Of a stretch of DNA of 64,000 nt, positions 1 to 64,000 are shown piece by piece; position 1 is the stretch's first letter; every line of letters starts with the position of its first letter. A program made the translations under genes and the position numbers. Source of the DNA: a virus (lineage: Duplodnaviria; Heunggongvirae; Uroviricota; Caudoviricetes); IMG/VR virus record IMGVR_UViG_3300037471_001733, positions 22,201-86,200 of that record. One strand, given 5' to 3'. Under the pieces are notes generated by a model. The model was not told where the DNA came from. It worked only from the letters and a program-made list of their open reading frames with translations, and did not search any database.

Positions 1-110
1 ACGCCGCCGGCAGGAACTGCCCACGACATGACAGGGAAAAGCACCTGCGCGGGGGCATCGCCGGCACCCTCAATGGATACAGGGCCGACAACAACGGCTT
101 GAAGGGTCAT
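1..110 (-). CDS. hypothetical virion-module protein, N-terminal fragment (continues beyond left edge)
   Basis: ATG at 110, 7 nt after upstream stop (TGAgcagccATG); open to position 1 (MTLQAVVVGPVSIEGAGD...). Confidence 0.3.
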   Translation of the reverse strand, partial: MTLQAVVVGPVSIEGAGDAPAQVLFPVMSWAVPAGG

Positions 111-116
111 GGCTGC

Positions 117-650
117 TCAGCTAATTGATGCGACCGTGCCGTCGCTGTTGTAGGTCCACGTCTGCAGCGTCACGCTGCCGCTCGTGACGGTGGAGACTTT
201 CTTTTTGCCGTTAACGGTGGTGTAGTTGACCGTGTAGGTCACGCCGTTGACGGTGTACGTCGCAACGGATTTGTCCGAGTTGTACGTATAGGTTGCGCCG
301 CTATTGATGATCCCCAGCAGCTTCAAATCGGCGGCATTGGTCGTCACCGAGAACCGCTTGGTGCCAGCTGAGAAATTGACCGGCAGCGTGGCGCTGCTAC
401 CGGACTGAGGCGATGTGCGCTCAAACGTATCGCCGCCGAGATACGTTCCCTCGCCGGTCTCCCACTGTCCGGTCGGCTGGTAGTTGGCATCCACGGCCTC
501 ATAGCGGTACGGGATGCGCGCGTTTACCGCAGCAACCGATTGCAGCGTGCGACGGCCCGGGAAAGGCGTCGTGGGGGACAGCGTGACGTTGCCAGTGCCG
601 GTACTTGTGCTCGTCTGAGCCACCGCGTCATGGAATTCCTTGATCGGCAT
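117..650 (-). CDS. hypothetical virion protein, possible fibre/receptor-binding protein (177 aa)
   Basis: Follows head-closure gene. N-terminal GTGNVTL...WETGEGTY segment recalls conserved fibre N-termini (memory only). C-terminal YTYNSD/WTYNSDG YD-like beta repeats. Confidence 0.45.
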   Translation of the reverse strand: MPIKEFHDAVAQTSTSTGTGNVTLSPTTPFPGRRTLQSVAAVNARIPYRYEAVDANYQPTGQWETGEGTYLGGDTFERTSPQSGSSATLPVNFSAGTKRFSVTTNAADLKLLGIINSGATYTYNSDKSVATYTVNGVTYTVNYTTVNGKKKVSTVTSGSVTLQTWTYNSDGTVASIS

Positions 651-654
651 GTGT

Positions 655-981
655 TCAGCTCTTCAGGTTCGTGTTCTCACAAGCCAGGTCGATGAACGCC
701 CTGTCGGAAGTCGGCATGACGGCGCGGATGTCGTAAGGCCTGCCGTCAATGAGCAATCGCATCCCGGCGTCAATACCGGTGCGATGTCGGATGCGCACGG
801 ACGCGCGCACCGTGGAGAGATCTGCGCCGCCCTTCACAGCCTCAAGGCCGTTGACGTGACGCACGTCAGCCCAAAGCCGCGCGATCTCGGTCCAATCGCC
901 GACGACCTCCTGGCCGAAGTCGTCCTTTCCGCTGGGACGCTGTTGCAACGTCACCCGGAAGTTGAAGGCGCCGGCACCCAT
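655..981 (-). CDS. head-closure / head-tail adaptor protein (SPP1 gp16 / HK97 gp7-like), 108 aa
   Basis: ATG 981 overlaps upstream stop (TAATG). FNFRVTLQQR...DDFGQ...VRIRHRTGI..GMRL.IDGRPYDI pattern typical of phage head-tail joining family; position after gp6-like gene. Confidence 0.75.
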   Translation of the reverse strand: MGAGAFNFRVTLQQRPSGKDDFGQEVVGDWTEIARLWADVRHVNGLEAVKGGADLSTVRASVRIRHRTGIDAGMRLLIDGRPYDIRAVMPTSDRAFIDLACENTNLKS

Positions 982-1550
982 TAGCCGTAGACCTTGAATG
1001 GTTCCAGCAGTCCGCACAGATACGGCAGCGCCGTCATCTGCTTGCCTGCAACAGCCTCACGGTTCGCATAGAAGGCGCCGACGTGCAGCAAGATCCACTG
1101 TCGAATGGACTGCGGCACATCTGCGGGGCTGGACCCGAAACCGGCGACGTAGCGCACGCGCACCGTGTTGATTTCGGCGCGCGTCGTCGGCCATGCCTTC
1201 TCGAAGGCTGGCACTAGGTATGCCGGCGACACGTCGTTGCTGTTGTCTAGAACGTAGTCCGCAGGGTCCAGCGTGGCTAGCACGCCGTCCTCATCCACGT
1301 ACTGCAGCGACTCGACGCCCAGCACCCTGGGCCACTCCAGGCGCAGCGCCTCGCCGAATGCGTCCGTCGTCATCTGCCACGTTGTGCTGATGAGCGTGCG
1401 CTGCATCTGGCCTTCGGCAAGTTGCCGAGCGGCGGTTATGAGGCCGCCTATCAGCAAGTCCTCTTCGTCGTGATCGACTCGAAGGTGCAGCTTTGCCTCT
1501 GCGACGCTCACCGGTTCGGTGGTCGCATCCACGAGCTTTACGGTTGACAT
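981..1550 (-). CDS. gp6-like head-tail connector protein
   Basis: N-terminus VSVAEAKLHLRVDHDEEDLLIGGLITAARQLAEG is the classic Phage_connect_1 signature. Confidence 0.8.
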   Translation of the reverse strand: MSTVKLVDATTEPVSVAEAKLHLRVDHDEEDLLIGGLITAARQLAEGQMQRTLISTTWQMTTDAFGEALRLEWPRVLGVESLQYVDEDGVLATLDPADYVLDNSNDVSPAYLVPAFEKAWPTTRAEINTVRVRYVAGFGSSPADVPQSIRQWILLHVGAFYANREAVAGKQMTALPYLCGLLEPFKVYG

Positions 1551-1553
1551 GCG

Positions 1554-3239
1554 CTACCTTCTTGGACGCTTCGTGTCGTTCAGACGTGGCGCGAAGCCGC
1601 TGCCGCTCGGAGCGCGGCGATATACCTGCGTCGTGTAGACATAAGCCGACAGTGCCGACTGCTGCGTCGCAGCACGCACTACCACTGCACTCAGAGGCGC
1701 CGAGGCAGAGGCTGCATTGACCACGACGGCCGTGACCGGAACGCTGGCGTTCTGAGCAACCTGCACGATCGTGCTCAGGTCTATCGACGTGCTCACGGGG
1801 TGGCTGGCGTCGATGTAGGCGCTCAGGCCAGAAACAGCCTCTGGCTGGCTCAGAACCCCGACACTGAGACCCGCGCTGCGGGTCATGGTGTCAAGCACCG
1901 CAGCACTGACATCAGCAGCCGCCGTGACGCTGACGGCCTCCATGACCATCAGCGACAAGCCGGCCTGCGTCGACTGTGCCGCCGCGATCACGACGTCAAG
2001 CGCCGTCTCCACCGCCTGCTCAACACTCAGTGCCGCACTCAGCGCGGCCTCGACGGCTTGGGTGACCGATACAGGAACTGACAGCTCTGCCTGGAGCAGC
2101 ATCGGCACGTTGATGCAGACATCCAGCGCTGCCGACGTGACCGGCTGATCAAGAACCGCTACCGAGACCTCGGCAAAAGCTTCAACGGGCGTTTCAATCG
2201 CCGCCGACATCTCCACCGTCAACTCGGGGATGGAGTGGATCTGCAGCGACAGATCGGCCGCTAGGGTGTTGCTGAAGAGCACACCGACGCTGAAGGGGAA
2301 ACTTACCTCCGCGTTGGACACCCGGCTGAAAACCGGCATGCCAACCTGCTCGTGCGCGTAAGTCGCCGCCCAGCCGATGTCGGCCGACCAGGCCAGCGGC
2401 AGCCCTTCGTCATAGAACGGGGTGCCAGGCGTCTGCGGCGGCACCGCACCGAGGCCGCCGAGTTCCAGCACTGCGAGACTGCGGAAGCCGGCGTCCTGTC
2501 GGATGTAGACGCTCAGCCCAGTGTTGGCTGAACGCGCCTCCAGCACTGCTGCGGACAACAGCACCTCTGCCGAGCGCGGCTCGTACACGCTGACCGACAG
2601 CGCTGCATCCAGCGAGGCGCTGCGCTGGTTGAACGCCGGCTGCACACCAAGGGGCTGGTATGCATAGATCGCCGACCAGCCGATGTCCGAGGCCCACGCT
2701 TGCGGAAGGCCCTCATCGTTGGCCGGAACCCGCGGCGTCTGCGGCGGCGCTGCTGAGATGCCGCCGGCTTCAAGTAGCGCCAGGCCGCGGAAACCGCTGG
2801 CCGTGGTGACGATCTGCGCGCTCAGTTCGGCGCTGTTCGTGCGCGCGGCCTGCACCGGCGCCGACAGCGGCGCCGACACAGAGCCGGCCTGCTGGACCGC
2901 TACGGACAGCGCCGCATCAGCCTTGGAGACCGGGACGCTGATTGCGCTAAGGCCGCCAGCCTCCAGCAACGCCAGGCCACGGAAACCGCCTTGCCGAATG
3001 TAGACGCTCAGCGGCGCGCTGAGGGTCACGCCCGTGCGCGGCGCGCTGATGCCGCCCAGCTCCAACAGCGCAACACTGCGCCAGCCGCCGTCCAGACGTA
3101 CCAGCGCGCTCAGCGGCGCGCTGGCCGTGGGCTTTGTGCTGACGGCTACCGAGAGCCCAGCCGAGGTGGTGCGCCCGGGGCCGAGCGCACTGACGCCACC
3201 CAGCTCTGGTAGCGCCAGCGAGCGAAAACCGCCCGCCAC
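1554..3239 (-). CDS. 561-aa Ala/Ser/Val/Leu-rich internally repetitive protein of unknown function (virion module)
   Basis: GTG start. Five copies of GGFR(S/G)LALLE(L/A)GG(I/L/V)SA, two ~100-aa tandem units (PPQTP..DEGLP.AW..DIGW), basic C-terminal tail RLNDTKRPRR. Confidence 0.6.
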   Translation of the reverse strand: MAGGFRSLALPELGGVSALGPGRTTSAGLSVAVSTKPTASAPLSALVRLDGGWRSVALLELGGISAPRTGVTLSAPLSVYIRQGGFRGLALLEAGGLSAISVPVSKADAALSVAVQQAGSVSAPLSAPVQAARTNSAELSAQIVTTASGFRGLALLEAGGISAAPPQTPRVPANDEGLPQAWASDIGWSAIYAYQPLGVQPAFNQRSASLDAALSVSVYEPRSAEVLLSAAVLEARSANTGLSVYIRQDAGFRSLAVLELGGLGAVPPQTPGTPFYDEGLPLAWSADIGWAATYAHEQVGMPVFSRVSNAEVSFPFSVGVLFSNTLAADLSLQIHSIPELTVEMSAAIETPVEAFAEVSVAVLDQPVTSAALDVCINVPMLLQAELSVPVSVTQAVEAALSAALSVEQAVETALDVVIAAAQSTQAGLSLMVMEAVSVTAAADVSAAVLDTMTRSAGLSVGVLSQPEAVSGLSAYIDASHPVSTSIDLSTIVQVAQNASVPVTAVVVNAASASAPLSAVVVRAATQQSALSAYVYTTQVYRRAPSGSGFAPRLNDTKRPRR

Positions 3240-3250
3240 AGTGGGCTACC

Positions 3251-3727
3251 TCAGGCGGCGCCGACGATGGGCACGGCCGCCGCGTCGGTGGTCAACGTCT
3301 GGGTGTACTGAGTCGTGGAGCCATCGGTCTTCTTGACCGTCAGCGTCGCGCCGGAAATGCTGAAGTCAGCGCGCAGGCCGGTGGTCTCAAGCCACTCGGT
3401 GCCTCCCACCAAGCTCTCGTACACGTTCGACGGAACGACCATGTAGTCATGCCACACGGGCAGCGCACCGGTTTCGTTCACTGCCACGCGCAAGCGGCCG
3501 AGAGTACCGGTGTCGGTGGCATTGATGGCCACGCTGTAGTAGCCGTTCTCCATGTGCGTTGCGGTAGTCGTTTCCGACTTTTGCGCGAAGGCTGCGGCGT
3601 TCTTGGACAGGCGGATCTTTGCTTGAGTCAGCGACAGAGCAGTCTCGGCCGTGAAACCATCGGTGCTGTCAACAAACGGACCGAGCACCAGCGTGGCGGC
3701 CGTGGATTGCTTGAGAAGAGTGCTCAT
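3251..3727 (-). CDS. hypothetical protein (158 aa), virion module
   Basis: ORF with ATGA overlap to upstream gene (3724/3727); protein-like composition; no motif recognised. Confidence 0.6.
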   Translation of the reverse strand: MSTLLKQSTAATLVLGPFVDSTDGFTAETALSLTQAKIRLSKNAAAFAQKSETTTATHMENGYYSVAINATDTGTLGRLRVAVNETGALPVWHDYMVVPSNVYESLVGGTEWLETTGLRADFSISGATLTVKKTDGSTTQYTQTLTTDAAAVPIVGAA

Positions 3728-4455
3728 TGCGCGGACCTCAGTCGGAATTGATGCATGGAACGAGGGGCCTGTGACTGGCTGCTGCCGGAGCCGAGAACTT
3801 CGATGGCGGCCAGCGTCCAGGTCTGTGAAGCGGGGGCCGTCATGCCAATCGCGTAGGTGCCAGTGGCGCCTGAATCGGCGTGGTAGCCGTGGTACACGCA
3901 GTACTCGTTGGCCAGTGTGTCGTTGTTCTGCGCAACGGCAGCAGTGCGCTGCGTGAACGTCCCGGCATTGCTGCGGTATGTCTGCGATGTCAACGCAGTG
4001 GCCGCACGGTCGCCGATGAACATCACCGCCGCCGAGTTGGCCCCGGTGGTCGTCAAGTTGACGGACGGAGCCGTGCCGGTACCGGAGCCAGAGACAACGG
4101 CACCGACGCCGCCAGCACTGCGGAACTGGTACGCCGTCGCGCCGAACACGATGCCATCGTCTCCTTCAGTGCCAGCGCCGCGCGAGACCGAGATCGTCAC
4201 GGACGCTGCCGTGGACGCAGTGGCGGTCCAGATGTAGAGCTCAGCGTGCGACGAGTCGACCGCGACGTCCGCGCGTTGCGTGTACGTGTTCGTCGCGCTG
4301 TCGCTAACGACTAGGCCGTCAATGTGCGATTTCAGGGTGCCAATGACGACGATCAGGTCGCCAACCTGCGTCGTGAGCGACATGGTCAGCGCGCTGCCGA
4401 AGGCCTGGGCCCATGTGCTCGTGTTTACGCTGGTGACAAAGGTTGGTGCTGCCAT
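3724..4455 (-). CDS. hypothetical protein (243 aa), Thr/Ser/Ala/Gly-rich beta-type, virion module
   Basis: ORF packed 3 nt after the beta-helix gene; no motif recognised. Confidence 0.6.
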   Translation of the reverse strand: MAAPTFVTSVNTSTWAQAFGSALTMSLTTQVGDLIVVIGTLKSHIDGLVVSDSATNTYTQRADVAVDSSHAELYIWTATASTAASVTISVSRGAGTEGDDGIVFGATAYQFRSAGGVGAVVSGSGTGTAPSVNLTTTGANSAAVMFIGDRAATALTSQTYRSNAGTFTQRTAAVAQNNDTLANEYCVYHGYHADSGATGTYAIGMTAPASQTWTLAAIEVLGSGSSQSQAPRSMHQFRLRSAQ

Positions 4456-4457
4456 GG

Positions 4458-5933
4458 TCAGGTTCTCTGGTAAGCGCCGCGGGTCCAGTTGCCAGCCACG
4501 CGCGGGACGCCATCCATGTCGATGTCGTACGGCGCCGCCAAGTCGATGCCGGCCGCAAAGCTGGCGGTGCTGGCGATGTGGTAATCGGCGCCGGCGTAGT
4601 TCTTGAAGATGGACGTCGGCACGCTGAAAATTGCGTTCGTTCCGGAGCCGCTGTAACTCGTGTTCGAAAACGCGTTATGCGACACCACTGAACCGCTTCC
4701 GGCCGTGATGGAGCCGCCGCTACCGATCCAGAGGTTGTTGCGCACGGTGTTGCCGCTGCCGTCCGGGAACTGGATGCCGGCGTTTCCTTCGAGGCCGCGG
4801 ATGAACGTGTTGTTGACGATCACGCAGCCAGTGCCGTTGCCGCCGTTGGTCGGGTTGCCCAGGAAGCCGATGGCGGCATCGCCGACATAGAACGTGTCGA
4901 AGACATTGCCGTACACGAAGATCGCGGGCTTGCGGCTCTGCGAGCGGTTGACGGCCACGGCGATGAGCGCGGTGCCGCCGAGCCCAGACTGGTAGCTGTT
5001 GCGCCAGACGTTGTGCCGAATGACGGTGTCGAACACCGAGAAATACACGTTGACGATTTCGCCGTGGTGCGTGCCGTTGCTCCACGCGTTCTCGCAGGCG
5101 TTGTATTCGATCACGCAGCCATCGGTCTGACGGATGAAGAAGACGTTGCTGCTGCGGTTTATGTAGTTGCGACTGAAGACGATTCCCGTACCCTGAATGT
5201 CGTTCGAGTCTGTATCGAACGTGTACGGCCGGTAGTTGCTGTCGGTCTGCGGGCCAATGCCGTAGCAGTAGCAGCGCGTGATGGTGACGTTGTTGACGGC
5301 TGTGCCGCCGAAGCGGATGTTCTGGCCGCGGGCGTTGCCGCCGGGGCCGGTGGTCGTTCCGTTGCCGCCGGACGTCGAGTGGTCGATGCGGATGCCGTAG
5401 CTGTCGCCGTCGAACCAGTTCAACTCGTTGCGCGTGCCGCCGTCAATGATCCAGTTGCTCGTGTTGATGGTGATCGGTTCGAGCTGGCTGGTGAAGTACG
5501 CCTGGCCGGTGCCGAAGGAATCTGACCAGCCCTGGTTGGTGCCGTGATCCGAGATAGTGGCCTTCTTGATCGTGATGTAGAGCGATCCGTTCGTGGCCGT
5601 GCTCAGCGTGCGCGTGGTGTAGGTACCAGACTTCAGGTAGTACGTGAATCCGCGCTGAAAATTGACTGTGCTCCAGGGCGCCACGTTGTTCCAGTCATCC
5701 CCGGATTGGTCACCAGAGGGCAGCGGACCAACGTACTTGGCATTCGTCGGCGCCTGCGCCTGCTGATCGATCTGCATTGACAGGCCGGCAGATAGAAGCC
5801 GCTGGTACCGCAATGCGAGGGAAAGCGGGCCCGACGCAATGGCGGACGCCGGCTGCGCAAACGACTCCGATGGTCGCTTGCGCTGCGGTCGCCCCATGCC
5901 GGCGCGCACTGCAATGGGCCTGCTGTACGCCAT
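4458..5933 (-). CDS. right-handed parallel beta-helix repeat protein (pectate-lyase/tailspike-like fold), 491 aa
   Basis: Repeated PbH1-like turns: NNVTITRCYCYGIG, GIVFSRNYINRSSNVFFIR, CVIEYNACEN, TVIRHNVWRNS, CVIVNNTFIRG, NTVRNNLWIGSGG, SVVSHNAFSN. Confidence 0.65.
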   Translation of the reverse strand: MAYSRPIAVRAGMGRPQRKRPSESFAQPASAIASGPLSLALRYQRLLSAGLSMQIDQQAQAPTNAKYVGPLPSGDQSGDDWNNVAPWSTVNFQRGFTYYLKSGTYTTRTLSTATNGSLYITIKKATISDHGTNQGWSDSFGTGQAYFTSQLEPITINTSNWIIDGGTRNELNWFDGDSYGIRIDHSTSGGNGTTTGPGGNARGQNIRFGGTAVNNVTITRCYCYGIGPQTDSNYRPYTFDTDSNDIQGTGIVFSRNYINRSSNVFFIRQTDGCVIEYNACENAWSNGTHHGEIVNVYFSVFDTVIRHNVWRNSYQSGLGGTALIAVAVNRSQSRKPAIFVYGNVFDTFYVGDAAIGFLGNPTNGGNGTGCVIVNNTFIRGLEGNAGIQFPDGSGNTVRNNLWIGSGGSITAGSGSVVSHNAFSNTSYSGSGTNAIFSVPTSIFKNYAGADYHIASTASFAAGIDLAAPYDIDMDGVPRVAGNWTRGAYQRT

Positions 5934-5936
5934 GAC

Positions 5937-6380
5937 TCAGCCGTCGATCTCTTCGATCGCCAGGTTGATCGTCACGTTGCCCGTGCCGCTGGCACTGCGG
6001 ATGCTGACCTGGCCGCTGACAGGCACCGGGAACTCCCAGCCGGGCGCGGCGACGTACTTGTCGATGCCGCCGTTGGCGTTGGGGCCCATGCGCCACAGGA
6101 TTGCGCCGTCCAGCGTCGGGGCTGCGGCCCAGGTCGTATAGACGCTGAAGGACGCCGCTGCGCTGGACGGGTTCAGCTTGCTGGGCGTGATCGCGCCGCC
6201 GGGCGTCGTGCCTCCGGAACTGCGCTGCACCAGGATTTCGTTGACGGCCGATGCCGTGTCCATCCCTTTGATGTCGATGACGGTGATGCGCAACGGCTTG
6301 GTGGAACTGGCGACGATGGTGAGCAGGTCGGCCGTCGTGCTGAGCGTGGTGCGGGCACGCGAAACTGAGAAGAGAGGCAT
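5937..6380 (-). CDS. hypothetical protein (147 aa), virion module
   Basis: ORF, tight spacing to neighbours; no motif recognised. Confidence 0.55.
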   Translation of the reverse strand: MPLFSVSRARTTLSTTADLLTIVASSTKPLRITVIDIKGMDTASAVNEILVQRSSGGTTPGGAITPSKLNPSSAAASFSVYTTWAAAPTLDGAILWRMGPNANGGIDKYVAAPGWEFPVPVSGQVSIRSASGTGNVTINLAIEEIDG

Positions 6381-6398
6381 TGCAGGTTCTCCAGAAGA

Positions 6399-6650
6399 TC
6401 AGGGCTGCAGGTCCTGGCGAGACACCACGACCGCCCCGCTTGCGCTATCCACGTAGACACGCACGCCGGCCAGTTCGACCACGACCCACTCGACGTTCGA
6501 CTGAGCCTCCGTCCCGACATCCCTGATGCCGCGGCGGCGGAAGATCGCGCCTTCGGTGTCATGGAGCGCGACACGGACGGAGCCGTTGGACGCTGCGCGC
6601 ATGCCGCTCTGTGCGTCTGCGTCGATTTCGAAGGGGATGGGCTGGGTCAT
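6399..6650 (-). CDS. hypothetical protein (83 aa), virion module
   Basis: ORF starting 14 nt downstream of terminator 6664-6690; no motif recognised. Confidence 0.5.
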   Translation of the reverse strand: MTQPIPFEIDADAQSGMRAASNGSVRVALHDTEGAIFRRRGIRDVGTEAQSNVEWVVVELAGVRVYVDSASGAVVVSRQDLQP

Positions 6651-6663
6651 GAGGTGTTGGCGC

Positions 6664-6690
6664 GAAAAAGCCGCCTCGTGGGCGGCTTGT
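6664..6690 (-). terminator. rho-independent terminator after the 162-aa gene
   Basis: AAGCCGCC(6668-6675)/GGCGGCTT(6681-6688) stem, 5-nt loop, T-run on minus strand (complement of aaaaa 6665-6669). Confidence 0.7.
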
Positions 6691-6727
6691 TAGGTGATCC
6701 GTATCTGAGAGCGCTATTAGTTGCGCC

Positions 6728-7216
6728 TCAGACTTCATCCCAGGAAAAGTAGACGCTGTCACCTTGCGCGAGGCCGCCCGTCGCAGTCGACTGCACTTCG
6801 CACATCAGGACCAAGTGGTCGCCCTTTTCGCCAGTGCTCGTGTACGGGCCGGCGCCAAGACTCAGCGCGGAGCCGGACGTGTAGCCAAAGAAGTTGTTGT
6901 AGCCGGTGGTAGCCGTGGCCTCGGCCGGCGTGGCGTAGGTGGTCACGGCCTTTGCCCACAGCAGAACACCGGTGCCCAGGCTGTTGGTGCCGTCGGAGTA
7001 CGCCTTGATGCCGGTGATCTGCGAGTACGTGCCGCCGGTCACCTCCAGGCGCAACCACTTCTCATACGAGAAATCGCTGCCGCTGGTCGGCTTGACCATC
7101 GGGTTGTTCAGATCGACGGCGCTGTTGTCCGCATTTTTGAACCGGATGCCACTGGCCGCGTCCGTCGCGGTTGCACCGGCCCCATTTTTTTGCACGATGC
7201 GAGTCGTTGCGGCCAT
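6728..7216 (-). CDS. hypothetical protein (162 aa), candidate abundant capsid-accessory protein
   Basis: Strong RBS (GAGGAGGccacATG), own terminators on both sides, directly downstream of capsid region; no motif recognised. Confidence 0.55.
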   Translation of the reverse strand: MAATTRIVQKNGAGATATDAASGIRFKNADNSAVDLNNPMVKPTSGSDFSYEKWLRLEVTGGTYSQITGIKAYSDGTNSLGTGVLLWAKAVTTYATPAEATATTGYNNFFGYTSGSALSLGAGPYTSTGEKGDHLVLMCEVQSTATGGLAQGDSVYFSWDEV

Positions 7217-7227
7217 GTGGCCTCCTC

Positions 7228-7256
7228 AAAAAGAAAAGCCGCCCGAAGGCGGCTTG
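7228..7256 (-). terminator. rho-independent terminator after the 145-aa gene
   Basis: AGCCGCC(7237-7243)/GGCGGCT(7248-7254) stem, cgaa loop, T-rich tail on minus strand. Confidence 0.7.
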
Positions 7257-7276
7257 ATGGTTGCAAGTGAAGCGGC

Positions 7277-7714
7277 TTAGGCCGGCGTGCTAGCCGGGTG
7301 GCCCTTGATCACGTTCACGGCGATGGGCGTGCCAGCGCCGTGGGTGCCGCTGAAATCAGCGGTGACCTTCAGGTAACGGCGTTCGCCGATGTAGGCCACC
7401 TTGGCGACGGTGGCCGCAGCGTGAGCAGCGGTCAGCGAGCGCACGATGCCGCCGGTGCCCACGCTGGAGTCAGCGTTGGTCAGAAGGCGCACGTCATCAC
7501 TGGTCACGGCGGTGTACGTGGTGTCGTCCTTCGAGTGAGTCAGCAGGAACTCGATCTTGTTGGACGTGGTGAACGTGATGCCGCCGACGCCGACACCGAT
7601 GGAGACAACGGCGCTGTCGAAGCCCTTGAGATCAATGGCAGAGGAGGTCGTGTCGCTGGACAGCGTGGCGTTGAGCGCCGGCACGATGGAGATGTTGTTA
7701 GCGAGGTCTCGCAT
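7277..7714 (-). CDS. hypothetical protein (145 aa), candidate capsid decoration/cement protein
   Basis: First gene after major capsid gene, flanked by terminators; beta-rich sequence (AIDLKGFDSAVVSIGVGVGGITF...); function inferred from position only. Confidence 0.5.
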   Translation of the reverse strand: MRDLANNISIVPALNATLSSDTTSSAIDLKGFDSAVVSIGVGVGGITFTTSNKIEFLLTHSKDDTTYTAVTSDDVRLLTNADSSVGTGGIVRSLTAAHAAATVAKVAYIGERRYLKVTADFSGTHGAGTPIAVNVIKGHPASTPA

Positions 7715-7736
7715 GACAATTCCTTTGGAAGCCTGG

Positions 7737-7770
7737 GTGAAGAAAGGCCTGTCAGTGCAGGCCTTTTTCA
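7737..7770 (-). terminator. bidirectional stem-loop terminator after major capsid gene
   Basis: AAAGGCCTG(7743-7751)/CAGGCCTTT(7758-7766), 6-nt loop, T-rich runs on both strands. Confidence 0.7.
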
Positions 7771-7785
7771 GTGGTCAGTCGTGGA

Positions 7786-9033
7786 TCAGGACGCGGAAAT
7801 TTTGAGCTTCTTCATCGCGTCGCTCTGACGCACGCCGCCACCGACGCGCTTGCGGGCGCGGTACACCACGAGGCCGTTGTCGGCTTCGGTGATGTAATCG
7901 GCCTGGAAGCCCAGGCCGATGCGATCAACGATGGTGTATGCGCGCTTGAAGTCACCCCACAGCACCGGGTAGGCGCTGGCCGCGATGTCCGGAAGGTCAG
8001 GGAACTCAACGTACGGAGCGCCCAAGATCGTGTTCGCCACGGCGTTGGCGAAGCCAGGGGTCCAGAGGTAGTTGCCTTGGCCGTCCTTAAGCTTGCGGAT
8101 GTCACGGATGGTCTTGCGGTTCAGCGCGAACATCGCGTTGGCAGCGTAGGCCGTCTTCAGCTCGAACTGCAGGTTGATCAGGCCGTCAGACGTGATCTTG
8201 GTAGCGTCGCCGCTGACCACCTCACCGATGCCAGAGGCCACCAGCAGGCCCTCCATTTGCTGAGCGGCGGAGCCAACGCCGTTGATGGACTCGGCGCCTT
8301 CCTTCACGGCCATCTGCTCGGCGACTTCCATGCGCAGCTCGCCAAGGAGGTCGTAGTCCGAATCCTCCAACATCTGTTGCGACACGCGGTTGCGCGCGAA
8401 CATTTCCGGGGCCGTGATCTCGCCCATCCCATACTTGGGATCGGTCGTGTCCGTACGGGTCTCGATTTCACCGACGCGCTTGGCGCTGCCGGTGCCGACA
8501 CGCTTGGGCCACTTGTACGAGTGGCCGCCGATAATGCGCACGGTGGCGAGTCGACGGATGGGCGACTGCTCCACGATGTCCTTGAGGATCGCGCGCTCCA
8601 GATCCGGCGGGGCAAGCAGGTAGCCGGCGGACTGGTCGTCGCCCTTCACCAGAGACGCCATGTGCGTCTTGATGACCTGCATGTCCTCCAGCGAGCGGGC
8701 CTCATGGCGGGTGCGCATCACGCGGTTGAACGCGGCTTGCAGCTTGGCGTTCTCGGCGGCGGAGTCGGCAGCGGTGGAGCCGGGGCGCTGCAGCATGGTC
8801 TGGACTTGATCCAGTTGCTCCTGCATGGCCTTCGCAGCATTCTGCTGGGCCAGCAGTTGCTGGTTCATGTTCTCGTAGCGATCCAGCGTATCGCTGATCG
8901 CCTCGACCTTGGCAGTCAGGTCGCCAACGGCCTTGCCGTCAGCCTTGGCCGAGATGAGCTTGTCGTTGTGCTCACGCAGTTGCGTGACGGCTTCCATTAC
9001 TTCCTGGATGCCATCATTGGTGATGTTGGGCAT
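7786..9033 (-). CDS. major capsid protein, HK97 family (with N-terminal delta/scaffold-like coiled coil)
   Basis: 415 aa. N-terminal coiled coil then GGYLLAPPDLERAILKDIVEQSPIRRLATV... typical HK97-fold MCP; position after ClpP-like protease. Confidence 0.9.
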   Translation of the reverse strand: MPNITNDGIQEVMEAVTQLREHNDKLISAKADGKAVGDLTAKVEAISDTLDRYENMNQQLLAQQNAAKAMQEQLDQVQTMLQRPGSTAADSAAENAKLQAAFNRVMRTRHEARSLEDMQVIKTHMASLVKGDDQSAGYLLAPPDLERAILKDIVEQSPIRRLATVRIIGGHSYKWPKRVGTGSAKRVGEIETRTDTTDPKYGMGEITAPEMFARNRVSQQMLEDSDYDLLGELRMEVAEQMAVKEGAESINGVGSAAQQMEGLLVASGIGEVVSGDATKITSDGLINLQFELKTAYAANAMFALNRKTIRDIRKLKDGQGNYLWTPGFANAVANTILGAPYVEFPDLPDIAASAYPVLWGDFKRAYTIVDRIGLGFQADYITEADNGLVVYRARKRVGGGVRQSDAMKKLKISAS

Positions 9034-9050
9034 TTGGATTCCTACAGACG

Positions 9051-9078
9051 TAAAAAAGCCCGCTCGGGGCGGGCTTCG
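9051..9078 (-). terminator. rho-independent terminator/attenuator between protease and capsid genes
   Basis: AAGCCCGC(9056-9063)/GCGGGCTT(9069-9076) stem, T6 run on minus strand. Confidence 0.65.
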
Positions 9079-9099
9079 TTGGGCTTGGGGACGGTTTGG

Positions 9100-10182
9100 C
9101 TACTTGCTGATGAGGCTCAGGATGTGGGCCTTCAGGTTCGCCAGCTCGGTTGCGCTTTGCTCGTCACGAGCAGGCGCGGCCGGAGCCGCAGGTGCGGCAG
9201 CGGCGGGTTCCCGAGACTCGTCGCGAGGCCCGGTGTGCAGCGCGGCCTTGGCCAGTGCGATGACGCACTTGGCCTCGGCCGCAGAAAGGCCAACCGCATC
9301 ACGCAGTTGGCGCTCAAGGATGCGGACCTCAGGCGTGCCGTCGTCGTCGCCGGCAGGCACGAGGTCTTGCGGGGTGTTCTTGAAGAAGGGCAGCATGGCC
9401 GAGCGCGCATGCGTCAGCGCGGCCTTCTTCTCCTTCTTCTTGGCCGGCACCATCGTGTCGGCGAATCCTTTGTCCACGGCGTCCTGGCCGCGGAACCACG
9501 TTTCGGCGTCAACCCACGAGGCGATTTCGGCGCGGTCGCCACCGGTGCGCGCGACGTAGATGTCGATGAGGCCGGCTTCCAGCGTGTCCAGCACGTCGGC
9601 TTCCTTGCGCAGGGCCTTGGCGTTGCCGGCGAGAATCGTCCACGGCGCGTGGATCATGAAGTTCGCGCCTTCAGCGATGCGGATCTCGTCGCCGGCCATC
9701 GCAATTACGGAAGCGATGCTGGCGGCAATGCCATCGACGTGCACGATGATCTTGGCCTTGTGCGTGGCCAGCGCGTTGTAGATGCTGACGCCGTCGAACA
9801 CGGACCCGCCTGGCGAGTTGATGTGTACGTGCAGCTCATCAGCATCCAGCGCGGCGAGTTCGCGCACTGTGTCCTCGGCATTAACGCCGCCGTCCCAGTA
9901 GCCGCCGATGTCGCCGTATACAAACAGCTTCGGCGCTTCGCCTTCGTCGGCGGCCAAGCGCAGGTGGCCAGGGCCCAGCGCGCGCGGCGCCAGATTCATT
10001 GCCCGCTCGGGCAGGCCGGCGAGATTGATGACGGGTTTGGTCATTGCGGCCGTCCCTTCCTCATTGCTTTCTTGTTCCTCGCCCAACTCGGAGAGGACTG
10101 CGGCCAGCGACACCTGAGCGTCGCGGATGCGAGATTCGTTGCGGGCGCTCAGCACGCGCCCGGCGTTCAGACGTTGGCCCAT
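9100..10182 (-). CDS. prohead maturation protease, ClpP/S14-like, with C-terminal scaffold-like extension
   Basis: VYGDIGGYWDGGVNAEDT...HINSPGGSVFDGVSIYNAL...VDGIAASIASVIAMAGD ClpP-fold signature; between portal and MCP. Confidence 0.85.
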   Translation of the reverse strand: MGQRLNAGRVLSARNESRIRDAQVSLAAVLSELGEEQESNEEGTAAMTKPVINLAGLPERAMNLAPRALGPGHLRLAADEGEAPKLFVYGDIGGYWDGGVNAEDTVRELAALDADELHVHINSPGGSVFDGVSIYNALATHKAKIIVHVDGIAASIASVIAMAGDEIRIAEGANFMIHAPWTILAGNAKALRKEADVLDTLEAGLIDIYVARTGGDRAEIASWVDAETWFRGQDAVDKGFADTMVPAKKKEKKAALTHARSAMLPFFKNTPQDLVPAGDDDGTPEVRILERQLRDAVGLSAAEAKCVIALAKAALHTGPRDESREPAAAAPAAPAAPARDEQSATELANLKAHILSLISK

Positions 10183-10185
10183 GGG

Positions 10186-11481
10186 CTACCCTTGGTTGCG
10201 CGCTGAAAGCGCTTGACTGGATGCCGCCAAGTCGTTGTTGTCTTGCTGTGCCGGGGCCGCGCCAGCGGGGTTGCTTGGCATGCCTAATTCCGGATCAGAG
10301 GCGTCGCCCATGTTCACGGGCGCGCGGTAGATTTCGCCGCCCTCGTACGGGTTCTGCTCCTCGTAGGCGCGGATCTCGTTCGCGTTGAGCGCGCCCATCT
10401 GCCAGAGGCGGAAGTAGTACTCGGCGCGGTCACGCGCGGCGCCGCGCATCAAGGCATTGGCGTTGAACTTCGCGTAGATACCGTCGTCCAGGTCACGCTC
10501 GCTAAGCAGGTTGCAGTCGATGCTCTGCTCGATGCGTTCGTACCAAGGCGCCAGGCAGTGCACCACGTGCGCCAGGAACATCTGCTCCGCGCTGGCGTAA
10601 GTGGCCGTCTTGTCGCTGTAGCCGACCATCAGTGGCGCGCACCTAAAAATTCTGCACACCTCTTCGATCTGGTGACGTCTCGTTTCGAGATGCTGGCTAT
10701 CAACGCCCGTCATCGACGTCGGCACAAACTTGGCGCCGCGGTCAAGAATCATCGGGCGGAATCTCGCTTCGCCTGTCATGTTCTTCTCGACCCAGTTGCG
10801 CAGAGCAAGGAACTGGTCCGGAAGCAGCTTGTCGTCCACGCTGTAGATGCCAGTGGACTGCGCGCCATTGGCATGCATCAGCGCATGCGCCTCTTCGGTC
10901 GCCATCGCAAGGCCTATGGCCTCGCGAGCCAACTGCAACGGCTTTAGGCCGTCATAGCCGTTCCAACTCAGCCCTTTGACGTGCCAGATCGCCTCAGCCG
11001 GGAAGTCCTGCGACTGCCCAGTGATCTCGCTGCTTACGCGGTACACCGGCCGGCGGAACTGGTCCACATCCACGCACACCTCGTGCGGGAGAAACGGGAT
11101 CAACTCGCGGATCTTGCCGTTGACGACGTTCTTGAACGCCACGAAACGACCGGCCAAGCACACATGCGCGGCCAGCATCTCGCGGAACTCGAAGGACGTC
11201 TGCCAAGGGTTCGGCCGGCGGTACAGCACGCGATACAGCGGGTGGTCCTTCGCCGGATCGCTGCCGCCGTCGTCACGCTCCTTGTAGAGCTTCAAGGGCA
11301 CCTGCGCGATGCCCTCGGCAATCACGCGCACGCACGCCAGGACCGTCGTCACCTGCAGCGCGGTTTCCACCGTGACGTTCTGACCCGAACGCGACGCAGG
11401 AAACCAGCCGCTCCAGAAAGGCTCAGTGAACGCCTGCGCCCGGCGCTGCCGCGGCGCCATCATCTTCGACAGGAAACTCAC
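10186..11481 (-). CDS. portal protein, HK97 family
   Basis: 431 aa; ETALQVTTVLACVRVIAEGIAQVPLKLY and overall pattern of HK97-type portals; between TerL and protease. Confidence 0.9.
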   Translation of the reverse strand: MSFLSKMMAPRQRRAQAFTEPFWSGWFPASRSGQNVTVETALQVTTVLACVRVIAEGIAQVPLKLYKERDDGGSDPAKDHPLYRVLYRRPNPWQTSFEFREMLAAHVCLAGRFVAFKNVVNGKIRELIPFLPHEVCVDVDQFRRPVYRVSSEITGQSQDFPAEAIWHVKGLSWNGYDGLKPLQLAREAIGLAMATEEAHALMHANGAQSTGIYSVDDKLLPDQFLALRNWVEKNMTGEARFRPMILDRGAKFVPTSMTGVDSQHLETRRHQIEEVCRIFRCAPLMVGYSDKTATYASAEQMFLAHVVHCLAPWYERIEQSIDCNLLSERDLDDGIYAKFNANALMRGAARDRAEYYFRLWQMGALNANEIRAYEEQNPYEGGEIYRAPVNMGDASDPELGMPSNPAGAAPAQQDNNDLAASSQALSARNQG

Positions 11482-11756
11482 TCGGCAGCCTTCCCGTCAC
11501 CGGCACGCGCGCGGATGCCCATCAGGCCCAGGCCCAGCGCCAGCAAGCCGCCGACGATGAAGCCAGCCGGCAGGGAGTACAGGCCGGTGCCATAGGCAAC
11601 AGCCCCGGCGCCGCCCAGCGCCAGCATGTCCGGCATCAGAAAGGCCAACAGTTCGCCGCCGGCCGCAATCAGGCCCAGCATGGCGCGGCCAAGGGTCAAC
11701 ATTCGGCGGGCCAGAAATGTCCTGGCACCGGCGATCTTCGTTCGCAGGTTTTTCAC
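11478..11756 (-). CDS. small membrane protein (92 aa)
   Basis: ATGA overlaps at both ends; Gly/Ala/Leu-rich with at least 2 predicted TM helices. Confidence 0.5.
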   Translation of the reverse strand: MKNLRTKIAGARTFLARRMLTLGRAMLGLIAAGGELLAFLMPDMLALGGAGAVAYGTGLYSLPAGFIVGGLLALGLGLMGIRARAGDGKAAE

Positions 11757-13513
11757 GGCGTCAGGACTTCCCAGAATGACTTTCCAGTGGACTCGGTGGT
11801 TCTGGACATCAAGCCCACGGCCATCACAGCCGCCACGATGAGGTCGATGCGGCCCGTGGCCTTTTCCTTGCTGAGCTTGCGGTTCTCGGCGTCATCCATC
11901 ACCGTCACCGCGTTGCTCGCACACCAGTTGAAAACTGGGTGGTCGTTGTGCGCCAACTCGTTGTTGAGCAGCATTCGCTCGAACTCTTCAACGGCTGGCG
12001 AAGCCTCTTTGTAACCTTGCCCGAACGCGACCATGGGCGGTAGGCTGATGCCTTCGTCGTCGGCAAGCGCCAGCAAGTCTTCGATGCGCCAGCGGTCGTA
12101 TGCGACGCCCTGGATCTCGAATGCCTCGGACAGCGCGGACAGCCGCTGCAGCACGTTGCGCTTGCTGATCGCGCGCCCCGGCGTGGTGTCCAAGTGCCCG
12201 GCAGCTTTCCACTGCACGTAGGGCACTCGATCGGTTTCGGCCTTCTTCTGCAGCCCCTCATCAGGCAGCCAGGCGAACGGCACTAGGTGCCACGGCTCGC
12301 CTTCCTCTTGCGGCTCAACCAGCAGCACCAGCCCCGTAAGGTCGGTGGTGGACGACAGGTCCAGCCCGGCCCAGGCTCGCCGGCCGCGCAGGTCTTGCCA
12401 GTTGAAGGTGCGAATCGCACTCTTCCAAACGTCGGCCGACAGCCACGGCGAATCGGCATCCGTCCACTGGCAGAAATTCAGCCGGCGGACGATCGCCTCC
12501 TTAGACGGCATGCCGCGCGCTTCGGTCACCTGCTCGCGCAGGTACTTCATGCCCGGCAGATCGGCGTCCTGCAGCGAAGGGTTGGCCTTCACCCAGCACG
12601 ACTCGTCCGAGAAAGGATCCTCGCCTTCATCTAGGGCGCACACGAAACTGAAGAACGCATCGTCCTCCAGCGTCCCCGCTGCGACCTTTGCGCCGTACTC
12701 GTGGTACGCCCAGCACGGCCCCCGTTTGTCGGAGCCGCTGTTGGTGATCATGAAGATCAGCGCCTGCCGCCGGCTCTTGGTGCCGGCGCGCATCATCTCC
12801 ACGACCGTGTTGGTCTTGTGCTCGTGCAGCTCGTCGATGAGCGCAATGTGCGGCCGCGGGCCGGACTGCCCATCGTCCGAGCTGATCGGGCGGAAGAAGC
12901 TGCCGGCCTGCAGGTAGGCCAGGTTCCACACCCGCTCGCCCGTGCCGCTCTTGGTCAGCCGCTTAGCGAGTTCCGGCGACTGGTCCACCATGGCCACCGC
13001 GTCGCGGAAGAGGATCATGGCCTGATCCTTCTTCGTCGCCGCAGCGTAGACCTCTGCGCGCGCCTCGCTGTCGGCGGTCAGGCCAAGAAGCCCAATGCCC
13101 GCCGAAAGGGGCGACTTCCCGGAGCCCTTGGCCGTCTCGACGTAGGCAACACGGAACCGCCGCCAGCCGTCAGAACCCTTCCAGCCGAACAGACTGCCGA
13201 TGACGAATTTCTGCCACGGCAGAAGCTCGAAGGGCTTTCCCTCAAAGTCGCCGCCGTTGAGCTTCAGGACGTTGCGGTAGTACCGCAGCGCCTTCAGGGC
13301 GGTCTCCAGGTCCCAATTCAGGCCGCGTGCCGGGCCTTTCTCCAGGTCGCGCAGGTGGCGCGCGCATGCCGCGCGCACATGCGGGCCGGCGATGCGTTTG
13401 CCGTCAACGACGGATTGGGCGTACTCGGTGACCGGATCGTCACCAGTCGGGACGTCAGCCGAAGAATTCCTGTAAGTGGTCTTCCTTTTGGTCGTCGTCG
13501 GCGTTTTGGACAT
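11753..13513 (-). CDS. terminase large subunit (Terminase_1 type)
   Basis: 586 aa; Walker-A-like VETAKGSGKS, LIDELHEH Walker-B-like, C-terminal nuclease region; follows TerS. Confidence 0.9.
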   Translation of the reverse strand: MSKTPTTTKRKTTYRNSSADVPTGDDPVTEYAQSVVDGKRIAGPHVRAACARHLRDLEKGPARGLNWDLETALKALRYYRNVLKLNGGDFEGKPFELLPWQKFVIGSLFGWKGSDGWRRFRVAYVETAKGSGKSPLSAGIGLLGLTADSEARAEVYAAATKKDQAMILFRDAVAMVDQSPELAKRLTKSGTGERVWNLAYLQAGSFFRPISSDDGQSGPRPHIALIDELHEHKTNTVVEMMRAGTKSRRQALIFMITNSGSDKRGPCWAYHEYGAKVAAGTLEDDAFFSFVCALDEGEDPFSDESCWVKANPSLQDADLPGMKYLREQVTEARGMPSKEAIVRRLNFCQWTDADSPWLSADVWKSAIRTFNWQDLRGRRAWAGLDLSSTTDLTGLVLLVEPQEEGEPWHLVPFAWLPDEGLQKKAETDRVPYVQWKAAGHLDTTPGRAISKRNVLQRLSALSEAFEIQGVAYDRWRIEDLLALADDEGISLPPMVAFGQGYKEASPAVEEFERMLLNNELAHNDHPVFNWCASNAVTVMDDAENRKLSKEKATGRIDLIVAAVMAVGLMSRTTESTGKSFWEVLTP

Positions 13514-13928
13514 GAACCTTGGACCTCGCGGCCGGCGTCAGCCCGAACTCGACCAGCCACGCCTTGAAGCGCCGGTCGGCATCGGCCAGCATGGCCACCG
13601 CCGGGTTCGCTTTGATGCTGCGGTCGCCCTGCGTGTTCGTTGTTTCGTAGGTAGGGCCGTCCTGGTTCACCAGTTCCTGATACCGCAGGATCTCGGCGTA
13701 CACGGCGCAGCCTCTCTCAAGGGCGTAGGCATCGGCCTCGGTTAGCACGCCCATCCGATCCAGCAGCACAGACATGCGGCCCCAGGCAACCTTGGCCTCG
13801 TCGGACAAGTGGCTGGGGCAACTAGGTATCTCGCGGCGTGGTTTGGGCTCGCTCTTGTTGAGCGCGCGCCTTCCCGGGTTGCCTGTAACTATTTTTAAGT
13901 GGCTCGGTTTTGGCCTGCGCCCCGCCAT
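13455..13928 (-). CDS. terminase small subunit, P27 family
   Basis: MAGRRPKPSHLKIVTGNPGRRALNKSEP...CPSHLSDEAKVAW matches P27-family TerS pattern. ATG 13928 chosen (AAGGA RBS, 4 nt after HNH stop); alternative ATG 13955. Confidence 0.8.
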   Translation of the reverse strand: MAGRRPKPSHLKIVTGNPGRRALNKSEPKPRREIPSCPSHLSDEAKVAWGRMSVLLDRMGVLTEADAYALERGCAVYAEILRYQELVNQDGPTYETTNTQGDRSIKANPAVAMLADADRRFKAWLVEFGLTPAARSKVHVQNADDDQKEDHLQEFFG

Positions 13929-13932
13929 ATCT

Positions 13933-14214
13933 CTATTCCTTGACTGGCCAGCCATCCACCCCGATCACCGGCCGAACTCGATGACCTAGATCTCGCGCCG
14001 TTTTGTCACGGTGACAGGGGGTACATAGCCCCTGAGCCTGGCCCGGGTCTTCGTGGAAGTCCTTGCCGCCGTTGACTAGCGCGACTTTGTGGTCCAACTG
14101 AGTTGCGGCAGCAAGTCGGCCATGGCGTGAGCACTCAGCACAAAGCGGGTTCAGCCGCAAGTAGTAGTCGCGGAACCGCTGCAGCGGGCGGCCACGCAAG
14201 CGATCAGTGGCCAT
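13933..14214 (-). CDS. HNH endonuclease (terminase-associated, HK97 gp74-like position)
   Basis: 93 aa; CAECSRHGR...LDHKVALVNGG...CTPCHRDKT HNH motif; immediately upstream of TerS. Confidence 0.85.
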   Translation of the reverse strand: MATDRLRGRPLQRFRDYYLRLNPLCAECSRHGRLAAATQLDHKVALVNGGKDFHEDPGQAQGLCTPCHRDKTARDLGHRVRPVIGVDGWPVKE

Positions 14215-14223
14215 GCGCGCCTC

Positions 14224-14263
14224 GGGAAAGAAAAGGCCCGCCTGCCGGAGAGCCGGGGCGAGC
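14224..14263 (-). terminator. rho-independent terminator downstream of the tRNA-like gene
   Basis: Extended imperfect hairpin centred on CCGG-AGAG-CCGG (14245-14256) followed on minus strand by CCTTTTCTTTCCC. Confidence 0.55.
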
Positions 14264-14272
14264 AGAAACCTG

Positions 14273-14359
14273 TGGCGCGGACGGCTGGGCTCGAACCAGC
14301 GACCTGCAGCGCTGGTCTTTGCGAACCCGCTGCTTCTCTACCGGCTGAGATACGCCCGC
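14273..14359 (-). tRNA. tRNA-like gene (87 nt) with non-canonical 28-nt anticodon arm; anticodon not assignable; possible pseudo-tRNA
   Basis: Hand fold: acceptor GCGGGCG/CGTCCGC + G + CCA, D arm TCTC-AGCCGGTA-GAGA, T arm GCTGG-TTCGAGC-CCAGC. The anticodon region GCAGCGGGTTCGCAAAGACCAGCGCTGC is 11 nt too long. Confidence 0.55.
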
Positions 14360-14363
14360 GTCG

Positions 14364-14394
14364 GAAACGAAAAAGCCCGCGCGAGGCGGGCTTT
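14364..14394 (-). terminator. rho-independent terminator after the zinc-ribbon/HNH gene
   Basis: AAGCCCGC(14373-14380)/GCGGGCTT(14386-14393), then TTTTTCGTTT on minus strand, ending 5 nt before the tRNA-like 5' end. Confidence 0.65.
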
Positions 14395-14552
14395 GAGAAA
14401 TCTGCAGAGACACCTATCCCACGGACCTGTCGGAATTGGGATAGATTCACCGGGAGGCCGTAAGCGTAGCCGGCGTGGGCCAATTGTACGGCTTGTTGTC
14501 TTGCACACGCAACAGGGGCTGTCAAGGGCTCGCGAGCGACGCCCACATATCT

Positions 14553-15449
14553 CTATAACCCCAACTGCAGTTGACCAAGAGACTTGCTTCCCTTGGACCG
14601 GTTGCACCCAAAGCACTCGCACTGCGTGTTGCTATAGCTGTGTGGACCTCCATCGCGCAGGCTGACAACGTGACCAAGCTCCGGTGCGCCCTCAATCCTC
14701 TTGCCCATCTTCGACCTCGGCGTCTTAATGCCGCAAATCTTGCAGCGCCAGCCGTCGCGCTCAAAGACAGACAGCTTGTCCACCTTCTCGTACTCGCAGC
14801 CGAACTTTCTGGCGCGACGCCGATGCGTGGTGCCGCTAGTGGCTCTGTAACGGTAGCTCAGCTGACAGGCTATCGAGCAGTACTTTTGGCGCAGGTCGCC
14901 ATAGTCCGGCGTGAACGCAACTTCGCAGAAGCCGCACTTGCGAGGCGACCGGTCGCGGCTACGCTCTTGCTTCTTCCGATTGTAAACCTTGCTCCTGCAT
15001 TTGCTGCTACAGAAGTTCGCATCCGGCATCTTGGCCATGAAGTCGCGCCCGCAGGACGGGCTGGCGCAGACCCTGGCATAGCGCAGCTTATTCTGGCCGC
15101 GCTCCTTTTTCTCCGGCGCTGGAACGCACTCATAGCAGAACTTGCGCGGCTTGCCGTTCTTAAATAGTGGCTTTGGGTGGCGGCAGCCGTTTTCATTCCG
15201 GGTCCTGCACTCGTCGGAGCAATGACTGCGGCGCAGCTTCGTCGGCTTGAAGGGCATTCCACAGTAGGCGCATAACCGCGGCGGTTTCGGAGGCACGGGC
15301 GGATTCTTCCGTGGTCGTCCAGCGCCAGGACGGCGGCCGCCAGAGTTTGGACGCGGGCCACCGCGCTTTGAACGCGACGCCTCGACCAGTGCGCATAGCG
15401 CGCCTTTGCAGCCGCCAACAGACAGCCGCCTATACTCGCCTTCAACCAT
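14553..15449 (-). CDS. multi-zinc-ribbon protein with C-terminal HNH endonuclease domain (298 aa)
   Basis: Four CxxC...(F/Y)CSxxC repeats, Lys/Arg-rich, then WRCKICG...ELGHVVSLRDGGPHSYSNTQCECFGCNRSKG HNH motif. Confidence 0.75.
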   Translation of the reverse strand: MVEGEYRRLSVGGCKGALCALVEASRSKRGGPRPNSGGRRPGAGRPRKNPPVPPKPPRLCAYCGMPFKPTKLRRSHCSDECRTRNENGCRHPKPLFKNGKPRKFCYECVPAPEKKERGQNKLRYARVCASPSCGRDFMAKMPDANFCSSKCRSKVYNRKKQERSRDRSPRKCGFCEVAFTPDYGDLRQKYCSIACQLSYRYRATSGTTHRRRARKFGCEYEKVDKLSVFERDGWRCKICGIKTPRSKMGKRIEGAPELGHVVSLRDGGPHSYSNTQCECFGCNRSKGSKSLGQLQLGL

Positions 15450-15649
15450 GCTGACTTCCTATACAAGTTGGTATGGCCAGAGACCCGGTCGTGTTGCAAG
15501 CGCGACTGGGTTTCGCCATTTTGGCCTAGAACCAACAAATCTGCTGGACAAAACCACAGTTCCCAGGGCGCCAAGAATTTCCTCTCAAAACGCGCCTCTG
15601 AACAGCAAGGTCAACCGATGGTTTACAAGCCGAGGGCTGGGAAGAACTG

Positions 15650-16200
15650 ATTGGGGTATTGGGGGGTGCGCCTCGACTCTCCCCACGCCCAGCCGCGCCA
15701 GCTGTCAGCGCACGAGCTGCCGCTCAGCACGAGCTGCGCCGCTCGATCCCTGCTGGTGCTGGTGCTGCGCGTTGTCACGAGGGGTGCGGCGCCGCCTGGC
15801 TGTCGAGTGCCTGCGGTTATGTGGCGAGGGTCTGCCGCTGCGCCAGTGCACCCGGGCCGCTGCGCGGCCGTGCTCCTGGTGGTGGCGTGCTGGAGCTCCG
15901 ACCGATCGGCGCAGGCAAGCGCCATGGTGCGAACGGTGCACGAGGGAATGCGGCGCAGTGCTGGTGCCTGCGGCTTAGTGGAGTGCTGCGGCTTTGTGGA
16001 GTGGCGCAACTAGTGGAGTGCGCCGTGCTGCAGGGCATGGCGCCATGGACAGGGGTGCAGCGCTGCTGCGCCGCTGGTGCTGTCTCACCCGTGCCGATCG
16101 GCTTCCGCTGCAGGGGCGCTGGTGCTGGAATGCAGGCACCAAAGCAAAAGGGCCGCACGAGGCGGCCCATGGCGTGGAGTGCTTTGGTCTAGGTGCTGGC
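15650..16200 (+). repeat. non-coding, strand-asymmetric GTGC(T/G)G-rich array (array L)
   Basis: About 20 GTGC vs about 5 GCAC by hand count; local tandem units (GCACGAGCTGC x2 at 15709-15745; T(A/T)GTGGAGTG x3 at 15976-16022); no credible ORF. Confidence 0.6.
16141..16169 (-). terminator. rho-independent terminator ending the leftward small-gene operon
   Basis: GGGCCGC(16150-16156)/GCGGCCC(16162-16168), then CTTTTGCTTT on minus strand, 20 nt after stop at 16189. Confidence 0.7.
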
Positions 16201-16440
16201 GGCTTTCCGCTCCCGTCCTATACGGATGGCATGGGCAAGCGCGGCCATCTCCCGACCGTTGTCGTAAGGGCCGCGCGCCACCGGCTTTTTGCTGATGCCT
16301 GCGGCTGGCAGCAGGCCAACGAAGCCGGCTTCGTCCACGAAGTCTAGATATGTCATGGCGCCGATGGTCTTGACTGCGATGACACAAGCAACGCTGCCGC
16401 CGCCGATGGTGGGGCGCATGAAAAGGTCCCCGGCTTGCAT
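16189..16440 (-). CDS. hypothetical protein (83 aa)
   Basis: ORF, last gene of leftward operon; no motif recognised. Confidence 0.5.
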   Translation of the reverse strand: MQAGDLFMRPTIGGGSVACVIAVKTIGAMTYLDFVDEAGFVGLLPAAGISKKPVARGPYDNGREMAALAHAIRIGRERKAAST

Positions 16441-16452
16441 GGCGTCCCCTCC

Positions 16453-16746
16453 TCAGTGGGCCAGCAGATGCCGCACGCTGGCGCCATCCGGTATCCGCAG
16501 CATTGCCGCCACTGCATCCACGTATTCCGGTGCAGGCCGGCGCAATTTGTACTGCTGGTCTCCATACGAGTTGGGAATGGTGCGCGATTCAATCAAGCCG
16601 CGTTCCCTAAGCGCGCGGAATGCCCGGGTGTCATCTTCTGGCGCCACCTCAGCAGCGGCGGCAATGTCATGCCATGAGGGGAGACGGATAGTCCCGTCTG
16701 CATTGGTACGGGAAGCGAGCAGGGCATACAGACGATTGAGGTTCAT
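16453..16746 (-). CDS. hypothetical protein (97 aa), possible winged-helix DNA-binding protein
   Basis: Internal ATG 16746 chosen (upstream part of ORF is Arg-rich junk overlapping previous gene); FRALRERGLIESR... wHTH-like segment. Confidence 0.45.
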   Translation of the reverse strand: MNLNRLYALLASRTNADGTIRLPSWHDIAAAAEVAPEDDTRAFRALRERGLIESRTIPNSYGDQQYKLRRPAPEYVDAVAAMLRIPDGASVRHLLAH

Positions 16747-16757
16747 GGCGCGGCCCC

Positions 16758-17132
16758 TCAGATGTCCCAGACGCCATCCACGGTCGCGCCGTGCGCCGCC
16801 TCGTGGGCGTGCGCCGCGATGGCCGCCACGAGGCGCCCGCCGGGCGTTGCTTCCAACGTATCGCCCTCGCTGCACTGGTACTGCAGGCACCGCGCCAGCG
16901 AATGGAACCATGCGGCGGTCTGATTTGGCATGGGGCGCGCCAGCAGTGCACGCAGGCCCTGCAGCGGCTGCCGATCCTCCGGGTAACGCCCCTCATAGCG
17001 GGTTGCGTGGGCGTAGTTGTTGGCTGCACGCAGCGAGATAGCCGCCTGCGCCGCATCGTCGGCGATGCCCTGGGAAACGGCCCATTGCGCCACGGTGGCC
17101 ACGTGCAGATCAGAGCAGATAAAGCAAGACAT
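16758..17132 (-). CDS. hypothetical protein (124 aa)
   Basis: ORF with GGAGATCACACCATG RBS context; no motif recognised. Confidence 0.55.
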   Translation of the reverse strand: MSCFICSDLHVATVAQWAVSQGIADDAAQAAISLRAANNYAHATRYEGRYPEDRQPLQGLRALLARPMPNQTAAWFHSLARCLQYQCSEGDTLEATPGGRLVAAIAAHAHEAAHGATVDGVWDI

Positions 17133-17182
17133 GGTGTGATCTCCTATTGCCGCTCATGCTGGCGGCGCAGCGGGTTGAAGGG

Positions 17183-17452
17183 TTAGTCCTCGCGCGGTGT
17201 CTCAATTTGATGCGGCAGGGGTCGCCCCATGCCGTCGGCGCAGTAAAGGGACGTAGAAGCACCGCACGGCAGGTATGCCGGCGCGTCAATTGGCCCGCCT
17301 GCCGTCACATCCATACATGCCCCGTACCGAAATTGCCGCCGGTCTTGATGCAGATGGATCAATTCGACCGTCTGCCGTTGGACTTGCCCGCCGGTCACAT
17401 TGTGGAAAGCGCCAGCAGCAGCGCGGCGGATGGTTTCTGATTGCATGGACAT
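17183..17452 (-). CDS. hypothetical protein (89 aa)
   Basis: Starts at conserved junction TGAGGAGCGAACCATG (17450-17465). Confidence 0.5.
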   Translation of the reverse strand: MSMQSETIRRAAAGAFHNVTGGQVQRQTVELIHLHQDRRQFRYGACMDVTAGGPIDAPAYLPCGASTSLYCADGMGRPLPHQIETPRED

Positions 17453-17462
17453 GGTTCGCTCC

Positions 17463-17681
17463 TCAGTTGAAGCCCTTGTCCGCCTCGATCTGGCGCAGGA
17501 TCTCGACTGCCTCAGCGATCGGCACGAAGTCAGACAGGGGGTCAACAATCGTTTTCTTGCCCACGGTCACCAGCACGACGCGAAACTTTCCGCGCGCCGC
17601 CTCAGTGCTGATTCCGGGCATGCCGGTGGCGGCGCGCGCGGCAAGGGTGGCGGCTCGCAATTGCTTGAGTTGCTCAAACAT
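17463..17681 (-). CDS. hypothetical protein (72 aa)
   Basis: Starts at conserved junction TGAGGAGCGAACCATG (17679-17694). Confidence 0.5.
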   Translation of the reverse strand: MFEQLKQLRAATLAARAATGMPGISTEAARGKFRVVLVTVGKKTIVDPLSDFVPIAEAVEILRQIEADKGFN

Positions 17682-17691
17682 GGTTCGCTCC

Positions 17692-17931
17692 TCAGATACC
17701 GAAAACTTGATTGATCGCAGCGCGGCGCAGTGCCTCGCAGTGCATCTGCGCCACGGGTTGATTGATCTCGTCCACCACGTCAAGTGCATCGTTAACGGCA
17801 TCCATGAGATGCGCCATGGCGATATCTTCCGGGTTTGCTTCTACGTGATTGCGCAACTGCAGGCGGGCGCTCAGCAGGTTTTCGACGATCACGTCGAATT
17901 GCTTGACATGCATGGTCACAGGGGTGGGCAT
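17692..17931 (-). CDS. hypothetical protein (79 aa)
   Basis: Starts at related junction TGAAAGGTCGAGCCATG; helical sequence. Confidence 0.5.
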   Translation of the reverse strand: MPTPVTMHVKQFDVIVENLLSARLQLRNHVEANPEDIAMAHLMDAVNDALDVVDEINQPVAQMHCEALRRAAINQVFGI

Positions 17932-17942
17932 GGCTCGACCTT

Positions 17943-18176
17943 TCAGCGCATGTTGATGTAACCCGGCATGCCGAGTGCGCGCGCCAGCACGTTTGCCGCG
18001 TGGCGGTCTGCAAGGTTGCATATCAGGTACTTGGCCTGCGCGACCGCTTCGAAGTGCGCGCTCTGCGCCTCTTCGTATTCCTGATGGGTTCGATTGCTGT
18101 CGCCGATCATGTGCACGTGGCCACCGATGGCGGGCCGCAATTCCTTGGCGATGCTGATGGCAGTTCGGATATTCAT
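17943..18176 (-). CDS. hypothetical protein (77 aa)
   Basis: Starts at conserved junction TGAGGAGCGAACCATG (18174-18189). Confidence 0.5.
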   Translation of the reverse strand: MNIRTAISIAKELRPAIGGHVHMIGDSNRTHQEYEEAQSAHFEAVAQAKYLICNLADRHAANVLARALGMPGYINMR

Positions 18177-18186
18177 GGTTCGCTCC

Positions 18187-18318
18187 TCAGTGCGCCGCAC
18201 GAATGGCGGCAATGTCTGCATGGATCAGCGCGCGGACTTGCAGGCGGCGCACGAGGGATTGATCGTTGCGCATGGGTAGCAGAACCCGCAGCGCATACAT
18301 AAGAGAGAAACGAGACAT
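18187..18318 (-). CDS. hypothetical small protein (43 aa), first gene of leftward operon
   Basis: Below ORF-track cutoff. ATG 18318, stop inside the conserved junction; MSRFSLMYALRVLLPMRNDQSLVRRLQVRALIHADIAAIRAAH. Confidence 0.4.
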   Translation of the reverse strand: MSRFSLMYALRVLLPMRNDQSLVRRLQVRALIHADIAAIRAAH

Positions 18319-18366
18319 CTCAACCCCTTGCCACTGATTACGCGCGGCGCCGTTTGGTATGTCTCT

Positions 18367-18395
18367 AATGTAGGCGATACGACTACATGATGCAA
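18367..18395 (-). promoter_or_regulatory. candidate sigma70-type promoter with embedded operator (copy A, leftward)
   Basis: Minus strand reads TTGCAT-catgtagtcgtatcgcc-TACATT (17-nt spacer); spacer carries TGTAG-N9-CTACA inverted repeat. Confidence 0.55.
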
Positions 18396-18419
18396 GCCCT
18401 TGCGCAAACTTTTTTCATG

Positions 18420-18660
18420 CGCCATGGCGGCGCGGCTGCACGTATATTGATAGTGCTGCGCCGCATAGGTGCGGCTTTGCTTTGCCTGCTCGCTTTTGCC
18501 TGCTGGTGCTGCAGCATGGGCACGAGTGCCTGCGCCATGGATGCGCCGCACTGGTCTGCGCGCCGTGCGCCGCCTCGTGCTGATCAGCTGCGCCGCCGGT
18601 CGAGCTGGTGCGCGACGTTGAGCGGCTGCCTCGTGCTGGCAATCGAGCGAGTGCGCGACC
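18420..18660 (+). repeat. non-coding GTGC(T/G)G-rich array (array R), related to array L
   Basis: About 9 GTGC on plus strand; shares exact words cctgctggtgctg (13 nt) and cgagtgcctgcg (12 nt) with 15.65-16.2 kb, same orientation. Confidence 0.55.
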
Positions 18661-18667
18661 TGGCGCA

Positions 18668-18764
18668 CCCCCTCTGATGGAAACACAGGCAACCCCCTGG
18701 AGTGGAAACACAGGCCAGGCGCACCCTCTCCACGGGAATTACGGAACCCCCTGAGATGGAAACA
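18668..18764 (+). repeat. four tandem iteron-like units CCCCCT-N4-TGGAAACA(CAGG)
   Basis: Copies at 18668-18685, 18693-18710, 18747-18764 plus degenerate 18723-18739 (CCCTCT-N4-GGGAATTA); 24-30 bp spacing; array ends 20 bp upstream of promoter copy B. Confidence 0.65.
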
Positions 18765-18784
18765 GGAATTCACAAATAAACTAC

Positions 18785-18813
18785 TTGCGTTCTGTAGTCG
18801 TTGCGCCTACATT
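18785..18813 (+). promoter_or_regulatory. candidate promoter with embedded operator (copy B, rightward)
   Basis: TTGCGT-tctgtagtcgttgcgcc-TACATT (17-nt spacer); nearly identical to copy A in inverted orientation. Confidence 0.55.
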
Positions 18814-18872
18814 GGACACATCGCAGCACTGCTGCAGCGGCGCCACCCGCGACGAGTGGCACTGGAGTTGAT

Positions 18873-19547
18873 ATGTTTGGAAAATACGGCAAGCGGATTA
18901 CCGATCCTGCGGAACTGCGCGAGTATCGTTTGAGCTATGTCCCGGCCGCGCTGCGCGACCAGTGCCAGCACGTGAAGTGCAAAACCGGCGATGCTGAGGC
19001 GTGGATCTGGAGCGACAAGGGCCGCGCCTACGCGGTGGGTTTCTCCGGTCGCGGCAAACACCCGTGGTCGCGCAATGGTGGCCAGGGAGCGGCCTACTAC
19101 TTCAAAACCCCGGAAGCGCGCCGCTCCTGGGTTGCGGAACTGTTTGCAGACGCCATGGCCGACGCAAAGCGCGCCGAGGAGCGCAAGGCGCAAAAGGCCG
19201 CAGCGCGTGCAAAGCCGCACGCCTTGCAGGTGGGAGATGTGTTGCGCTCCTCCTGGGGGTACGACCAAACCAATATCGACTATTACGAGGTCACGAAGCT
19301 TGTCGGCTCACAGATGGTCGAGGTTCGGCGCATTGCCTGCCAGTCTGAGGAAACCGCGCACATGCAAGGCGTGAGCGTTCCCGCCCCTGGCCACTACATC
19401 GGCGAGCCGAAGCGTTGCAAGGTCTCCGACTACGGCAACCGCGACTCGGTCAAGGTGTCCGAGGTGGCGCACGCCTACAAGATGACCCCGCGCATCGTCG
19501 GCGGCGTCAAGGTTTTCAACTCGTCTAGCTGGACGGCCTACGCCTGA
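18873..19547 (+). CDS. hypothetical protein (224 aa), type I associate with plasmid/ICE accessory regions (memory only)
   Basis: ATG 18873 with GGAG RBS; basic/Ala-rich linker then VGDVLRSSWGYDQTNIDYYEVTKLVG... beta domain. Confidence 0.55.
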   Translation: MFGKYGKRITDPAELREYRLSYVPAALRDQCQHVKCKTGDAEAWIWSDKGRAYAVGFSGRGKHPWSRNGGQGAAYYFKTPEARRSWVAELFADAMADAKRAEERKAQKAAARAKPHALQVGDVLRSSWGYDQTNIDYYEVTKLVGSQMVEVRRIACQSEETAHMQGVSVPAPGHYIGEPKRCKVSDYGNRDSVKVSEVAHAYKMTPRIVGGVKVFNSSSWTAYA

Positions 19548-19554
19548 TCAACCA

Positions 19555-19575
19555 GGGCCGCTCATGCGGCGGCCC
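19555..19575 (+). other. GC-rich stem-loop after the 224-aa gene (weak terminator/attenuator candidate)
   Basis: GGGCCGC(19555-19561)/GCGGCCC(19569-19575), no clear U-tract. Confidence 0.3.
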
Positions 19576-19605
19576 CCTTACGTGAATTTCACAGGAGCAC
19601 CGACC

Positions 19606-19908
19606 ATGGGCACCACGACCGGCCGACTCTTCCGCACGATCCGCAGCACGGGACGTGGAAGCGACTACTTCGGCACCTGCGACCAGTGCGGCAAGCACAT
19701 GAGCGAATGCCACGTGAGCCAAGTTCAGCGCGAATATCGGCGCGACGATGGCACCACGTACACCGGGCCCGTGACCGGCGGCGCCTATGGGCATCGTGAG
19801 TGCTTGGTCAAGCACTTCGGCGAACCCGTCCCAGCGGTGACGCGCGAATCCGTGCGAGTTTCGCCCTTTACTGATCCGGCGCGCTTCCCCAAAACGCTGC
19901 GCGCCTGA
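19606..19908 (+). CDS. hypothetical Cys/His-containing protein (100 aa)
   Basis: RBS cAGGAGcaccgaccATG; CDQCGKH...ECH...HREC possible zinc site. Confidence 0.5.
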   Translation: MGTTTGRLFRTIRSTGRGSDYFGTCDQCGKHMSECHVSQVQREYRRDDGTTYTGPVTGGAYGHRECLVKHFGEPVPAVTRESVRVSPFTDPARFPKTLRA

Positions 19909-19944
19909 CCCCTTCCGTAGATTGCACAGCAGGAGCACCACACC

Positions 19945-20340
19945 ATGGGAGCAGCAGCAGAACACCGGGGCAATGCCCTGATCCGCAGGCAGGCCGGCGC
20001 AGCGCATGCCGCGCGCCAAGCCATCGAGGACGCAGCGCGCGCCGCGCAGGTGGCCGAGGACTGCAACGAGTTTGCCCGCCAAGCGTGGGCGTATCTGCTC
20101 GACCCTTCCGGCCTGCGGCAACCCGCAGTGGAGCGCGCAAAGACTCGGCGCGGCTGGGCTAAGCGCCATGCGGAACTCAGTGCCGCGCATTGCGCATGGG
20201 TTGATGCGGACCATCGCAACGCCATGGCCTACCTTAGCGCCTGCATCCGCCGCGCGAAAGCCGCGCATGCGCTACTCACATTTGCGCTGGGCGGCTGGAC
20301 GATCCCGGATCACATTGAAGTGCCGCGCGCTGCGGCTTGA
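19945..20340 (+). CDS. hypothetical helical protein (131 aa)
   Basis: RBS cAGGAGcaccacaccATG; stop embedded in TGACCCCTTCC motif. Confidence 0.5.
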   Translation: MGAAAEHRGNALIRRQAGAAHAARQAIEDAARAAQVAEDCNEFARQAWAYLLDPSGLRQPAVERAKTRRGWAKRHAELSAAHCAWVDADHRNAMAYLSACIRRAKAAHALLTFALGGWTIPDHIEVPRAAA

Positions 20341-20349
20341 CCCCTTCCG

Positions 20350-20405
20350 GCGCACTCGCAAGGGTGCGCATTGCGATGCAGCCACGCGGAAGCATCGCAA
20401 TGCGC
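20350..20405 (+). promoter_or_regulatory. two mutually exclusive RNA hairpins (attenuator-like)
   Basis: GCGCAC(20350-55)/GTGCGC(20364-69) overlaps left arm of perfect 14-bp stem GCGCATTGCGATGC(20366-79)/GCATCGCAATGCGC(20392-405). Confidence 0.4.
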
Positions 20406-20453
20406 CAGCGCGCATAACGGCGCCGTCCCGGCTTGAGGCGGCAGGAGATTCAG

Positions 20454-22262
20454 ATGTCAGCACAAGACTTGATTGTTAGGATCAACGCAGCCGCCCAGGT
20501 GGCCCCGGAGCAACTGCCCAAAGGGGCGCAGCCGCGCGACCACATGATTGCCTTTGAGTACACCGACGCCCACGGCACGCGCGGCTGCATGCGCATCCTG
20601 AACACCCGGGCGCGGCTGCTGGCCTTCGCTGAGCAGGTGCGGAAGAACGCGGCAGCATTCGACGGCAAGCCGCGCAGCAAGCCCGCCGGGCCGCGCAAGA
20701 TTGCCGGCGCATCCCCGCTTTCCACGGCGCGCGCACTGCTCAAGGATGGCGCGCGGGTTGAAGCCCTCGCAGCGCTTGAGGCGCGCGGCGGGGAGGTGTT
20801 TTTCGGCGCCGCTGGCGTGCCTGTGCTGCATCAGGTTGCACAGCGCGTGGAGCACGAGGGCCGCCGCTGGGTTGTCACGCGCTGCGCCGTTGATGGTCTC
20901 ATCTACCTCATTCACGAGGCGTCCGGGCTGTCAGCAGGCGGCAAGGGCTTGCCTGAGATGCGCAGCATTGCGGATGCCCTGGCGCGGCTTGAGCTCGTGC
21001 ACCGGGACGAGGCGGAAAACGGCTACCGGCAGCGAATGATTGCTGCGATCGAGCAAGCGGCGGATTACGACCAGCAGGCGGCGCGCGCGGCTTTCGAGGC
21101 GTGCGATGGTCTCAAGAGCAAGGATGCCGCGCCGGTGGCTCAGGAAGCGTACCAGCAGGCGCGCGCGCTGTCGGCGGCGCAGGTGGCGCCCGATGTCGAG
21201 CCGGCAGTAGATGCAGACCCCTCCCCGGTGGAAAGCGAAGCCGAGGCGGCACCCCCTGTAGCGGAAACGCCTGCGGCAGCTGACACCCCTGCAGCGGAAA
21301 TCGAGTCCAGCGCGCCGGCGGTTGCGCCAGCATCCCCTCCGGCGGATTCACAGGCAGGCGCTGCACCCCCTGCGATGGAAAGCGCGCAGCCTGCGCCGCT
21401 TGCCACCGCGCCAGGCCGATCGGATGCGCTCATCGCGCGGGCCATCGCTTGGGTTGCCGTAGTCTGGGGAACCGCCAGCGTGCCGAGCGTTGCGGACTAC
21501 CGCGCCGGCCGGTGCGATGACACATTCCCGTGGGCGGGCGGCAGCCGCGCCGCCGGCTATCTGACATGGGCCGACCTCATTGGCGAGTGCATGGCCGCGC
21601 TGGAGCGCGACGACAGCGCCGACCAGGCGGCACGAGACGCCGCACTGCAACCACCGACCCCCATCCGTAGGAAAGGCCCGCGACAACATGAGCAGCACAC
21701 CCCATCCCGTGCAACCCGCAGTGCCAACCGGCCGCGAGTGGTGGACCCGCGGGCTGCTCGACTGGCACGCCGAGGCGCTGCACGCCGCCCAGGAGATCGC
21801 CGCGCTGCGCGAATCACTGGCTGCGGAGCGCGCAATGGTCCGCGAGCTGCAGGAGGCGCTCGCTGCCCGCCGGCAGGCCGCTTGACCCCTTCCCGGGGAA
21901 TCACGGCGCCACAAGCTTGCCGCCCCTGGCGCGACGCCAGCGAAACCCGAGACTGCACCCATAAAAACCTGGAGCACAGCATGACCTACACCGAAGCCAT
22001 CCAAGCCCTGCGCGACGCTATTGCGCAGGCCCCGAAGGGTGAAAAGCTGCAAGCCTTCCAAGCCAAGCGGGAGAAGATAATAGGGGCAATGCCCAAGGTG
22101 GAAATCTGTGGCGGCGAGCAGTGCATCCGCTATCCCAAGGGCTACCGCTTTGACTGCGGTCGCGAGGTCCACACGGACTGGATGTGGCAACCGTTTGCCA
22201 GCGAGGAAATCGCCATGCGGCCTGGCAACCTGCCGTACATCCTGCGCATGCCGGCTGCCTGA
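20454..22262 (+). CDS. long open frame; N-terminal ~400 codons look like a real two-domain protein with Pro/Ala/Glu repeat linker; 3' end probably composite
   Basis: AGGAG RBS before ATG 20454. No in-frame stop for 1.8 kb; frame turns Arg-rich (junk-like) from about 21660 to 21980, then is in frame with the 93-aa ORF. Confidence 0.4.
   Translation: MSAQDLIVRINAAAQVAPEQLPKGAQPRDHMIAFEYTDAHGTRGCMRILNTRARLLAFAEQVRKNAAAFDGKPRSKPAGPRKIAGASPLSTARALLKDGARVEALAALEARGGEVFFGAAGVPVLHQVAQRVEHEGRRWVVTRCAVDGLIYLIHEASGLSAGGKGLPEMRSIADALARLELVHRDEAENGYRQRMIAAIEQAADYDQQAARAAFEACDGLKSKDAAPVAQEAYQQARALSAAQVAPDVEPAVDADPSPVESEAEAAPPVAETPAAADTPAAEIESSAPAVAPASPPADSQAGAAPPAMESAQPAPLATAPGRSDALIARAIAWVAVVWGTASVPSVADYRAGRCDDTFPWAGGSRAAGYLTWADLIGECMAALERDDSADQAARDAALQPPTPIRRKGPRQHEQHTPSRATRSANRPRVVDPRAARLARRGAARRPGDRRAARITGCGARNGPRAAGGARCPPAGRLTPSRGITAPQACRPWRDASETRDCTHKNLEHSMTYTEAIQALRDAIAQAPKGEKLQAFQAKREKIIGAMPKVEICGGEQCIRYPKGYRFDCGREVHTDWMWQPFASEEIAMRPGNLPYILRMPAA
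21218..21382 (+). repeat. five copies of CCCC(C)T-N4-6-(T/C)GGA(A/T)(A/T) motif inside the linker-coding region
   Basis: Copies starting 21218, 21252, 21286, 21334 (degenerate), 21366; 32-48 bp spacing; encode PSPVESE/PPVAET/TPAAEIE/SPPADSQ/PPAMESA. Confidence 0.55.
21688..21885 (+). CDS. hypothetical coiled-coil protein (65 aa), nested in another frame of the long ORF
   Basis: AGGAAAGG RBS; protein-like sequence (REWWTRGLLDWHAEALHAAQEIAALRESLAAERAMVRELQEAL); stop in TGACCCCTTCC motif. Confidence 0.5.
   Translation: MSSTPHPVQPAVPTGREWWTRGLLDWHAEALHAAQEIAALRESLAAERAMVRELQEALAARRQAA
21981..22262 (+). CDS. hypothetical protein (93 aa)
   Basis: RBS ctGGAGcacagcATG; protein-like composition. 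Confidence 0.5.
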   Translation: MTYTEAIQALRDAIAQAPKGEKLQAFQAKREKIIGAMPKVEICGGEQCIRYPKGYRFDCGREVHTDWMWQPFASEEIAMRPGNLPYILRMPAA

Positions 22263-22404
22263 CGCATTGTCCGGTGGCGCAGCCTTTGGCGTTCAGCGCT
22301 ATTTGAACAAGGTGCGCGGTTTAGTTCAGGCGTACTTGAATAGCGCCCCCCCATGTAGTGAAAACAGGGCATCAACCCCATCCAGCGGATACAGGAGTCA
22401 AACC

Positions 22405-22695
22405 ATGGGAAGTATCAACCTCGGCCGCCACCACGTCGCCATCAGCGATCAATGGACGATCTACACCCCTGGCCTACCTGGCTGGCAGATGCTGGGCGTG
22501 ATCACCCGCAGCAAGGGTGGCGAGCAGATCACGAAGGCGCTGGCCCGCAGCCCGAAGGGCGAGCTCTGCGCGGTGCGTGGGCTGTCAGCCGAGCCGCTTG
22601 TCCAGCGAAAGGCTGAAGCGGCGCTGGCGGCTGCGATGCGCGAGGCCCATCCGGTGGAAACAGATGGCACCCATTCCGAGGGAAACAGGGCTTGA
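22405..22695 (+). CDS. hypothetical protein (96 aa)
   Basis: RBS acAGGAGtcaaaccATG. Confidence 0.5.
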   Translation: MGSINLGRHHVAISDQWTIYTPGLPGWQMLGVITRSKGGEQITKALARSPKGELCAVRGLSAEPLVQRKAEAALAAAMREAHPVETDGTHSEGNRA

Positions 22696-22719
22696 ATATG
22701 TAGGTTAAGCGCCTACACT
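22692..22719 (+). promoter_or_regulatory. candidate promoter with embedded operator (copy C), apparently leaderless for the 76-aa HTH gene
   Basis: TTGAAT-atgtaggttaagcgcc-TACACT (16-nt spacer), TGTAGG-N7-CCTACA palindrome in spacer; ATG 22726 lies 6 nt after the -10. Confidence 0.55.
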
Positions 22720-22725
22720 GGCATC

Positions 22726-22956
22726 ATGAGCACCTTACCGCCGCGCACGCCAGAGAACATCAAAGCCTTCCGCCAGCGTGCCGGCTGGACGCAGGAGAAG
22801 GCATGCGAGATGGCGTGCATCCACGACCGCCAAACCTGGCGTAAGTACGAAAACGGCACGCTCAAGATGAGCGAAGAGCGCTGGCGGCTGGCGCACTTTA
22901 TGGCCAACCTGCACCCCGACTTCGACGTTCGGCCGCGTACCAAGGCTGCGGCCTAG
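22726..22956 (+). CDS. XRE-family helix-turn-helix regulator (76 aa)
   Basis: IKAFRQRAGWTQEKACEMACIHDRQTWRKYENG...RWRLAHFMANLHPDF typical XRE/MqsA-like HTH pattern. Confidence 0.65.
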   Translation: MSTLPPRTPENIKAFRQRAGWTQEKACEMACIHDRQTWRKYENGTLKMSEERWRLAHFMANLHPDFDVRPRTKAAA

Positions 22957-22989
22957 CCTTCGCCCTCTGAGTACCGCCGGGAGGCGGCG

Positions 22990-23334
22990 TCAACCGTTTG
23001 GGTTCTGTGCCAGCCAAGCCCGGATCATCGCCTTGACCGCGGCGTGCAGGCCGTGTGGCGCGTAGACGCCACGCACTTCCTCGATACCTCTTTCCTTGAG
23101 CAGGGCCCTTCTTGCTCGATTCCTCTCTGTCGAGCTCTTCCCCGAAGGGGCTTTCGCGGTGGCGTTCATGAGCAGTTCCGTGCCATCGATTTTCTTCTCA
23201 GGCAAGGAGCAGGGGGCCAGTTCGCACTCTGCGGGAGCATTTGAGGGGGGCGGTTTGTTCTCGACCATTTGGCATTGACCCGTCGCGCGCGACGGTCCAT
23301 CATTCTTCGCTTTTCGACGATCAGAAGCCGCCAT
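22990..23334 (-). CDS. small basic DNA-binding-type regulator (start uncertain; 55-114 aa)
   Basis: C-terminus STERNRARRALLKERGIEEVRGVYAPHGLHAAVKAMIRAWL resembles small plasmid/phage basic-region regulators; alternative ATG at 23169. Confidence 0.45.
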   Translation of the reverse strand: MAASDRRKAKNDGPSRATGQCQMVENKPPPSNAPAECELAPCSLPEKKIDGTELLMNATAKAPSGKSSTERNRARRALLKERGIEEVRGVYAPHGLHAAVKAMIRAWLAQNPNG

Positions 23335-23568
23335 AAGTTGTGATGCGGCCGGAGTGCGCTAGTTGCAAGAACTATCAATTGGCATTCTCAAGGCGCAAGC
23401 GTGTCTTGCCAAGACTTTGTTGCACAGAGAGCGGCATGGATGCCGCTTTTGCGTTTGTGCAATCACCTCGAAAGGTTCCTGCCAGAGGATGCCGCCGATT
23501 GCCCACTATGGGGCAGGAACCAGTTCCACAATCGAAGCGCCACGCACTACGAAGAGTGGAGTTGCGCC

Positions 23569-24279
23569 ATGGACTGCGGCAAGAGAAGAACATGGGAGTG
23601 TGGCGTGACAACGAACTCTAAGAGGCTTTCTGGTAGACCATCTTTTAATTGGTCTATACCTGAGCCAGAAGAAGTTAAAGAAGTTAGATTGAAAGCCAAT
23701 TTGTCTCAGAGAGAAGCTTGTAATCTTTCTGGGATTAAAGAAGTAATGACTTGGAGTAATTGCGAAACTAGGAGAGCCGATGGCACTCCTAAGGCCCGCA
23801 TGGACCCAATTAGATGGGAATATTTCCTTCTAATAGTTGGACAACATTCCAAATTCGTTATTCTTCCGAGACTCGGGGTTGAACAGCCAAGAGAGGCGGC
23901 AGCTTTAACTAGGAAAGGTCCGTCTCTGCCTGGGGAGAACATTACTTTCGCAGTCGAGAGCCGAACTAGTGAAGACGAGTGGCGCTTGGTAGAAGGCGGA
24001 CAGTTCACAGCTCTGACTGCGGCATGTGTGGCCATAGACACGATGGTTGCCTGCAGGAACCTAAATGAACTAAGGGTGTCGCGTTACTCAGGTGGCGACT
24101 TCGTGATGGCAGTGCATGGGCCTGGTGTCTCTATGGACGAAGGCCCGAAGCGTTTTACCCATGCAAAGGCTGCGCCATCTCGAAGGACTGGGACTGACAG
24201 GAACGGAGCAGACCCAGGAGACCCAGATAATGATGGAAATGGAAGCAGAAATTCCAATGGTTTCGACCCTCAGGATTGA
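23569..24279 (+). CDS. low-GC HTH-fusion protein (236 aa): N-terminal XRE-type HTH, C-terminal ~130-aa unknown domain, acidic/Gly/Asn tail
   Basis: VKEVRLKANLSQREACNLSGIKEVMTWSNCE...PIRWEYFLLIVGQH HTH pattern; AT-rich codons (AGA, TTA, AAA) unlike rest of window. Confidence 0.6.
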   Translation: MDCGKRRTWECGVTTNSKRLSGRPSFNWSIPEPEEVKEVRLKANLSQREACNLSGIKEVMTWSNCETRRADGTPKARMDPIRWEYFLLIVGQHSKFVILPRLGVEQPREAAALTRKGPSLPGENITFAVESRTSEDEWRLVEGGQFTALTAACVAIDTMVACRNLNELRVSRYSGGDFVMAVHGPGVSMDEGPKRFTHAKAAPSRRTGTDRNGADPGDPDNDGNGSRNSNGFDPQD

Positions 24280-24306
24280 CATTCCCCGAAATAGGGAAGC
24301 CCAGGA

Positions 24307-25227
24307 TCAGCCACCTTGGGCATGCAGGAACCTTCGCATTTCTCGCTCCACCTCGCCGAGCATCTCGCTCATGCGGTCAAGCATGTGGCCCGCAAAGCGG
24401 CGCTGGACATCGGTCTCGCCAAGCGACTCACGAACCAGGCCGGTGCCTCGGCAGAAGCGGCACTTCATCTGCAGCGCAGAGCCGTAGGCACCCTGGGTAT
24501 CCTTCCCTCCTTTCTTGCCGACGCGCGGCTGCGATTGAAGTACCGATCCGACGCCGCAGCACGGACCACAACGGGGATTGAGCCAACTGCGCAGCACGCG
24601 GCCTGTGATCGCCGCCACAGCCTTGTCGGACAGGCTGCTTTGCTGGGCTGCCTTGGTGACCCGTCGATGCCATTCTTGATGCCGAGCTCGCAACTGCTCG
24701 TCGGTCTCGCCCTGCCGCCGTCTCGGTTCGGCCGGCAGCCGGAGTCCCTGCAGCGGGAACTTTGAGGCTTCGATGGTTGCCCAGCGGAACAGCGCGTCGC
24801 GCGCCGACTCCAGCGTCCTCAGCTTCGACAACATCAGCGCTTGCTCGGAGATCGCCTCGCGCTTAGCTTGGTCGCGCAGCGCTTCAAGGTCGGCGATCTT
24901 CTGCTCAAGCACCTCCTTGTCCTGCGCCGCCTGGCTCAGCATCAGCCGCGAAACCTCCTTCGCTGCCGACTTGATCGCCTCCTCCAGTTGGATCTGACGC
25001 CTCAAGGCCAGCGCGTGATCGCCTTTCACGCCGTCCCACTCGACGTGCAGTCTGAGCAGCAGTGGCGCAAGCGCACGCTCGGCATTGCCGCGATACCGGC
25101 TCTCGACGCAGCCGGCGGCGATGAGCAAGTCGACGTCCGTGATGCGTAGTCTGTTGACTTTCAAGCGCTTGGCAGTGATGGCCTGGCCGTACCGCTCTTC
25201 AATGGTGATAGGGGCGTCGGAAGTCAC
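24307..25227 (-). CDS. coiled-coil protein with two DnaJ-type CxxCxGxG zinc knuckles; possible Q-like antiterminator
   Basis: RCGPCCGVGS...KCRFCRGTG resembles lambda Q CRDCHGTG...CGRCKGVG (memory); last gene of the early operon. Confidence 0.35.
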   Translation of the reverse strand: MTSDAPITIEERYGQAITAKRLKVNRLRITDVDLLIAAGCVESRYRGNAERALAPLLLRLHVEWDGVKGDHALALRRQIQLEEAIKSAAKEVSRLMLSQAAQDKEVLEQKIADLEALRDQAKREAISEQALMLSKLRTLESARDALFRWATIEASKFPLQGLRLPAEPRRRQGETDEQLRARHQEWHRRVTKAAQQSSLSDKAVAAITGRVLRSWLNPRCGPCCGVGSVLQSQPRVGKKGGKDTQGAYGSALQMKCRFCRGTGLVRESLGETDVQRRFAGHMLDRMSEMLGEVEREMRRFLHAQGG

Positions 25228-25278
25228 AGCGAATCCTCTCGGTCCTGCTTCAAATTTCCAGATTGACGGAGACGCCGG

Positions 25279-25749
25279 TCACGGCTTTTTGGCGGATTGC
25301 ACGGCTTCTTGGTAGATGGACTCGTAGATGCCGCGCAGCCAGGTGGTCACGATGGTCTTGGCCAGGAGCAGCACGTCACCAATGACGTTGCTGGCCATGC
25401 TGATGGGCCACACGATCATCCAGTGCACGATACGGCCAGCTTGGCGCGCGGGAGACAGGTGGGCGTAGCTTTCCCGTCCGGGGTTGTTGTCCACAGCATC
25501 GCGCACGAAGCGGCGGTAGCGCCAGATGCTCCAAACCACGCCGATCAGCACATAGCCTATGGCCCCGTAGAGCACGTGTTGCGGCGGCACCTGGAAGAAC
25601 AGATAGGCCACGAAGCCGGCGATCACCGCGAAGAAAAGCGCAAAGCCGGTGGACTCCATGGCCTCGCAGAAGATGGCCACGAGGACCAGCGCAGAGAGGG
25701 CGATCCAGTTGAGCAGGTAGCCTGTGACCAGGCCCATCACAAATTCCAT
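25279..25749 (-). CDS. integral membrane protein (156 aa, about 4 TM)
   Basis: Hydrophobic helices LVTGYLLNWIALSALVLVAIF, FALFFAVIAGFVAYLFF, YGAIGYVLIGVVWSIW, IVHWMIVWPISMA. Confidence 0.6.
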   Translation of the reverse strand: MEFVMGLVTGYLLNWIALSALVLVAIFCEAMESTGFALFFAVIAGFVAYLFFQVPPQHVLYGAIGYVLIGVVWSIWRYRRFVRDAVDNNPGRESYAHLSPARQAGRIVHWMIVWPISMASNVIGDVLLLAKTIVTTWLRGIYESIYQEAVQSAKKP

Positions 25750-25805
25750 GTCGATTCCTTCCAGAGTTTTCGATCAGGGCATGGCCCTGCTGATATTCGG
25801 CACGA

Positions 25806-26099
25806 TCAGGCGTATTCGCTTCCGATTTGGCCCGGAGCGTCCGAGGCTGAACATTGATTTTTGTGATTGCTAGCCGAGGGACATCTAGCGAACCCGCAGT
25901 GTCCGCAAAGGTTCCTGCGCAGCACCGTGATGCCAGGCGGCAGCCACGAGATCGGTCCCGGGCCGGCAAGCCTAGCTTTGAGCCGCCGCGCCTCGTCGAC
26001 ATCGCATTGGCGGCACCAGCACGCCCCGAACTGCTTGCGCATGGGGCTGCCTCGGCCTGAATTCGGGCGCTTACCGCGGGGCATCAGCCCTCCCTGCAT
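25806..26099 (-). CDS. Cys-rich small protein (start uncertain)
   Basis: CWCRQCD...CGHCGFARC zinc-ribbon-like; alternative ATGs at 26084 and 26042. Confidence 0.4.
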   Translation of the reverse strand: MQGGLMPRGKRPNSGRGSPMRKQFGACWCRQCDVDEARRLKARLAGPGPISWLPPGITVLRRNLCGHCGFARCPSASNHKNQCSASDAPGQIGSEYA

Positions 26100-26421
26100 C
26101 GAGGCGCAGCAGGTGATGGGCGCCGCGCGGCTCGCTTGATCTGGGCACGTCGTCTTGCCGCTGGAGATGGCGCACGATGCGCTCGGCCCAGGGCTCCATC
26201 AGGATGACGACCGTGCCGTAGAGCGTCTCGCGCAGCGGCTCCCGCGTCTTGAGGTCGACAACAAATCTGCCGGCGCTGTCAGCGACATAGCGCACCAACT
26301 CACGCCGCTCCTCGTCGGCCGTCAACACGTAGCTGCGTTCTATGCCGTCAAGCAGCACCCTCACCTTTCCTGGGCAGCCGCCGATGTATGCAGGGTCCGT
26401 GGGGTCTAGGCTCAGTCGCAC
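26071..26421 (-). CDS. hypothetical protein (116 aa)
   Basis: ORF overlapping upstream gene by 10 nt; no motif recognised. Confidence 0.5.
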   Translation of the reverse strand: MRLSLDPTDPAYIGGCPGKVRVLLDGIERSYVLTADEERRELVRYVADSAGRFVVDLKTREPLRETLYGTVVILMEPWAERIVRHLQRQDDVPRSSEPRGAHHLLRLDAGRADAPR

Positions 26422-27008
26422 GCGTCACCCTCTCCGTCGCTGTCCAGATTGCGCTGCCACTTGGCCAGCCGTGCTTCGAGCTCCAGCGTTCCGGACAGGT
26501 TGCTCCAGCCTGGGTGTGACAGCTCCAACTCGGGCCCGCCCTCACCCACTAGGCGCCAGCCTCCCTCGTGAACGCCTCCTCGCTCCCAAAGTGCCACGCT
26601 GGTTATGTCGTCTCCGCCTGCGCCGTCGATGCCGACCTTGTACGGGTACGGCTCGCCCAGGTGATGCCGCTGAAACGCCTTCATGTGGCCCACCTCGCCG
26701 GGCGCACCGGTGATAGCGGCGATGTAGGCATCCACCAGCTCCTGCACTCGCAGCGGTTCGCCCACCTTCAGCGTGCCTGCTGGGACCGTGCCCAGCACCA
26801 TCGTGCATGGCCCATCGGGCACCGGCACCCACTTCTTGACCACCTCCACAGGCTCGCCGTTGACCCGTACCGAGAAGATGGTCCGCTTGGCCGGCGCGCG
26901 TTCGGGTTCTGACTCAGGCGCCAGCATCGGCGCCGGGGGCAGCGGGTGGCGCAGCACGGTGGCCCTGAGGGTGTGCTGCCACAGCAGGCGCTTGATGGTC
27001 TTGCTCAT
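26412..27008 (-). CDS. hypothetical protein (198 aa)
   Basis: ATGA overlap with upstream gene; no motif recognised. Confidence 0.55.
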   Translation of the reverse strand: MSKTIKRLLWQHTLRATVLRHPLPPAPMLAPESEPERAPAKRTIFSVRVNGEPVEVVKKWVPVPDGPCTMVLGTVPAGTLKVGEPLRVQELVDAYIAAITGAPGEVGHMKAFQRHHLGEPYPYKVGIDGAGGDDITSVALWERGGVHEGGWRLVGEGGPELELSHPGWSNLSGTLELEARLAKWQRNLDSDGEGDACD

Positions 27009-27271
27009 GCTGCGACACCTTTCTGGACAAAAGGCTTCTGAGCCTGGACTTCCTCCACGTAGAAGCGTCTGAATTCCGTCTCATCCGGGGAGAGATAGCG
27101 GACTCGGACCGTCGCCGCAGCGTCTTGCTTGGCGATGTTCTCCCGATAGCGGTCCCACTCTTTGGCGATGGCAATGTTTTCGAGGAACTGCTTGTCAAAG
27201 CTCCAACTGAGCACATCAAAGGTGCCCCAGTTCTCGCCCACCTCGCACAACAGGTAAATCGTTTCCATCAC
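27005..27271 (-). CDS. hypothetical protein (88 aa)
   Basis: ATGA overlap; acidic/aromatic globular-looking sequence. Confidence 0.55.
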   Translation of the reverse strand: MMETIYLLCEVGENWGTFDVLSWSFDKQFLENIAIAKEWDRYRENIAKQDAAATVRVRYLSPDETEFRRFYVEEVQAQKPFVQKGVAA

Positions 27272-27564
27272 CAGTTTCCTTCCTCGCTGCCTCGCGCGTC
27301 CGCCTGGATCACCTGCAGCGACTCCCTATTGCTGAGAATCAGTGTGCGGATACCCGGCGGCAGGTGCTCTGCGAGCCACTTCTTTGCGCCGTTGTGCATG
27401 TCGGCGGACAGGGTGGGCGTGTTGATGCGCAGCACAAGCACGTCACCAGGCTTCAGCGTGAGCTTTGCTGCCTCGGTGATGAGTGGGAACGTCGGCTCTG
27501 GCTCGATACGGCGCCGCTCCCACAAAACTTCCGGGTTCTGGTTCAGGGTGGCCGGCATGGTCAA
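27268..27564 (-). CDS. hypothetical protein (98 aa)
   Basis: ATGA overlap; no motif recognised. Confidence 0.55.
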   Translation of the reverse strand: MTMPATLNQNPEVLWERRRIEPEPTFPLITEAAKLTLKPGDVLVLRINTPTLSADMHNGAKKWLAEHLPPGIRTLILSNRESLQVIQADARGSEEGNW

Positions 27565-28172
27565 GCCTCCACAGGACGGCGCTGCAGGCTTGGCAAAGCC
27601 AGCGCGCCACGGTTGCGCTTGATGATCCAGTACGTCAGCAGCACACCACCCAGCACGGACGCCAGTACCAGGCCGATGGCCAGCAAAGCAAGCGCCGCCT
27701 TCGGGTCGTCAATATCGAGGTCCAAGTCCTTGAACAAGCTGCCGGCGCCATCGAGCGCGCCGCCCATGTTCTGGAATGCGTCGTATGTGTTCTTGAGGTT
27801 GGCGAACGTGTTCCAAGACGTGATGGCGAGATTGGTCAAGGACCGCTCGCGCCACAACTCAATCCACGAATGGATCATGATCACCCAACCGCTCATGAGC
27901 GCCGGGATGATGACGAGGACGTACCAAAGCCCCGACATCTGCTTTGCGTACTCCTTGGGCAGACAGCCGGCGGCTATTGCTATGCCGGACAGCATCAGCA
28001 TGAGTACGGCCGAGAAGCCCACTGCAGACTGCACTGCGCCGCTCCAGACAACGAGGCGCATCCAGCCGCCGAGGGCTTTTACCTCATCCCAGACTTTGCC
28101 GCAGACGCGAGCGTTCCAGTACGAGATGCCTATGGTCAGCAGGATCAGGCCGACAAGAAGAAGTGTGTTCAA
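27561..28172 (-). CDS. integral membrane protein (203 aa, about 5 TM)
   Basis: Multiple hydrophobic helices (LLLVGLILLTIGISYW, VGFSAVLMLMLSGIAIAAG, LWYVLVIIPALMSGWVIMI, ALALLAIGLVLASVLGGVLLTYWI). Confidence 0.6.
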   Translation of the reverse strand: MNTLLLVGLILLTIGISYWNARVCGKVWDEVKALGGWMRLVVWSGAVQSAVGFSAVLMLMLSGIAIAAGCLPKEYAKQMSGLWYVLVIIPALMSGWVIMIHSWIELWRERSLTNLAITSWNTFANLKNTYDAFQNMGGALDGAGSLFKDLDLDIDDPKAALALLAIGLVLASVLGGVLLTYWIIKRNRGALALPSLQRRPVEA

Positions 28173-28414
28173 GCAAAGACTCCGAAAGTGAGACGAGACA
28201 GAAGGGACGCTTTGGGGCGGGCCGGCGGCGTCACCGCTTCCTTGATGAGCCGCGCAATCTCTTCAGGTGACTCGCGCACATGCACATACTTGCCATGCGT
28301 CAGGTAGACGGCGGTCAATGTGCTAGAGCTGCGATGGACGTGCGTTATGTGCTCGGCGATGAGCCATTCATCTAGGCCGCAGTCACTGGTGAACTTTATG
28401 GGGTGCATGTTCAA
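28169..28414 (-). CDS. hypothetical protein (81 aa)
   Basis: ATGA overlap downstream; no motif recognised. Confidence 0.5.
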   Translation of the reverse strand: MNMHPIKFTSDCGLDEWLIAEHITHVHRSSSTLTAVYLTHGKYVHVRESPEEIARLIKEAVTPPARPKASLLSRLTFGVFA

Positions 28415-28461
28415 ACTCCTATTTGAGAAGGTCTACTCGGCCGGTGAGCACAAATTGCGCT

Positions 28462-28731
28462 TCATCCATACAGCTTCCTGATGGTTTCGTTGAGCACCGA
28501 CAGTTCGGTGGCCTTGTAGACGGCCCACATGCGCTTCTCCCCATGCCAGCCATTCCGACTACCTTGATGGCAGTCTTTGCACAGCGGCAGAACCAAAAAA
28601 TGTCGGCCTTGCTCGATGTGATGGGCGTCACTTGGGCCGGGATGACCGCACACGCCGCAGGACAACTCCTTCACGCGCGCGATGTGATCAGACTCAGAAG
28701 CCGTGATCGCCTTGGCGTTCTTGGTCCTCAC
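28462..28731 (-). CDS. HNH-type nuclease-like small protein (Ref/DUF968-like), 89 aa
   Basis: GTGA start-stop overlap at 28731; CGVCGHPGPSDAHHI...LPLCKDCHQGSRNGWH motif. Confidence 0.5.
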   Translation of the reverse strand: MRTKNAKAITASESDHIARVKELSCGVCGHPGPSDAHHIEQGRHFLVLPLCKDCHQGSRNGWHGEKRMWAVYKATELSVLNETIRKLYG

Positions 28732-29372
28732 CTCTGCTTTTCCTTCCACGCCATAAAGGGCTGCCGAAAGCGCTTGTTGAAGCACTCCCAAGCGGTGGAG
28801 TCGACGTCAAGGTGCGATCTAGATTCGACCCCGCAGATTTCACGCACCACCATGGCGGACAGTTCCGCCCGACTCTTGGAACCCGGTCCGGATTGGTCTA
28901 ACGCCCAGAGCCAAACGGTCTCCGTGGTTGGCTCGCGTTGGAGCCACTGCTGGAACTGCTCGTCGTTGCACCACTGCGCCGCGAGCGCTGCCTTGCTGCC
29001 GCCGCGGGCCTCCATGCGCTGCTTGGCTTCGCGCTCGCGCATCGGCATGGTCTTGAGCGCAGCCAAGGCCAGTGCTGCGCCAGGTGTGCCGAACTGCTTG
29101 AAAGCCGCTCGGGCGAAGCGCGGGTCGATGTCGACACTGAGCCTCAACGCGCCTTTGGCCATGGTCTGCACCGGGCCGCTTGCGCCTTCGATGGCCTCGG
29201 CTTCGTCCTTGCTGCGGAGTGCGATCAACGCCATGGGCGTGCCCCTACTGCCGAACAGATCGAAGGCCGCCTGTGCGAGCTCTGCCGCGATATTCACGGG
29301 CAGTCGCAGAGTTCCGTCGCCCATCGTGCGCCCTGCTCCGCTGGTGGCCTCGATGATCCCTTCTTCGCTCAC
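28728..29372 (-). CDS. hypothetical protein (214 aa) with internal duplication
   Basis: GTGA overlap at 29372; two ~45-aa repeats (LRLPVNIAAELAQAAFDLFGSRGTPMALIAL / LRLSVDIDPRFARAAFKQFGTPGAALALAAL). Confidence 0.55.
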   Translation of the reverse strand: MSEEGIIEATSGAGRTMGDGTLRLPVNIAAELAQAAFDLFGSRGTPMALIALRSKDEAEAIEGASGPVQTMAKGALRLSVDIDPRFARAAFKQFGTPGAALALAALKTMPMREREAKQRMEARGGSKAALAAQWCNDEQFQQWLQREPTTETVWLWALDQSGPGSKSRAELSAMVVREICGVESRSHLDVDSTAWECFNKRFRQPFMAWKEKQR

Positions 29373-29554
29373 AGCACCTCCCCGAATGCGCCAGCCAGCG
29401 CCCAGCCCAGGCCGGCGCCGGACGCCGCCGCAAAGTCGCGCGTCAGTTGGCTCCACGCGGACGGGTCCAACTGCCAAGCGGAGAACGCTGCCACGAGATA
29501 GCTGATGCCGGCGCCAATAGCGAACCCGGCTGTGGCCTTGATCGCGGTTTTCAT
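29369..29554 (-). CDS. small membrane protein (61 aa)
   Basis: Internal ATG 29554; MKTAIKATAGFAIGAGISYLVAAF... two hydrophobic segments. Confidence 0.5.
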   Translation of the reverse strand: MKTAIKATAGFAIGAGISYLVAAFSAWQLDPSAWSQLTRDFAAASGAGLGWALAGAFGEVL

Positions 29555-29796
29555 GCGGCACCCCTCGTCGCGCAGCTGCGCCCGGCATAGACCTGCTCCA
29601 GCGCGTCGTTGGGCTTGGCGTCGCGCCACTCGGTGCTCGTGCTGATCACGCGCGGCTCCCGGTCGGGCAGCAGCGAGACAAGGTCCATGCGCTCGCACAG
29701 CACTTCGACCTGGAGCACCACACGCCCGTACCAAGTGCGGCGCGGGCGGACGCGGCCGGTCAGCGAGCGGTGGTATATGGGAGGCAGCGCGGCCAT
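29551..29796 (-). CDS. hypothetical protein (81 aa)
   Basis: ATGA overlap downstream; no motif recognised. Confidence 0.45.
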   Translation of the reverse strand: MAALPPIYHRSLTGRVRPRRTWYGRVVLQVEVLCERMDLVSLLPDREPRVISTSTEWRDAKPNDALEQVYAGRSCATRGAA

Positions 29797-29798
29797 GG

Positions 29799-30161
29799 TC
29801 AGGCGCCCTCCTGCACGCCGTAGAAGGCTGCCAAGATCAGTCGATGGATGTAGGCGTCTGCTACCCCGATATCGACCTCCTCAACGCCACCATCCGCGTA
29901 CAACGTCCCGGGGATGAAGCCGGCCGCGATCAGTGGCTGGTAGAGGTCGTAGCACCAGTCGCTGTTGCCGAACGGGCGCTTGCCGCTGAACCCATCCTGC
30001 TCGTCCCACAGCGTCTGCAGCAACTTGCACAGGTAGTCGCGCACGCGCAAGTTTGCGCCCGCGTCAGAGTCGAAGCGCAGATCCAGCGCGGCCAACAGCC
30101 CCTTGTCGGCCTGCTGCTCCGGCATTGGCACGTACTGCACACCGTCGATCACAACCGTCAT
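29799..30161 (-). CDS. hypothetical protein (120 aa)
   Basis: ATGA overlap upstream; globular-looking sequence. Confidence 0.55.
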   Translation of the reverse strand: MTVVIDGVQYVPMPEQQADKGLLAALDLRFDSDAGANLRVRDYLCKLLQTLWDEQDGFSGKRPFGNSDWCYDLYQPLIAAGFIPGTLYADGGVEEVDIGVADAYIHRLILAAFYGVQEGA

Positions 30162-30361
30162 ACCTCCTCCACCTCATGCAGGAAAGACAGCGAATGGACA
30201 GCCACGTCCGCCACCCCGTACTGCTTCGCAATCTGCTGCTTCAGGTCGTCGAAGTGCTGCTGCGAGTCGATGCGCAGCCGGGCGACGAAGATGCCGTCCA
30301 GATCTATCGTGCGGCTGCGGCCCATGTCGGCCACGGCGTGGTAGTGATACGCATACGCCAT
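30158..30361 (-). CDS. hypothetical protein (67 aa)
   Basis: Internal ATG 30361 (TGATG junction with upstream stop). Confidence 0.45.
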   Translation of the reverse strand: MAYAYHYHAVADMGRSRTIDLDGIFVARLRIDSQQHFDDLKQQIAKQYGVADVAVHSLSFLHEVEEV

Positions 30362-30579
30362 CACTCGGCTCCCTTGTCGGCCTGCTTCGACTTGTCCAAG
30401 TAATCGGCCCACTGGATGAGTTGCAGGCCCAAGAATCTGGCGCATTCCGTGGTCATGAACACAGCGCTTTGGGATGTGCCGCCAGTACTCAGCAGCACCT
30501 TCTCGTCCTTGCCCTCGCAGACGCCAATGCCGACAGAGACGGCTCCCTTGTTTTGCGGCGGGTGGAAACCGTGGCTCAT
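30361..30579 (-). CDS. hypothetical protein (72 aa)
   Basis: ATGA overlap upstream; no motif recognised. Confidence 0.5.
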   Translation of the reverse strand: MSHGFHPPQNKGAVSVGIGVCEGKDEKVLLSTGGTSQSAVFMTTECARFLGLQLIQWADYLDKSKQADKGAE

Positions 30580-30761
30580 TCGTTAGCTCCTTTGTTGGCC
30601 TTCTGCGCCTCGTACTCCGCCCGCGTCACCGGCTCGGGCAGCCGCTTGCACACAGGCGCACCGCGCACGCGCTCGTGGGTGAGCTCGACGCCGTAGCGGA
30701 TGACCAGCTTGCCGCCGCAGTGACGGCAGACCTGGCCGTTGTTGTCGGGGCCGCTGCTCAC
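30576..30761 (-). CDS. zinc-ribbon protein (61 aa)
   Basis: CRHCGGKL...C motif; ATGA overlaps both sides. Confidence 0.5.
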   Translation of the reverse strand: MSSGPDNNGQVCRHCGGKLVIRYGVELTHERVRGAPVCKRLPEPVTRAEYEAQKANKGANE

Positions 30762-31447
30762 TGGTTGGGCCCTTTGATGCTTGCCGGTAGGCTGTAGAGC
30801 TGCAGTTCCTGCGCGTTCTCAACCATGAGATCCAGTGCGGCCGACTGCGCTGGCGTCGGGCCGGGCGCCTCACCGTTGAGGATTTGGTCGATGGCCTCGC
30901 CGTAGTACGAGCCCTTGTATGGCTGGTTATCGCGCTGGCGCTGCGGGTTGCGCCGCGGCGGCACTTGGCCGCTGCGCCTTTGAGACAGCGCCTCGCGCAA
31001 CTGCGTCGGCGTCATCATGCTGGCGCTGAGCACAGGTTTGTCGCCGCACCGGCTGCCGTCGCACTCCCCGCAGCACTCGCCATTTGCATCGGCCGCCTCC
31101 TTGGCCCTCCGCTCCTGCAGCGCCTTGAACGCAGCCTCGCCCGCAATGACATATGGCGTGAACACTCCGTACCCATGACGCTCTTCGGCTGGCGGCACCT
31201 GCGCGGTATGCAGCGGTCGCTGCACTGGGTTGGACGATGCCGGCCACTGGCGAGGCGGGACCATGCCTTGCGGCCTTGGGATCGGATGCGGCGGCACATG
31301 GCCGCGGTAGTCCATCAAGGCCATTGAGTCCTGCAGATCGAGCCACGCGCGAAGCGCCAGGACGATGGCCGCGAAGGCCAGAGCAACCACCGCGACAAGG
31401 ATGTACGGCGCGGCCGGCGATGTAGCGAAGTCGATGAACCAGCCCAT
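30758..31447 (-). CDS. N-terminally membrane-anchored protein (229 aa) with Pro-rich linker and CCGECDGSRCG cluster
   Basis: TM helix PYILVAVVALAFAAIVLAL; no family recognised. Confidence 0.55.
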   Translation of the reverse strand: MGWFIDFATSPAAPYILVAVVALAFAAIVLALRAWLDLQDSMALMDYRGHVPPHPIPRPQGMVPPRQWPASSNPVQRPLHTAQVPPAEERHGYGVFTPYVIAGEAAFKALQERRAKEAADANGECCGECDGSRCGDKPVLSASMMTPTQLREALSQRRSGQVPPRRNPQRQRDNQPYKGSYYGEAIDQILNGEAPGPTPAQSAALDLMVENAQELQLYSLPASIKGPNQ

Positions 31448-31456
31448 GGCGCACCC

Positions 31457-32305
31457 TTACCTGACGGACACCAGAGGCTGCGCGCCGTACGGGACCATGA
31501 TCGTGGTGTTGCCGTCCTTCGCGGCAATCGCGCGCTGGGCCTCGATCTCACGCATCTTCAGCACCTGCGGCGTGATGCTGGCAGCAAGGATCTCGTTGGC
31601 TTTGGCAGTGGCCTGCGCGCGCAATACATCAGCCTTGGCGATGCGCTCCACTACCTCCATCTGCCGTGCCGTCTCAGCCTTCTCCAGCGCCAGTTCCTTC
31701 TGCTTGGCCTCGATTTCCTTGTCCTTGGCTGCGGCGTTGCGGATGGCCTGCTCAATGGCAGGGTCCGTCACCATGTTGCGCACGTTGATGTTGGTGATGA
31801 CGAAGGCCTCCTTGTCGGTGTCGTCCAGCGCCTTTTGCAGTGCCTTCTGGATCGCTTGGCCGACCTCGTTGCGCTTGGTGTGCATCGTGGTGGCATCGAA
31901 GTCCGCAAACGCCTTGTAGATGGCTTCGCGCCCCTCGCGGCTCACGCGGTTGAATCCGACGACCGAATCTCCGTTGTCAAGCTTGCGGACATCGCCCTGG
32001 TACTTGATGAACAGGGCCGCGACCTTGGCCGGGTTGACGCGGAAGTAGATGTCGAGGTCCACGTCCTGCATGGAGAGGTTGTCCTTCGACTTCGGCGCCA
32101 TGTTGTCGAACGACACGGCGATTTCCTTGGTCGTGAACTCGTCCACCGTCTTGAACATCGTGAAGTACACGCCCTGAGGAAGTGTCTCGGGGCTGACCTT
32201 GCCGATGGTCCGCTCGACGCCCACGTTGCCGGTGTCGATCTGCGTGCAGGCGCCCAGCAGCATGACGATGCCCATCAGGGCCAGGGAGAACAGTCGCTTG
32301 ATCAC
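31457..32305 (-). CDS. SPFH/band-7 (prohibitin/HflC-like) lipoprotein, 282 aa
   Basis: GTG 32305 gives signal peptide IKRLFSLALMGIVMLLGAC (lipobox LGAC). IDTGNVGVERTIGKV...KDNLSMQDVDLDIYFRVNP SPFH core, C-terminal coiled coil. Confidence 0.75.
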   Translation of the reverse strand: MIKRLFSLALMGIVMLLGACTQIDTGNVGVERTIGKVSPETLPQGVYFTMFKTVDEFTTKEIAVSFDNMAPKSKDNLSMQDVDLDIYFRVNPAKVAALFIKYQGDVRKLDNGDSVVGFNRVSREGREAIYKAFADFDATTMHTKRNEVGQAIQKALQKALDDTDKEAFVITNINVRNMVTDPAIEQAIRNAAAKDKEIEAKQKELALEKAETARQMEVVERIAKADVLRAQATAKANEILAASITPQVLKMREIEAQRAIAAKDGNTTIMVPYGAQPLVSVR

Positions 32306-32316
32306 AGGTTCTTCTT

Positions 32317-32508
32317 TCAAAGCAGGTTGGTGGACGGGAGGTAATAGGCCGACGCAACGAGCGCCAGCAGGACGAGCACGAGCGCGCCGAGACGCAGACC
32401 GTGCCGGGTGACAAGGCGCGCGGCTTGGCTGCGCTCCTTGTGGTCGAAGAACTGCCAGGCGCCGTAGCCGAGCACCAGCAGCACGATGAGCAGGAGCAGG
32501 TGTTTCAC
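32317..32508 (-). CDS. small membrane protein (63 aa, 2 TM)
   Basis: MKHLLLLIVLLVLGYGAW...LGALVLVLLALVASAYY; ATGA overlap upstream. Confidence 0.55.
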   Translation of the reverse strand: MKHLLLLIVLLVLGYGAWQFFDHKERSQAARLVTRHGLRLGALVLVLLALVASAYYLPSTNLL

Positions 32509-32696
32509 TGGACCATCTCCGGTGCAAGGTGAAGGTTTGCGGTCAGTGCGGGCCGCATCTCGACCTCGTGTTCTGACTCAGTGGCGCATGCAGTGGCGCC
32601 GCCCACCGCGCGCAGCACGAGGCACGCGCCGACAGCGCCGCTGGCCACGCCGACAAGGGCGAACAGGCTGACAGCGAACAAGACGGGATGCTTCAT
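32505..32696 (-). CDS. small secreted/membrane protein (63 aa)
   Basis: Internal ATG 32696 (ATGA overlap); MKHPVLFAVSLFALVGVASGAVGACLVL. Confidence 0.5.
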   Translation of the reverse strand: MKHPVLFAVSLFALVGVASGAVGACLVLRAVGGATACATESEHEVEMRPALTANLHLAPEMVQ

Positions 32697-32899
32697 TGCT
32701 GCACCTGCACAAAGACCGAACAAACGGCCCGCAGTTGGTCCGAAACCACCCCCGCCGGATCTAGCTTTTCCTCCTGCCCAGCCGGCTGTTCCTTGGCTTG
32801 GACCCCCTTGCAAAACCTGTCACGCGCAGGCCGGCGGTCCAGTTGAATGAGGTCGCGGGGAAGGACGTAGAAGGGAGGGACGATTGGGAACTTCAACAT
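32693..32899 (-). CDS. hypothetical protein (68 aa)
   Basis: Internal ATG 32899 with AAGAGG RBS. Confidence 0.45.
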   Translation of the reverse strand: MLKFPIVPPFYVLPRDLIQLDRRPARDRFCKGVQAKEQPAGQEEKLDPAGVVSDQLRAVCSVFVQVQQ

Positions 32900-32931
32900 C
32901 GGGGGGCCTCTTGGGAACGAATCGGACGCAG

Positions 32932-33255
32932 TTACTTCAGTTTCGAAGCGCCGGACAGATGCCGGAACTTGGCCGCGATCAGCAGGCACTGCTGCTCAAC
33001 CCAGCCCATGAATCGCCACATGCGCGACGGCGCGAAAAGCTTTGCCTCTGGACCGCAAGGTCCGTCGGATGCACGCATCTCGCCCACCCGCATGGCCCAC
33101 GCATTGCCCTGCTGGTACTTGCTGCGCGACTTCAGATGGAAAGTGCCTGTGTACTGGTCCATGACATGGTCAAAGCCGTCCCAGTGCTCCTGGCAGTACG
33201 CGGCGCCATTGCGGCGACTGATGTGCAGGTGCTTGCAGCCGGTGCAGGGCTTCAT
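32932..33255 (-). CDS. hypothetical Cys/His/Trp-rich protein (107 aa)
   Basis: ORF; TGATG-type junction with upstream gene. Confidence 0.5.
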   Translation of the reverse strand: MKPCTGCKHLHISRRNGAAYCQEHWDGFDHVMDQYTGTFHLKSRSKYQQGNAWAMRVGEMRASDGPCGPEAKLFAPSRMWRFMGWVEQQCLLIAAKFRHLSGASKLK

Positions 33256-33728
33256 CAGACGTCCTCCTCAATCCAGCCGCCACCATCCTTCTTGGGGCGC
33301 GGGAAGATCACCTTGAACACAAGCGGATAGGCGTCAGCCGCAACACGCATCTTCACTTTCGCGTCGTCCTGATAGACAGCCTTGGCGCCCTTCACGTCGC
33401 GGAGCTCAAGCCTCCCATCGGCAGCCAACACCGCGAAGTCGGGCGTGAGGAATGTGTTGTCCGCGAGACGCAGCTTCACACCCTCAAAGCGGAACCACAG
33501 CACGCGGCCGGCGACGCGCTCAGCCTCAAGGTACTTGGCGTACTTGGCCTCAAGCGGGTTCATCTCGCCGGTCTTGAGCCTGCCAAGCGCGTACAGCCCG
33601 GCCTTTGTGCTGGCCGGCTTGGCTGGCGCTGGCGGCGCCTTAGCGGCCGGCGTCGACACGGGCTTGCCCTGCTTGGCCTTGTGCTCAGCCAACTGCTCCT
33701 CTGACCAGCGAAGCATCGTGCCCATCAC
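33255..33728 (-). CDS. PD-(D/E)XK-type nuclease-like protein (DUF1064-like), 157 aa
   Basis: MNPLEAKYAKYLEAERVAGRVLWFRFEGVKLRL..NTFLTPDFAVLAADGRLELRDVKG matches the DUF1064 pattern (EA.Y..L...G.I..f.l..YTPDF....G..EVKG). Confidence 0.6.
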   Translation of the reverse strand: MMGTMLRWSEEQLAEHKAKQGKPVSTPAAKAPPAPAKPASTKAGLYALGRLKTGEMNPLEAKYAKYLEAERVAGRVLWFRFEGVKLRLADNTFLTPDFAVLAADGRLELRDVKGAKAVYQDDAKVKMRVAADAYPLVFKVIFPRPKKDGGGWIEEDV

Positions 33729-33955
33729 GCACCGCCTTTCGGATCAGCGGCGAGACCACGCCAAGGGGCGTTCTGCCAGCCGCTGAGGGCCCGGCGGAAC
33801 TCGACGGCCTCGGCTTTGTCGGGCCCGGAGAAATTCCATTGGCGGCCGTCCCACCATCCCCAATACAAATCGCCCTCGATGTCGCGCTGGTACAGGCCAG
33901 GGCGCACCGGCTGGACGTCTGCCGAATACCACGGCGTGAGCTTCTGATTACTCAA
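33725..33955 (-). CDS. hypothetical Trp-rich protein (76 aa)
   Basis: ATGA overlaps; LYWGWWDGRQWNF. Confidence 0.5.
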   Translation of the reverse strand: MSNQKLTPWYSADVQPVRPGLYQRDIEGDLYWGWWDGRQWNFSGPDKAEAVEFRRALSGWQNAPWRGLAADPKGGA

Positions 33956-34149
33956 TCGCCCTCTCCTTCGCTTTCGTCGTCCGGTTCAAAACCAAGCGGC
34001 ATCACGCCCGCCTCAAGGCACATCACGACATCGCATTCGTCGCACCTGGCCGTGCCGTCAAACTCGTCGTTCGTATGCATCTCGATCAGCGTCAGAGGGC
34101 GACCGCATGACTTGCAGTTCGGCTCCATGTGCAGGGCTTCGGCGGTCAT
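33952..34149 (-). CDS. zinc-ribbon protein (65 aa)
   Basis: CKSCGRPL...CDECDVVMC; acidic tail. Confidence 0.5.
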   Translation of the reverse strand: MTAEALHMEPNCKSCGRPLTLIEMHTNDEFDGTARCDECDVVMCLEAGVMPLGFEPDDESEGEGD

Positions 34150-34373
34150 GCGTGACCGCCTTCCTTGTCGAGTTCCACGACCGCCGCGGCCACGTCATAG
34201 GCCCCGCCGTCCTGGTTCATTGCGCGCCGGCCGGTGGCCACATCAATCAGCGTCCAACCGCGCATGGTCGATGTGACCCGCAGCAGGCGCCCGTCGCGCA
34301 GCTTCACGCGCACGCCGTCTGCGATGTGGCCGCGCATCGGGTGGAATGCCGCGGACTCCACAAAGTCGCTCAT
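34146..34373 (-). CDS. hypothetical protein (75 aa)
   Basis: Internal ATG 34373 (ATGA overlap). Confidence 0.45.
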   Translation of the reverse strand: MSDFVESAAFHPMRGHIADGVRVKLRDGRLLRVTSTMRGWTLIDVATGRRAMNQDGGAYDVAAAVVELDKEGGHA

Positions 34374-34606
34374 GCCGGCGCCCTCCATTGCACCCAGGCA
34401 CCCCGGGCGTAGACCACCGAGTACGCCGTGGCCAACGGGATCAGGCCCCATGCCTCAACCTGCCATGCGAAAACCATCCAGAAGGGCTGGCCTGCCAAGC
34501 CGATCAGCGGCGCCCACTTCCGGCCGCGTGCGCTGTGCCCCATCGAGAGCCACATCGCCGTAAGGCCGAACAGAGCCAGTGCGGACTGGATCAGCGCACT
34601 GCTCAC
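34370..34606 (-). CDS. small membrane protein (78 aa)
   Basis: GTGA overlap at 34606; SALIQSALALFGLTAMWLSMG...GQPFWMVFAWQVEAWGLIPLATAYSVVY. Confidence 0.5.
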   Translation of the reverse strand: MSSALIQSALALFGLTAMWLSMGHSARGRKWAPLIGLAGQPFWMVFAWQVEAWGLIPLATAYSVVYARGAWVQWRAPA

Positions 34607-34815
34607 GTCGCCGACCTCGCCGCCTGCAGGGCAACCATCAGCGCGTCCAGTTCTTCCCACCGCGCCGACACCGCGAAGCGCAAGGCCAGATCCTTGCCGG
34701 TCGCGATGACGTTGGCGCCTTCGAGGTTGCTCCACTGCATCACCGACACCGTGAAGCCGTCGCGGCCCTCAAGGAATACCTCGGTGGTCGGGTTCTTGAG
34801 CGTCTCCAGCTTCAT
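34603..34815 (-). CDS. hypothetical protein (70 aa)
   Basis: ATGA overlap upstream. Confidence 0.5.
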   Translation of the reverse strand: MKLETLKNPTTEVFLEGRDGFTVSVMQWSNLEGANVIATGKDLALRFAVSARWEELDALMVALQAARSAT

Positions 34816-35015
34816 GCGGCGGTCCTCACAGGCTCAGGCGCCAGGTCAGCTTCCGGGATGAGCCCTTCGCAGACCGTGCCGCCGATCACCACGACCCACC
34901 AAAAGCGCTGGGCGCCGTCCAATAGGTCGATGAGCCGGCAGCGCTTGCCGGCGTTGCCGAGCTCGCTGCGCAGAATGATTGCGGTGTCGCCCGGTTTCAC
35001 GCCGTCACCTCGCAA
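34812..35015 (-). CDS. hypothetical protein (67 aa), paralog-like of next gene
   Basis: KPGDTAIILRSELGNAGKRC resembles KPNDIAIIVRTDPGMTALLGK of 34997-35323. Confidence 0.45.
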   Translation of the reverse strand: MRGDGVKPGDTAIILRSELGNAGKRCRLIDLLDGAQRFWWVVVIGGTVCEGLIPEADLAPEPVRTAA

Positions 35016-35323
35016 GGTTTGCTGGTGTCGCGCAGCACCTCGTCCTGGCCATCCGAGTCGCGCAGCGGGCGCAGCCAGTCATCTGGCACGGCGCCGATCT
35101 TCACTGTCCGCCCAGCCTCGTAGAGCTTGCCGTTCTGCTGAGCCGTCACCGGCAGCACGACCGGGATGTGTTCCTTGAGCCACCAGCAGGTCTTGCTGCG
35201 GTACTCCATGGTCCGGTCCACTTGGACGACCTTGCCGAGAAGCGCCGTCATGCCCGGGTCCGTCCGCACGATGATGGCAATGTCATTGGGCTTGCAGTTG
35301 AGCGCCACAGCTTCGCTCCTCAC
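34997..35323 (-). CDS. hypothetical protein (108 aa)
   Basis: GTG start in TGAGGAGCGAAGCTGTG context (GTGA overlap with 45-aa ORF). Confidence 0.5.
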   Translation of the reverse strand: MRSEAVALNCKPNDIAIIVRTDPGMTALLGKVVQVDRTMEYRSKTCWWLKEHIPVVLPVTAQQNGKLYEAGRTVKIGAVPDDWLRPLRDSDGQDEVLRDTSKPCEVTA

Positions 35324-35457
35324 GCACGCGCCAGCGCAGCCTTGCGCGCGTCAGCCCACTGTGTGGCGTCCCGGTGCATACCGAGACCCCAGCAGGTCAG
35401 CGACACCAATGCCCGCTCGATCAGGCCCCACAAGAAATCGAACAGCGGCCAGCGCAT
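35320..35457 (-). CDS. hypothetical small hydrophobic protein (45 aa)
   Basis: Below ORF-track cutoff; TGATG junction upstream and GTGA junction downstream; MRWPLFDFLWGLIERALVSLTCWGLG... Confidence 0.4.
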   Translation of the reverse strand: MRWPLFDFLWGLIERALVSLTCWGLGMHRDATQWADARKAALARA

Positions 35458-36125
35458 CACGCGCCTCTCGTGGCGTCGATGCCGTGGGGCGGCGGGGCGC
35501 CTACACCGTCGCGTATCGCCGCATCAACAGCCGCATCGAACGCTGCACCCTCTGGGACATGCTGGCCGGGCCAGTACGCCGCCTCCATCTCGTCCAGATC
35601 AGCATGGCGCAGCCAGCGATACCGGGCTGCATCCAGGGCATCCTGTTGCGCCGGCTGCGCGGCGCTCAGAAGCAGCGGCTGCAGGCTGGCGAACTGATCC
35701 TCGTCCAGCAGTGCCGCCAGGCGCGCGCCCAGCTTGCGCAGCGGCTCCGGACTACTGGCGATCATGTGCTGAACCACGCACTCCGCCTGCTCGATCACCT
35801 GCGGTGAAGGCTCGCCGTCGTCGTTGGGCTCGCTGCGCTTTGCGGGCTGCCACGCCTGCGCGCCTGCTTGATCCGGCGCGACGCACACCAGCACAACCCG
35901 GGCAGCGCCGCCGCAGTGCGCGGCTTGGGCCTCTGCCTCCTCGTGCGTCAGCAGGTGCTGGCCGTAGGTATCTGGGCCGTAGGCCACGACATAGCCGATG
36001 GGCTTGCCCCACAGGCTGCGCCGCGGCGGGGCCGCAGGCACAGGCGGCCTCTGGCTGGGGGCGTCAGGATTCACGTTGGAGAACTTGCGGTGGTCCATAG
36101 CTATTAATCCAGGTTCGGTACTCAT
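35457..36125 (-). CDS. hypothetical protein (222 aa)
   Basis: ORF; no motif recognised. Confidence 0.55.
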   Translation of the reverse strand: MSTEPGLIAMDHRKFSNVNPDAPSQRPPVPAAPPRRSLWGKPIGYVVAYGPDTYGQHLLTHEEAEAQAAHCGGAARVVLVCVAPDQAGAQAWQPAKRSEPNDDGEPSPQVIEQAECVVQHMIASSPEPLRKLGARLAALLDEDQFASLQPLLLSAAQPAQQDALDAARYRWLRHADLDEMEAAYWPGQHVPEGAAFDAAVDAAIRDGVGAPPPHGIDATRGA

Positions 36126-36194
36126 TGCGTCAGCCCAATCTCGGCACGCGGATAGCGCAAGTTGTGCTTCTTGGCCGCATGAATCTCAGGTTCA

Positions 36195-36299
36195 TCACAG
36201 CCCTCCCAGTACAGGCACGCCCAGCGTGACGAGCGTTATGGCCGCCAGCAGCGCAGAAGCGGCGACAACGGCCACGGCGTGGATTGCTGCGCGTGTCAT
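36195..36299 (-). CDS. hypothetical single-TM peptide (34 aa)
   Basis: ATGA overlap with upstream stop; MTRAAIHAVAVVAASALLAAITLVTLGVPVLGGL. Confidence 0.3.
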   Translation of the reverse strand: MTRAAIHAVAVVAASALLAAITLVTLGVPVLGGL

Positions 36300-36583
36300 T
36301 GATCGCTCCACGCAGCCGCCCGCAGATCGCGTATCGCAGCGTCCTTGGCTTTGTCCAGGCCGACGTAGCAGCGGTCGGTGGAGTCCACCACGTATAAGTC
36401 CGCATCGACGCCGGGCTCCCTCGCGTAGCCCTTGAAGCGCAGCGACAGCAGCACCAGCACCTCTCCGTCATCTGTGGCCACCAACGCATAGGAGCCAAAG
36501 CCGTAGTCGTGCCATGCGGCGTCATCTATGCGCGCCAGGCGCTCCTGCGTGGCGCAGGATTGATCCAGAACCGGGGTGTTCAA
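36296..36583 (-). CDS. hypothetical protein (95 aa)
   Basis: ATGA overlap upstream. Confidence 0.5.
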   Translation of the reverse strand: MNTPVLDQSCATQERLARIDDAAWHDYGFGSYALVATDDGEVLVLLSLRFKGYAREPGVDADLYVVDSTDRCYVGLDKAKDAAIRDLRAAAWSDQ

Positions 36584-37467
36584 GCAGGGACTCCTTCCGC
36601 TTCCGCCGCAGCCTTCGCGGCCTCGTTAGCAACCATCTCCGCGCACTCGCGCACGAGCTGCGCGGGGCTCTGCGACAAGACGGCTTCGGCAACAGAGCAG
36701 TACGTCTCCAGCGTCGCCACCACCAGATCCAGTTCGCTGTTGTCGTCGGGCTTGGTCAGGTCGCGCAGCCGGCGCAAAGTGGCGGCCACCATGCGGCCGA
36801 CGCCATGCATCTGCGCCTTGAGCACCGTCTTGCCACTCGCGTCCTTCACGCCATCCGGCTTCGGGCTCGCCGCAGTGACGACGTTCTTGTCCATGTAGAC
36901 CCGGCGCAGCACCTCCTGCTCTGCGCGCACCAGCACGCCGCGGGTGCAGTTCGGGTGCTCGCGCTGCGCGTCGTGCACGAGCAGTAGCCCGGCCACAGCT
37001 TCCAGGCCCAGGCGGTCCAGCGGGCACACACCGGGCTTGCCCAGCGGCGCCAGCGGATCAACCTGCTTGCCGGGCTTGGGCTTCGGGCAGAACCGCTTCA
37101 GTTCTTCGAGCACGCGCTGCGCGGTGACGACGGCGAATTCGTGTTCGGCGCCCAGCCCCCAGTTGCAGAGCACGACAGCGATGTTCGCGGCGCCAGCAAG
37201 GATCTGGGCATGGCGCACTTGGCCGTTGCCGGCAGCAATGGCAGACAGAGCACCGTGCTGGCGCAGCGACACCTCAACGAGCTTGCGCTGCTGCAGCGGC
37301 CAGTTCCCCATCTGCAGTCGGACGATGGGCTCGCGGCGCAGGCATCGGGCCCGCAGCGCCAGCGGCTGGCGCCACAGCACAGGCCGCGGCTTGGGCACGA
37401 GATGCAGTTGCGGAACAGGCCGGGCCTTCGGCTGCTCGGTGCGCTTGTTCATTGCGGCAGACCTCAT
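36580..37467 (-). CDS. hypothetical protein (295 aa)
   Basis: ATG 37467 chosen (ATGA overlap); alternative ATG 37452; no motif recognised. Confidence 0.55.
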   Translation of the reverse strand: MRSAAMNKRTEQPKARPVPQLHLVPKPRPVLWRQPLALRARCLRREPIVRLQMGNWPLQQRKLVEVSLRQHGALSAIAAGNGQVRHAQILAGAANIAVVLCNWGLGAEHEFAVVTAQRVLEELKRFCPKPKPGKQVDPLAPLGKPGVCPLDRLGLEAVAGLLLVHDAQREHPNCTRGVLVRAEQEVLRRVYMDKNVVTAASPKPDGVKDASGKTVLKAQMHGVGRMVAATLRRLRDLTKPDDNSELDLVVATLETYCSVAEAVLSQSPAQLVRECAEMVANEAAKAAAEAEGVPA

Positions 37468-37940
37468 TCCCCGCCCTCCACTCGGAACATCCAGCGCGAC
37501 GCATCGACACAGGCCATGTCGCCACACGTCCCATCCGACTGGCGCGCGCAGTTGCTGCACGACTTCTCATCCGCCGGCACATCCTCGGCGCGCATTTCCT
37601 GCCAGCGCTGCAGGGTGTCGATGGCCTCGGCTACGTCCTTGGCCTGATCCTTGGCGCCGCGTAGGCCAGCGCACAGCAGCTTCTTAATGCTGTGCTGCAG
37701 GCAAGGCGACGTGACGCCGAACAACTCCAAGACCCGGTACACATCGACCGTCTGGAGCTTCGAAACGTCCTTGAAGTAGTGCGGGTGCTTCCGCAGCGAG
37801 ATCGGCGCTCCTGCGGGCTCCTGAGCGGCCGCAGGGGTATCGGCGCGTGGCTCATGATCGTCGCACCACCAGATTTCAGGCCCGCGCATTTGGCAATTGG
37901 CCTTCTGGCACGTCGCGCAGTTGCGTTGCGTCGCGCTCAT
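37464..37940 (-). CDS. DUF3310-like protein (158 aa) with Cys clusters at both ends
   Basis: ATG 37940 (ATGA overlap); HPHYFKDVSKLQTVDVYRVLELFG...IKKLLCAGLRGAKDQAKDVAEAIDTLQRW matches DUF3310 pattern. Confidence 0.5.
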   Translation of the reverse strand: MSATQRNCATCQKANCQMRGPEIWWCDDHEPRADTPAAAQEPAGAPISLRKHPHYFKDVSKLQTVDVYRVLELFGVTSPCLQHSIKKLLCAGLRGAKDQAKDVAEAIDTLQRWQEMRAEDVPADEKSCSNCARQSDGTCGDMACVDASRWMFRVEGGE

Positions 37941-38482
37941 GCGGCGATACCTCCCCAGGAAAACACGGACGCGCCGTTCATGGCTTCTGCCCAGTTGTGC
38001 CCGCGGCAAATTTGCGTCACCGACGAATACGGCATGCCGGTCCGCTCAGCGATGCTCTTCAACGACATTCCGGCGCTCCTCAGTTCGCGCAGCTCTCGCG
38101 CCTTCTCCATGGAGTACCGCTTGGCTTTCGCGCGCACTCCTGCCGTCTTGGCAGCCCTTACGGCGGGAGTTCTGTACACACCGCGCTTCGCGTGCTCGGC
38201 GTTGCACTCGGCGCGCGTCGCCAGCTTCAGATGACACAGGCACCGCTGGTGGAAACAGCCCGGCATTACCAGAAAGCCATCAGGGATCGGTCCTTTGGTT
38301 TTCTGCCAGAGCCACCTGCGGACGTTCGTGCCACGCAAGCCCTGCACCGACGCTTGAGGGACCCCCATGCGCATTGATCCCTTCCAGAGGCGGCACTCAC
38401 CCTCTTCGACCGTGCGCGCGTCCAGCCACGCGCCAATCCACGCCTGAACGTGCGCGTCATGAGGTTTCTTTGGCTTGGTCAT
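37937..38482 (-). CDS. HNH_3-like (degenerate) endonuclease domain + C-terminal HTH, 181 aa
   Basis: ATG 38482 (ATGA overlap); CRLWKGS...GPIPDGFLVMPGCFHQRCLCHLKLATRAECN; C-terminal LRSAGMSLKSIAERTGMPYSSVTQICRG HTH. Confidence 0.55.
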   Translation of the reverse strand: MTKPKKPHDAHVQAWIGAWLDARTVEEGECRLWKGSMRMGVPQASVQGLRGTNVRRWLWQKTKGPIPDGFLVMPGCFHQRCLCHLKLATRAECNAEHAKRGVYRTPAVRAAKTAGVRAKAKRYSMEKARELRELRSAGMSLKSIAERTGMPYSSVTQICRGHNWAEAMNGASVFSWGGIAA

Positions 38483-38727
38483 GCCGCGACCACCGCGCGC
38501 ACCAGCGCCTTGAAATGCTTCACGTGCGCGTCGTGCTTGACCACCTTGGCGGCAGCAGTGCACTCCGGGCAGTGCAGGAGCACCCTGCGGTAGCGGCTGC
38601 AGCCTTCGATGCTGCTGAGCTGCTTGTGGCAGCCGTCGCAGCGCGCCGTGACAGCGTGACCGGGGCCGGCGGGCTTGTAGCGGACGTCCTGCGCGCCGCG
38701 CACGGACTCATAGCGGGTGGCGGTCAT
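38479..38727 (-). CDS. zinc-ribbon protein (82 aa)
   Basis: CDGCHK...CPEC. Confidence 0.5.
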   Translation of the reverse strand: MTATRYESVRGAQDVRYKPAGPGHAVTARCDGCHKQLSSIEGCSRYRRVLLHCPECTAAAKVVKHDAHVKHFKALVRAVVAA

Positions 38728-39125
38728 GCGGCACCCCCAGTCGCCTTGGCAATGACGGCTCGGGCGTTCGCCTCAGCCTTGGAAGCCGCCAGCATGGCGC
38801 GCTCGTGTGCAACACGTTCCCGGCCAGCGTCGCCGAAGTTCTCGTGCGCCACCGTGTACGCCATGGCGGCCTTCGCCTCGGCGTTGCGCGTCGTCAGCAC
38901 GTCTTGGAGCGCCGCCAGCAACTCAGGCGCGGCAGCGAACAAGTCCGGCCCGTAGCTGCCGAAGTAGCCGGAGAAGTTGACGTAGAAGTCATTCCACGAC
39001 TGGCTGCCATCGGTGTTGGAGAAGCTGCTGGCGTTCTCGATTCGGAACTGGTCGCGGGTCTCGCCCTCTGGCGCGCAGGAGGTGACACGCAATGGCCCTG
39101 GCGTGAGTTTTGGTTTTGCGGTCAT
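38724..39125 (-). CDS. Ead/Ea22-like C-terminal-domain protein (133 aa)
   Basis: ATG 39125 (ATGA overlap); APELLAALQDVL...ANARAVIAKATGGAA; paralogous ending to 46401-46769. Confidence 0.5.
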   Translation of the reverse strand: MTAKPKLTPGPLRVTSCAPEGETRDQFRIENASSFSNTDGSQSWNDFYVNFSGYFGSYGPDLFAAAPELLAALQDVLTTRNAEAKAAMAYTVAHENFGDAGRERVAHERAMLAASKAEANARAVIAKATGGAA

Positions 39126-39967
39126 GCAGAGGCTCCCTTGGCACCGGCCGCGCTCATGGCGGCGTCGATGGCCTCGCGCGAGAGTCCGTTGCCGGCAACG
39201 ATCCCCTCGCGCCGCAGCCCGGCCCAGTCGCCAACCCGACGGATCAGCCAGTCCAGGCGCGTGGCGTCGGGATGGGGCTGCACCAGCGGAGGTGCGAACT
39301 GCCGCTCCGCATAGAGGCGGATCACCTCGTTCTGCTGGTCGATCTCGTTGCGCAGGCGCTTGTTCTCGGCGATCACCTGAGCCAGCAGCCGCTGCTGGCA
39401 CTCCTCGACTCCGCTGCTGTCGCAGGTGTCGCAGTCATCGCACGGCTTGGCCGGCTCGGGCTGCGCCACCGAGGCGCCAGCCGGCTTCAGCAGCGCGTCA
39501 TCAAGCAGCACGAGGGCGTCGCCAATGGCCGGAACGTACTCCGCCGCAGGCACGACGAGCGTTTGCCGCGTGCGACGCAGAGCGACACGCAGCCGCTCAA
39601 GATCCGCCTCACGCTGATTCAGCGCAGCCCACAGCGCCCGCACCTCAGCGTTGTTGTGGTCCCGCTCGCAGTTGAGGCAGGCATCGCCAGGGATGCGCGT
39701 TTTCCAGCCGCAGACCTCGCATGCCTCCAGCGCCTGTTGGTCGTAGGTCTCAGCCTGCTGACCATCGTCAGCCGCACCGCGTGCCCGGATGGCAGCCTCA
39801 AGATCAACCGGCCCACCGTACATCGCCACCAGATCAATGCACGCCTCGCGCTCGGCTTCCGTCACCAGCGCAGCGAAGCGCTCCAGAACCGGCACGACAT
39901 CGGGACTAGGCTCCAGGCGCTCGGGATGAGCCTCGCGGGCCAGCTTCACAACCTCCTCGCGCGTCAT
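39122..39967 (-). CDS. Ead/Ea22-like coiled-coil protein (281 aa)
   Basis: N-terminus MTREEVVKLAREAHPE...LERFAALVTEAEREACIDLV typical of Ead/Ea22-like family (memory); Cys cluster CEVCGW..CLNC. Confidence 0.45.
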   Translation of the reverse strand: MTREEVVKLAREAHPERLEPSPDVVPVLERFAALVTEAEREACIDLVAMYGGPVDLEAAIRARGAADDGQQAETYDQQALEACEVCGWKTRIPGDACLNCERDHNNAEVRALWAALNQREADLERLRVALRRTRQTLVVPAAEYVPAIGDALVLLDDALLKPAGASVAQPEPAKPCDDCDTCDSSGVEECQQRLLAQVIAENKRLRNEIDQQNEVIRLYAERQFAPPLVQPHPDATRLDWLIRRVGDWAGLRREGIVAGNGLSREAIDAAMSAAGAKGASA

Positions 39968-40302
39968 GCCTTCGCTCCTTCGTCATCGCCACACATGCGC
40001 AGCCAGTCAGCCATGGCAATGAACCGCGGCCCCCAATCGTCAGCCGGCAGGTCAGGCTCATGCTCGTCGTCGTGCCAGTAGATCCAGCCGCCGATGGCCG
40101 CCGACAGTTCACGCAGCCGCTGCAGCGACTCCTCAGGCACCACGTCTTGGCCGTAGCTGCGATCCGGCGCGGTCTCCGTCGCCATGGCCCACAGCGAGAA
40201 CTCGTTGCCCATGATCCATCCAGCGCAATAGCAGTCCTCGCTGATGTCGCTCATCAGCTCGTAGAGCTCGTTCTGCTGAGGGGTCAGGTTTTGCTCGCTC
40301 AT
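39964..40302 (-). CDS. hypothetical acidic protein (112 aa)
   Basis: ATGA overlaps both sides. Confidence 0.5.
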   Translation of the reverse strand: MSEQNLTPQQNELYELMSDISEDCYCAGWIMGNEFSLWAMATETAPDRSYGQDVVPEESLQRLRELSAAIGGWIYWHDDEHEPDLPADDWGPRFIAMADWLRMCGDDEGAKA

Positions 40303-40820
40303 GCCTTGGCTCCTTCAGCGGGCTCGTCTTTTCGGCGTTGGTCAGCTTCGCCAGCCAAGTGCAGGCCATGAATCGCTAGCGCCTCACGAATCCTGGCGAT
40401 GGATGTGGGTCCAATGCCGCCGAACCGGCGCCGAGTCAGGTCCGCAGGAGTGAGCCTCGTCAGGGCGCCAATCGTTCGCACGCCATTGCGGTCCAAGGAG
40501 CCGGTCACCCTGGGCGTGAGGCCATCAAGCGCGGCGGGCGAGAAGGCCAGGAAGCCGACGTCATCAGGGTGCGGGCCCTGCTCGTGGCGCGGCTCGATGA
40601 GCGGCGGACGGGCCGGAGACGGCGCAGGAGCGGGCTCGGGCGCCGGCACAGGGATCGTGAAGCTCACCGGCTTCAGGCGCACCTTCAGCATCTCGTCGGC
40701 CACCATGTACGACACGATGGCAACCTGCTCCGGGCTGATGTCGCCGCCGTAGGCGCCCAGCAGGGACTGCATGGCACCCTCAGCGAGCTTGTCGCGCAGC
40801 TTGGTCAATTGCTTGCTCAT
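40299..40820 (-). CDS. protein with C-terminal RNA polymerase alpha-CTD-like helix-hairpin-helix domain (173 aa)
   Basis: LTPRVTGSLDRNGVRTIGALTRLTPADLTRRRFGGIGPTSIARIREALAIHGLHL parallels RpoA CTD (LSVRSANCLK..I.YIGDL....E.LL...N.G.KSL.EI...L...GL.L). Confidence 0.55.
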   Translation of the reverse strand: MSKQLTKLRDKLAEGAMQSLLGAYGGDISPEQVAIVSYMVADEMLKVRLKPVSFTIPVPAPEPAPAPSPARPPLIEPRHEQGPHPDDVGFLAFSPAALDGLTPRVTGSLDRNGVRTIGALTRLTPADLTRRRFGGIGPTSIARIREALAIHGLHLAGEADQRRKDEPAEGAKA

Positions 40821-41599
40821 GCTCCAGCCCTCCGCGCAGTCGGCCGGTAACTCTCCCAAGGAAACGGCACCCAGCGACACGTCTCGGCCAGTCGATCAAA
40901 GGTGCGCTCACCAACGAACTGCTTGAAGCCCGCCGAGTTCTGGTTCGTGAGCAGGATGGTCGGCTTGACATCGCGGTAACGGCCGTCCAGCACGTCGAAG
41001 ACGATGTTCTGCTCGCTATCGGTGCCGTACTGCACGCCAACCTCGTCGATGACCAGCAGGTCCAGGTCCGTCAGGTAGCGCAGCACCTGCGTCTCGCTCT
41101 TCTCGCTGTCGCGCCGCCACGTCTCGCGGATCATGCGGATCAGGTCCATGCAGGTCACGTAGCGCACATCCGGCGAAAGCAGCGACTGCAGGACAGCGCC
41201 AGCGAGGTGGCTTTTGCCGGTGCCCGGCTTGCCGGCCAAGATCAGCCCGGAGCCCTTGCGCGAGTGCTCGGCAAAGTTCTCCGCGAAATCGCGCGTCACC
41301 GTCAGCGCATGGCGCTTCTCGTCGGTGTCGGCCACGAAGTTGTCGAACGTGCGGCCGATGAAGCGCGTCGGGATCATGGCGCTGGCCAGCATCCGGCTAT
41401 GGCGCTCTTCAGCGTCGCGGCGCTTTTGCTCAGCCTCGGCCGCGCGGTCCTCCTTGGCCTTGGCCTCTTCGCAGGCAGGACAGCGCGACCAGATGCGGCC
41501 GAAGATGTTGCGGCTCGTGTAGTCCCCGTGCTCGAGGCAAGAGGCTGCGCGCTCTTCCACCTGGCGCCTCACGGTGTCAGACAAGCGATCCATCGTCAT
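40817..41599 (-). CDS. DnaC/IstB-like AAA+ helicase-loader (260 aa)
   Basis: GLILAGKPGTGKSHLAGAV Walker A, DLLVIDEVG Walker B; follows replication initiator. Confidence 0.8.
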   Translation of the reverse strand: MTMDRLSDTVRRQVEERAASCLEHGDYTSRNIFGRIWSRCPACEEAKAKEDRAAEAEQKRRDAEERHSRMLASAMIPTRFIGRTFDNFVADTDEKRHALTVTRDFAENFAEHSRKGSGLILAGKPGTGKSHLAGAVLQSLLSPDVRYVTCMDLIRMIRETWRRDSEKSETQVLRYLTDLDLLVIDEVGVQYGTDSEQNIVFDVLDGRYRDVKPTILLTNQNSAGFKQFVGERTFDRLAETCRWVPFPWESYRPTARRAGA

Positions 41600-42632
41600 C
41601 CACGCCTTCGCGGTAGTCCTTGGAGTCAAAACCAGCGTGCTTGCTGGCACCTTGGCTGCCGGCGACCGGCAGTTCGTCCATCCAGCGCCCCTGGTTCAAC
41701 CAAGTAGACGGATGCGGGATGTACTTGCCGCCATCGCGCGTCCAGTCAGTGGACTGCTTCTGCACCTTGATGGCATTCAGCATCGTGGCCAGCAGCTCAA
41801 CTCCAACTTGGCGCTTTTCAAAGGCGCGACGTGCCGCGTCAATGCCGACCTTCCTCGGGTATGCGCTCCAGAAATCCTCGAATCGACCGTCACCCCCAGG
41901 GGGGTTAGGGGGGTATTGGTTCCCTTGACGGTTAATTGACGGTTCTCCGTACCGTTTTTGGGACTGCTTCTCGGGAAAAACGGTACCGCTTCCACGGAAA
42001 AACGGTACTGCTTCACCATCCTCCGAAGCTGTACCGTTTTTGGCATAGCTTCCCAGACGTCGAGTCCGCTCCGCGATTGTTGCCGCGCGCAACTTGCTGG
42101 GAGTGCCTTCGTTCTTGCACAGCGGGTCCAAGTCGTACTGGCGGAACAGCCTCATTTCTGCCGCGCTGGCCTCCTCCGGCGTTTCAAACACCTCCAACAC
42201 CTCGCGCACCAGCAGGCGGCCGGCAGCGATCTGCTCGCGCGGCCACTTGCCGCTTCCACGATAGGCGTCTGCCTCGGGGTCTCCGCAAAAAGAGCGCTTA
42301 CCCAGGTAGAAATTGCCCGTCTCCGGGTCTGTCACTCGGTACGTGTAGTGCGTGGCTGACGCCGTAGGCAGGCCAAGCAGCCGATAGACCGGGATGGAGC
42401 CGGTCACACCAACGCGCTTGCCCGTGTCCATAAGCAGACCGGCGTCTTGCAAGTTCTTGATGTTCTTGATGAGAGTCTTGCGGTCGCAGCAGGTGTCCTG
42501 CTCCAGCCGCAGGATGCTCGGGTAACAGAACCCGAACTCGTCGGCGTAGTTGGCAAGGCAGACCATCAAGAACTTTTCGCTGGACTTCGGCATGTCCAGC
42601 TTGAAGGCGTAGGCGAGGGCTGGGATGCTCAC
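41577..42632 (-). CDS. replication initiator/replisome organiser (wHTH N-domain, DnaD-like C-domain) with embedded GIY-YIG-like module
   Basis: GTGA overlap at 42632. KFLMVCLANYADEFGFCYPSILRL wHTH; YTYRVTDPETGNFYLGKRS...YRGSGK...EEASAAEMRLFRQY GIY-YIG-like; FEDFWSAYPRKVG...PSTWLNQGRWMDE C-domain. Confidence 0.7.
   Translation of the reverse strand: MSIPALAYAFKLDMPKSSEKFLMVCLANYADEFGFCYPSILRLEQDTCCDRKTLIKNIKNLQDAGLLMDTGKRVGVTGSIPVYRLLGLPTASATHYTYRVTDPETGNFYLGKRSFCGDPEADAYRGSGKWPREQIAAGRLLVREVLEVFETPEEASAAEMRLFRQYDLDPLCKNEGTPSKLRAATIAERTRRLGSYAKNGTASEDGEAVPFFRGSGTVFPEKQSQKRYGEPSINRQGNQYPPNPPGGDGRFEDFWSAYPRKVGIDAARRAFEKRQVGVELLATMLNAIKVQKQSTDWTRDGGKYIPHPSTWLNQGRWMDELPVAGSQGASKHAGFDSKDYREGVDDDGSLV
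41926..42045. repeat. iteron cluster inside the replication gene (candidate origin of replication)
   Basis: AAAAACGGTAC at 41976-86 and 41998-42008; inverted GTACCGTTTTT at 41949-59 and 42031-41; TTGACGGTT x2 at 41926-45; G-tracts at 41899-41913. Confidence 0.6.
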
Positions 42633-42895
42633 AGCGGACCTCCCCGCACGTTCCATTGCCGCGCAGCCTCTACTGCAGCCTCCATGGCGTCTTCCAGCAC
42701 CACATCGGGCCCGTGCGACTCGCACTGCCAGCACTCGACCTTGGCGTTGAATGCCAGGTCGCCGTTGTTGTCCGTGGTCGGGCTGACCTCAGCGCATGCG
42801 TTGCCGTCGTTGCAGAACGGGCACGGCTTCAGGCCGGCGTTGATTTTTTCCAGCTCAGCGTTGAACCGTTTGCTGTTGAAACGGGGGTTGCTCAT
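42629..42895 (-). CDS. lar: Lar-family restriction-alleviation protein (88 aa)
   Basis: LKPCPFCNDGN...VECWQCESHGP...EAAVEAARQWNVRG matches Lar-family pattern (CPFCG...C..C...eAi.aWNrR). Confidence 0.65.
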   Translation of the reverse strand: MSNPRFNSKRFNAELEKINAGLKPCPFCNDGNACAEVSPTTDNNGDLAFNAKVECWQCESHGPDVVLEDAMEAAVEAARQWNVRGGPL

Positions 42896-43083
42896 GCGCG
42901 CCCCCTTTGCTCTACACTTCTCTCCACAGCTTCCTCTGCGTGATAGAGGTTGCGAAATGAGGCCTCGGCTGTTGGCGCAGTCGAGGCCTCGCCACTTGCA
43001 GCGCTGCTTTTGATGCAGCCGCCATCGGCACGGCGAGCGAAGTCGCCATGTCCGAGGTCAGCGTGAGCAGCGCGCAAAAACAT
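42892..43083 (-). CDS. hypothetical protein (63 aa)
   Basis: ATGA overlap downstream with lar; weak composition. Confidence 0.35.
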   Translation of the reverse strand: MFLRAAHADLGHGDFARRADGGCIKSSAASGEASTAPTAEASFRNLYHAEEAVERSVEQRGRA

Positions 43084-43092
43084 GGAATTCCT

Positions 43093-43368
43093 TCAGCCGG
43101 CGCGGCGCCATCCAAGCGCCACAGCCAACTCGCGGAAGAAGGACGGGCGCTCAGGCTTGGCGCGGGGCGTTTGGGGCTCTTGCGGGGCCTGGCGCTTGGC
43201 TTCGCGGGCCTTCCTCTCGGCGTCTTGCTCGGCCCACTGCTTGCGCAGGTACTCGGCCTGCCAGTTGGCAAAAGCAACGTGTGCCTGCGCCGCGCGGAAC
43301 TCTTCGAGACGCTCCGCGCGCTGCGCGAGCCGGGCCTTGTAGGCGGGGACGGGGCGGCTGGGCTTCAT
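43093..43368 (-). CDS. hypothetical basic coiled-coil protein (91 aa)
   Basis: ATGA overlap upstream with HNH stop. Confidence 0.5.
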   Translation of the reverse strand: MKPSRPVPAYKARLAQRAERLEEFRAAQAHVAFANWQAEYLRKQWAEQDAERKAREAKRQAPQEPQTPRAKPERPSFFRELAVALGWRRAG

Positions 43369-43970
43369 AGGAGGGGCTGACCAAAGTGACGGGCGAGGTA
43401 GTCATTCAGGGCCGCACTCCAGTAGTGCGCGTCCTTTACCTTGTCCTTTTCCTGCTCACACAACTCGCAGGGCACCGGCGGCGGCGCACCGTAGGCTTCA
43501 AACGGGTGCGGGAAGACTCCCGGGCCGCGCCGGAGATTGCAGGCACGGCAGACGGGCTGGACGAAGAGCAGATGGTTGTAGTCGCGGTGCTCGTAGTCCT
43601 GGGCCTGCTCACCACAGTCGACACACTTCAGGGTATGGACCCTCGGGAGCAGGCCCTTCCTCACCGCGCAGCTCACCGTGGCGTGGGCCCTGGTCAAGAT
43701 GGCTTGCTTGATGTTGAAGCGCAGGCTGCGGCACTTGTCACATCGCTGCGGTCGCAGCCAACCGCCCATGCCCTTCAGATAGCCGGGCGCAGCAACATCG
43801 GTCGACTGAAACGTTGCCAAGCAGTCTCTGCAGCACTGATGCTTGGGCTCGCTCGCGGCCACTCGCCTCTTCGGCGGCGGGCAGTTCCCGCAGAACTTGG
43901 CCGAGTAGTGCCGGTTGATGATCTTTCCGGAGCAGCGCGGACACAGGCGGTCGTTGGGGTCGAGCCTCAT
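43365..43970 (-). CDS. HNH endonuclease with N-terminal zinc ribbons (201 aa)
   Basis: CPRCSGK..C, C..C repeats; C-terminal CVDCGEQAQDYEHRDYNHLLFVQPVCRACNLRRG HNH motif. Confidence 0.75.
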   Translation of the reverse strand: MRLDPNDRLCPRCSGKIINRHYSAKFCGNCPPPKRRVAASEPKHQCCRDCLATFQSTDVAAPGYLKGMGGWLRPQRCDKCRSLRFNIKQAILTRAHATVSCAVRKGLLPRVHTLKCVDCGEQAQDYEHRDYNHLLFVQPVCRACNLRRGPGVFPHPFEAYGAPPPVPCELCEQEKDKVKDAHYWSAALNDYLARHFGQPLL

Positions 43971-44286
43971 GACTGCCCCCTTTTGGTGGTGTTACCGCAG
44001 TGTTCAAAGACCTGAACGCGGCCTTCTACGGGGTGTGCTTTGCAAGAAACTGTTGCGGTGCAGCACGGTGCTGCTGGAGCGAAATGCTCCGTGCTTCGGT
44101 TGGTGCGGTGCGAGGGGAAATGCGCCCTCTGGATGACAGGCCCGGCGATCTTCGACCATTCGGTCGAGTCGTTGCAGATTTGTACACTTAATGGTTTAAG
44201 GACATTGGCCCATGTACATGACGCGGTGTACCTTTGCCCCATGGAAACGCAGCAATTCGTGACGCGCATCACAGGGAGCGGGTTCA

Positions 44287-44652
44287 TTACACCGGCTCCG
44301 TTGCATCTGCGGGCACAGCAGATGCGCCTTGGCCATCAGTCCAAATCTCTTTCCCGTCGTCAGGATGCAAATGGAATCGCGTGACCTTGCCGCCGGTATT
44401 CCGCTCAATCAGTACAGACAATTTCGGGTTGCTGGGACTCAGCCCGTACATGACGTTGCGGAGGCGACCGAGGGAGACACCACAGCTGGCAGCGAACTCT
44501 TTCCTAGCTTTCGCGTTGGGCAAAGCTTTGACGAAGTCGTACAGCGGGGTGATGTACAGACTGCGGTCGCGTCCATTGACCTTCGTAGCGGTGTAGGTTC
44601 CGGTGCACATAACACCGAATCCTACACTGATGAATGCATACCTAGCAAACAC
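44287..44652 (-). CDS. Cro/YdaS-like HTH regulator (start uncertain: ATG 44652 or 44610)
   Basis: ARKEFAASCGVSLGRLRNVMYG...LSVLIERNTGGKVTRFHLHPDD matches YdaS/Cro-type pattern; first gene of the leftward early operon. Confidence 0.7.
   Translation of the reverse strand: MFARYAFISVGFGVMCTGTYTATKVNGRDRSLYITPLYDFVKALPNAKARKEFAASCGVSLGRLRNVMYGLSPSNPKLSVLIERNTGGKVTRFHLHPDDGKEIWTDGQGASAVPADATEPV
44593..44626. promoter_or_regulatory. 34-bp imperfect palindrome in the cro-like/cI-like divergent region (operator candidate)
   Basis: TGTAGGTTCCGGTG-cacataa-CACCGAATCCTACA; outer TGTAGG/CCTACA, inner CGGTG/CACCG; -10-like TACACT at 44623-28 (plus) and TAGGAT (minus). Confidence 0.55.
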
Positions 44653-44685
44653 CGTTCGTGGCCTGCCGCGCAGTCCACTACTGGT

Positions 44686-45180
44686 GTGAGTGACGACCGC
44701 TTAATCCGTATCAGCAATCTGCGCAGGGTGTGCGCCGAGCGCAGGCTCAAGACCGCCGATCTACACCGGCTCCTGCCCTATGCCCGCTACACCTACTGGC
44801 GTGACGTACTGGAGGGCGACAAGCCCTTTGGAGAGAAGGCAGCGCGCAAGGTAGAAGCCAAGCTCGGCCTGCCCGACCGGTGGCTGGACACGCCGCGGGA
44901 CCCTGTTGAGTTCCGCGAGGTGTTACCCAGCGTGCCCGACGACGACGAAGACGAGCACCCAGATGAAGGGGGCCATGAATCGCACTGGCGCCACATCGCG
45001 GAGCTGTTTGCCGATATCTGCACGGAGCAGGACATCAAGATGCTGCCGTCCACCTTCTTGCTGATCGTTGATGCCGGCGTCCAGCGCGTGAATGAAGCGG
45101 CCGACAAGCGCAAGGCTTCCGAGGTTTTCAGCAAGCTTCTTCGCGTACTACAGCACGGCAAAGACCAAAATAGGGGCTAA
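44686..45180 (+). CDS. CI-type repressor-like HTH protein without recognisable S24 peptidase domain (164 aa)
   Basis: GTG 44686. RISNLRRVCAERRLKTADLHRLL HTH and FGEKAARKVEAKLGLPDRWLD signature of phage CI/C2 N-domains; divergent from cro-like gene. Confidence 0.6.
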   Translation: MSDDRLIRISNLRRVCAERRLKTADLHRLLPYARYTYWRDVLEGDKPFGEKAARKVEAKLGLPDRWLDTPRDPVEFREVLPSVPDDDEDEHPDEGGHESHWRHIAELFADICTEQDIKMLPSTFLLIVDAGVQRVNEAADKRKASEVFSKLLRVLQHGKDQNRG

Positions 45181-45281
45181 TACCTCTTTTCGTAAAACCG
45201 CACCCCCGGGCTTTGCCTTGGCGTAACGAATTACGGAACCTGTAGTTCTTGCAGTAGTCTTCACCACTATGAACCGCACGG

Positions 45282-45596
45282 GTGTTGCGGTTTGGAGCAG
45301 TGGTGGGATCGGTCTGGAACGAAGAAAAGCACGGCAGCCGCCTTCTCGTGGCCGCTAACGAGGGACATGCCCCGGCGCCGACGGAACCCCCGTCGATCAC
45401 GGCGGGGCTGCTGCAGCAGAGATTGCGCAGCAACGCTCCAATCAAGGCCATGAGCAACGCCGCGGCTGATGCCCTGGTCGGGCTGCTCGCTGGCGACACC
45501 GACGCCGCTACGGTGCGCGCGTGGATCGCTGATCTTGACGCCATGGTGCGCAAGGAGATCGTCTTGCCCTCCCAGGGGCCCGTCGGGCTCGCCTAA
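45282..45596 (+). CDS. hypothetical protein (about 104 aa) in rex-like position downstream of the repressor
   Basis: GTG-start ORF between cI-like gene and terminator 45617-45643; start uncertain. Confidence 0.4.
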   Translation: MLRFGAVVGSVWNEEKHGSRLLVAANEGHAPAPTEPPSITAGLLQQRLRSNAPIKAMSNAAADALVGLLAGDTDAATVRAWIADLDAMVRKEIVLPSQGPVGLA

Positions 45597-45616
45597 CCAA
45601 CCCCTTTAAGCAAGCA

Positions 45617-45643
45617 AGAAGCCGCCTTCGGGCGGTTTTCTTG
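45617..45643 (+). terminator. rho-independent terminator ending the repressor transcription unit
   Basis: AAGCCGCC-ttcg-GGCGGTTT stem (45619-45638) followed by TTTTCTT. Confidence 0.75.
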
Positions 45644-45645
45644 GC

Positions 45646-45711
45646 ACACCGTACTGTGTATTTTATCAGTACGTATTTACTTAGGTAATCGAAAAGCACA
45701 CCGTTTTGTGT
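45646..45711. promoter_or_regulatory. operator-like palindromes upstream of the rightward early promoter
   Basis: ACACCGTACTGTGT (45646-59) and ACACCGTTTTGTGT (45698-45711, touching the -35); GTACTG-N10-CAGTAC (45651-72); lower-GC tract. Confidence 0.5.
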
Positions 45712-45740
45712 TGACCGTCGCCGGGCTGCGGTGTTGTAAT
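45711..45740 (+). promoter_or_regulatory. candidate early promoter (PL-equivalent)
   Basis: TTGACC (45711-16), 18-nt spacer, TGTAAT (45735-40). Confidence 0.5.
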
Positions 45741-45781
45741 GACTCCAACGCGCTACACCAAAAAGCGCAATGGAGACGGCA

Positions 45782-46111
45782 ATGAACACCAGTGGCAGCG
45801 GCTACTCCTTCCAGAGTTTTCTGGGGGCGATCCCGGTAACTGTCTTCTATTGGGTAGAAGACGGTTTCGTGACGCCGATGACCTGCGATGTCGGCGGGAA
45901 GGTTGCATCGCTGCTGGATGACGGAGACCACTTCTCTCCGGTGCAGCTTCGCGTTTGGCAGCGCGCCGCCGAAGCCGACTACAGCCGCCGCACTGGCGCC
46001 GACTTCGAGCCCGATCCCACCGACTTCTTCAGCGACCCCGCAGGATGCGCCACGCGCTCGCTGGCCAGCTACTTCGACCGCGTTGATGCGGCTGCTCGGT
46101 GGGGTGCGTGA
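45782..46111 (+). CDS. hypothetical protein (109 aa)
   Basis: GGAG RBS 8 nt before ATG 45782. Confidence 0.5.
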   Translation: MNTSGSGYSFQSFLGAIPVTVFYWVEDGFVTPMTCDVGGKVASLLDDGDHFSPVQLRVWQRAAEADYSRRTGADFEPDPTDFFSDPAGCATRSLASYFDRVDAAARWGA

Positions 46112-46404
46112 TGACCACCCTCTACGCCGAATTCTCTGCCTTCGCCGCAGAGTTCAAAGCCGCCCGCCCCGAGCGCTTCGGCCGCCGTTCTGAACGCGCT
46201 AAACGCTCTGAAGCACCGTTCCGTGGCGTTCCTGCGCGCCTGGACGTTGATGCTGCGCGCGCTGAGCTGAGGGAACTGGTTGCGCGTCACGACGCGCGCT
46301 ATGAGTACAGCGACGACTACTCCGTCTGGGCTCGCGGTCAGGCTGAAGCCCAGCGGATCGCGGATCTGCGGTCGGCGATCGCCAAGGCTGGGGCAGCGGC
46401 ATGA
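46111..46404 (+). CDS. hypothetical protein (97 aa)
   Basis: TGATG junction. Confidence 0.5.
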   Translation: MTTLYAEFSAFAAEFKAARPERFGRRSERAKRSEAPFRGVPARLDVDAARAELRELVARHDARYEYSDDYSVWARGQAEAQRIADLRSAIAKAGAAA

Positions 46405-46769
46405 ACGGCGCACATCTGACTAGCCAGCGGGCCATCAATGGGCCGTCGAAGCCGACAGCCGATGCTCCTGAAGGCGGCGACTACGCCATCGTTGTTGACG
46501 GACAGATCATCGCTGAGGTGTTCTACCGGTCATCGCCCACGCACACGCATGACGCGTGCGCCACTGCCCGCCTGTTCTCTGCCGCGCAGGACCTTCTGGA
46601 CGCCCTGCAAGACCTCCTGCGCGCCAACACCGAGGCGGCGAACTTCTCGATGAGCATGGTCACCGACCGCGAGGAGTTCGATGGCTTCCTGCGCGAGTGC
46701 GAGGCCAAGGTGGATGCGGCTGAGACGAAGGCTCGGGCTGCGATTGCAAAAGCGACTGGAGGCGTGTGA
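46401..46769 (+). CDS. Ead/Ea22-like C-terminal-domain protein (122 aa)
   Basis: AAQDLLDALQDLL...KARAAIAKATGGV; paralogous ending to 38724-39125. Confidence 0.5.
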   Translation: MNGAHLTSQRAINGPSKPTADAPEGGDYAIVVDGQIIAEVFYRSSPTHTHDACATARLFSAAQDLLDALQDLLRANTEAANFSMSMVTDREEFDGFLRECEAKVDAAETKARAAIAKATGGV

Positions 46770-47251
46770 TGCGCGGCGTGTTTGCCGACCTGCGTGACCG
46801 AGTGTTTGGCCGCCTGGTAGTTGTGGACATGCATGACAAGCTGCCCACCGGCCAAGTGCTGTGGCTGTGCCTGTGCGAGTGCGGTGAAACGAAGGCTGTT
46901 CAGAGCGGCCACTTGACAAGCGGCCGCATCAGTTCCTGCGGCTGCCTGAAGCGCGAGAGTCAGCCTGCGCACCTGTGGACCGCCGAGAACATCGCCAAGT
47001 CCAGTGCTGCCCGCCTGACCAAGCGCGCAGCACGCTTTGAGCAGGCCCGCCGCCGTGTATGGGGGCTTCTCACTCCTGTTGAGAGCATCGACCGCCAAGG
47101 TGAGGAGTTCTGGCGTTGCGCGTGTGTGTGTGGTGGAGAAAGAACTGCCTGGGCAGCCGACATACGCCGCGGCAAGACCATCTCTTGCGGCTGCAGTCGG
47201 CGTGGCTTGTCCTACGGCAAGGCTCATGACGGAGTCGCGACATGCGCGTGA
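46769..47251 (+). CDS. Cys-repeat protein (160 aa)
   Basis: Two repeats of W.C.C.CG....V....(L/I)..G...SCGC. Confidence 0.5.
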   Translation: MRGVFADLRDRVFGRLVVVDMHDKLPTGQVLWLCLCECGETKAVQSGHLTSGRISSCGCLKRESQPAHLWTAENIAKSSAARLTKRAARFEQARRRVWGLLTPVESIDRQGEEFWRCACVCGGERTAWAADIRRGKTISCGCSRRGLSYGKAHDGVATCA

Positions 47252-47649
47252 TGCTCATCGCCTGCTCGAAGGCCAAGCGCCCGCACGAAGCGGTTGCGGC
47301 CGAGCTCTACCAGGGCGACCTGTTCAAGAAGGCTCGCGCACTGGCCGAGAATCGCGGGGCCCGCTGGTTTGTGCTTTCGGCCAAGCATGGAGTGGTTTCG
47401 CCCGACCGCGTGCTGCACCCCTACGACGACACACTGGCGCATGCCACGCGGGACCGCCTCGCCGCCTGGAATGCGCTGGTGCTGTCTCAACTGGTCGAGG
47501 CCAAGCTGCTGGCTGAGCCGCTGGAGATCCTGGCTGGCCGCTGCTACCGCGGCTGGGCTTCATGCCTGGATGCGACTGTTCCGATGCGCGGTATGGGCAT
47601 CGGCAAGCAGAAGGCGTGGCTTGCCGAGCAACTGCGGAGGGCTGCGTGA
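47242..47649 (+). CDS. DUF6884-like protein (135 aa)
   Basis: VMLIACSKAKR...ELYQGDLFKKARALAE..GARWFVLSAKHGVVSPDRVLHPYDDTL matches DUF6884 pattern (memory). Confidence 0.5.
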   Translation: MRVMLIACSKAKRPHEAVAAELYQGDLFKKARALAENRGARWFVLSAKHGVVSPDRVLHPYDDTLAHATRDRLAAWNALVLSQLVEAKLLAEPLEILAGRCYRGWASCLDATVPMRGMGIGKQKAWLAEQLRRAA

Positions 47650-47822
47650 TGGCCCGCCGAGACGGTTTAGCACGCGGCTCCAAGTGGCTACTGCCCAGCG
47701 GCCGCGTGGCAACGGTGGATGTCCTGAAGGGCTACCACGTCACGCTGCGGTACGCGGACGACACGGACGAGTCTGTGGAACTGCTGCTGTCGTTCCTGAC
47801 GCAACACGGCATCGAAGTATGA
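47649..47822 (+). CDS. hypothetical protein (57 aa)
   Basis: TGATG junction. Confidence 0.45.
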   Translation: MARRDGLARGSKWLLPSGRVATVDVLKGYHVTLRYADDTDESVELLLSFLTQHGIEV

Positions 47823-48043
47823 GCAGCCTCACCGAAGCCACGCTGGCCGAAGGCGACTTCACTGCCCGCGAGCGCGCACTGTTGCAGGCGCTCCAGCCGT
47901 TCGCTTACTACGGAAGCCTCGACGGCACCGTGCATCACTTTGCCGCGCTGTTCCCTGTGCACGAGCGCGAGCGGATCAAGGAAGAGTTTGCGCGGGCAAC
48001 CCGCGTGTACCGGAAGGCGACTTCCGCCAAGGAGGAATCGTGA
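47819..48043 (+). CDS. hypothetical protein (74 aa)
   Basis: ATGA overlap. Confidence 0.45.
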   Translation: MSSLTEATLAEGDFTARERALLQALQPFAYYGSLDGTVHHFAALFPVHERERIKEEFARATRVYRKATSAKEES

Positions 48044-48456
48044 ATGCTGTCATCGAATCTTGGTTCCCATCGAGGGCGAAGAAGCCCGCGAAGCCACAGC
48101 AAACCCGCCTAGGCCGTCGCCGGATGCTAGACCTCAACACCATCGCGCCGGCTGCGGTCCCCGGCCCGTACATCAAGCGCGCTGGCGACCGCTGCCTGTA
48201 CGCCGAAGTCGGCGGTGAGATGGTGCTGCTGGGCATGGCGTTCCAAGGTCTGCACCCGACGATCACCCCGGCGATGAGCGAAGCGACTGCGCAGCAGTTC
48301 AAGGCGGCCCCGGACCTGTTTGCGGTGACGCTGGAGCTGGCGCGGCTGGCCGACCAGGCGCACGAGCTTGATGAGCAGGCGCTGCGCCAGCGCGTTGCTG
48401 CGCTGTTCGACCCGGCTGAGGTTGCGCTGGCCCGTGCGACTGGCCTGCTGGGGTGA
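48040..48456 (+). CDS. hypothetical protein (138 aa)
   Basis: GTGA overlap; APDLFAVTLELARLA Ead-like segment. Confidence 0.5.
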   Translation: MNAVIESWFPSRAKKPAKPQQTRLGRRRMLDLNTIAPAAVPGPYIKRAGDRCLYAEVGGEMVLLGMAFQGLHPTITPAMSEATAQQFKAAPDLFAVTLELARLADQAHELDEQALRQRVAALFDPAEVALARATGLLG

Positions 48457-48459
48457 GTC

Positions 48460-48675
48460 ATGAGCGCGCAACTCCACCAATCTGCGATCCGCATCCTGTT
48501 TGCGGCCCGACAAGCTGACCCGCTGCAGGTTGATGCGCTGATCGCTCGGCACGAGCGTGAGTGCGTCGCCGAGATGGCCGAAGAGGCAGCGGCTGGCCAA
48601 CTGACGTGCCCGCCGTGCACGAGAAATTGCAGCCAGGGCCTCACCTGTCCTGCCCGTCAACAGAAAAATGGTTAA
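48460..48675 (+). CDS. hypothetical protein (71 aa) with C-terminal Cys cluster
   Basis: ORF; CPPCTRNCSQGLTCP. Confidence 0.45.
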   Translation: MSAQLHQSAIRILFAARQADPLQVDALIARHERECVAEMAEEAAAGQLTCPPCTRNCSQGLTCPARQQKNG

Positions 48676-48685
48676 GGAGCCGACC

Positions 48686-48943
48686 ATGGACCAGAACAGC
48701 GCCATCCTTTATCGCCGCGCCCGCGAAGAAGACTTTGTGGACACGGAGCCGGCAGCGTTCGACGGCCACATCCCGCTGTCCGAGTGCAGCGAGGAAACGC
48801 AGTCCCTCTGGGCCGAGCACCAGATAGCGGCCTGCGCGCGCTGCCGGTATGGCTGCAACCCGCCGCTGCCGAGTTGTACTGGCGGCATCGGCATCAAGGA
48901 GATCTTGGGATTTCTGTTCTATCCCCTGGCGCGGAGGGCTTGA
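48686..48943 (+). CDS. hypothetical Cys-containing protein (85 aa)
   Basis: AAGGAG RBS 7 nt before ATG 48686. Confidence 0.5.
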   Translation: MDQNSAILYRRAREEDFVDTEPAAFDGHIPLSECSEETQSLWAEHQIAACARCRYGCNPPLPSCTGGIGIKEILGFLFYPLARRA

Positions 48944-48944
48944 A

Positions 48945-49103
48945 ATGCTGGATCACTACTTCCTGGCCGGCGACGGCCCCAAGGAACTGATCGACCGTGA
49001 GTTTGTGCGCACGCGCAACGACCGGGCACGGTCGCTGGTGTGGGACGTGCTCGCCTTTGTCGGCGGCATCGGCCTGTTCGTGCTGTCTTACCTCAGCCGC
49101 TGA
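48945..49103 (+). CDS. small C-terminally membrane-anchored protein (52 aa)
   Basis: LVWDVLAFVGGIGLFVLSYL TM helix. Confidence 0.4.
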   Translation: MLDHYFLAGDGPKELIDREFVRTRNDRARSLVWDVLAFVGGIGLFVLSYLSR

Positions 49104-49112
49104 AAGCAAACC

Positions 49113-49604
49113 ATGACCGAAAAACAAACAATCACCGAAGAGTCCGGTATCCACAATGAGTGGTACGAAGAGGCCAAGAAAGTCACGCTGGAAACTCTGC
49201 CGGCCTTCGTCACCAAGCTGTGCAACGACTACTCGCACGACTACGGGACCATCTGCCACGCCATGGCTGCCGCGATGACGGCGGCCATGAACGCAGTGGA
49301 CAGTTCGCCTACCGGTGGCATCACCGGATTCCAGGCCGGCTGCGTCATGTGGATGGTGCTGAAGCACGCATTCCACAAGGATGGGCCGATGTCTCTCGTG
49401 GACTGGACGAACCTGCTTTATCCGCAGTACGCCGATCGCTTCACCACGATTCCCAAGCAATCCTGGGAACGAGTTCGCGAGATAGCGCAGAAGAAACTCA
49501 GTGAAGACGACAAGCGTTACTGGTCGCTAGGCGTGCTGTCTCACATGCAGTCCATCGCTGAACACGGTATCCCGCCCTTCGGGCTGAAGGTTGCCGCCAA
49601 CTGA
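49113..49604 (+). CDS. hypothetical protein (163 aa)
   Basis: ORF; lower-GC codon choice at N-terminus; no motif recognised. Confidence 0.55.
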   Translation: MTEKQTITEESGIHNEWYEEAKKVTLETLPAFVTKLCNDYSHDYGTICHAMAAAMTAAMNAVDSSPTGGITGFQAGCVMWMVLKHAFHKDGPMSLVDWTNLLYPQYADRFTTIPKQSWERVREIAQKKLSEDDKRYWSLGVLSHMQSIAEHGIPPFGLKVAAN

Positions 49605-49658
49605 GCTACGGGCGCACCGGCTGCCCTGACGCCGGCATCCAACCTCTCGGAGACCGCC

Positions 49659-50366
49659 ATGACGTATCGTGCAGTTGACCCTTTGACCGGCAAGTCCATA
49701 GGCCTCGGCAACTACAAGCCGCGGCCTGAACTGGAGAAGCGCTTGGCCGAGCAGGTGCAGCGCAAGACCAGCGAAGGCACGTTCAAGACCGGCGCCGATG
49801 GGCGCACAACGTTCGTGCCCAAGTTCATTGAGGAGGCAGCTGCGCATGCGGTCACCGCCGCACCGTTGACGCAGTTCAAGCCGGGCGACCGCGCGCGAGT
49901 CATCGCCTCTGCTGCTGAGCTGCACGAGGCCGGCTTCAGCGCGGGCTTCTCCGCATTTCTTGCTGGGCGCGAAGTTGTGATTGAGGAAGAGGCCCGGTGC
50001 GGGTTTGGTCAGGCCCGTCACCTCGTGAGCTTTACCTACACAGATAGTTGGGGCGACTCGGCCAGCGTCAGGGCGGTGTTCCTGAGTCGCATCCATGAAG
50101 CCGAGGGCGACGACGAGCGAGAAGCCATGGGCCTGACCTCGGCTGAGGCTGGCGTGCTGTCGCCTAGCGAGGCCGCTCGGGAATTTGATCCGTTCGCGGA
50201 GCCGTTGGGCATTGGCGACTACGTGGAATGCGTACGCGAAGACAGCATGCTCTTTGGCTGTCGCGGAGAGGTTGACCAAATCGACGGCACATGGGTGCAC
50301 GTGCTTGGGCTTGGCGGGTGGGATGCCGACCATCGCCACTTCCTGAAGCTCATCGCCAAGGCCTGA
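49659..50366 (+). CDS. hypothetical protein (235 aa)
   Basis: ORF; no motif recognised. Confidence 0.55.
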   Translation: MTYRAVDPLTGKSIGLGNYKPRPELEKRLAEQVQRKTSEGTFKTGADGRTTFVPKFIEEAAAHAVTAAPLTQFKPGDRARVIASAAELHEAGFSAGFSAFLAGREVVIEEEARCGFGQARHLVSFTYTDSWGDSASVRAVFLSRIHEAEGDDEREAMGLTSAEAGVLSPSEAAREFDPFAEPLGIGDYVECVREDSMLFGCRGEVDQIDGTWVHVLGLGGWDADHRHFLKLIAKA

Positions 50367-50432
50367 CCATCTAACTGATCCATGCCCGGCGCGGGCTGCG
50401 CGCCAATTCCACAGAAGACGGAGACGGAAACC

Positions 50433-51374
50433 ATGACTACTGCACTCGCTCTCATGAGCAACCGCCTGGCGCAACGCTTCGGCATGGTCGAAGACGCCGA
50501 GTTGATTCCTGTGCTCAAGGCAACTGCGTTCAAAGGTCAGGTCAGTGACGCGCAGATGACGGCGCTGCTGATCGTTGCCGATCAATACGGCCTGAATCCG
50601 TGGACCAAGGAAATCTACGCTTTCCCAGACCCGCAGAACGGCATCGTGCCGGTGGTCAGCGTTGACGGCTGGAGCCGCATCATCAATGAGCACCCCGCCT
50701 TCGACGGCATTGAGTTCGAGTTGTCCGGCAAGGGCGATGACATGGAGATGCTGTGCCGCATCTTCCGCAAGGACCGCAGCCGCCCGATCGCAGTGACGGA
50801 GTACTTGACCGAGTGCAAGCGTGAAACGAAGCCTTGGAAGTCTCACCCGCGACGCATGCTGCGTCACAAGGCTGAGATCCAATGCGCCCGATTGGCCTTC
50901 GGCTTCGCTGGGCTCCACGACCACGACGAGGCGGAGCGCATTGTGGAAGCATCGTCTGGCGCACCGAAGAACATGGGGGCAGCCCAGGTGGTCGAGGCCG
51001 CCGCAGCTGCGGAAATGCCGCTCGGCCTGCTGGAGTCAGCCGAGAGCGCTGCGACCGAAGGGGTGGCCATCTATCAGGAATTCTGGAAGTCAACCGGCCC
51101 GGAAAACCGCAAGGCGCTGGCTGGCCACCATGCGCGGCTGAAGCAAGCAGCCATTGACGCCGACGCGGCGCGCACGGTGGAGATGCCCACGACCGGCGGC
51201 CAAGCCGAGCAGCCCACGCTGGACCTGGTGGCGCTGGAGCGGCGCATCGGCAGCTGCAACGACGCTCAGGTGTTGCTGCTCATTGCCGACGACGTGGCCA
51301 CGCTGCCCGAGGGTGAGGATCGCGCGCGGCTGGAGAAGTTGATCGCGGTGCGCGGCGAAGCGCTGGAGGGCTGA
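50433..51374 (+). CDS. bet: single-strand annealing protein, lambda Bet (Red-beta) homolog
   Basis: Long near-identical blocks to lambda Bet from memory: LLIVADQYGLNPWTKEIYAFPD.QNGIVPVV.VDGWSRIINE, HP.RMLRHKA.IQCARLAFGFAG..D.DEAERI. Confidence 0.9.
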   Translation: MTTALALMSNRLAQRFGMVEDAELIPVLKATAFKGQVSDAQMTALLIVADQYGLNPWTKEIYAFPDPQNGIVPVVSVDGWSRIINEHPAFDGIEFELSGKGDDMEMLCRIFRKDRSRPIAVTEYLTECKRETKPWKSHPRRMLRHKAEIQCARLAFGFAGLHDHDEAERIVEASSGAPKNMGAAQVVEAAAAAEMPLGLLESAESAATEGVAIYQEFWKSTGPENRKALAGHHARLKQAAIDADAARTVEMPTTGGQAEQPTLDLVALERRIGSCNDAQVLLLIADDVATLPEGEDRARLEKLIAVRGEALEG

Positions 51375-51377
51375 TCT

Positions 51378-52064
51378 ATGGCGCTAATCGTCCACACCGA
51401 CCCGCAGGGTAGTGAGGCGTGGCTCGCGGCACGCCGCGGCATCCCGACCGGCAGCCGTTTCAAGGATTGCCGTGACTACCTAAAGCCCACGGCAGCCGAG
51501 GTCAAGGCCGGCGCCACGCGCGGCAAGCCCTCCGCGAAGCTGCTGGGCTATGCGATGGATCTGGCGCGCGAGCGGGTCGGTGGCCATGTGCCTCCCGTGT
51601 TCCAGACCGCCGCGATGCGTACCGGCCATATCGAGGAGCCAAAAGCACGACTCGCCTACGAGGAAGAGACCGGCAACATCGTGATCGAAGCCGGCTTCAT
51701 CACGACGGAAGACCGGCGCTGGGGCGTGTCGGTGGACGGCCTCGTGAAGCCCAAGGGTGGAATCGAGGTGAAGACTATGGTGAGCAGCGCCACGCTGTTC
51801 AAGGCCGTGGTCGAAGGCGACATCAGTGAGTACATCGACCAGATCAACGGCGCGATCCTGCTGCTTGAACTGGACTGGCTCGACCTTGTGCTCTGGGCGC
51901 CCGACCTGGCGCACCTGGGGCGCGGGCTCACCATCCGCCGCATCTGGCGTGACGAAGCTGCGATCCGAGCACTGGAAGCGGACCTGCTGACCTTCGTGGC
52001 GCTGGTCAATGACTTCGAGGCCGCGCTGCGTGCGCCGGCAGTGGAAACCGAAGGAGCCTTCTGA
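51378..52064 (+). CDS. YqaJ-type (lambda-Exo-fold) recombination exonuclease
   Basis: QGSEAWLAARRGIPTGSRF N-terminus, ...SVDGL....GIEVKT PD-(D/E)XK core; directly downstream of bet as in lambda. Confidence 0.75.
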   Translation: MALIVHTDPQGSEAWLAARRGIPTGSRFKDCRDYLKPTAAEVKAGATRGKPSAKLLGYAMDLARERVGGHVPPVFQTAAMRTGHIEEPKARLAYEEETGNIVIEAGFITTEDRRWGVSVDGLVKPKGGIEVKTMVSSATLFKAVVEGDISEYIDQINGAILLLELDWLDLVLWAPDLAHLGRGLTIRRIWRDEAAIRALEADLLTFVALVNDFEAALRAPAVETEGAF

Positions 52065-52321
52065 TGGCAATCGACAAGTCCCTGCGCGGCGGCCAGTTCG
52101 AGACCGTCTACAGGAAGGACACGATTTCGCTCGAATGGGTGCAGCCGGGTCCAGACAGGAAGTCGCTAGTGCTCGCAACCGTCGATACGCAATTGTGCGA
52201 CGAAGATTTTGCGCTTGAGCAGGCGTTTGCGGAGTTTCAGCGGCACCTGATGTCTTCGTTCCTCAAGCACAGGCTGGGCTTTGTCTCGGTTAGGCCGGGA
52301 GACGGGCCGGACACGCACTAG
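52064..52321 (+). CDS. hypothetical protein (85 aa)
   Basis: TGATG junction with exonuclease gene. Confidence 0.5.
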   Translation: MAIDKSLRGGQFETVYRKDTISLEWVQPGPDRKSLVLATVDTQLCDEDFALEQAFAEFQRHLMSSFLKHRLGFVSVRPGDGPDTH

Positions 52322-52341
52322 ACACTTTTCGGGCGATCCCA

Positions 52342-52397
52342 GCGTGATGAGCTTTTTCCAATCTTCGTCTCCTCCCTAGCGGGCTTGCTCATCACGC
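52342..52397 (+). promoter_or_regulatory. perfect 11-bp inverted repeat with 34-nt pyrimidine-rich loop in the leader of the deazaguanine cassette
   Basis: GCGTGATGAGC (52342-52) / GCTCATCACGC (52387-97); loop contains TCTCCTCCC. Confidence 0.45.
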
Positions 52398-52484
52398 GCA
52401 GCTTCGGCTGCCGCCTTTCTTCTTTCTGCGGCGAACAACAGCACGACGGGGTCTGCTTCCTCCCTGTACTCCTCCTTACCCGTC

Positions 52485-53357
52485 GTGCGGCGGCGTGTGC
52501 TGCCAGCCGCTCTTTCTTTTGATGGCAACTGCGAAAACCCCGGGGCTACGAGCGCGGCCAGCAGAGCCGCGCCGCCAGCCCCACCAACCAACTACAGCGA
52601 GATTCACGTGATCCACTACCACGGACTGCCGATTACGCCGGACACGGCAGCAGAGCGTGCTATTGCTGGCGGCCATGCGTTTGTGTCATTCGCGCACCCT
52701 GAGCAATTGGGTCTCGCTGCGGCTGTGGCGCAATCATTCGCCATTGATAACGGCGCGTTCTCGGCTTGGCGGGCCGGCCGTCCGGTAACGGACTGGACGC
52801 CTTTCTACGAATGGGCTGCCGCAGCCAAGCGCATCCCTGGCTGCGACTTCGCCGTCATACCTGATGTCATTGACGGCACTGAGGCTGACAACGATGCGTT
52901 GCTTGCCGAGTGGCCGCTGCCCAACTGGTTCGGGGCGCCCGTGTGGCACATGAACGAGGGCCTGGATCGCCTGGAGCGCTTGGCCACCGTCTTCCCTCGC
53001 GTGTGCATCGGCAGTTCTGGCGAGTTCGCAATGGTGGGAACGCCGACGTGGTGGGGCCAGATCGCCCGCGCCATGCGTGTTGTGTGCGACGACGATGGGC
53101 GCCCGATGTGCAGGCTCCATGGCCTGCGCATGCTGGACCCGGAAGTGTTCAAGCATCTCCCGTTTTCCAGCGCAGACAGCACGAATATCGGCCGCAACAT
53201 TGGCATCGATCAAGCTTGGCGCGGCACCTATACGCCGCCGACGAAAGAGGCGCGGGCAGCTGTCATGCGCTCGCGCATTGAGGCTGAGAACGCGCCAGCA
53301 CGCTGGGCGTTTCGCATCCCCGAGTTCCATCCTGAAGACCAAGGGAGCCTGCTGTGA
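52485..53357 (+). CDS. dpdA: DpdA-like DNA-guanine transglycosylase candidate (TGT superfamily); start uncertain (GTG 52485 or GTG 52608)
   Basis: IDNGAFSAW resembles the TGT DSGGFQ loop; ATGA-type coupling into queC; assignment rests mainly on context with queC/E/D. Confidence 0.55.
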   Translation: MRRRVLPAALSFDGNCENPGATSAASRAAPPAPPTNYSEIHVIHYHGLPITPDTAAERAIAGGHAFVSFAHPEQLGLAAAVAQSFAIDNGAFSAWRAGRPVTDWTPFYEWAAAAKRIPGCDFAVIPDVIDGTEADNDALLAEWPLPNWFGAPVWHMNEGLDRLERLATVFPRVCIGSSGEFAMVGTPTWWGQIARAMRVVCDDDGRPMCRLHGLRMLDPEVFKHLPFSSADSTNIGRNIGIDQAWRGTYTPPTKEARAAVMRSRIEAENAPARWAFRIPEFHPEDQGSLL

Positions 53358-53890
53358 GCAAAGTTATCCTGTTGTCCGGCGGCCTGGATTCCGCCCTGTG
53401 CTTGGCTCGCTACGGCGCCGACTTGGCCATTGGCTTCAATTACGGACAGCCGCATGCGATTGAGTTGGCCCATGCCGAGCGCATTGCAAGGCAGCACGGC
53501 GTGCCTTTCGAGATCCATGCGCTGCCGACCATGCCGCGCGTCAACGACGTCGTCTTCGCCGGCCGCAATGCGGTGATGCTGACGGCAGCCGCAGCCATTG
53601 CTCAGGCGCGCGGCCACGACGCGGTGTTGATCGGCTGCAACTTCTCGGATGCCACCCGGTTTCCTGACTGCCGGCCGGAATTCATTCGCAACATCAGCAA
53701 GGCGCTTGAGTCGGCATATGGCGTAAGCGTCTGCGCGCCGCTGCTGTTGTCCACCAAGACGCAGATAGTGGCAGAGGCCAAGCAACGCGGCATCACGGAC
53801 ACCTGGACCTGTTACGCGCCCACAACTGATGGTCAGCAGTGCGGCCAGTGCTACTCCTGCCAGGGCATCGCCTCAGCGAGCGCGTCATGA
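53354..53890 (+). CDS. queC: 7-cyano-7-deazaguanine (preQ0) synthase QueC, compact form (178 aa)
   Basis: MSKVILLSGGLDSALC PP-loop, FAGRNAVMLTAAA, C-terminal C..(10)..CGQCYSC zinc motif. Confidence 0.8.
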   Translation: MSKVILLSGGLDSALCLARYGADLAIGFNYGQPHAIELAHAERIARQHGVPFEIHALPTMPRVNDVVFAGRNAVMLTAAAAIAQARGHDAVLIGCNFSDATRFPDCRPEFIRNISKALESAYGVSVCAPLLLSTKTQIVAEAKQRGITDTWTCYAPTTDGQQCGQCYSCQGIASASAS

Positions 53891-54507
53891 CCTATACCGT
53901 CAAGGAGATCTTCTACACGCTGCAGGGCGAGGGCTTGCACGCCGGGCGCCCAGCGGTGTTCTGCCGCTTCGCCGGGTGCAACCTGTGGAGCGGGCGTGAG
54001 CAGGACAGGAGCAAGGCGGCATGCCGTTTCTGCGACACCGAGTTCCGCGGCGGCACGAAGTACCGCACGCCCGAGGATTTGGCTGATGCCATTGAGCAGG
54101 CGTGGGCGCCGCAGGTGGTGGCCCGACGCATGGTGGTGCTCACCGGCGGCGAGCCGGCGCTGCAGGTGGATCAGGCGCTTGTGCACTTGCTGCAGGCCCG
54201 CGGGTTCTATGTCGCCATCGAGACGAACGGCACCAAGGAACTGCCGCAGGGTCTGGATTGGGTGTGCGTGAGCCCCAAGGGCGATGAGCCGCTGCGTGTG
54301 GTGCATGGCAACGAGCTGAAGCTGGTGTACCCGCAGATGCTGGCACTGCCGCAGCGGTTTGAGGAGTTGGCCTTCGACCACTTCCTTCTGCAGCCCATGG
54401 ACGGCCCGTTCCTTGAGGCCAACACCCAGGCTGCCATCGAGTTCTGCATGGGCAACCCAAAGTGGCGGCTCTCGGTGCAGACCCACAAGTACATCGGAGT
54501 GCGCTGA
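53887..54507 (+). CDS. queE: 7-carboxy-7-deazaguanine synthase QueE (radical SAM)
   Basis: ATGA overlap; EIFYTLQGEGLHAGRPAVFCRFAGCNLWSG...CRFCDT, VLTGGEP, IETNGT, LLQPMDG...W.LS.QTHK. Confidence 0.85.
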   Translation: MTYTVKEIFYTLQGEGLHAGRPAVFCRFAGCNLWSGREQDRSKAACRFCDTEFRGGTKYRTPEDLADAIEQAWAPQVVARRMVVLTGGEPALQVDQALVHLLQARGFYVAIETNGTKELPQGLDWVCVSPKGDEPLRVVHGNELKLVYPQMLALPQRFEELAFDHFLLQPMDGPFLEANTQAAIEFCMGNPKWRLSVQTHKYIGVR

Positions 54508-54509
54508 CC

Positions 54510-54965
54510 ATGCCCACCACCATCATGAAACGCCTGGAGTTCGACGCCGGGCACCGCATCCCCAACCACGCCAGCAAGTGCCGCAACCTGCACGGCCACA
54601 GGTACGCGCTGGAAATCACGCTGGTGGGCGAGCCCATCGACGCCCCCGGCACCAGCAGCCACGGGATGCTGGAGGACTTCAGCGACGTGAAGCGCTTGGC
54701 GATGGAGCACCTCGTGGAGCCCTGGGACCACGCTTTCCTGGTGTACGAGGGCGACACGCAGGTGCTGGCGCTGCTGGCCGCGCTGCCCGGCCACAAGACC
54801 GTGGTGCTGCCGCGCGTGCCCACGGCCGAGAACCTCGTGGCGCTGGCCTTTGAAACGCTGGCGCCGATCTACACCGACCGCTTCGGCAACGGGCTGCGCC
54901 TGGAGCGCGTGCGCCTGTGGGAAACGCCGACGTGCTGGGCGGACTTCAGTTCCACAACCAACTGA
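54510..54965 (+). CDS. queD: 6-carboxy-5,6,7,8-tetrahydropterin synthase QueD
   Basis: LEFDAGHRIPNHASKCRNLHGHRY...WDHAFL...ENL pattern of PTPS/QueD. Confidence 0.8.
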   Translation: MPTTIMKRLEFDAGHRIPNHASKCRNLHGHRYALEITLVGEPIDAPGTSSHGMLEDFSDVKRLAMEHLVEPWDHAFLVYEGDTQVLALLAALPGHKTVVLPRVPTAENLVALAFETLAPIYTDRFGNGLRLERVRLWETPTCWADFSSTTN

Positions 54966-54973
54966 CGAGCACC

Positions 54974-56038
54974 ATGTTCAAAAACTTGACCTTGTTGCGC
55001 ATCAGCAGCGACTGGCTGCCCGATGCCATCGCTGCCGAGGACCAGCTGGCGCGCGAGCCCTTCACCGCCTGCGGTGCGACACAACCCGCGAGTGCTGGCT
55101 GGGTGCCGCCGCGAGGTGTGCCGCATGCGCCGCTGCTGGAGGTCATCGGCGGCCATTGGATTCTGTCGTTGATGTCAGAGCGCCGGCTGCTGCCCGGATC
55201 TGTCATCAAGGACCGCGTTGCCGAGATGACTGCCGAGTTCGAGAAGGCCAACGGCTACAAGGTCGGCAAGCGCCAGCGCAAGGAACTGGTGGCGCAGGCC
55301 GAGCAGGAGTTGCTGCCGAAGGCATTCACGAAACGCTCGCTGACCAAGGTGTGGCTCGACCCCCGCGCCCGCCTCCTAGCGGTCGACACCGGCAGCGCCA
55401 GCGCGGCCGAGTCTGTGGTTTCGATGCTGGTCAAGAGCCTGGACGGCTTTGGTGTGCAGCCTGTGACGACTTGGCTGGCGCCGGCCGGCGCGATGGCGGC
55501 TTGGATCAGCGAAGGCTGCGCGCCAAGCGGCTTCAGCCTGGACCGCGAGTGCGAGCTCAAGTCCACGGACGAGATGAAGAGCGTCGTCCGCTACGCCCGC
55601 CACTCGCTGGACAACGATGACGTGCGCCGCCACATCGCATCCGGCAAGCGCCCGACGCGCCTGGCGCTGTCCTGGGGCGACCGCGTGGCGTTCACCTTGA
55701 CCGATGGGCTTGTGCTCAAGCGCATCGAGTTTCTTGACGTCGCCATGGAAGGCCGCTCCGAAGTGGACGCGGCAGAGGCCTTTGACGCTGATGCTGCTAT
55801 CGCCTGCGGCGAGCTCAGCCGCCTGATACCGGATCTGCTGGCGGCGCTTGGTAACGAGGCTGAGCAGTCGCGCATCCACGAGGAAGAATCCAGCCCCAAG
55901 GCTGCGCTACAGGACCCCGCAGTGCCGAATTTGGACCACATCAGTACATCAGCGCTCTACTTGGCAGCGCAGGTGGAGCAGCAGATGGCTCCGATACGCG
56001 CGGCCCTGTCCGAGACTGCAGGAGCCGCCAAGGCATGA
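54974..56038 (+). CDS. rdgC: recombination-associated protein RdgC homolog (354 aa)
   Basis: MFKNLTLLRISSDWLP...AREPFTACGATQPASAGWVPP...ERRLLPGSVIKD typical RdgC N-terminus. Confidence 0.75.
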   Translation: MFKNLTLLRISSDWLPDAIAAEDQLAREPFTACGATQPASAGWVPPRGVPHAPLLEVIGGHWILSLMSERRLLPGSVIKDRVAEMTAEFEKANGYKVGKRQRKELVAQAEQELLPKAFTKRSLTKVWLDPRARLLAVDTGSASAAESVVSMLVKSLDGFGVQPVTTWLAPAGAMAAWISEGCAPSGFSLDRECELKSTDEMKSVVRYARHSLDNDDVRRHIASGKRPTRLALSWGDRVAFTLTDGLVLKRIEFLDVAMEGRSEVDAAEAFDADAAIACGELSRLIPDLLAALGNEAEQSRIHEEESSPKAALQDPAVPNLDHISTSALYLAAQVEQQMAPIRAALSETAGAAKA

Positions 56039-56616
56039 GCCTGCACATCGTCCCGATCACGCTTGAGCAGGCCAAGAGGTTCGTGCGCCGGCACCACCGC
56101 CACAACAAGCCGCCCACGGGCTGGAAGTTCGGCGTGGGCCTGTGCCACAGCGCCGGGCCGCTAGTGGGAGTGGCGACCGCTGGGCGCCCGGTGTCGCGCG
56201 AGATCCAGGAGCGCGAGCCGCTGACGCTGGAGGTCAACCGCACGTGCACGGACGGCACGCGCAACGCCAACTCGATGCTCTACGGCGCGATCTGGCGCGC
56301 GGCCAAGGCCCTGGGCTACACGCGCGCCATCACCTACATCCAAGGCAACGAGACGGGCGCCTCGCTCAAGGCTGCGGGCTGGGTGAAGGTGCGCGACCTA
56401 GATGCGCGCGGCTCCTGGAAGGAGTCGAGCAAGAAGTTGGCGCACCTGCGCGACGACGAGGGCACGGGCGGCGTGGCGCGGCAGCTGTGGGAAATCCGCG
56501 CTGCGACCGCCGGCCCAGTGGTGCTGCCCGACCTGGGCGCCGACGACGATCTGACAGACGACACAGAAGACCCCACGGGCGACTTGTTCGCCGAAGCTGA
56601 AGGAGAGCCCGCATGA
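56035..56616 (+). CDS. XF1762-family / GNAT-fold-like protein (193 aa) with acidic tail
   Basis: ATGA overlap; ITLEQAKRFVRRHHRHNKPP.GWKFGVG...LVGVATAGRPVSR...LEVNRTC...NANSMLYGA..RAAKALGY...TY....E.GASLKAAGW. Confidence 0.55.
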   Translation: MSLHIVPITLEQAKRFVRRHHRHNKPPTGWKFGVGLCHSAGPLVGVATAGRPVSREIQEREPLTLEVNRTCTDGTRNANSMLYGAIWRAAKALGYTRAITYIQGNETGASLKAAGWVKVRDLDARGSWKESSKKLAHLRDDEGTGGVARQLWEIRAATAGPVVLPDLGADDDLTDDTEDPTGDLFAEAEGEPA

Positions 56617-56774
56617 CCATCGTCGCCCGCCAACCCATCCGCCAAGCCTTCAAGGCCGCCCTCAAGATCGACCCGCACAAGACGCTGGAGCAGTGCATCG
56701 AGGACGCCATCCAGACCGTCGCCAAGGAGCGACGCCTGCCGGCCGAGTTGGTGCGGCAGGCCATTGAGGACTGA
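56613..56774 (+). CDS. hypothetical small protein (53 aa)
   Basis: Below ORF-track cutoff; ATGA overlap; MTIVARQPIRQAFKAALKIDPHKTLEQCIEDAIQTVAKERRLPAELVRQAIED. Confidence 0.4.
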   Translation: MTIVARQPIRQAFKAALKIDPHKTLEQCIEDAIQTVAKERRLPAELVRQAIED

Positions 56775-56778
56775 CACC

Positions 56779-57249
56779 ATGAGCACGAATCCCATTGCCT
56801 CCATCACCGAGTGGATGGATGGAGCAGGCCACGGACCCGAGAGCCTGCCGCTGTACTTCGCTCTGACGCTGGAAGAAGGCGGGCAGGAGATGCTGGACCC
56901 GGTGTCGCTGCTGCACCCCAACGACAGGGTTGAGCCCACCGAAAGGCTTGGACTGATGCTGAAGAACCTGAGCCGAATGATCCGCAACGGCGATGTGCGC
57001 TTGGATGTGGCCAACCGCGCGGAGCTACTGGATGCAGCGCTGGACACCGCCTGGGTTGCCCTGTGCCTGGCGCGCACGCTCACCGGCGACAGGCTGGGAG
57101 AGGCTTGGGCGGAACTGCATCGCAGCAACGTGACGGACAAGCAGCAGGACGGCGTGTTCGTCAAGGACGCATCAGGCAAGGTCTGCAAGCCGAATGGCTA
57201 CAGAGGCCCGAACTTCGCGCAGTTCCTATTAGCGGCAAAGACTAGTTGA
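56779..57249 (+). CDS. all-alpha MazG/HisE-like nucleoside-triphosphate pyrophosphohydrolase (156 aa)
   Basis: LTLEEGGQEMLD, LLDAALDTAWVALCLA, AWAELHRSNVTDK...KDASGKVCKPNGYRGPNFAQFL match the phage MazG-like NTP-PPase pattern. Confidence 0.6.
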   Translation: MSTNPIASITEWMDGAGHGPESLPLYFALTLEEGGQEMLDPVSLLHPNDRVEPTERLGLMLKNLSRMIRNGDVRLDVANRAELLDAALDTAWVALCLARTLTGDRLGEAWAELHRSNVTDKQQDGVFVKDASGKVCKPNGYRGPNFAQFLLAAKTS

Positions 57250-57335
57250 TTTGTGTGACTATGCGTCGAGAAATGCCTTATCCACAGGCTTTTTAATACA
57301 CTCAGTCAGTGCCGCGTTGACCCAGGAGCCTGCCC

Positions 57336-57665
57336 TTGAACCAAGACGACAAGCCAATCCGAGAAGCCCGTGCGGCGCTTCTGGAACTGCGCGGCCTCGG
57401 CATCGAAAAGCCTGCGCGTGCACAGCAACTGTTCGCGCGCATCGGGCTGGCGCTGGATGCCGTTGCTGCGGACCAGCACATGAGCCTGTTCCTCGCCGCC
57501 TATGCCGTGCTTCAGCAGCGCCAGCACGGAGGCGTCACGCCGCACGGATGGGAGCAGTTGTGGAATGCGGCTGACGCGCTGCTGGGGCACTACGGGATCA
57601 CCGGACCGGCAGACGTGGATGCGCTGCAGGAGCAACTTGACGAACGAATGGAGCAGCCGGCTTGA
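57336..57665 (+). CDS. hypothetical protein (109 aa), TTG start
   Basis: AGGAG 7 nt upstream of TTG 57336; follows an AT-richer intergenic gap. Confidence 0.45.
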   Translation: MNQDDKPIREARAALLELRGLGIEKPARAQQLFARIGLALDAVAADQHMSLFLAAYAVLQQRQHGGVTPHGWEQLWNAADALLGHYGITGPADVDALQEQLDERMEQPA

Positions 57666-58108
57666 ACTACATGATCGACCAGCCCTCTTGGGCGGATGCG
57701 CCAGCGTGGGCCACGCATCTGCTGCGCCATGACACCAATTTTCCGCACGAGGTCTACGCCTGGGCATGCGATGGCGGTGACAGACGCCTTTATGCCGGCC
57801 CGGCTGGGCATGTCAATGCGCGACTGCAGCTTGTTGTTGGCGAGCACGACGACCTGTGGAAGATGATCGAAACGCGGCCGGCAGCGCCAGCCGCCGACAT
57901 AGGGCACTGCGGCCAGTGCCACTTCGCCGGCCCCGTGGAGATGAGGATGTGCCTATGCCGGCGCCACGCCCCAACAGGCGTGCGCAATCCGCCGCATGTA
58001 GTTGACATTCGGAGCGGCTGCCTGTCGTCGGCGGCGCCAGCGTTTCCGCTCATGGCCGCAGAGCGCGACTGGTGCGGCGACTTTCGGCGCCGGGAGGCTG
58101 GAGCATGA
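57662..58108 (+). CDS. hypothetical Cys/His-rich protein (148 aa)
   Basis: TTGA overlap (alternative ATG 57671); HCGQCHF...CLCRRH. Confidence 0.5.
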   Translation: MNYMIDQPSWADAPAWATHLLRHDTNFPHEVYAWACDGGDRRLYAGPAGHVNARLQLVVGEHDDLWKMIETRPAAPAADIGHCGQCHFAGPVEMRMCLCRRHAPTGVRNPPHVVDIRSGCLSSAAPAFPLMAAERDWCGDFRRREAGA

Positions 58109-58461
58109 GCAACGACACCTATCTGACCATCGTGTACCGCGGCATCCAGGCCGGCGACGAAGCCCGCGCACTGACCGAGCACCCGAAAGCCTCGGTGCTC
58201 GCATGGGGGCATCAACTGCTCAAGCGCGACATCCTGCAGGAGACGGTGGACTGCCAAGCCGCCGAGATCGCGTCGCTCAAAGCCGCGCTGGAGCACTCGC
58301 AGCGTGCCGGCGGAACGCAGCAGCAACCTGGCGATCAGATGGCAAGGCTGCGCGAACTGTCAGCACTGGATGATCGGATCAACGCGCTGCGCGACAAGCG
58401 CGACACGCTGCTGCGCTTGATTGCGGAAAGCCACGCGGGCACCACCGGGAGCGCGGCATGA
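58105..58461 (+). CDS. hypothetical coiled-coil protein (118 aa)
   Basis: ATGA overlap. Confidence 0.5.
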   Translation: MSNDTYLTIVYRGIQAGDEARALTEHPKASVLAWGHQLLKRDILQETVDCQAAEIASLKAALEHSQRAGGTQQQPGDQMARLRELSALDDRINALRDKRDTLLRLIAESHAGTTGSAA

Positions 58462-59000
58462 GAAACGAGAACGCTAATCCCGCGCCGGCCATCCAAGTCG
58501 CCGAAATCGTGGAGATACTGCCCACACGCATCTGGATCGAGTCCGATTTTTTGGGCGGGCGCCATGTCGTGCTGCAGCACCAGGACTGCGAGCAGTTCAC
58601 CTACGCGAGCTTTGGCTACGACTGGCGCTACACCAGCAACGCCGGCACGTATGAAGCCGCGCGGCAGATTGCGCTGGCGCTCGGAGCGCAAGAACCGATT
58701 GAGGAGCGCACGCGCGGCCTGGAGCCGCCTGACTCGACGGCGATGCAGTACCTGGCGCTCACGGACGCCATGCACTACGAGGCCGGCCCGCAACTGCTGT
58801 CGCCGGAGGAATACGCCGCCGCGCTGTACGCCGATGCCGCACGCTACCGCTGGCTCATGGGCGACTGCGACGGCGACGCGCAGGACGACGTGATTCAGTG
58901 GCTCGCCAAGACGGTAGCCAGCAAGGGCTGCATTGATGCGCTCATCGACAACGCCAGGATGGACCCGGCCACAGGCGCCATTGAGGGAGCGCAGCCATGA
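58458..59000 (+). CDS. hypothetical protein (180 aa)
   Basis: ATGA overlap. Confidence 0.55.
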   Translation: MRNENANPAPAIQVAEIVEILPTRIWIESDFLGGRHVVLQHQDCEQFTYASFGYDWRYTSNAGTYEAARQIALALGAQEPIEERTRGLEPPDSTAMQYLALTDAMHYEAGPQLLSPEEYAAALYADAARYRWLMGDCDGDAQDDVIQWLAKTVASKGCIDALIDNARMDPATGAIEGAQP

Positions 59001-59668
59001 GCACCGTCACCATCAGCCGCGCCACGCTAGAGCGCTGGGAGGGTTTGCTGTTCGCTGCCCACCAAGGCATTGCGCACAAGTCGGTAGTGCGTGATGTGCG
59101 CGGCGAGATGCAGACCACGTTGGCGGACGCGGACACCATCGCACACAGCGAGTGGAAGTGCGGCAACGAGTTCCTGCCATACCACCCGCAGGCATCACAC
59201 GCACCGCCCGACTACAGGGATGGCTGGAATGCCTGCTTTAAGGCGGCAATGGCGCTGCGCCAGCCCATCCCCGAATCCATGCTCACCGGTCCAGCGCTTG
59301 GCGAGGCCATCGAGGCAGCGCGCGCCAAGAAAGGCGTCACCAAGAAGGCCATGGCCGACCACTTCGGCGTTGAGCCGCCGTCGATTCAGGGCTGGGTCAA
59401 CTGCGGCACCATCAGCAAGGAAAAGCTGCCGAAGCTTTGGGCGTACTTCAGCGACGTGGTCGGCCCGGAGCATTGGGGGCTTAGCGCCTACGCGGCGCCG
59501 GTCTCGCGATTCAGCGACGCGGATGTCAAGCAAATCATGGCGCTGGTCCACGACGCCAAGAACGCCTCCGTGATGATTGGCAAGGGCTGCGACTACGCCG
59601 CCTGGTATCGCAAGGCAGAGAAAGCTACCGATGAAATTGAGGCGCTGCTGCGCGCTGCTGGAGGTTGA
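58997..59668 (+). CDS. HTH (XRE/Cro-type) domain protein (223 aa)
   Basis: GVTKKAMADHFGVEPPSIQGWVNCGTISKEKLPKLWAYF central HTH. Confidence 0.55.
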   Translation: MSTVTISRATLERWEGLLFAAHQGIAHKSVVRDVRGEMQTTLADADTIAHSEWKCGNEFLPYHPQASHAPPDYRDGWNACFKAAMALRQPIPESMLTGPALGEAIEAARAKKGVTKKAMADHFGVEPPSIQGWVNCGTISKEKLPKLWAYFSDVVGPEHWGLSAYAAPVSRFSDADVKQIMALVHDAKNASVMIGKGCDYAAWYRKAEKATDEIEALLRAAGG

Positions 59669-59669
59669 C

Positions 59670-59780
59670 ATGGACGAGACCCTGCACACCGGCCTGACGC
59701 TCGCTGCCCTCATCGGAGCCATCCTGTTTCTGGCGTGGGCCTGGACCCGCGAGGACCGGCGCGACGAGCGCGGGGACTGA
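59670..59780 (+). CDS. single-TM peptide (36 aa)
   Basis: MDETLHTGLTLAALIGAILFLAWAWTREDRRDERGD. Confidence 0.4.
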   Translation: MDETLHTGLTLAALIGAILFLAWAWTREDRRDERGD

Positions 59781-59782
59781 CG

Positions 59783-60076
59783 ATGCCCGATGCCCTGCTT
59801 TTCCTCGCAGACGTGCTCCTGCTGGCGCTGGTGATCGTCGGCATGTGCCTACTGCACAGCCAGCAGAAGAACCGCGAGAAGGTCGATGCTGCCGTGCGCG
59901 AACTCAACACAGCCGTGCAACGGGTGTTGGACGCGCGCGACAAGATCATTGAACTCGGCTACGAGCAGGACCGCAAGGCCGCCGAGCTGCGCCAGTACCT
60001 CAACGGCTTCGCGGGCTGGCTGTCGCTGCAGCGGGCCATTCACGATGCGGCCGAAGCCGCCACCAAGAAGGACTGA
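59783..60076 (+). CDS. N-terminally membrane-anchored coiled-coil protein (97 aa)
   Basis: ALLFLADVLLLALVIVGMCLL TM helix. Confidence 0.5.
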   Translation: MPDALLFLADVLLLALVIVGMCLLHSQQKNREKVDAAVRELNTAVQRVLDARDKIIELGYEQDRKAAELRQYLNGFAGWLSLQRAIHDAAEAATKKD

Positions 60077-60078
60077 GC

Positions 60079-60519
60079 ATGGCCGTATCCGCGATTCAAC
60101 CGAAGCGCCCCAAAACCTCTGGCTGGGTTCCGGTGCCAGCATGGCAACAGCAGAAGCGGCACATTGAGCTGGTGTGCGACTTCCCTTCTGAGGCGTGGCT
60201 GCACCGCAGCAGCGGCATCTACGTGATCAGTTCTGTGGAAGTGGCTCACGACCCAGGGCAGCCCGACCTTGGGCCGGAATACCACCTGAGTATGAGCCGC
60301 AATGGTGGGCGCTGCACCAGCGGCGATGCGCTGTGGGTGCTGTCCTGCTTCGACGTGTCCGACGCGAAGGAAGACAACCATGTGCCCAACGGCATCGCCA
60401 GGAATTGGTGGCGCCCGGTGGCCGACAACCTCAGCGGCTACGAGTGCCCGTGCCAGGATGAAGAGCCGGCGATGCGAGAGGACAAGGGCGACTATGTTTG
60501 GCGCGGAGTGACGCGGTGA
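60079..60519 (+). CDS. hypothetical protein (146 aa)
   Basis: ORF; no motif recognised. Confidence 0.55.
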   Translation: MAVSAIQPKRPKTSGWVPVPAWQQQKRHIELVCDFPSEAWLHRSSGIYVISSVEVAHDPGQPDLGPEYHLSMSRNGGRCTSGDALWVLSCFDVSDAKEDNHVPNGIARNWWRPVADNLSGYECPCQDEEPAMREDKGDYVWRGVTR

Positions 60520-60758
60520 GCCTGTTCACCGTTCTGACGCCCGCTGAGGCTGAGTTGATGCAGACCGAAATCCGCCTGCTGCGCGAAACCGTGAAAGGCC
60601 TATCCACCGTGCTCAACATCGCCCGCACGCATAAATGCGGCAGCGTGGGCGACTACATCCCGACAAATGCAGGCAGCCAAGTACGGTGTGCAGATGCGCT
60701 GGCCATGGCGCATACAGCGCTGCTACTTGGGACCAGGAAACCGCTGGAGAAAAACTGA
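60516..60758 (+). CDS. hypothetical protein (80 aa)
   Basis: GTGA overlap. Confidence 0.45.
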   Translation: MSLFTVLTPAEAELMQTEIRLLRETVKGLSTVLNIARTHKCGSVGDYIPTNAGSQVRCADALAMAHTALLLGTRKPLEKN

Positions 60759-61036
60759 TGACCACCACCCAGACACCCGAGATGCTGGACGAGCTGCTGC
60801 GCGTCACGACCCCGGCGCAACCTCGGATCGACTACGACACGCTGCGTGCGCGGTACGAGTGGCTGTGCAGCAACCTGGGCAAGCTCTACAGGGTTGAAGC
60901 CCTTCGACGCGCTGGTGCCGCAGACGGCGACCCCGTGGACGCCACGAGATTCGAGTTCAGGAAGTGGGATGGCTGCGTGTTTGACCCGGCCAGCGTGGAT
61001 GCATTGGTGGCGAAGGCTATGAAGGGGGAAGGCTGA
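60758..61036 (+). CDS. hypothetical protein (92 aa)
   Basis: TGATG junction. Confidence 0.5.
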   Translation: MTTTQTPEMLDELLRVTTPAQPRIDYDTLRARYEWLCSNLGKLYRVEALRRAGAADGDPVDATRFEFRKWDGCVFDPASVDALVAKAMKGEG

Positions 61037-61227
61037 TGGCGAGCCCATACGCCAGATGCACCTGCCCCCTGGGAAGCACCTGCTCCTGTGGTGCCCTGAC
61101 CTACGGCGACCTACAGAACCACGAGGTCAAGATGCTGCGCGAGGCCGTGACGAAGCTGCGCAATAAGGCAAAGGCCGCGGCGCCGGCAGACACGCAGGCG
61201 GCGCTGGGGCTGGAGGGCAAGCCTTGA
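61036..61227 (+). CDS. hypothetical Cys-containing protein (63 aa)
   Basis: TGATG junction; CTCPLGSTCSCG. Confidence 0.45.
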   Translation: MASPYARCTCPLGSTCSCGALTYGDLQNHEVKMLREAVTKLRNKAKAAAPADTQAALGLEGKP

Positions 61228-61424
61228 ACAGCCGCAGCACCCGCTGGCACGCTCGCGTCGGCATGGCATGGCTTGCCGCCTCATTCCTCTGCGACTTCGG
61301 CCGCTTGGCCGTTGACAGGCTCAGCACTGTGGACAGCGTGCTCTTTGGCGCGCAATTGGTCTGCATCGCGGTATCGGCCGCTCATGCCGTCGCGTCGATC
61401 GCTACATGGAGGTCGCAACCTTGA
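61224..61424 (+). CDS. small membrane protein (66 aa), TTG start
   Basis: TTGA overlap; two hydrophobic segments. Confidence 0.4.
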   Translation: MNSRSTRWHARVGMAWLAASFLCDFGRLAVDRLSTVDSVLFGAQLVCIAVSAAHAVASIATWRSQP

Positions 61425-61738
61425 AGCTGCGTCAACTCAAGCGGAAGCACGTCGGGCGCCTGCGCCTGCGCATCGTCATGGCGCGCATGGCCGCGCTGAG
61501 GATCGAGTGGGACCGCGCCTTAGACGACATGGCCGGCGCGATGGCAAAGGCCATCCTTGGCTATGGCGAGGCGATCAAGCAGCGCCTGCTACTGGTCTTC
61601 AACAAGACCGGCGATCTCGTGGCCCACAGCGATACCGCTTGCCAACCGGACACGCCGATGACCATGGGCCTGATCCCCGCCAACACGCAAATCAAAGGCC
61701 ACATCGCCAGTGCGCCGCTGGAAATGCATGACCGATAG
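61406..61738 (+). CDS. hypothetical protein (about 105-110 aa; start ATG 61406 or TTG 61421)
   Basis: TTGA overlap option at 61421. Confidence 0.45.
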   Translation: MEVATLKLRQLKRKHVGRLRLRIVMARMAALRIEWDRALDDMAGAMAKAILGYGEAIKQRLLLVFNKTGDLVAHSDTACQPDTPMTMGLIPANTQIKGHIASAPLEMHDR

Positions 61739-62237
61739 CAACTTCCCCGACACCCCTACCCTGCGCGACGAGTTCGCTCTGCACGCCCCCATTGATTTCA
61801 ACGCGGCGCTGCGCCTATGGGGCGATGCGGACGCTGACTTGGTCAACGACGCGAACCGGGTCACGTTCATGATGCTCTGGGCGATGCACCGGTACGACTA
61901 CGCCGACGCCATGCTGGCTCAGCGCGACGAGCCACAGCGTGAGCCCGGGCAGCCGTTGCCATCCGGTGAGGACCGGCGCCTGGACCGCAAGCTGGTGACG
62001 CTCGACTTCTGGGACTACCGCGTCACGAAGCCTCTGGCCACCGCCGGCATCGAGACCCTGCGACAGCTGCTGGCGCTGGACATCTACCAGCTCGACGCCA
62101 TCAAGGGCATCGGGCCGGACGGGCTGCGCGACATCATCGACCGGCTCAACCGCGAGGGGCTGCGCCTGGCGCCAAAGGCAGCGCCAGCATTCGTGGACGA
62201 TGCGCCTGGGATCGGCGAAGAGACGATTGGGGGCTGA
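61728..62237 (+). CDS. protein with C-terminal RNA polymerase alpha-CTD-like helix-hairpin-helix domain (169 aa)
   Basis: YRVTKPLATAGIETLRQLLALDIYQLDAIKGIGPDGLRDIIDRLNREGLRL parallels the RpoA CTD pattern. Confidence 0.55.
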   Translation: MTDSNFPDTPTLRDEFALHAPIDFNAALRLWGDADADLVNDANRVTFMMLWAMHRYDYADAMLAQRDEPQREPGQPLPSGEDRRLDRKLVTLDFWDYRVTKPLATAGIETLRQLLALDIYQLDAIKGIGPDGLRDIIDRLNREGLRLAPKAAPAFVDDAPGIGEETIGG

Positions 62238-62239
62238 TC

Positions 62240-62425
62240 ATGTTCTGGAATGCACTTCTGCTAGTAGTGTTCTGCGTCGCGCTGCCGATTTTCGCTGGCA
62301 TGCTGAGAGAGGGAGCATCCCCGAAAGAGCTTGGCCAATTCGTGACCTCGCAATGGGGCATGACCATCTTCTTCCCGATTGGGATGGTCCTGTTCGTGAT
62401 TTGGCTGCTTGAGTACAGGCCTTGA
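62240..62425 (+). CDS. small membrane protein (61 aa, 2 TM)
   Basis: FWNALLLVVFCVALPIFAGML...MTIFFPIGMVLFVIWLL. Confidence 0.5.
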   Translation: MFWNALLLVVFCVALPIFAGMLREGASPKELGQFVTSQWGMTIFFPIGMVLFVIWLLEYRP

Positions 62426-62555
62426 GTGCACCGACCACCGGCTGGCCGCCGCCCGCGCTGGCGCAGGACGACTGCTTTGAGCTTTTCCGGTGGTTCGCGT
62501 CCAAGCCTGACGCGCGGCGGCTGGTGCGCGAGCACTGCGCGCGCATCGCTGCGAA

Positions 62556-62957
62556 TCAGGGGCGCGCCTTGCGCTCAATGTCCTCAGCCGTTTCCGGCCG
62601 GCGCGCGATCCAGCCCTGCGGCTCGTCGTGCTCGCTGACAGTGGGTTTCGCGGGCAGGGATTCGCCCGGGGCGGTTGGGGCCGGCATCCAGTGCGTGACG
62701 TTGAACATTTCATAGCCGCAGCTCATCCACTGGCCGTCGATGTAGAGGCCCAGCAGCTTGCGCGTCGGGTTGCGCAGGTCGGGCGAATAGAAGATCACGT
62801 CCTCGCGGTCCACCGGCAGCCGCTCGCTGACCGGAATCCAAGGTTCCGGCTGCGTCTGCGGGGCGGCGGCCAGCACGCTTTCCGCCCAATCCAGCAGCTT
62901 CAGTTCGTCCGCGTAGAACAGTTCGACGGACAGCTTCGGAAGCGTCGGTGTAGTCAT
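62556..62957 (-). CDS. DUF551-domain protein (133 aa)
   Basis: WIPVSERLPVDREDVIFY...GLYIDGQWMS....FNVTHWMPAP is the DUF551 pattern. Confidence 0.65.
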   Translation of the reverse strand: MTTPTLPKLSVELFYADELKLLDWAESVLAAAPQTQPEPWIPVSERLPVDREDVIFYSPDLRNPTRKLLGLYIDGQWMSCGYEMFNVTHWMPAPTAPGESLPAKPTVSEHDEPQGWIARRPETAEDIERKARP

Positions 62958-62986
62958 TGGTACTCCAGAAAATCAGATTCGTGGGC

Positions 62987-63484
62987 TTATCTGATGGTTA
63001 TTTCCGCGCTTTTCAGCATGGCGCGCAGTTCTTCAACCTCGATCCGGCAGGTTTGCTCCGGCGGTCGGCCTTGCCCGGTTTCTCTGAAGTGAATGGCGCT
63101 CTCCATAGCGGTGAGGCACCGTTGAGCAAGGTCGTGCCAGCCTTGCGGCTCCGGCTGCGCCTGCGGGGCGGCGGCCAGGATTGCGATGGCGGCCTCCACC
63201 CGGTCGTCGGGGTACTGGGTGGTGTCACGCAGCTTGGCCTCCGCTTCCAGCGCACGGCGCTTCCAGTCCAGCAAATCCTCCCGGGCGCCTTCGTAGGCGT
63301 CGCGGAAGTCGTTGGGCTGCGCCTGCGGGGCGGCGTCCTCCAGTTCCCGTAGCGCCGAAATCATCGCGGCGCGGGCCTCGTTGGTGGCGGCGTCGGACCA
63401 CGCGCCGGCATTGCCTGCCCGCCACTTGGCTTCAGCGTAGGTGTCCAGCAGGGCAATCAGCTTGTTGGTGGTGGGTCGGTTCAT
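62987..63484 (-). CDS. hypothetical coiled-coil protein (165 aa), Ead/Ea22-like organisation
   Basis: Contains AAPQAQP linkers shared with the DUF551 gene; RBS context GGATTACGAACCATG. Confidence 0.5.
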   Translation of the reverse strand: MNRPTTNKLIALLDTYAEAKWRAGNAGAWSDAATNEARAAMISALRELEDAAPQAQPNDFRDAYEGAREDLLDWKRRALEAEAKLRDTTQYPDDRVEAAIAILAAAPQAQPEPQGWHDLAQRCLTAMESAIHFRETGQGRPPEQTCRIEVEELRAMLKSAEITIR

Positions 63485-63559
63485 GGTTCGTAATCCAGAT
63501 AATTTGACGTAGGGCTAGGGTAGTTAAGGACCTCTTATCTCAAATAAGAAAAATCGTGT

Positions 63560-64000
63560 TCAAGTCGGGAAGGCGGTGTGCTCCACGCCATCCAGCAGGC
63601 GGCCGGCGGCCTTCTTGCCAACGTGGATTGCCGTGTCGCCGTCAGGCAGCGAGCGGCAGCGCACGGTCGGCCCGTAGACCTGGGCCAGCCGCTGCACTTC
63701 GCTCGCATCGCTGCCAGCACCCAGCCATTCTCCCCACTGCTTGAACAGGAACGGCACGCCGGCAGCTGCGCATTGGTCGCGCAGATCTCGGGCCCACTGC
63801 AGGTGCATCGGCCGCGCCTTCGGGCCGCTCTCGCCGCCGACGATGACCCAGCTGATGAGCGACAGCATCGCGGCGCTGGCACCGCTCTCCCCCCAGGGGC
63901 GCACTGTCCGCCGCAGGTCTACCGGTCCCAGCAGAGGCTCCATGGACAGGAACCGCACGCGCGCTGGCGTGGCCAGCAGCTTCGGCGCGTCGCGGTCGGC
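63560..64000 (-). CDS. phage Gp37/Gp68 family protein (DUF5131), C-terminal part; N-terminus beyond right edge
   Basis: VRFLSMEPLLGPVDL...WVIVGGESGPKARPMHLQWARDLRDQCAAAGVPFLFKQWGEW matches the DUF5131 signature; frame open to 64000. Confidence 0.7.
   Translation of the reverse strand, partial: ADRDAPKLLATPARVRFLSMEPLLGPVDLRRTVRPWGESGASAAMLSLISWVIVGGESGPKARPMHLQWARDLRDQCAAAGVPFLFKQWGEWLGAGSDASEVQRLAQVYGPTVRCRSLPDGDTAIHVGKKAAGRLLDGVEHTAFPT

What the first reader, a model, noticed from the sequence alone, without database searches (positions are those of the whole stretch)
44593..44626. cI/cro-region palindrome reuses the half-sites of the accessory-module operator
The divergent region between the Cro/YdaS-like and CI-like genes holds a 34-bp imperfect palindrome, TGTAGGTTCCGGTGcacataaCACCGAATCCTACA. 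Its outer 8-9 nt are identical to operator copy C at 22.7 kb: TGTAGGTT on the left and CCTACACTG on the right. The arms are spaced 23 nt apart rather than 7, and the extra space holds a second inner palindrome, CGGTG-N7-CACCG.

Shared half-sites suggest regulatory cross-talk between the main lysis-lysogeny switch and the accessory module, or a common ancestry by insertion into an operator. Both flanking genes appear to have very short or no leaders (-10-like TACACT and TAGGAT close to the candidate starts).
Basis: seen in the sequence. Interest (0 to 1): 0.55.

Follow-up and report, generated by a model that had tools for sequence, protein, structure and literature searches.

The report
Start-codon palindrome in phage immunity switch
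The palindrome is real, but it is built from the phage repressor's own binding half-sites mirrored around the start codon of the cro-like gene, and its match to the distant accessory operator gives no good evidence of regulatory cross-talk.

Summary
It extends to 44589-44629 with 17-nt arms matching 14/17.

It is not purely intergenic. Its loop holds the ATG of the Cro/YdaS-like gene (44610, minus strand) and its left arm is cro codons 2-7.

Nine homologous switches share a 72-75-nt cro/CI spacer. Most carry two 14-bp operators, ACACC-N4-GGTGT, 62 and 37 nt upstream of the CI start, and two more at a PL-like promoter. A matrix built only from relatives finds the window's three strongest hits (>=14 bits) at 45646, 45698 and 44184.

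The right arm is a conserved ACACC half-site plus the left half of operator O1, over the likely cro -10. The left arm is a mirrored GGTGT/GGTGC pair. CGGTGT is kept in the closest relative, which has an identical CI recognition region. TGTAGG is not kept there.

The identity with operator C (TGTAGGTT, CCTACACTG) is genuine and unlikely to be pure chance. However, the spacing is 23 versus 7, operators A/B/C align with each other and not with OR, the regulators are unrelated, and the conserved spacer length excludes an insertion.

Verdict: an operator and promoter complex of a lambdoid switch. Cross-talk is unsupported (about 10%).

The parts
44589..44629 (.). Full imperfect palindrome CGGTGTAGGTTCCGGTG-cacataa-CACCGAATCCTACACTG.
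   Evidence: the 17-nt arms (14/17) were read directly from the sequence
44287..44610 (-). Cro/YdaS-like gene (107 aa). Its ATG lies in the palindrome loop and codons 2-7 form the left arm. It heads the operon with the O-like and DnaC-like replication genes.
   Evidence: (JGI calls the same 107-aa product)
44686..45180 (+). CI-like repressor gene (164 aa, GTG start). Predicted as an N-terminal HTH domain, a disordered acidic linker at residues 74-95, and a three-helix C-terminal domain. No S24 peptidase domain.
44589..44594 (-). Half-site a (ACACCG on the minus strand), inside cro codons 6-7. Conserved at the same spacing in L007.
44602..44606 (-). Half-site b (GGTGC on the plus strand, a weak copy). 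It is the left half of the inner palindrome.
   Evidence: it falls below the half-site threshold
44612..44617 (+). Half-site c (ACACCG), directly upstream of the cro ATG. Present at the same position in L007, L009 and L008.
44624..44637 (+). O1 position (62 nt upstream of the CI start): ACACTGATGAATGC. The left half is intact and the right half is degenerate (6.0 bits).
44649..44662 (+). O2 position (37 nt upstream of the CI start): ACACCGTTCGTGGC. The left half is intact and the right half is degenerate (3.0 bits).
44619..44624 (-). Inferred -10 of the cro promoter (TAGGAT), 8 nt from the ATG. The inferred -35, TTGCTA, is at 44643-44648 with an 18-nt spacer.
   Evidence: Inference from positional comparison. 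It falls below the threshold of the promoter scan.
44674..44679 (+). Conserved hexamer TCCACT, 6 nt before the CI start codon (TCTACT, TCTAAT or TTTACT in relatives). Candidate -10 for a leaderless CI transcript.
   Evidence: inference
45646..45711 (+). OL-like pair of canonical operators: ACACCGTACTGTGT (45646-59, 17.1 bits) and ACACCGTTTTGTGT (45698-711, 16.7 bits). The second abuts the -35 TTGACC (45711-16) of a PL-like promoter whose -10 is TGTAAT (45735-40).
   Evidence: (D5)
22699..22717 (+). Accessory operator C, TGTAGGTTAAGCGCCTACA, lying in the spacer and -10 of the promoter of the 76-aa HTH gene (TACACT, then 6 nt, then ATG 22726).
18369..18387 (-). Accessory operator A (reads TGTAGTCGTATCGCCTACA on the minus strand)
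18793..18811 (+). Accessory operator B (TGTAGTCGTTGCGCCTACA)

Best explanation
The palindrome is part of the OR operator and promoter complex of a lambdoid prophage or phage switch. It is assembled from the CI-like repressor family's own half-site, ACACC/GGTGT.

Shown:
1. The family operator is the 14-bp palindrome ACACC-N4-GGTGT. Two copies lie 62 and 37 nt upstream of the CI start, and two more lie at a downstream PL-like promoter.
2. The window keeps two strong copies at its PL-like promoter. At OR it keeps only the ACACC-type halves of O1 and O2, plus extra lone half-sites.
3. The right arm of the palindrome equals half-site c plus the left half of O1. Both positions are conserved in relatives.
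4. The left arm is a mirrored pair of half-sites inside cro codons 2-7. Its CGGTGT core is conserved at the same spacing in the closest relative.

Inferred:
- The right arm overlaps the -10 of the cro promoter, which gives a leaderless or near-leaderless cro mRNA. Repressor (and probably Cro) bound on this array would therefore occlude RNA polymerase at the lytic promoter.
- The coding-side half-sites would act as auxiliary sites that strengthen or extend occupancy across the transcription and translation start. The repressor's roughly 22-residue flexible linker could help it reach them.
- The match to accessory operator C comes from a partial overlap of two different motifs (GTGTAg versus TGTAGG), together with -10-like constraints. 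It does not come from a shared regulator.
For: Context:
- The window is lambdoid. On the minus strand, the cro-like gene is followed by the O-like initiator, the DnaC-like loader and later terminase, portal and capsid genes. On the plus strand, the CI-like gene is followed by a terminator, then bet/exo recombination genes.
- The cro-to-CI spacer is 72-75 nt in nine loci.

Family operator:
- In each of L012-L015, a matrix built from OR sites of relatives finds exactly four strong hits: 62-71 and 37-47 nt upstream of the CI start (62 and 37 in L012, L013 and the metagenome loci), and an independent pair 25 nt apart 0.85-1.4 kb downstream.
- In the window, the three hits >=14 bits (0.3 expected, maximum 2 in 200 shuffles) are at 45646, 45698 and 44184.
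- ACACC/ACACT half-sites: 5 in 44590-44687 and 4 in 45646-45759, against 0.26 per 100 nt across the window.
- ACACCG: 8 in 44589-45734.

Closest relative, L007:
- Its CI recognition region is identical to the window's (LKTADLHRLLPYARYTYWRDVLEGDKPFGEKAAR).
- It keeps CACCGAATCCTACAC 100%.
- It keeps CGGTGT at N17 and N29 from the ACACCG copies, as in the window.
- L006 has a different recognition helix and a different half-site, yet it carries an analogous repeat, TTTGGTAGAA-N32-TTATACCAAA, flanking its cro ATG.

Repressor structure: the AF2 model has an HTH domain, a disordered linker at residues 74-95, and a helical C-terminal domain.

Precedents: RacR operator O3 spans the racR ATG, with a further lone half-site in the coding sequence and a leaderless transcript (PMC9638921). 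TP901-1 has a third CI operator inside the mor gene, and composite operators (PMC7250872).
Against: - No binding data exist.
- The half-sites in the palindrome are everted (GGTGT ... ACACC) with N5 or N29 spacing, not the canonical inverted N4. A rigid canonical dimer could not use them pairwise.
- The canonical O1 and O2 score poorly in the window (6.0 and 3.0 bits), so how PR is repressed in this lineage is not explained by the family model alone.
- Only one close relative exists, on a 1.2-kb contig. Conservation of the left arm therefore rests on six nucleotides.
- The promoter hexamers are below the scan threshold.
- The extra identity with operator C is not fully explained. By a rough hand estimate about 5 nt lie beyond what family conservation and palindromy predict, which is unlikely to be pure chance.
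Confidence: 0.6

Rival explanations
1. Cross-talk. The regulator that binds the accessory operators TGTAG-N9-CTACA, presumably the 76-aa HTH, also binds the TGTAGG/CCTACA half-sites at OR, or CI/Cro bind operator C. Either would couple the accessory module to the lysis-lysogeny switch.
For: - Exact identity of TGTAGGTT and CCTACACTG at only these two places.
- TGTAGG-N(0-30)-CCTACA occurs twice against 0.02 expected.
- Operator C differs from A and B at the very positions where it matches OR.
- There is a documented precedent: a small accessory HTH regulator hits a YdaS/RacR switch at the repressor's start codon (PMC9638921).
Against: - The arm spacing is 23 versus 7 nt, a centre-to-centre distance of 29 versus 13 bp. 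In the Rac precedent the off-target site kept the n5 spacing.
- With N7 spacing and <=3 mismatches, no site exists in 44-46 kb.
- The CI-family matrix scores A/B/C at -8 to -20 bits.
- The 76-aa HTH shows no similarity to the CI-like or Cro-like proteins.
- The left TGTAGG is TGTTGT in L007.
- A/B/C align from -35 to -10 with one another but not with OR.
Confidence: 0.1
2. The left arm is a functionless relic or by-product. Only the intergenic right arm (half-site c, O1 left half, cro -10) works. The mirrored copy in cro codons 2-7 came from an old inverted duplication or from Thr-codon (ACC) usage in a disordered N-terminal extension.
For: - The left arm lies in a poorly conserved, Thr-rich N-terminal extension: MCTGTYTATK here, MGSTNNTVSR in L007.
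- Family members without the extension (L012-L015, L018) have no such coding-side half-site.
- The symmetry is weaker in L007.
Against: - A 14/17 match mirrored exactly on the ATG is very unlikely by chance.
- CGGTGT is the longest identical block in an otherwise diverged stretch between the window and L007, at identical spacing.
- L006 has an analogous coding-side inverted copy of its own, different half-site.
Confidence: 0.2
3. RNA hairpin. On the cro-sense transcript the palindrome folds into a stem-loop that presents or sequesters the AUG and the upstream AGGA, controlling cro translation.
For: The minus-strand RNA folds at -23.5 kcal/mol with z = -3.4 and the AUG in the loop. One arm mismatch becomes a G-U pair on this strand.
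Against: - The -10-like hexamer lies 8 nt from the ATG, so the 5' arm is probably not transcribed from the cro promoter.
- The plus strand folds equally well (-23.5).
- The structure is not conserved: L007 uses other pairs (z = -2.3) and L009 has z = -0.8.
- No Rfam match.
Confidence: 0.05
4. Common ancestry by insertion. OR arose from an accessory-type 19-bp operator into which 16 extra bp were inserted.
For: Only the arm identity itself.
Against: - The 'insert' carries the cro start codon and half-site c, both at conserved positions.
- The spacer is 72-75 nt in nine homologous switches, none of which has a left TGTAGG.
Confidence: 0.02

Closest known systems
Phage lambda OR / PR-PRM switch (my own knowledge of the textbook system)
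   Same: - Divergent repressor and cro genes.
- Repeated palindromic operators between them, and again at a second early promoter (OL/PL) beyond the repressor gene.
- Operators overlapping the lytic promoter.
- A probable leaderless repressor transcript.
   Different: - Two operators rather than three, 14 bp rather than 17 bp.
- The cro mRNA also seems leaderless.
- The repressor lacks the S24 autocleavage domain.
- In this lineage the OR operators keep only one good half each, and extra half-sites are mirrored across the cro start codon.
Rac prophage RacR-YdaS switch and its cross-talk with C.Csp231I (PMC9638921, PMC6765115)
   Same: - A YdaS-type Cro analogue divergent from a non-S24 repressor.
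- An operator whose spacer covers a start codon.
- A further lone half-site in the coding sequence.
- A leaderless transcript.
- A small accessory HTH regulator with a similar half-site elsewhere.
   Different: - In Rac the start-codon operator is on the repressor gene, not on cro.
- The half-sites are TTAGGC.
- The documented cross-talk used an off-target site with the same n5 spacing, whereas here the spacing differs by 16 bp.
- Sequence similarity of the CI-like protein to this group is only weak (PaaR2 N-terminal domain, Foldseek E > 1).
TP901-1 CI/MOR switch (PMC7250872)
   Same: - A repressor made of an HTH N-terminal domain, a flexible linker and a helical oligomerisation domain.
- An operator inside the cro-analogue gene.
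- Composite operators that mix sites.
- The N-terminal domain superposes at about 2.2 A over about 70 residues (E-value not significant).
   Different: - A different host phylum and different operator sequences.
- OD lies in the distal part of mor, not at its first codons.
- No evidence here for a CI:Cro complex.
The window's own accessory operators A, B and C (TGTAG(G/T)-N7-(A/C)CTACA)
   Same: Half-site TGTAGG/CCTACA. With operator C, the flanks TT and CTG also match.
   Different: - The spacing is N23.
- There is no -35 at 16-17 nt.
- The sequence does not align with the paralogous A/B/C promoters.
- It lies on a start codon rather than in a promoter spacer.

Membership tests
Lambdoid CI/Cro divergent immunity switch | Divergent repressor-like and Cro-like HTH genes. 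The Cro-like gene heads the replication (lytic) operon. | tested here: met
Lambdoid CI/Cro divergent immunity switch | The same palindromic operator is repeated at OR and at a second early promoter (OL). | tested here: met
   The family matrix finds pairs at both places in L012-L015. In the window the OL pair is strong (17.1 and 16.7 bits), but the OR sites at 62 and 37 nt upstream of the CI start are weak (6.0 and 3.0 bits).
Lambdoid CI/Cro divergent immunity switch | Operators overlap the -35 and -10 of the lytic promoter. | tested here: inconclusive
   The position fits TTGCTA-N18-TAGGAT by comparison with TTGACA ... TGTAAT in relatives, but the promoter scan finds nothing at its threshold. 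No transcript ends are known.
Lambdoid CI/Cro divergent immunity switch | Repressor and Cro bind these sites. | not testable with these tools
   Needs EMSA or footprinting.
LexA-like (S24) autocleaving CI repressors | C-terminal S24 peptidase domain | tested here: not met
   No Pfam family at E <= 0.01. The AF2 C-terminal domain is three helices. The weak top fold matches are Stl, DdrO and the antirepressor-controlled Rep.
CI-family 14-bp operator ACACC-N4-GGTGT | Half-site ACACC/GGTGT | tested here: met
   Half-sites at 44590(-), 44612(+) and 44624(+), each 8.5-8.9 bits. GGTGC at 44602 is a weak copy.
CI-family 14-bp operator ACACC-N4-GGTGT | Two half-sites inverted towards each other with a 4-nt spacer | tested here: not met
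   In the palindrome the half-sites are everted, with N5 (b-c) and N29 (a-d). No 14-mer within 44570-44623 scores above 0.
Accessory operator family A/B/C | TGTAG half-sites | tested here: met
Accessory operator family A/B/C | 7-nt spacer between the hexamers (a 19-bp site) | tested here: not met
   The spacing is 23 nt. The 19-bp pattern with <=3 mismatches has no match in 44-46 kb.
Accessory operator family A/B/C | Embedded between a TTGNNT -35 and a TACAYT -10, and alignable with the paralogous promoters | tested here: not met
   A, B and C align with each other from -35 to -10. OR does not.
Off-target transcription-factor cross-talk of the C.Csp231I-RacR type | The off-target site keeps the regulator's half-site spacing. 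| tested here: not met
Translation-control hairpin over the start codon | A stable stem-loop containing the AUG | tested here: met
   -23.5 kcal/mol, z = -3.4
Translation-control hairpin over the start codon | Both arms lie in the transcript, and the structure is conserved with compensatory changes. | tested here: not met
   The 5' arm lies at or upstream of the inferred -10. L007 and L009 fold differently.

The most novel reading that the evidence does not exclude
The four-half-site everted palindrome centred on the cro ATG could be a distinct control device of this sub-lineage. In this reading it replaces decayed canonical OR operators, and its outer TGTAGG half-sites are read by a second protein (the Cro-like protein, or the accessory module's 76-aa HTH). 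The accessory module would then feed into the lysis-lysogeny decision, as the C.Csp231I regulator does at the Rac switch.
Probability: 0.1. Interest if true: 0.55.

Novelty: new member of a known kind. Interest (0 to 1): 0.3.

Why it matters
The analysis defines the operator (ACACC-N4-GGTGT), the promoter layout and the OR/OL architecture of an uncharacterised repressor family. That family is known only from metagenomes and prophages, has no Pfam family, and has no match among isolated phages.

It also shows one lineage in which the canonical OR sites have half-decayed and half-sites straddle the start codon of a probably leaderless cro gene. This is a useful but ordinary addition to the catalogue of phage switches.

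If the cross-talk reading were true, it would be a second natural example of an accessory regulator wired into a prophage switch. The present evidence does not favour that.

Tried and rejected
- DNA similarity to isolated phages: none. tblastn of the CI-like protein against phages: none.
- Genome collection with Cro peptides: no relatives.
- Composite-palindrome pattern in genomes and viral contigs: only unrelated hits. One Oscillospiraceae and one Parapedobacter coding region, and three viral contigs with (TGTAGG)n tandem-repeat palindromes.
- Metagenome scans, with a CI-proximal DNA anchor and with the CI alignment: nothing, not even the source contig.
- Homologues of the Cro-like protein and of the 76-aa HTH: only themselves. 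The accessory operator could therefore not be checked in relatives.
- P0009 (Azohydromonas lata) and P0006: no DNA was retrievable.
- PADLOC and Pfam on the accessory-module ORFs: no hits, so it is not a recognisable restriction-modification or defence system with a C protein.
- Rfam on 43.9-45.9 kb: nothing.
- The sigma-70 scan finds no promoter at its threshold in 44.3-45.9 kb, so all promoter assignments are comparative inferences.
- CCTACACCG at 21985 and 35500 looked like further copies of the arm, but both lie inside coding sequence (Thr-Tyr-Thr codons). They were dismissed.
- An alternative GTG start for cro at 44652 was rejected. JGI calls the same ATG and the 75-nt spacer is conserved.

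Full report
**1. Observation**

The string TGTAGGTTCCGGTGCACATAACACCGAATCCTACA is in the window at 44592-44626.
- The repeat finder gives arms 44591-44605 and 44613-44627, 15 nt, 87% complementary, 7-nt loop.
- Read directly, the symmetry extends to CGGTGTAGGTTCCGGTG / CACCGAATCCTACACTG (44589-44629, 14 of 17).
- TGTAGGTT and CCTACACTG each occur exactly twice in 64 kb, here and at operator C (22699-22720).
- TGTAGG-N(0-30)-CCTACA occurs twice against 0.02 expected. TGTAGG itself is about twofold over-represented (21 against 9.9).
- Inverted repeats of this quality occur at five distinct places in the window (9 nested hits, against 1.33 in shuffles). What makes this one non-random is where it sits.

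**2. Context**

The window is a lambdoid phage or prophage from a JGI metagenome contig of 120 kb.
- Minus strand: a Cro/YdaS-like gene (44287-44610, 107 aa; Pfam YdaS_toxin 22 bits, below the cut-off of 30; phrog_35), then an O-like replication initiator (41577-42734), a DnaC-like loader (40817-41650), and much further on terminase, portal, protease and capsid genes.
- Plus strand: a 164-aa CI-like gene (GTG 44686-45180; phrog_5736 and phrog_12107, both transcriptional regulator/repressor families). After it come a 104-aa ORF, a terminator-like hairpin (45622-45635), an AT-richer promoter region, and then Bet-like, exonuclease and other early genes.
- JGI called the same two starts (P0001 107 aa, P0002 164 aa).
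- The palindrome is therefore not simply intergenic. The cro ATG (44610-44608, minus strand) is in its loop, the left arm is cro codons 2-7, and only the right arm lies in the 75-nt spacer.

**3. Relatives**

The Cro-like protein and the 76-aa HTH have no relatives in the 5.8-billion-protein index. The CI-like protein has several, and the alignment-based scan of viral contigs gave more.
- In nine loci the distance from the cro ATG to the CI start is 72-75 nt (for L012 the MELKTYL start gives 72).
- In L012, L013, L014 and L015 the spacer holds two 14-bp palindromes of the form ACACC-N4-GGTGT, 62-71 and 37-47 nt upstream of the CI start. L009 and L008 have TACAC-N6-GTGTA 62 nt upstream. L018 has AAACC/GGTTT variants.
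- A weight matrix made only from ten OR sites of relatives finds, in each of the roughly 5-kb loci L012-L015, exactly four hits >=10 bits. These are the two OR sites and an independent pair 25 nt apart, 0.85-1.4 kb downstream of the CI start, which is an OL.
- L006 has a different predicted recognition helix (HQSYWYAL instead of RYTYWRDV/L). It has no such sites but carries ACCA-WW-TGGT at both its OR and its PL region. Operator sequence therefore tracks the recognition helix, which is what is expected if the CI-like protein reads these sites.

**4. The window seen through the family model**

- All five matrix hits >=9 bits in 64 kb fall between 43.6 and 45.7 kb. That count is no more than the 5.5 expected in shuffles.
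- The three hits >=14 bits (0.3 expected, maximum 2 in 200 shuffles) are at 45646 (17.1 bits), 45698 (16.7) and 44184 (14.2).
- The first two form the OL pair. The second abuts TTGACC (45711-16), followed after 18 nt by TGTAAT (45735-40).
- At OR, the homologous positions 62 and 37 nt upstream of the CI start (44624 and 44649) have intact ACAC(T/C) left halves but degenerate right halves (6.0 and 3.0 bits).
- Strong ACACC/ACACT half-sites are nevertheless dense there: 44590(-), 44612(+), 44624(+), 44649(+) and 44683(-). That is five in 98 nt against a window-wide density of 0.26 per 100 nt.
- L007 is the closest relative (CI 66% identical). Its residues LKTADLHRLLPYARYTYWRDVLEGDKPFGEKAAR, which include both HTH helices, are identical to the window's. 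It shows the same picture: a weak or moderate O1 and O2, an OL pair 52 nt apart as in the window, and ACACCG repeated three times in direct orientation.

**5. What the palindrome is made of**

- Right arm, CACCGAATCCTACACTG: half-site c (ACACC, present at the same place in L007, L009 and L008) followed by the left half of O1 (CTACAC). CTACAC or TTACAC is found at that position in L007, L008, L009, L012, L013 and L014. In L007 the 15 nt CACCGAATCCTACAC are identical.
- The same nucleotides on the minus strand (TGTAGGAT) occupy the position of the TGTAAT, TGTACT or TAGTAT -10-like hexamers of relatives. These lie 5-8 nt from the cro ATG and 17-18 nt from a TTGACA-like hexamer at the edge of O2 (read).
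- In the window this gives TTGCTA-N18-TAGGAT-N8-ATG. Several relatives have no Shine-Dalgarno sequence in that interval. A leaderless or nearly leaderless cro mRNA is therefore the most economical reading.
- Left arm: the mirror image, GGTGT (44590-94) and GGTGC (44602-06), inside a Thr-rich N-terminal extension of Cro that is poorly conserved (MCTGTYTATK here, MGSTNNTVSR in L007). Within that diverged stretch CGGTGT is the longest identical block, at the same distances (N17 and N29) from the ACACCG copies as in the window. The TGTAGG of the window is TGTTGT in L007.
- L006 has an analogous repeat of its own half-site, TTTGGTAGAA-N32-TTATACCAAA, around its cro ATG.
- Relatives without the N-terminal extension have no coding-side copy.

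**6. Mechanism proposed**

Shown: the family operator; its presence at the window's PL-like promoter; the half-site composition and partial conservation of both arms.

Inferred:
- The CI-like repressor, and probably the Cro-like protein as in other switches, occupies the half-site array that runs from cro codon 7 to the CI start. This blocks RNA polymerase at the cro promoter.
- The coding-side half-sites act as auxiliary sites.
- The AF2 model (pLDDT 78) shows a five-helix HTH domain, a disordered acidic linker at residues 74-95, and a three-helix C-terminal domain. There is no S24 domain. Such a linker could allow use of non-canonical spacings, but this is speculation.

Precedents exist. RacR operator O3 spans the racR ATG, a further lone half-site lies in racR, and the main racR transcript is leaderless (PMC9638921). 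TP901-1 CI has a third operator inside the cro-analogue gene, and composite operators (PMC7250872).

Weak points:
- The half-sites in the palindrome are everted, not inverted with N4. No canonical 14-mer scores above 0 within 44570-44623.
- The degenerate O1 and O2 are unexplained.

**7. The link to the accessory module**

Operators A (18369-87, minus-strand reading), B (18793-811) and C (22699-717) are paralogous promoter-operators. They align from a TTG(C/A)(A/G)T -35, through the 19-bp palindrome, to a TACAYT -10. OR does not align with them. C is followed 6 nt later by the ATG of the 76-aa HTH gene (HTH_31, 29.3 bits).

Against cross-talk:
- The spacing is 23 versus 7.
- No 19-bp site with <=3 mismatches lies near OR or OL.
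- The CI-family matrix scores A/B/C at -8 to -20 bits.
- There is no similarity between the 76-aa HTH and the CI-like or Cro-like proteins.
- The left TGTAGG is not conserved in L007.
- In the documented case of an accessory regulator hitting a YdaS/RacR switch, the off-target site kept the native n5 spacing.

Against insertion: the 'inserted' 16 bp contain the cro ATG and half-site c, and the spacer length is constant across the family.

For a real link: once family conservation (CTACAC) and palindromy are discounted, about 5 further nucleotides still coincide, by a rough hand estimate. Operator C departs from A and B exactly at those positions. I estimate pure chance at roughly 10^-3 to 10^-2 after allowing for multiple looks, so I leave cross-talk at about 10%.

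**8. Other alternatives**

- An RNA hairpin (-23.5 kcal/mol, z = -3.4, AUG in the loop) is possible only if cro has a long leader. The plus strand folds equally well, and the fold is not conserved in L007 or L009.
- Rfam has nothing in 43.9-45.9 kb.

**9. Verdict**

The element is best read as the cro-proximal part of OR in an uncharacterised family of non-S24 repressors. It is a new member of a known kind. The cross-talk and insertion interpretations are not supported.

Noticed in passing
window 45622-45740: A PL-like control region beyond the CI-like gene. It has a terminator-like hairpin (45622-45635, followed by TTTTCTT on the plus strand) and two canonical family operators, ACACCGTACTGTGT (45646) and ACACCGTTTTGTGT (45698), 52 nt apart. 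It also has an inverted half-site CGGTGT (45729-34), a -35 TTGACC (45711-16) and a -10 TGTAAT (45735-40). L007 has the same 52-nt operator pair, whereas L012-L015 have pairs 25 nt apart.
   Followed up: yes
window 45743-45775; L006 5763-5783; L007 1198-1218: A conserved hairpin at the start of the PL-like transcript, CTCCAACGCGCTACACCAAAAAGCGCAATGGAG (-14 kcal/mol, z = -3.3). A 21-mer is identical in L006 and L007, even though L006 has a different immunity specificity. It overlaps the ATG at 45770. It could be a nut/boxB-like or translational element. No Rfam match.
   Followed up: partly
window 43971-44286: A 316-nt stretch after the cro stop with no convincing ORF. It holds two operator-like sites: 44184 ACACTTAATGGTTT (14.2 bits, the third-best hit in the window) and 44215 TACATGACGCGGTGTA. 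L006 has a 153-aa gene at this position. It may be a third operator region or a PRE-like promoter.
   Followed up: partly
window 20366-20405 and 42000-42039: The two strongest palindromes in the window. GCGCATTGCGATGC...GCATCGCAATGCGC lies in the accessory module. AAACGGTACTGCTTC...GAAGCTGTACCGTTT lies inside the O-like replication initiator gene and may be an origin element.
   Followed up: no
window 18667-18769 and 22650-22688: Direct repeats ACCCCCTnnnnTGGAAACA(CA)GG (three copies) lie between accessory operators A and B. Two GGAAACAG boxes lie just upstream of operator C. They may be binding sites for an activator of the accessory promoters.
   Followed up: partly
window 16000-24300: The accessory module is transcribed partly against the late-operon direction. 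It consists of ORFans: no Pfam, PADLOC or PHROG function, apart from phrog_37844 (unknown function) for 18873-19547 and the HTH_31 domain of the 76-aa protein. By eye only, the 292-aa ORF at 23401-24279 has an HTH-like segment resembling the 76-aa protein.
   Followed up: partly
L003 9480-9514, L004 12007-12041, L005 1458-1492 (IMG/VR contigs): Unrelated viral contigs carry perfect palindromes made of tandem TGTAGG repeats, (TGTAGG)n-ACAT-(CCTACA)n, flanked by terminator-like hairpins. This is a curious structure that may be telomere- or resolution-site-like.
   Followed up: no
L006 3347-3358 and about 5737-5748: L006 has a different CI recognition helix (HQSYWYAL). It uses TACCA(A/T)(A/T)TGGTC at both its OR and its PL region. 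This is a second immunity specificity on the same switch scaffold.
   Followed up: partly

What the first reader, a model, noticed from the sequence alone, without database searches (positions are those of the whole stretch)
44287..45745. Lambda-like immunity architecture with an uncharacterised ORF in the rex position
The order of elements is:
- the Cro/YdaS-like gene (leftward);
- the palindromic operator region;
- the CI-like gene (rightward, GTG 44686, no S24 peptidase domain visible);
- a ~104-aa ORF (45282-45596);
- a strong terminator (45617-45643);
- a lower-GC tract with two ACACCGT-N3-TGTGT palindromes;
- a TTGACC-N18-TGTAAT promoter driving the recombination/modification operon.

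ACACCG words also occur twice near the cro side (44612, 44649), giving an OR/OL-like pair around the repressor unit.

The gene co-transcribed with the repressor occupies the slot where lambda carries rexAB. It is therefore a candidate lysogen-expressed exclusion gene. A repressor lacking an autocleavage domain also implies an unidentified antirepressor or other induction route.
Basis: partly seen in the sequence, partly recalled or inferred. Interest (0 to 1): 0.5.

Follow-up and report, generated by a model that had tools for sequence, protein, structure and literature searches.

The report
Phage immunity switch with LexA box
This is the lysis/lysogeny control region of a lambda-like phage of a Burkholderiales-type host: its repressor cannot cut itself, a small unknown gene follows it, and a previously unnoticed binding site for the host DNA-damage regulator LexA next to the early promoter probably supplies the missing induction signal.

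Summary
The leftward gene belongs to the YdaS/Cro family. The rightward 164-aa gene has a PaaR2-type CI DNA-binding domain, a disordered linker and an all-helical C-terminal domain. It has no S24 peptidase, although relatives with the same N-terminal domain do.

The ACACC words are real operators. ACACC/GGTGT density peaks at exactly two places in the 64 kb, OR and PL. Relatives carry clean ACACC-N4-GGTGT palindromes at both positions.

The small ORF most likely starts at GTG 45303 (97 aa). It is a genuine, fast-evolving gene kept in the same slot in four related loci. It has no detectable family, fold match or membrane segment, so an exclusion role is possible but unsupported.

It lies between the terminator and PL, overlaps one operator, and is conserved in relatives. 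It gives a concrete induction route for a non-cleavable repressor.

The closest characterised system is the PaaR2/YdaS immunity region of E. coli prophage CP-933P. Verdict: an ordinary lambdoid switch, and a new variant of a known kind. Interest is moderate.

The parts
44287..44610 (-). Cro analogue of the YdaS family (107 aa from ATG 44610)
   Evidence: Pfam YdaS_toxin E 1.5e-4 (22 bits, below the 30-bit cutoff). All 10 of 10 syntenic homologues hit YdaS_toxin, best 3e-29. The family profile hits solved 'antirepressor protein Cro' chains 8co2 and 8c7k at 4e-15.
44591..44627 (.). 37-bp palindrome centred on the cro start codon. It is either an operator or a hairpin in the cro mRNA that buries the AGGA ribosome-binding site, with the AUG in the loop.
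   Evidence: Inverted repeat I11. As RNA it folds at -23.5 kcal/mol, z -3.4. It is only partly kept in L023.
44611..44687 (.). OR region (75 bp between the cro ATG and the cI GTG). Half-sites: ACACCG 44612, ACACTG 44624, ATACCT 44638, ACACCG 44649 and GGTGT 44683. A conserved TCCACT lies 6 nt before the cI start.
   Evidence: The same half-site spacing occurs in L023. L002 and L003 have full ACACC-N4-GGTGT palindromes at the same place.
44686..45180 (+). CI-like repressor, 164 aa. Domains: PaaR2-type helix-turn-helix N-terminal domain (residues 3-60), disordered acidic linker (74-95), three-helix C-terminal domain (94-161). No S24.
45181..45302 (+). Conserved 122-nt spacer between cI and the small ORF, with hairpins. 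One of them, CCGCAC..TTGCGG, lies just 5' of the ribosome-binding site.
   Evidence: Alignment of four loci and consensus fold. 7 of 22 pairs show compensatory changes, but with only four sequences.
45303..45596 (+). It has a disordered N-terminus with a conserved WNEE.HG motif, followed by a three-helix bundle.
   Evidence: GC by codon position is 0.71/0.51/0.79. Homologues sit in the same slot in L023 (60%), L022 (43%) and L001 (31%). dN/dS is 0.33-0.80. Only 4 hits among 1.84 billion representatives. AlphaFold2 pLDDT 67.5. No fold or family match.
45616..45642 (.). Intrinsic terminator closing the repressor unit. It is a symmetric hairpin and probably works in both directions.
   Evidence: Conserved in L001, L022 and L023.
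45646..45659 (.). Operator-like site A, ACACCGTACTGTGT. Its right half is the left half of the LexA box.
   Evidence: 1 mismatch to ACACC-N4-GGTGT. Kept in L023, absent in L022.
45652..45671 (.). LexA (SOS) box, TACTGTGTATTTTATCAGTA
   Evidence: It is the only TACTG-N10-CAGTA in the 64 kb, even allowing 1 mismatch. It is conserved in L022 and L023. An independent CTGT-N8-ACAG box lies 75 nt after the cI stop in L003. No comparable box occurs in the other loci; the only other pattern hit (L037/L038, about 3 kb from the cI match) is a poor match to the LexA consensus.
45672..45691 (.). Conserved element CGTATTTACTTAGGTAATCG between the LexA box and site B. It may be the -10 of a LexA-overlapped promoter.
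   Evidence: Nearly invariant in three loci. Function inferred only.
45698..45740 (+). PL. Site B ACACCGTTTTGTGT (45698-45711) overlaps the -35 TTGACC (45711-45716). Half-site CGGTGT (45729-45734) abuts the -10 TGTAAT (45735-45740).
   Evidence: In L002 two perfect palindromes overlap the equivalent -35 and the GTGTAAT -10.
45750..45768 (+). Conserved hairpin GCGCT-N9-AGCGC in the 5' leader of the early rightward operon
   Evidence: Conserved in L001, L022 and L023.
45782..46111 (+). First gene of the rightward early operon (109 aa from ATG 45782, ribosome-binding site GGAGA). Function unknown.
   Evidence: Homologues are the first PL gene in L001 (about 62-63%) and L002 (33-37%). No family hit.

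Best explanation
The region is the immunity (lysis/lysogeny) switch of a lambda-like temperate phage. It is of the type characterised in E. coli prophage CP-933P, where PaaR2 is the CI analogue and YdaS the Cro analogue.

Inferred mechanism:
- The 164-aa repressor binds ACACC-N4-GGTGT-type operators through a PaaR2-type helix-turn-helix domain. It oligomerises through a three-helix C-terminal domain.
- At OR it shuts off the leftward cro/replication operon.
- At PL it shuts off the rightward recombination and DNA-modification operon.
- Its own transcript, which probably has a very short leader or none, runs rightward and ends at the terminator at 45616-45642. It probably also carries the 97-aa ORF.

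Shown: the repressor has no S24 autopeptidase. It therefore cannot be induced by RecA-stimulated self-cleavage.

Inferred SOS input: the damage signal is wired in cis through a LexA box at 45652-45671, immediately after the terminator and 40 bp upstream of the PL -35. Most likely LexA represses an auxiliary rightward promoter. When LexA is cleaved, that promoter would express the first early gene(s), one of which may act as antirepressor (as in Gifsy, 186 and N15). Alternatively LexA co-represses the early promoter region together with CI (as in CTXphi).

The 97-aa protein is a genuine, rapidly evolving, soluble helical accessory protein in the variable 'moron' slot downstream of cI. I take it to be lysogen-expressed and to act by protein-protein interaction. 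Its role would be either superinfection exclusion or tuning of induction. Its function is not established.

Confidence by component: switch architecture and repressor without S24, about 0.85. ACACC operators, about 0.7. Functional LexA input, about 0.55. Any specific role for the small ORF, 0.3 or less.
For: Architecture and gene identities.

CI N-terminal domain homology: PaaR2 at E 4e-8 by profile. The SPC32H Rep N-terminal domain is the top Foldseek hit by probability (1.0), though at a non-significant E-value of 0.17.

The same N-terminal domain is fused to Peptidase_S24 in L005, L007, L021 and Burkholderia phage vB_E169. Here the C-terminal domain is all helical.

Operators:
- L002 has 0-1-mismatch palindromes, two at OR and two at PL. 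L003 has the same.
- In the window, the only intergenic hits with <=1 mismatch are 45646 and 45698.
- ACACCG enrichment has P about 1e-7, and OR and PL are the two densest windows in 64 kb.

LexA box:
- It is unique in the window.
- It is conserved in L022 and L023. An independent box sits directly after the cI homologue in L003, where it overlaps the -10 of a TTGATT-17-TTCATA promoter for a 64-aa ORF.
- A terminator followed by a LexA box is also the layout in Gifsy prophages (PMC3121763).
- The non-coding PL region is 79% identical across three loci, whereas the small ORF protein is only 43-60% identical.

Small ORF:
- Coding statistics, an open frame in all four relatives, and dN/dS below 1.
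- The slot holds other cargo elsewhere. L003 and L005 have a membrane protein there. CP-933P has paaA2-parE2. L002 has nothing (PMC8630535).
Against: - No binding, transcript or phenotype data exist.
- OR in the window has only half-sites, not clean palindromes.
- No canonical sigma-70 promoter overlaps the LexA box. The best candidates are TTGGCA-17-TATCAG, which is window-specific, and TTTTCT-17-TATTTT. The box lies about 80-95 bp upstream of the PL start, too far for simple occlusion of PL.
- L002 and L001 lack the box. L001 has a TnpB insertion and an apparent deletion there.
- No known antirepressor family and no integrase were found in the 64 kb.
- The first PL gene also occurs in relatives without a LexA box.
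- The 122-nt structured spacer could hold a separate promoter or an attenuator for the small ORF.
- L022 and L023 are fairly close relatives, so conservation among them is weak evidence of function.
Confidence: 0.6

Rival explanations
1. The small ORF is a Rex-like exclusion or defence gene, co-transcribed with cI from PRM in the lysogen, that blocks superinfecting phages.
For: - It is in the same strand and slot as lambda rexAB, with one terminator after it.
- The slot is a cargo hot-spot in relatives, holding a membrane protein in L003 and L005 and a toxin-antitoxin pair in CP-933P.
- Its fast evolution, dN/dS up to 0.8, is typical of arms-race genes.
Against: - No hit in PADLOC, Pfam, PHROGs or NCBIfam.
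- No fold match.
- No membrane segment or enzymatic motif. It is a single 97-aa soluble helical protein.
- Co-transcription is not shown.
Confidence: 0.3
2. The small ORF is part of the switch itself. It would be a repressor-associated modulator of induction, like 434 Hex, which is made from the PRM mRNA and stabilises lysogeny. For example, it could bind the CI C-terminal domain or buffer an antirepressor.
For: - It is found only next to the helical-C-terminal-domain CI subclade (window, L023, L022, L001). Its divergence tracks that of CI.
- It co-occurs with the terminator plus LexA box arrangement.
- Precedent: Hex (PMC3564112).
- A disordered N-terminus with a conserved short motif plus a helical bundle suits a binding protein.
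Against: - It is absent from the Azohydromonas relatives, which have the same CI architecture.
- No interaction data exist.
- Its phylogenetic restriction may simply reflect recent ancestry.
Confidence: 0.25
3. The LexA-like box is not an SOS input for induction. It would be a chance or relic site, or it would drive a short leftward or antisense transcript.
For: - No canonical promoter overlaps the box on the rightward strand.
- A leftward TTACCT-17-TAAAAT candidate exists, by inspection.
- The box is far from the PL start.
- L001 and L002 lack it.
Against: - It is a perfect TACTG-N10-CAGTA with an AT-rich spacer in a 63% GC genome, and unique in 64 kb.
- It is kept in L022 and L023 although flanking bases differ.
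- An independent canonical box lies after the cI homologue in L003.
- No comparable box occurs in the rest of the roughly 289 kb of related loci; the one other pattern hit (L037/L038) is a poor LexA match far from the cI gene.
- A leftward transcript would run straight into the hairpin.
Confidence: 0.2
4. The 97-aa frame is not a gene, and the cI-to-terminator interval is an untranslated 3' region.
For: There are very few database relatives. No start-codon ATG is present.
Against: - The codon-position GC pattern is typical of genes in this window.
- The frame is open in four diverged loci, while other frames carry stops. dN/dS is 0.33-0.8.
- A conserved N-terminal motif follows directly after a GGAG/GGAGG site.
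Confidence: 0.05

Closest known systems
CP-933P (E. coli O157:H7) immunity region: paaR2-paaA2-parE2 divergent from ydaS-ydaT (PMC8630535)
   Same: - The CI analogue has a homologous N-terminal DNA-binding domain (38% identity over 50 aa; profile E 4e-8) and no S24 motif.
- A divergent YdaS-family Cro analogue is present.
- The intergenic OR is short (97 bp there, 75 bp here).
- Similar operators occur again at a PL on the far side.
- Cargo gene(s) sit co-oriented downstream of the repressor in the rex slot.
   Different: - The C-terminal domains are not detectably related. PaaR2 is 123 aa and this repressor is 164 aa with a long disordered linker.
- The cargo is one unrelated 97-aa ORF, not a PaaA2/ParE2 toxin-antitoxin pair.
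- No recognisable YdaT.
- The operator sequence differs.
- A LexA box lies beside PL here. None is described for CP-933P, which does not respond to mitomycin C.
Phage lambda cI-rexA-rexB / OR-OL
   Same: - The order is cro, OR, cI, cargo, terminator, OL/PL, recombination genes.
- Operators lie on both sides of the repressor unit.
   Different: - No S24 autocleavage domain.
- The cargo is not related to RexA/RexB and is not a membrane protein.
- Cro is of the YdaS type.
Phage 434 cI-hex (PMC3564112)
   Same: A second small protein is encoded on the repressor (PRM) transcript in the lysogen.
   Different: - Hex overlaps the repressor frame and acts on RecA-stimulated autocleavage, which cannot apply here.
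- No sequence relation was tested or seen.
LexA-controlled antirepressor induction (Gifsy-1/2/3, coliphages 186 and N15; PMC3121763; SPC32H Rep-Ant, PDB 5d50)
   Same: - The repressor is non-cleavable.
- A LexA box is preceded by a terminator-like palindrome.
- The SPC32H Rep N-terminal domain is the top structural match by probability (1.0; E 0.17, not significant), aligned over 71 columns at rmsd 2.1 A.
   Different: - In those phages the LexA-controlled unit lies outside the immunity region. Here the box is inside it, between the repressor terminator and PL, and overlaps a repressor operator.
- No recognisable antirepressor gene was found.
CTXphi RstR plus LexA at the rstA/rstR promoters (as summarised in PMC3121763; otherwise from my own knowledge)
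   Same: A repressor without a cleavage domain and LexA bind neighbouring sites in one control region, so LexA cleavage feeds directly into induction.
   Different: - CTXphi is a filamentous phage with an unrelated repressor.
- The geometry of the sites relative to the promoters differs.

Membership tests
Lambda-type CI repressor (HTH N-terminal domain plus S24 LexA-like autopeptidase) | N-terminal Cro/CI-type helix-turn-helix DNA-binding domain | tested here: met
   The profile hits the PaaR2 'Phage repressor protein CI' N-terminal domain at E 4e-8. Foldseek matches the Rep (5d50) and TP901-1 CI N-terminal domains. phrog_5736 and phrog_12107 also match.
Lambda-type CI repressor (HTH N-terminal domain plus S24 LexA-like autopeptidase) | C-terminal Peptidase_S24 domain with a Ser-Lys dyad | tested here: not met
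   No Pfam hit at E<=0.1. AlphaFold2 gives three helices and no beta structure. Positive controls with the same N-terminal domain score S24 at 1e-15 to 1e-27.
Lambda-type CI repressor (HTH N-terminal domain plus S24 LexA-like autopeptidase) | Divergent from cro, with shared operators between them and a second operator set at PL | tested here: met
   Binding itself is not testable here.
PaaR2/YdaS (CP-933P-type) immunity region | Repressor homologous to PaaR2 over its full length | tested here: not met
   BLASTP and hhalign align only residues about 20-71, which is the N-terminal domain. The C-terminal domains are unrelated.
PaaR2/YdaS (CP-933P-type) immunity region | Divergent YdaS-family Cro analogue | tested here: met
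   YdaS_toxin E 1.5e-4 for the window protein, below the gathering score. All 10 of 10 syntenic homologues match. PDB 8co2 and 8c7k hit at 4e-15.
PaaR2/YdaS (CP-933P-type) immunity region | PaaA2-ParE2 toxin-antitoxin pair downstream of the repressor | tested here: not met
   No alignment between the small ORF and PaaA2. There is a single gene and no ParE-like ORF before the terminator.
PaaR2/YdaS (CP-933P-type) immunity region | Leaderless repressor mRNA | not testable with these tools
   Only suggestive: a conserved TCCACT/TCTACT lies 6 nt before the start codon in five loci, and there is no Shine-Dalgarno sequence.
Rex-like lysogen-expressed exclusion gene | Located between cI and OL/PL, co-oriented with cI | tested here: met
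   The same slot is used in L001, L022 and L023.
Rex-like lysogen-expressed exclusion gene | Homology to RexA/RexB or to any catalogued defence protein | tested here: not met
   PADLOC, Pfam, PHROGs and NCBIfam give no hits. Foldseek against PDB gives nothing below E=1.
Rex-like lysogen-expressed exclusion gene | Transcribed with cI in the lysogen, and excludes other phages | not testable with these tools
   Needs RNA-seq and plating assays.
LexA-controlled induction of a non-cleavable repressor (Gifsy/186/N15 type) | LexA box in the phage genome, preceded by a terminator | tested here: met
   TACTGTGTATTTTATCAGTA lies 10 nt after the terminator. It is unique in the window and conserved in relatives. 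LexA binding has not been tested.
LexA-controlled induction of a non-cleavable repressor (Gifsy/186/N15 type) | An antirepressor gene downstream of the LexA-controlled promoter | tested here: inconclusive
   No antirepressor family was found in the window. The downstream ORFs at 45782-46111 and 46099-46404 are small and of unknown function.

The most novel reading that the evidence does not exclude
In this phage lineage LexA is built into the immunity region itself. Its box overlaps one repressor operator (site A) and sits between two operators 52 bp apart at PL. Host LexA and a non-cleavable CI would then jointly hold the early promoter region. The fast-evolving 97-aa protein made with CI would be a new kind of switch component, for example a partner of the novel helical C-terminal domain that sets the induction threshold. 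That would be a tailed-phage counterpart of the CTXphi/GIL01 logic, using two previously undescribed protein modules.
Probability: 0.15. Interest if true: 0.6.

Novelty: new variant of a known kind. Interest (0 to 1): 0.35.

Why it matters
Lambdoid switches whose repressors lack the self-cleaving domain are common, but their induction routes are known for only a few enterobacterial phages. This region offers a compact, testable case from an uncultured Burkholderiales-type phage. It combines a defined operator motif, a LexA box embedded between the repressor unit and the early promoter, a repressor oligomerisation domain with no known relatives, and an orphan protein in the slot where phages keep lysogen-expressed accessory genes.

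If the LexA box and the small protein prove functional, this would extend the known ways prophages read the SOS signal. It might also yield a new exclusion or regulatory protein. If they do not, it remains a routine annotation of an immunity region.

Tried and rejected
**Searches that found nothing**
- DNA and protein searches of the phage collection with the region, CI and the small ORF gave no match.
- Rfam at gathering threshold and a tRNA scan of the window found nothing.
- Exact-sequence contig look-ups for P0001, P0008 and P0010 failed. The 120-kb near-identical JGI contig could therefore not be read.
- The metagenome scan returned only N-terminal-domain relatives and no further full-length homologues.
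- The first PL gene has only itself in the indexed protein database.
- PADLOC and NCBIfam were empty for the small ORF, CI and the early ORFs.

**Structure**
It was run with a 4-sequence alignment and gave moderate confidence.
- The Foldseek search with that model returned only generic helical hits with E>1.

**Ideas considered and rejected**
- Small ORF as a PaaA2-like antitoxin: no similarity and no toxin partner.
- Hidden S24 domain in CI: excluded.
- Clean 14-bp palindromes at the window's OR: not found at <=2 mismatches. Only half-sites are present.
- Sigma-70 consensus scan: it called no promoter in 43900-46300. All promoter assignments here therefore rest on conservation and position.
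- The two 2-mismatch operator-like hits at 44184 and 44216 are within chance expectation.
Full report
**Setting**

The window is about 63% GC and has no tRNA or Rfam hits. It is a tailed-phage genome segment.
- Terminase, portal, protease/capsid and connector genes run leftward over 1-14 kb.
- A long leftward early operon holds a DnaC-like loader, a Holliday-junction resolvase and other genes, and ends at about 44.6 kb.
- A rightward operon from about 45.8 kb encodes RecT/Bet, an exonuclease, DpdA-like plus QueC/E/D, RdgC-like, Mom-like and MazG-like proteins.

Nothing similar is in the GenBank phage collection. Relatives of the repressor come from Azohydromonas, Rhodoferax, Variovorax and metagenomes. 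No integrase and no known antirepressor family were detected anywhere in the 64 kb.

**Checking the observation**

*Cro analogue.* The leftward gene most plausibly starts at ATG 44610. It belongs to the YdaS/Cro family.
- It scores YdaS_toxin at E 1.5e-4, which is below Pfam's cutoff.
- All ten syntenic homologues I collected hit that family, best 3e-29.
- Their profile finds solved 'antirepressor protein Cro' chains at 4e-15.

*Palindrome.* It is real, with 15-nt arms, and is centred on the cro ATG. As RNA it would fold at -23.5 kcal/mol (z -3.4), with the ribosome-binding site in the stem. It could therefore act at the DNA or the RNA level.

*Repressor start.* The repressor start, GTG 44686, matches the ATG or GTG used in L001, L002 and L003.

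*Terminator and promoter.* The terminator, the 37% GC tract and TTGACC-N18-TGTAAT are at the stated places. The promoter is non-canonical: the consensus scan calls no promoter in the region. It is conserved in L022 and L023.

*Corrections.*
- The repeats are ACACCGT-N2-TGTGT, that is, 14-bp ACACC-N4-GTGT sites.
- The small ORF starts at GTG 45303.

**The repressor**

Only nine homologues exist among 5.8 billion clustered proteins. The alignment shows three parts:
- a highly conserved N-terminal domain of about 70 aa (..YTYWRDLL..KPFGEKAARKVE..GLPDRWLDTP);
- a variable acidic linker;
- a C-terminal domain of about 60 aa.

A profile of the family matches the solved N-terminal domain of PaaR2, deposited as 'Phage repressor protein CI', at E 4e-8. 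The AlphaFold2 model has pLDDT 76. It shows helices at 3-60, disorder at 74-95 and three helices at 94-161. Its best structural match is the N-terminal domain of the non-cleavable Rep of Salmonella phage SPC32H, but no Foldseek match reaches significance (best E 0.17).

Pfam finds no S24 domain. The same N-terminal domain is fused to Peptidase_S24 in Rhodoferax loci L005 and L007, in L021 and in Burkholderia phage vB_E169. The domain is therefore a bona fide CI DNA-binding module, and the absence of S24 here is real. Full-length PaaR2 (123 aa, taken from phage Evi) aligns only over the N-terminal domain. The helical C-terminal domain is thus a different, uncharacterised module.

**Operators**

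In Azohydromonas aeria (L002) the palindrome ACACC-N4-GGTGT occurs with 0-1 mismatch exactly four times. Two copies lie between cro and cI. Two lie 25 bp apart over the -35 and the GTGTAAT -10 of the downstream promoter. A. lata (L003) shows the same pattern.

In the window, the only intergenic hits with <=1 mismatch are 45646 and 45698. Site 45698 overlaps the PL -35, and a CGGTGT half-site abuts the -10.

At OR the window has half-sites only (44612, 44624, 44638, 44649 and 44683). L023 has the same spacing.

Statistically there are six ACACCG in 239 bp against 0.21 expected. OR and PL are the two richest 150-bp windows for ACACC/GGTGT in the 64 kb.

**The small ORF**

Evidence that it is a gene:
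- The frame has gene-like codon-position GC of 0.71/0.51/0.79.
- Homologues occupy the same slot in L023 (60%), L022 (43%) and L001 (31%). In each case the order is cI, a spacer of about 120 nt, the ORF, then a terminator.
- The frame stays open in all four relatives while other frames collect stops. dN/dS is 0.33-0.80, against 0.21-0.29 for cI.

It is nearly an orphan. There is one hit in the indexed search and four in an exhaustive HMMER scan of 1.84 billion representatives.

The model shows a disordered N-terminus carrying the invariant W-N-E..H-G motif, then a three-helix bundle. No fold, Pfam, PHROG, NCBIfam or PADLOC match was found, and there is no similarity to PaaA2.

The slot is variable in relatives:
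- empty in L002;
- a LexA-controlled 64-aa ORF plus a reverse-strand membrane protein in L003;
- that same membrane protein directly after the S24-type cI in L005;
- a toxin-antitoxin pair in CP-933P (PMC8630535).

This is the behaviour of a 'moron' slot. The 434 Hex protein, made from the PRM mRNA and acting on induction (PMC3564112), shows that a regulatory role is equally precedented.

Co-transcription remains unproven. The spacer is conserved and may fold into hairpins, one of them just upstream of the ribosome-binding site.

**The LexA box**

This is a perfect TACTG-N10-CAGTA SOS box of the E. coli and beta-proteobacterial type (the CTGT-N8-ACAG motif, from established knowledge).
- It is the only such site in the window, even allowing one mismatch.
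- It has an AT-rich spacer in a GC-rich genome.
- It lies 10 nt after the terminator.
- It is conserved in L022 and L023, although neighbouring bases differ.
- An independent canonical box, CACTGTATGTTCATACAGCA, lies 75 nt after the cI homologue of A. lata. There it overlaps the -10 of a TTGATT-17-TTCATA promoter for a 64-aa ORF.
- In about 289 kb of loci carrying other versions of this repressor there is no comparable site near the gene.
- L001 has a TnpB insertion and only a remnant of the box.

In Gifsy prophages the LexA box that controls the antirepressor unit is likewise preceded by a terminator-like palindrome (PMC3121763).

I therefore think the SOS signal enters through LexA. There are two possible routes:
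- a LexA-repressed promoter reading into the first early genes, with the 109-aa and 101-aa ORFs of unknown function as candidate antirepressors;
- co-repression with CI, since the box overlaps operator site A and sits between two operators 52 bp apart.

Weak points of this reading:
- no convincing sigma-70 promoter overlaps the box;
- the box is too far upstream of the PL start for simple occlusion;
- no antirepressor is recognisable.

**Comparison with known systems and verdict**

The closest characterised system is the CP-933P immunity region (PMC8630535). It has PaaR2 (a CI analogue with no peptidase motif and a leaderless mRNA), a divergent YdaS (Cro analogue), operators at OR and at a distal PL, and cargo genes behind the repressor.

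This locus shares the N-terminal-domain homology, the YdaS-type Cro and the layout. It differs in the repressor C-terminal domain, the cargo gene, the operator sequence and the embedded LexA box.

It is not a member of the S24-type CI family, because that feature was tested and not met. It is not a Rex homologue.

It is an ordinary lambdoid switch in overall logic and a new variant in its parts. The exclusion-gene proposal is unsupported but not excluded. The induction route now has a specific, testable candidate.

Noticed in passing
window 43971-44286 (and L001:2690-3020): This is a 316-bp stretch just downstream of the cro-like gene. Its coding statistics are poor (GC3 0.64, GC1 0.50). It is nevertheless conserved in blocks with L001, including a perfect hairpin GCAGCAC-C-GTGCTGC and motifs such as CCGAAGCACGG and CGTTCAGG. 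It could be a non-coding RNA, a nut/terminator-like element, or a PRE-like region as described between ydaS and ydaT in CP-933P. Rfam finds nothing.
   Followed up: partly
window 45750-45768: A hairpin GCGCT-N9-AGCGC lies in the leader of the early rightward operon, between the -10 and the ribosome-binding site. It is conserved in L001, L022 and L023. Function unknown.
   Followed up: partly
window 44591-44627: As RNA, the palindrome over the cro start folds into a strong hairpin (-23.5 kcal/mol, z -3.4). The ribosome-binding site is in the stem and the AUG in the loop. It may give translational control of cro rather than, or as well as, acting as an operator.
   Followed up: partly
window 45181-45302: The spacer between cI and the small ORF is conserved in four loci, with possible hairpins. 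One of them, CCGCAC..TTGCGG followed by TTTGG, lies just 5' of the ribosome-binding site. It may be an attenuator or a processing site. Four sequences are too few to judge covariation.
   Followed up: partly
L001:4318-5424: An IS605-type TnpB/OrfB gene is inserted exactly between the small ORF and the terminator/PL region of the related locus. That locus also lacks the LexA box; only TACTGT|ACGTAAT remains.
   Followed up: no
L003:6556-7378 and L005:6760-7164: In Azohydromonas lata the slot after cI holds a LexA-box promoter driving a 64-aa ORF, which is a candidate small antirepressor. It also holds a reverse-strand 172-aa membrane/zinc-ribbon protein. A homologue of that membrane protein (33% identity) sits directly after an S24-type cI in a Rhodoferax locus.
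   Followed up: partly
window 52485-56038: The early rightward operon carries a DpdA-like transglycosylase with QueC, QueE and QueD homologues, which suggests 7-deazaguanine DNA modification. It also carries a Mom-like protein and a MazG-like pyrophosphatase.
   Followed up: no
window 22726-22956 (+) and 60079-60519 (+): Two further small helix-turn-helix ORFs lie outside the immunity region. The 76-aa one gives weak RstR/MqsA-like and phrog_3 repressor hits. The 146-aa one gives a weak phrog_2328 hit. Their roles are unknown.
   Followed up: no
window 1-64000: PHROG scans of the called genes found no integrase and no Ant/KilAC/Bro-type antirepressor in the window. A few structural-region ORFs were not included in the scans. 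The prophage ends, if any, are not in view.
   Followed up: partly
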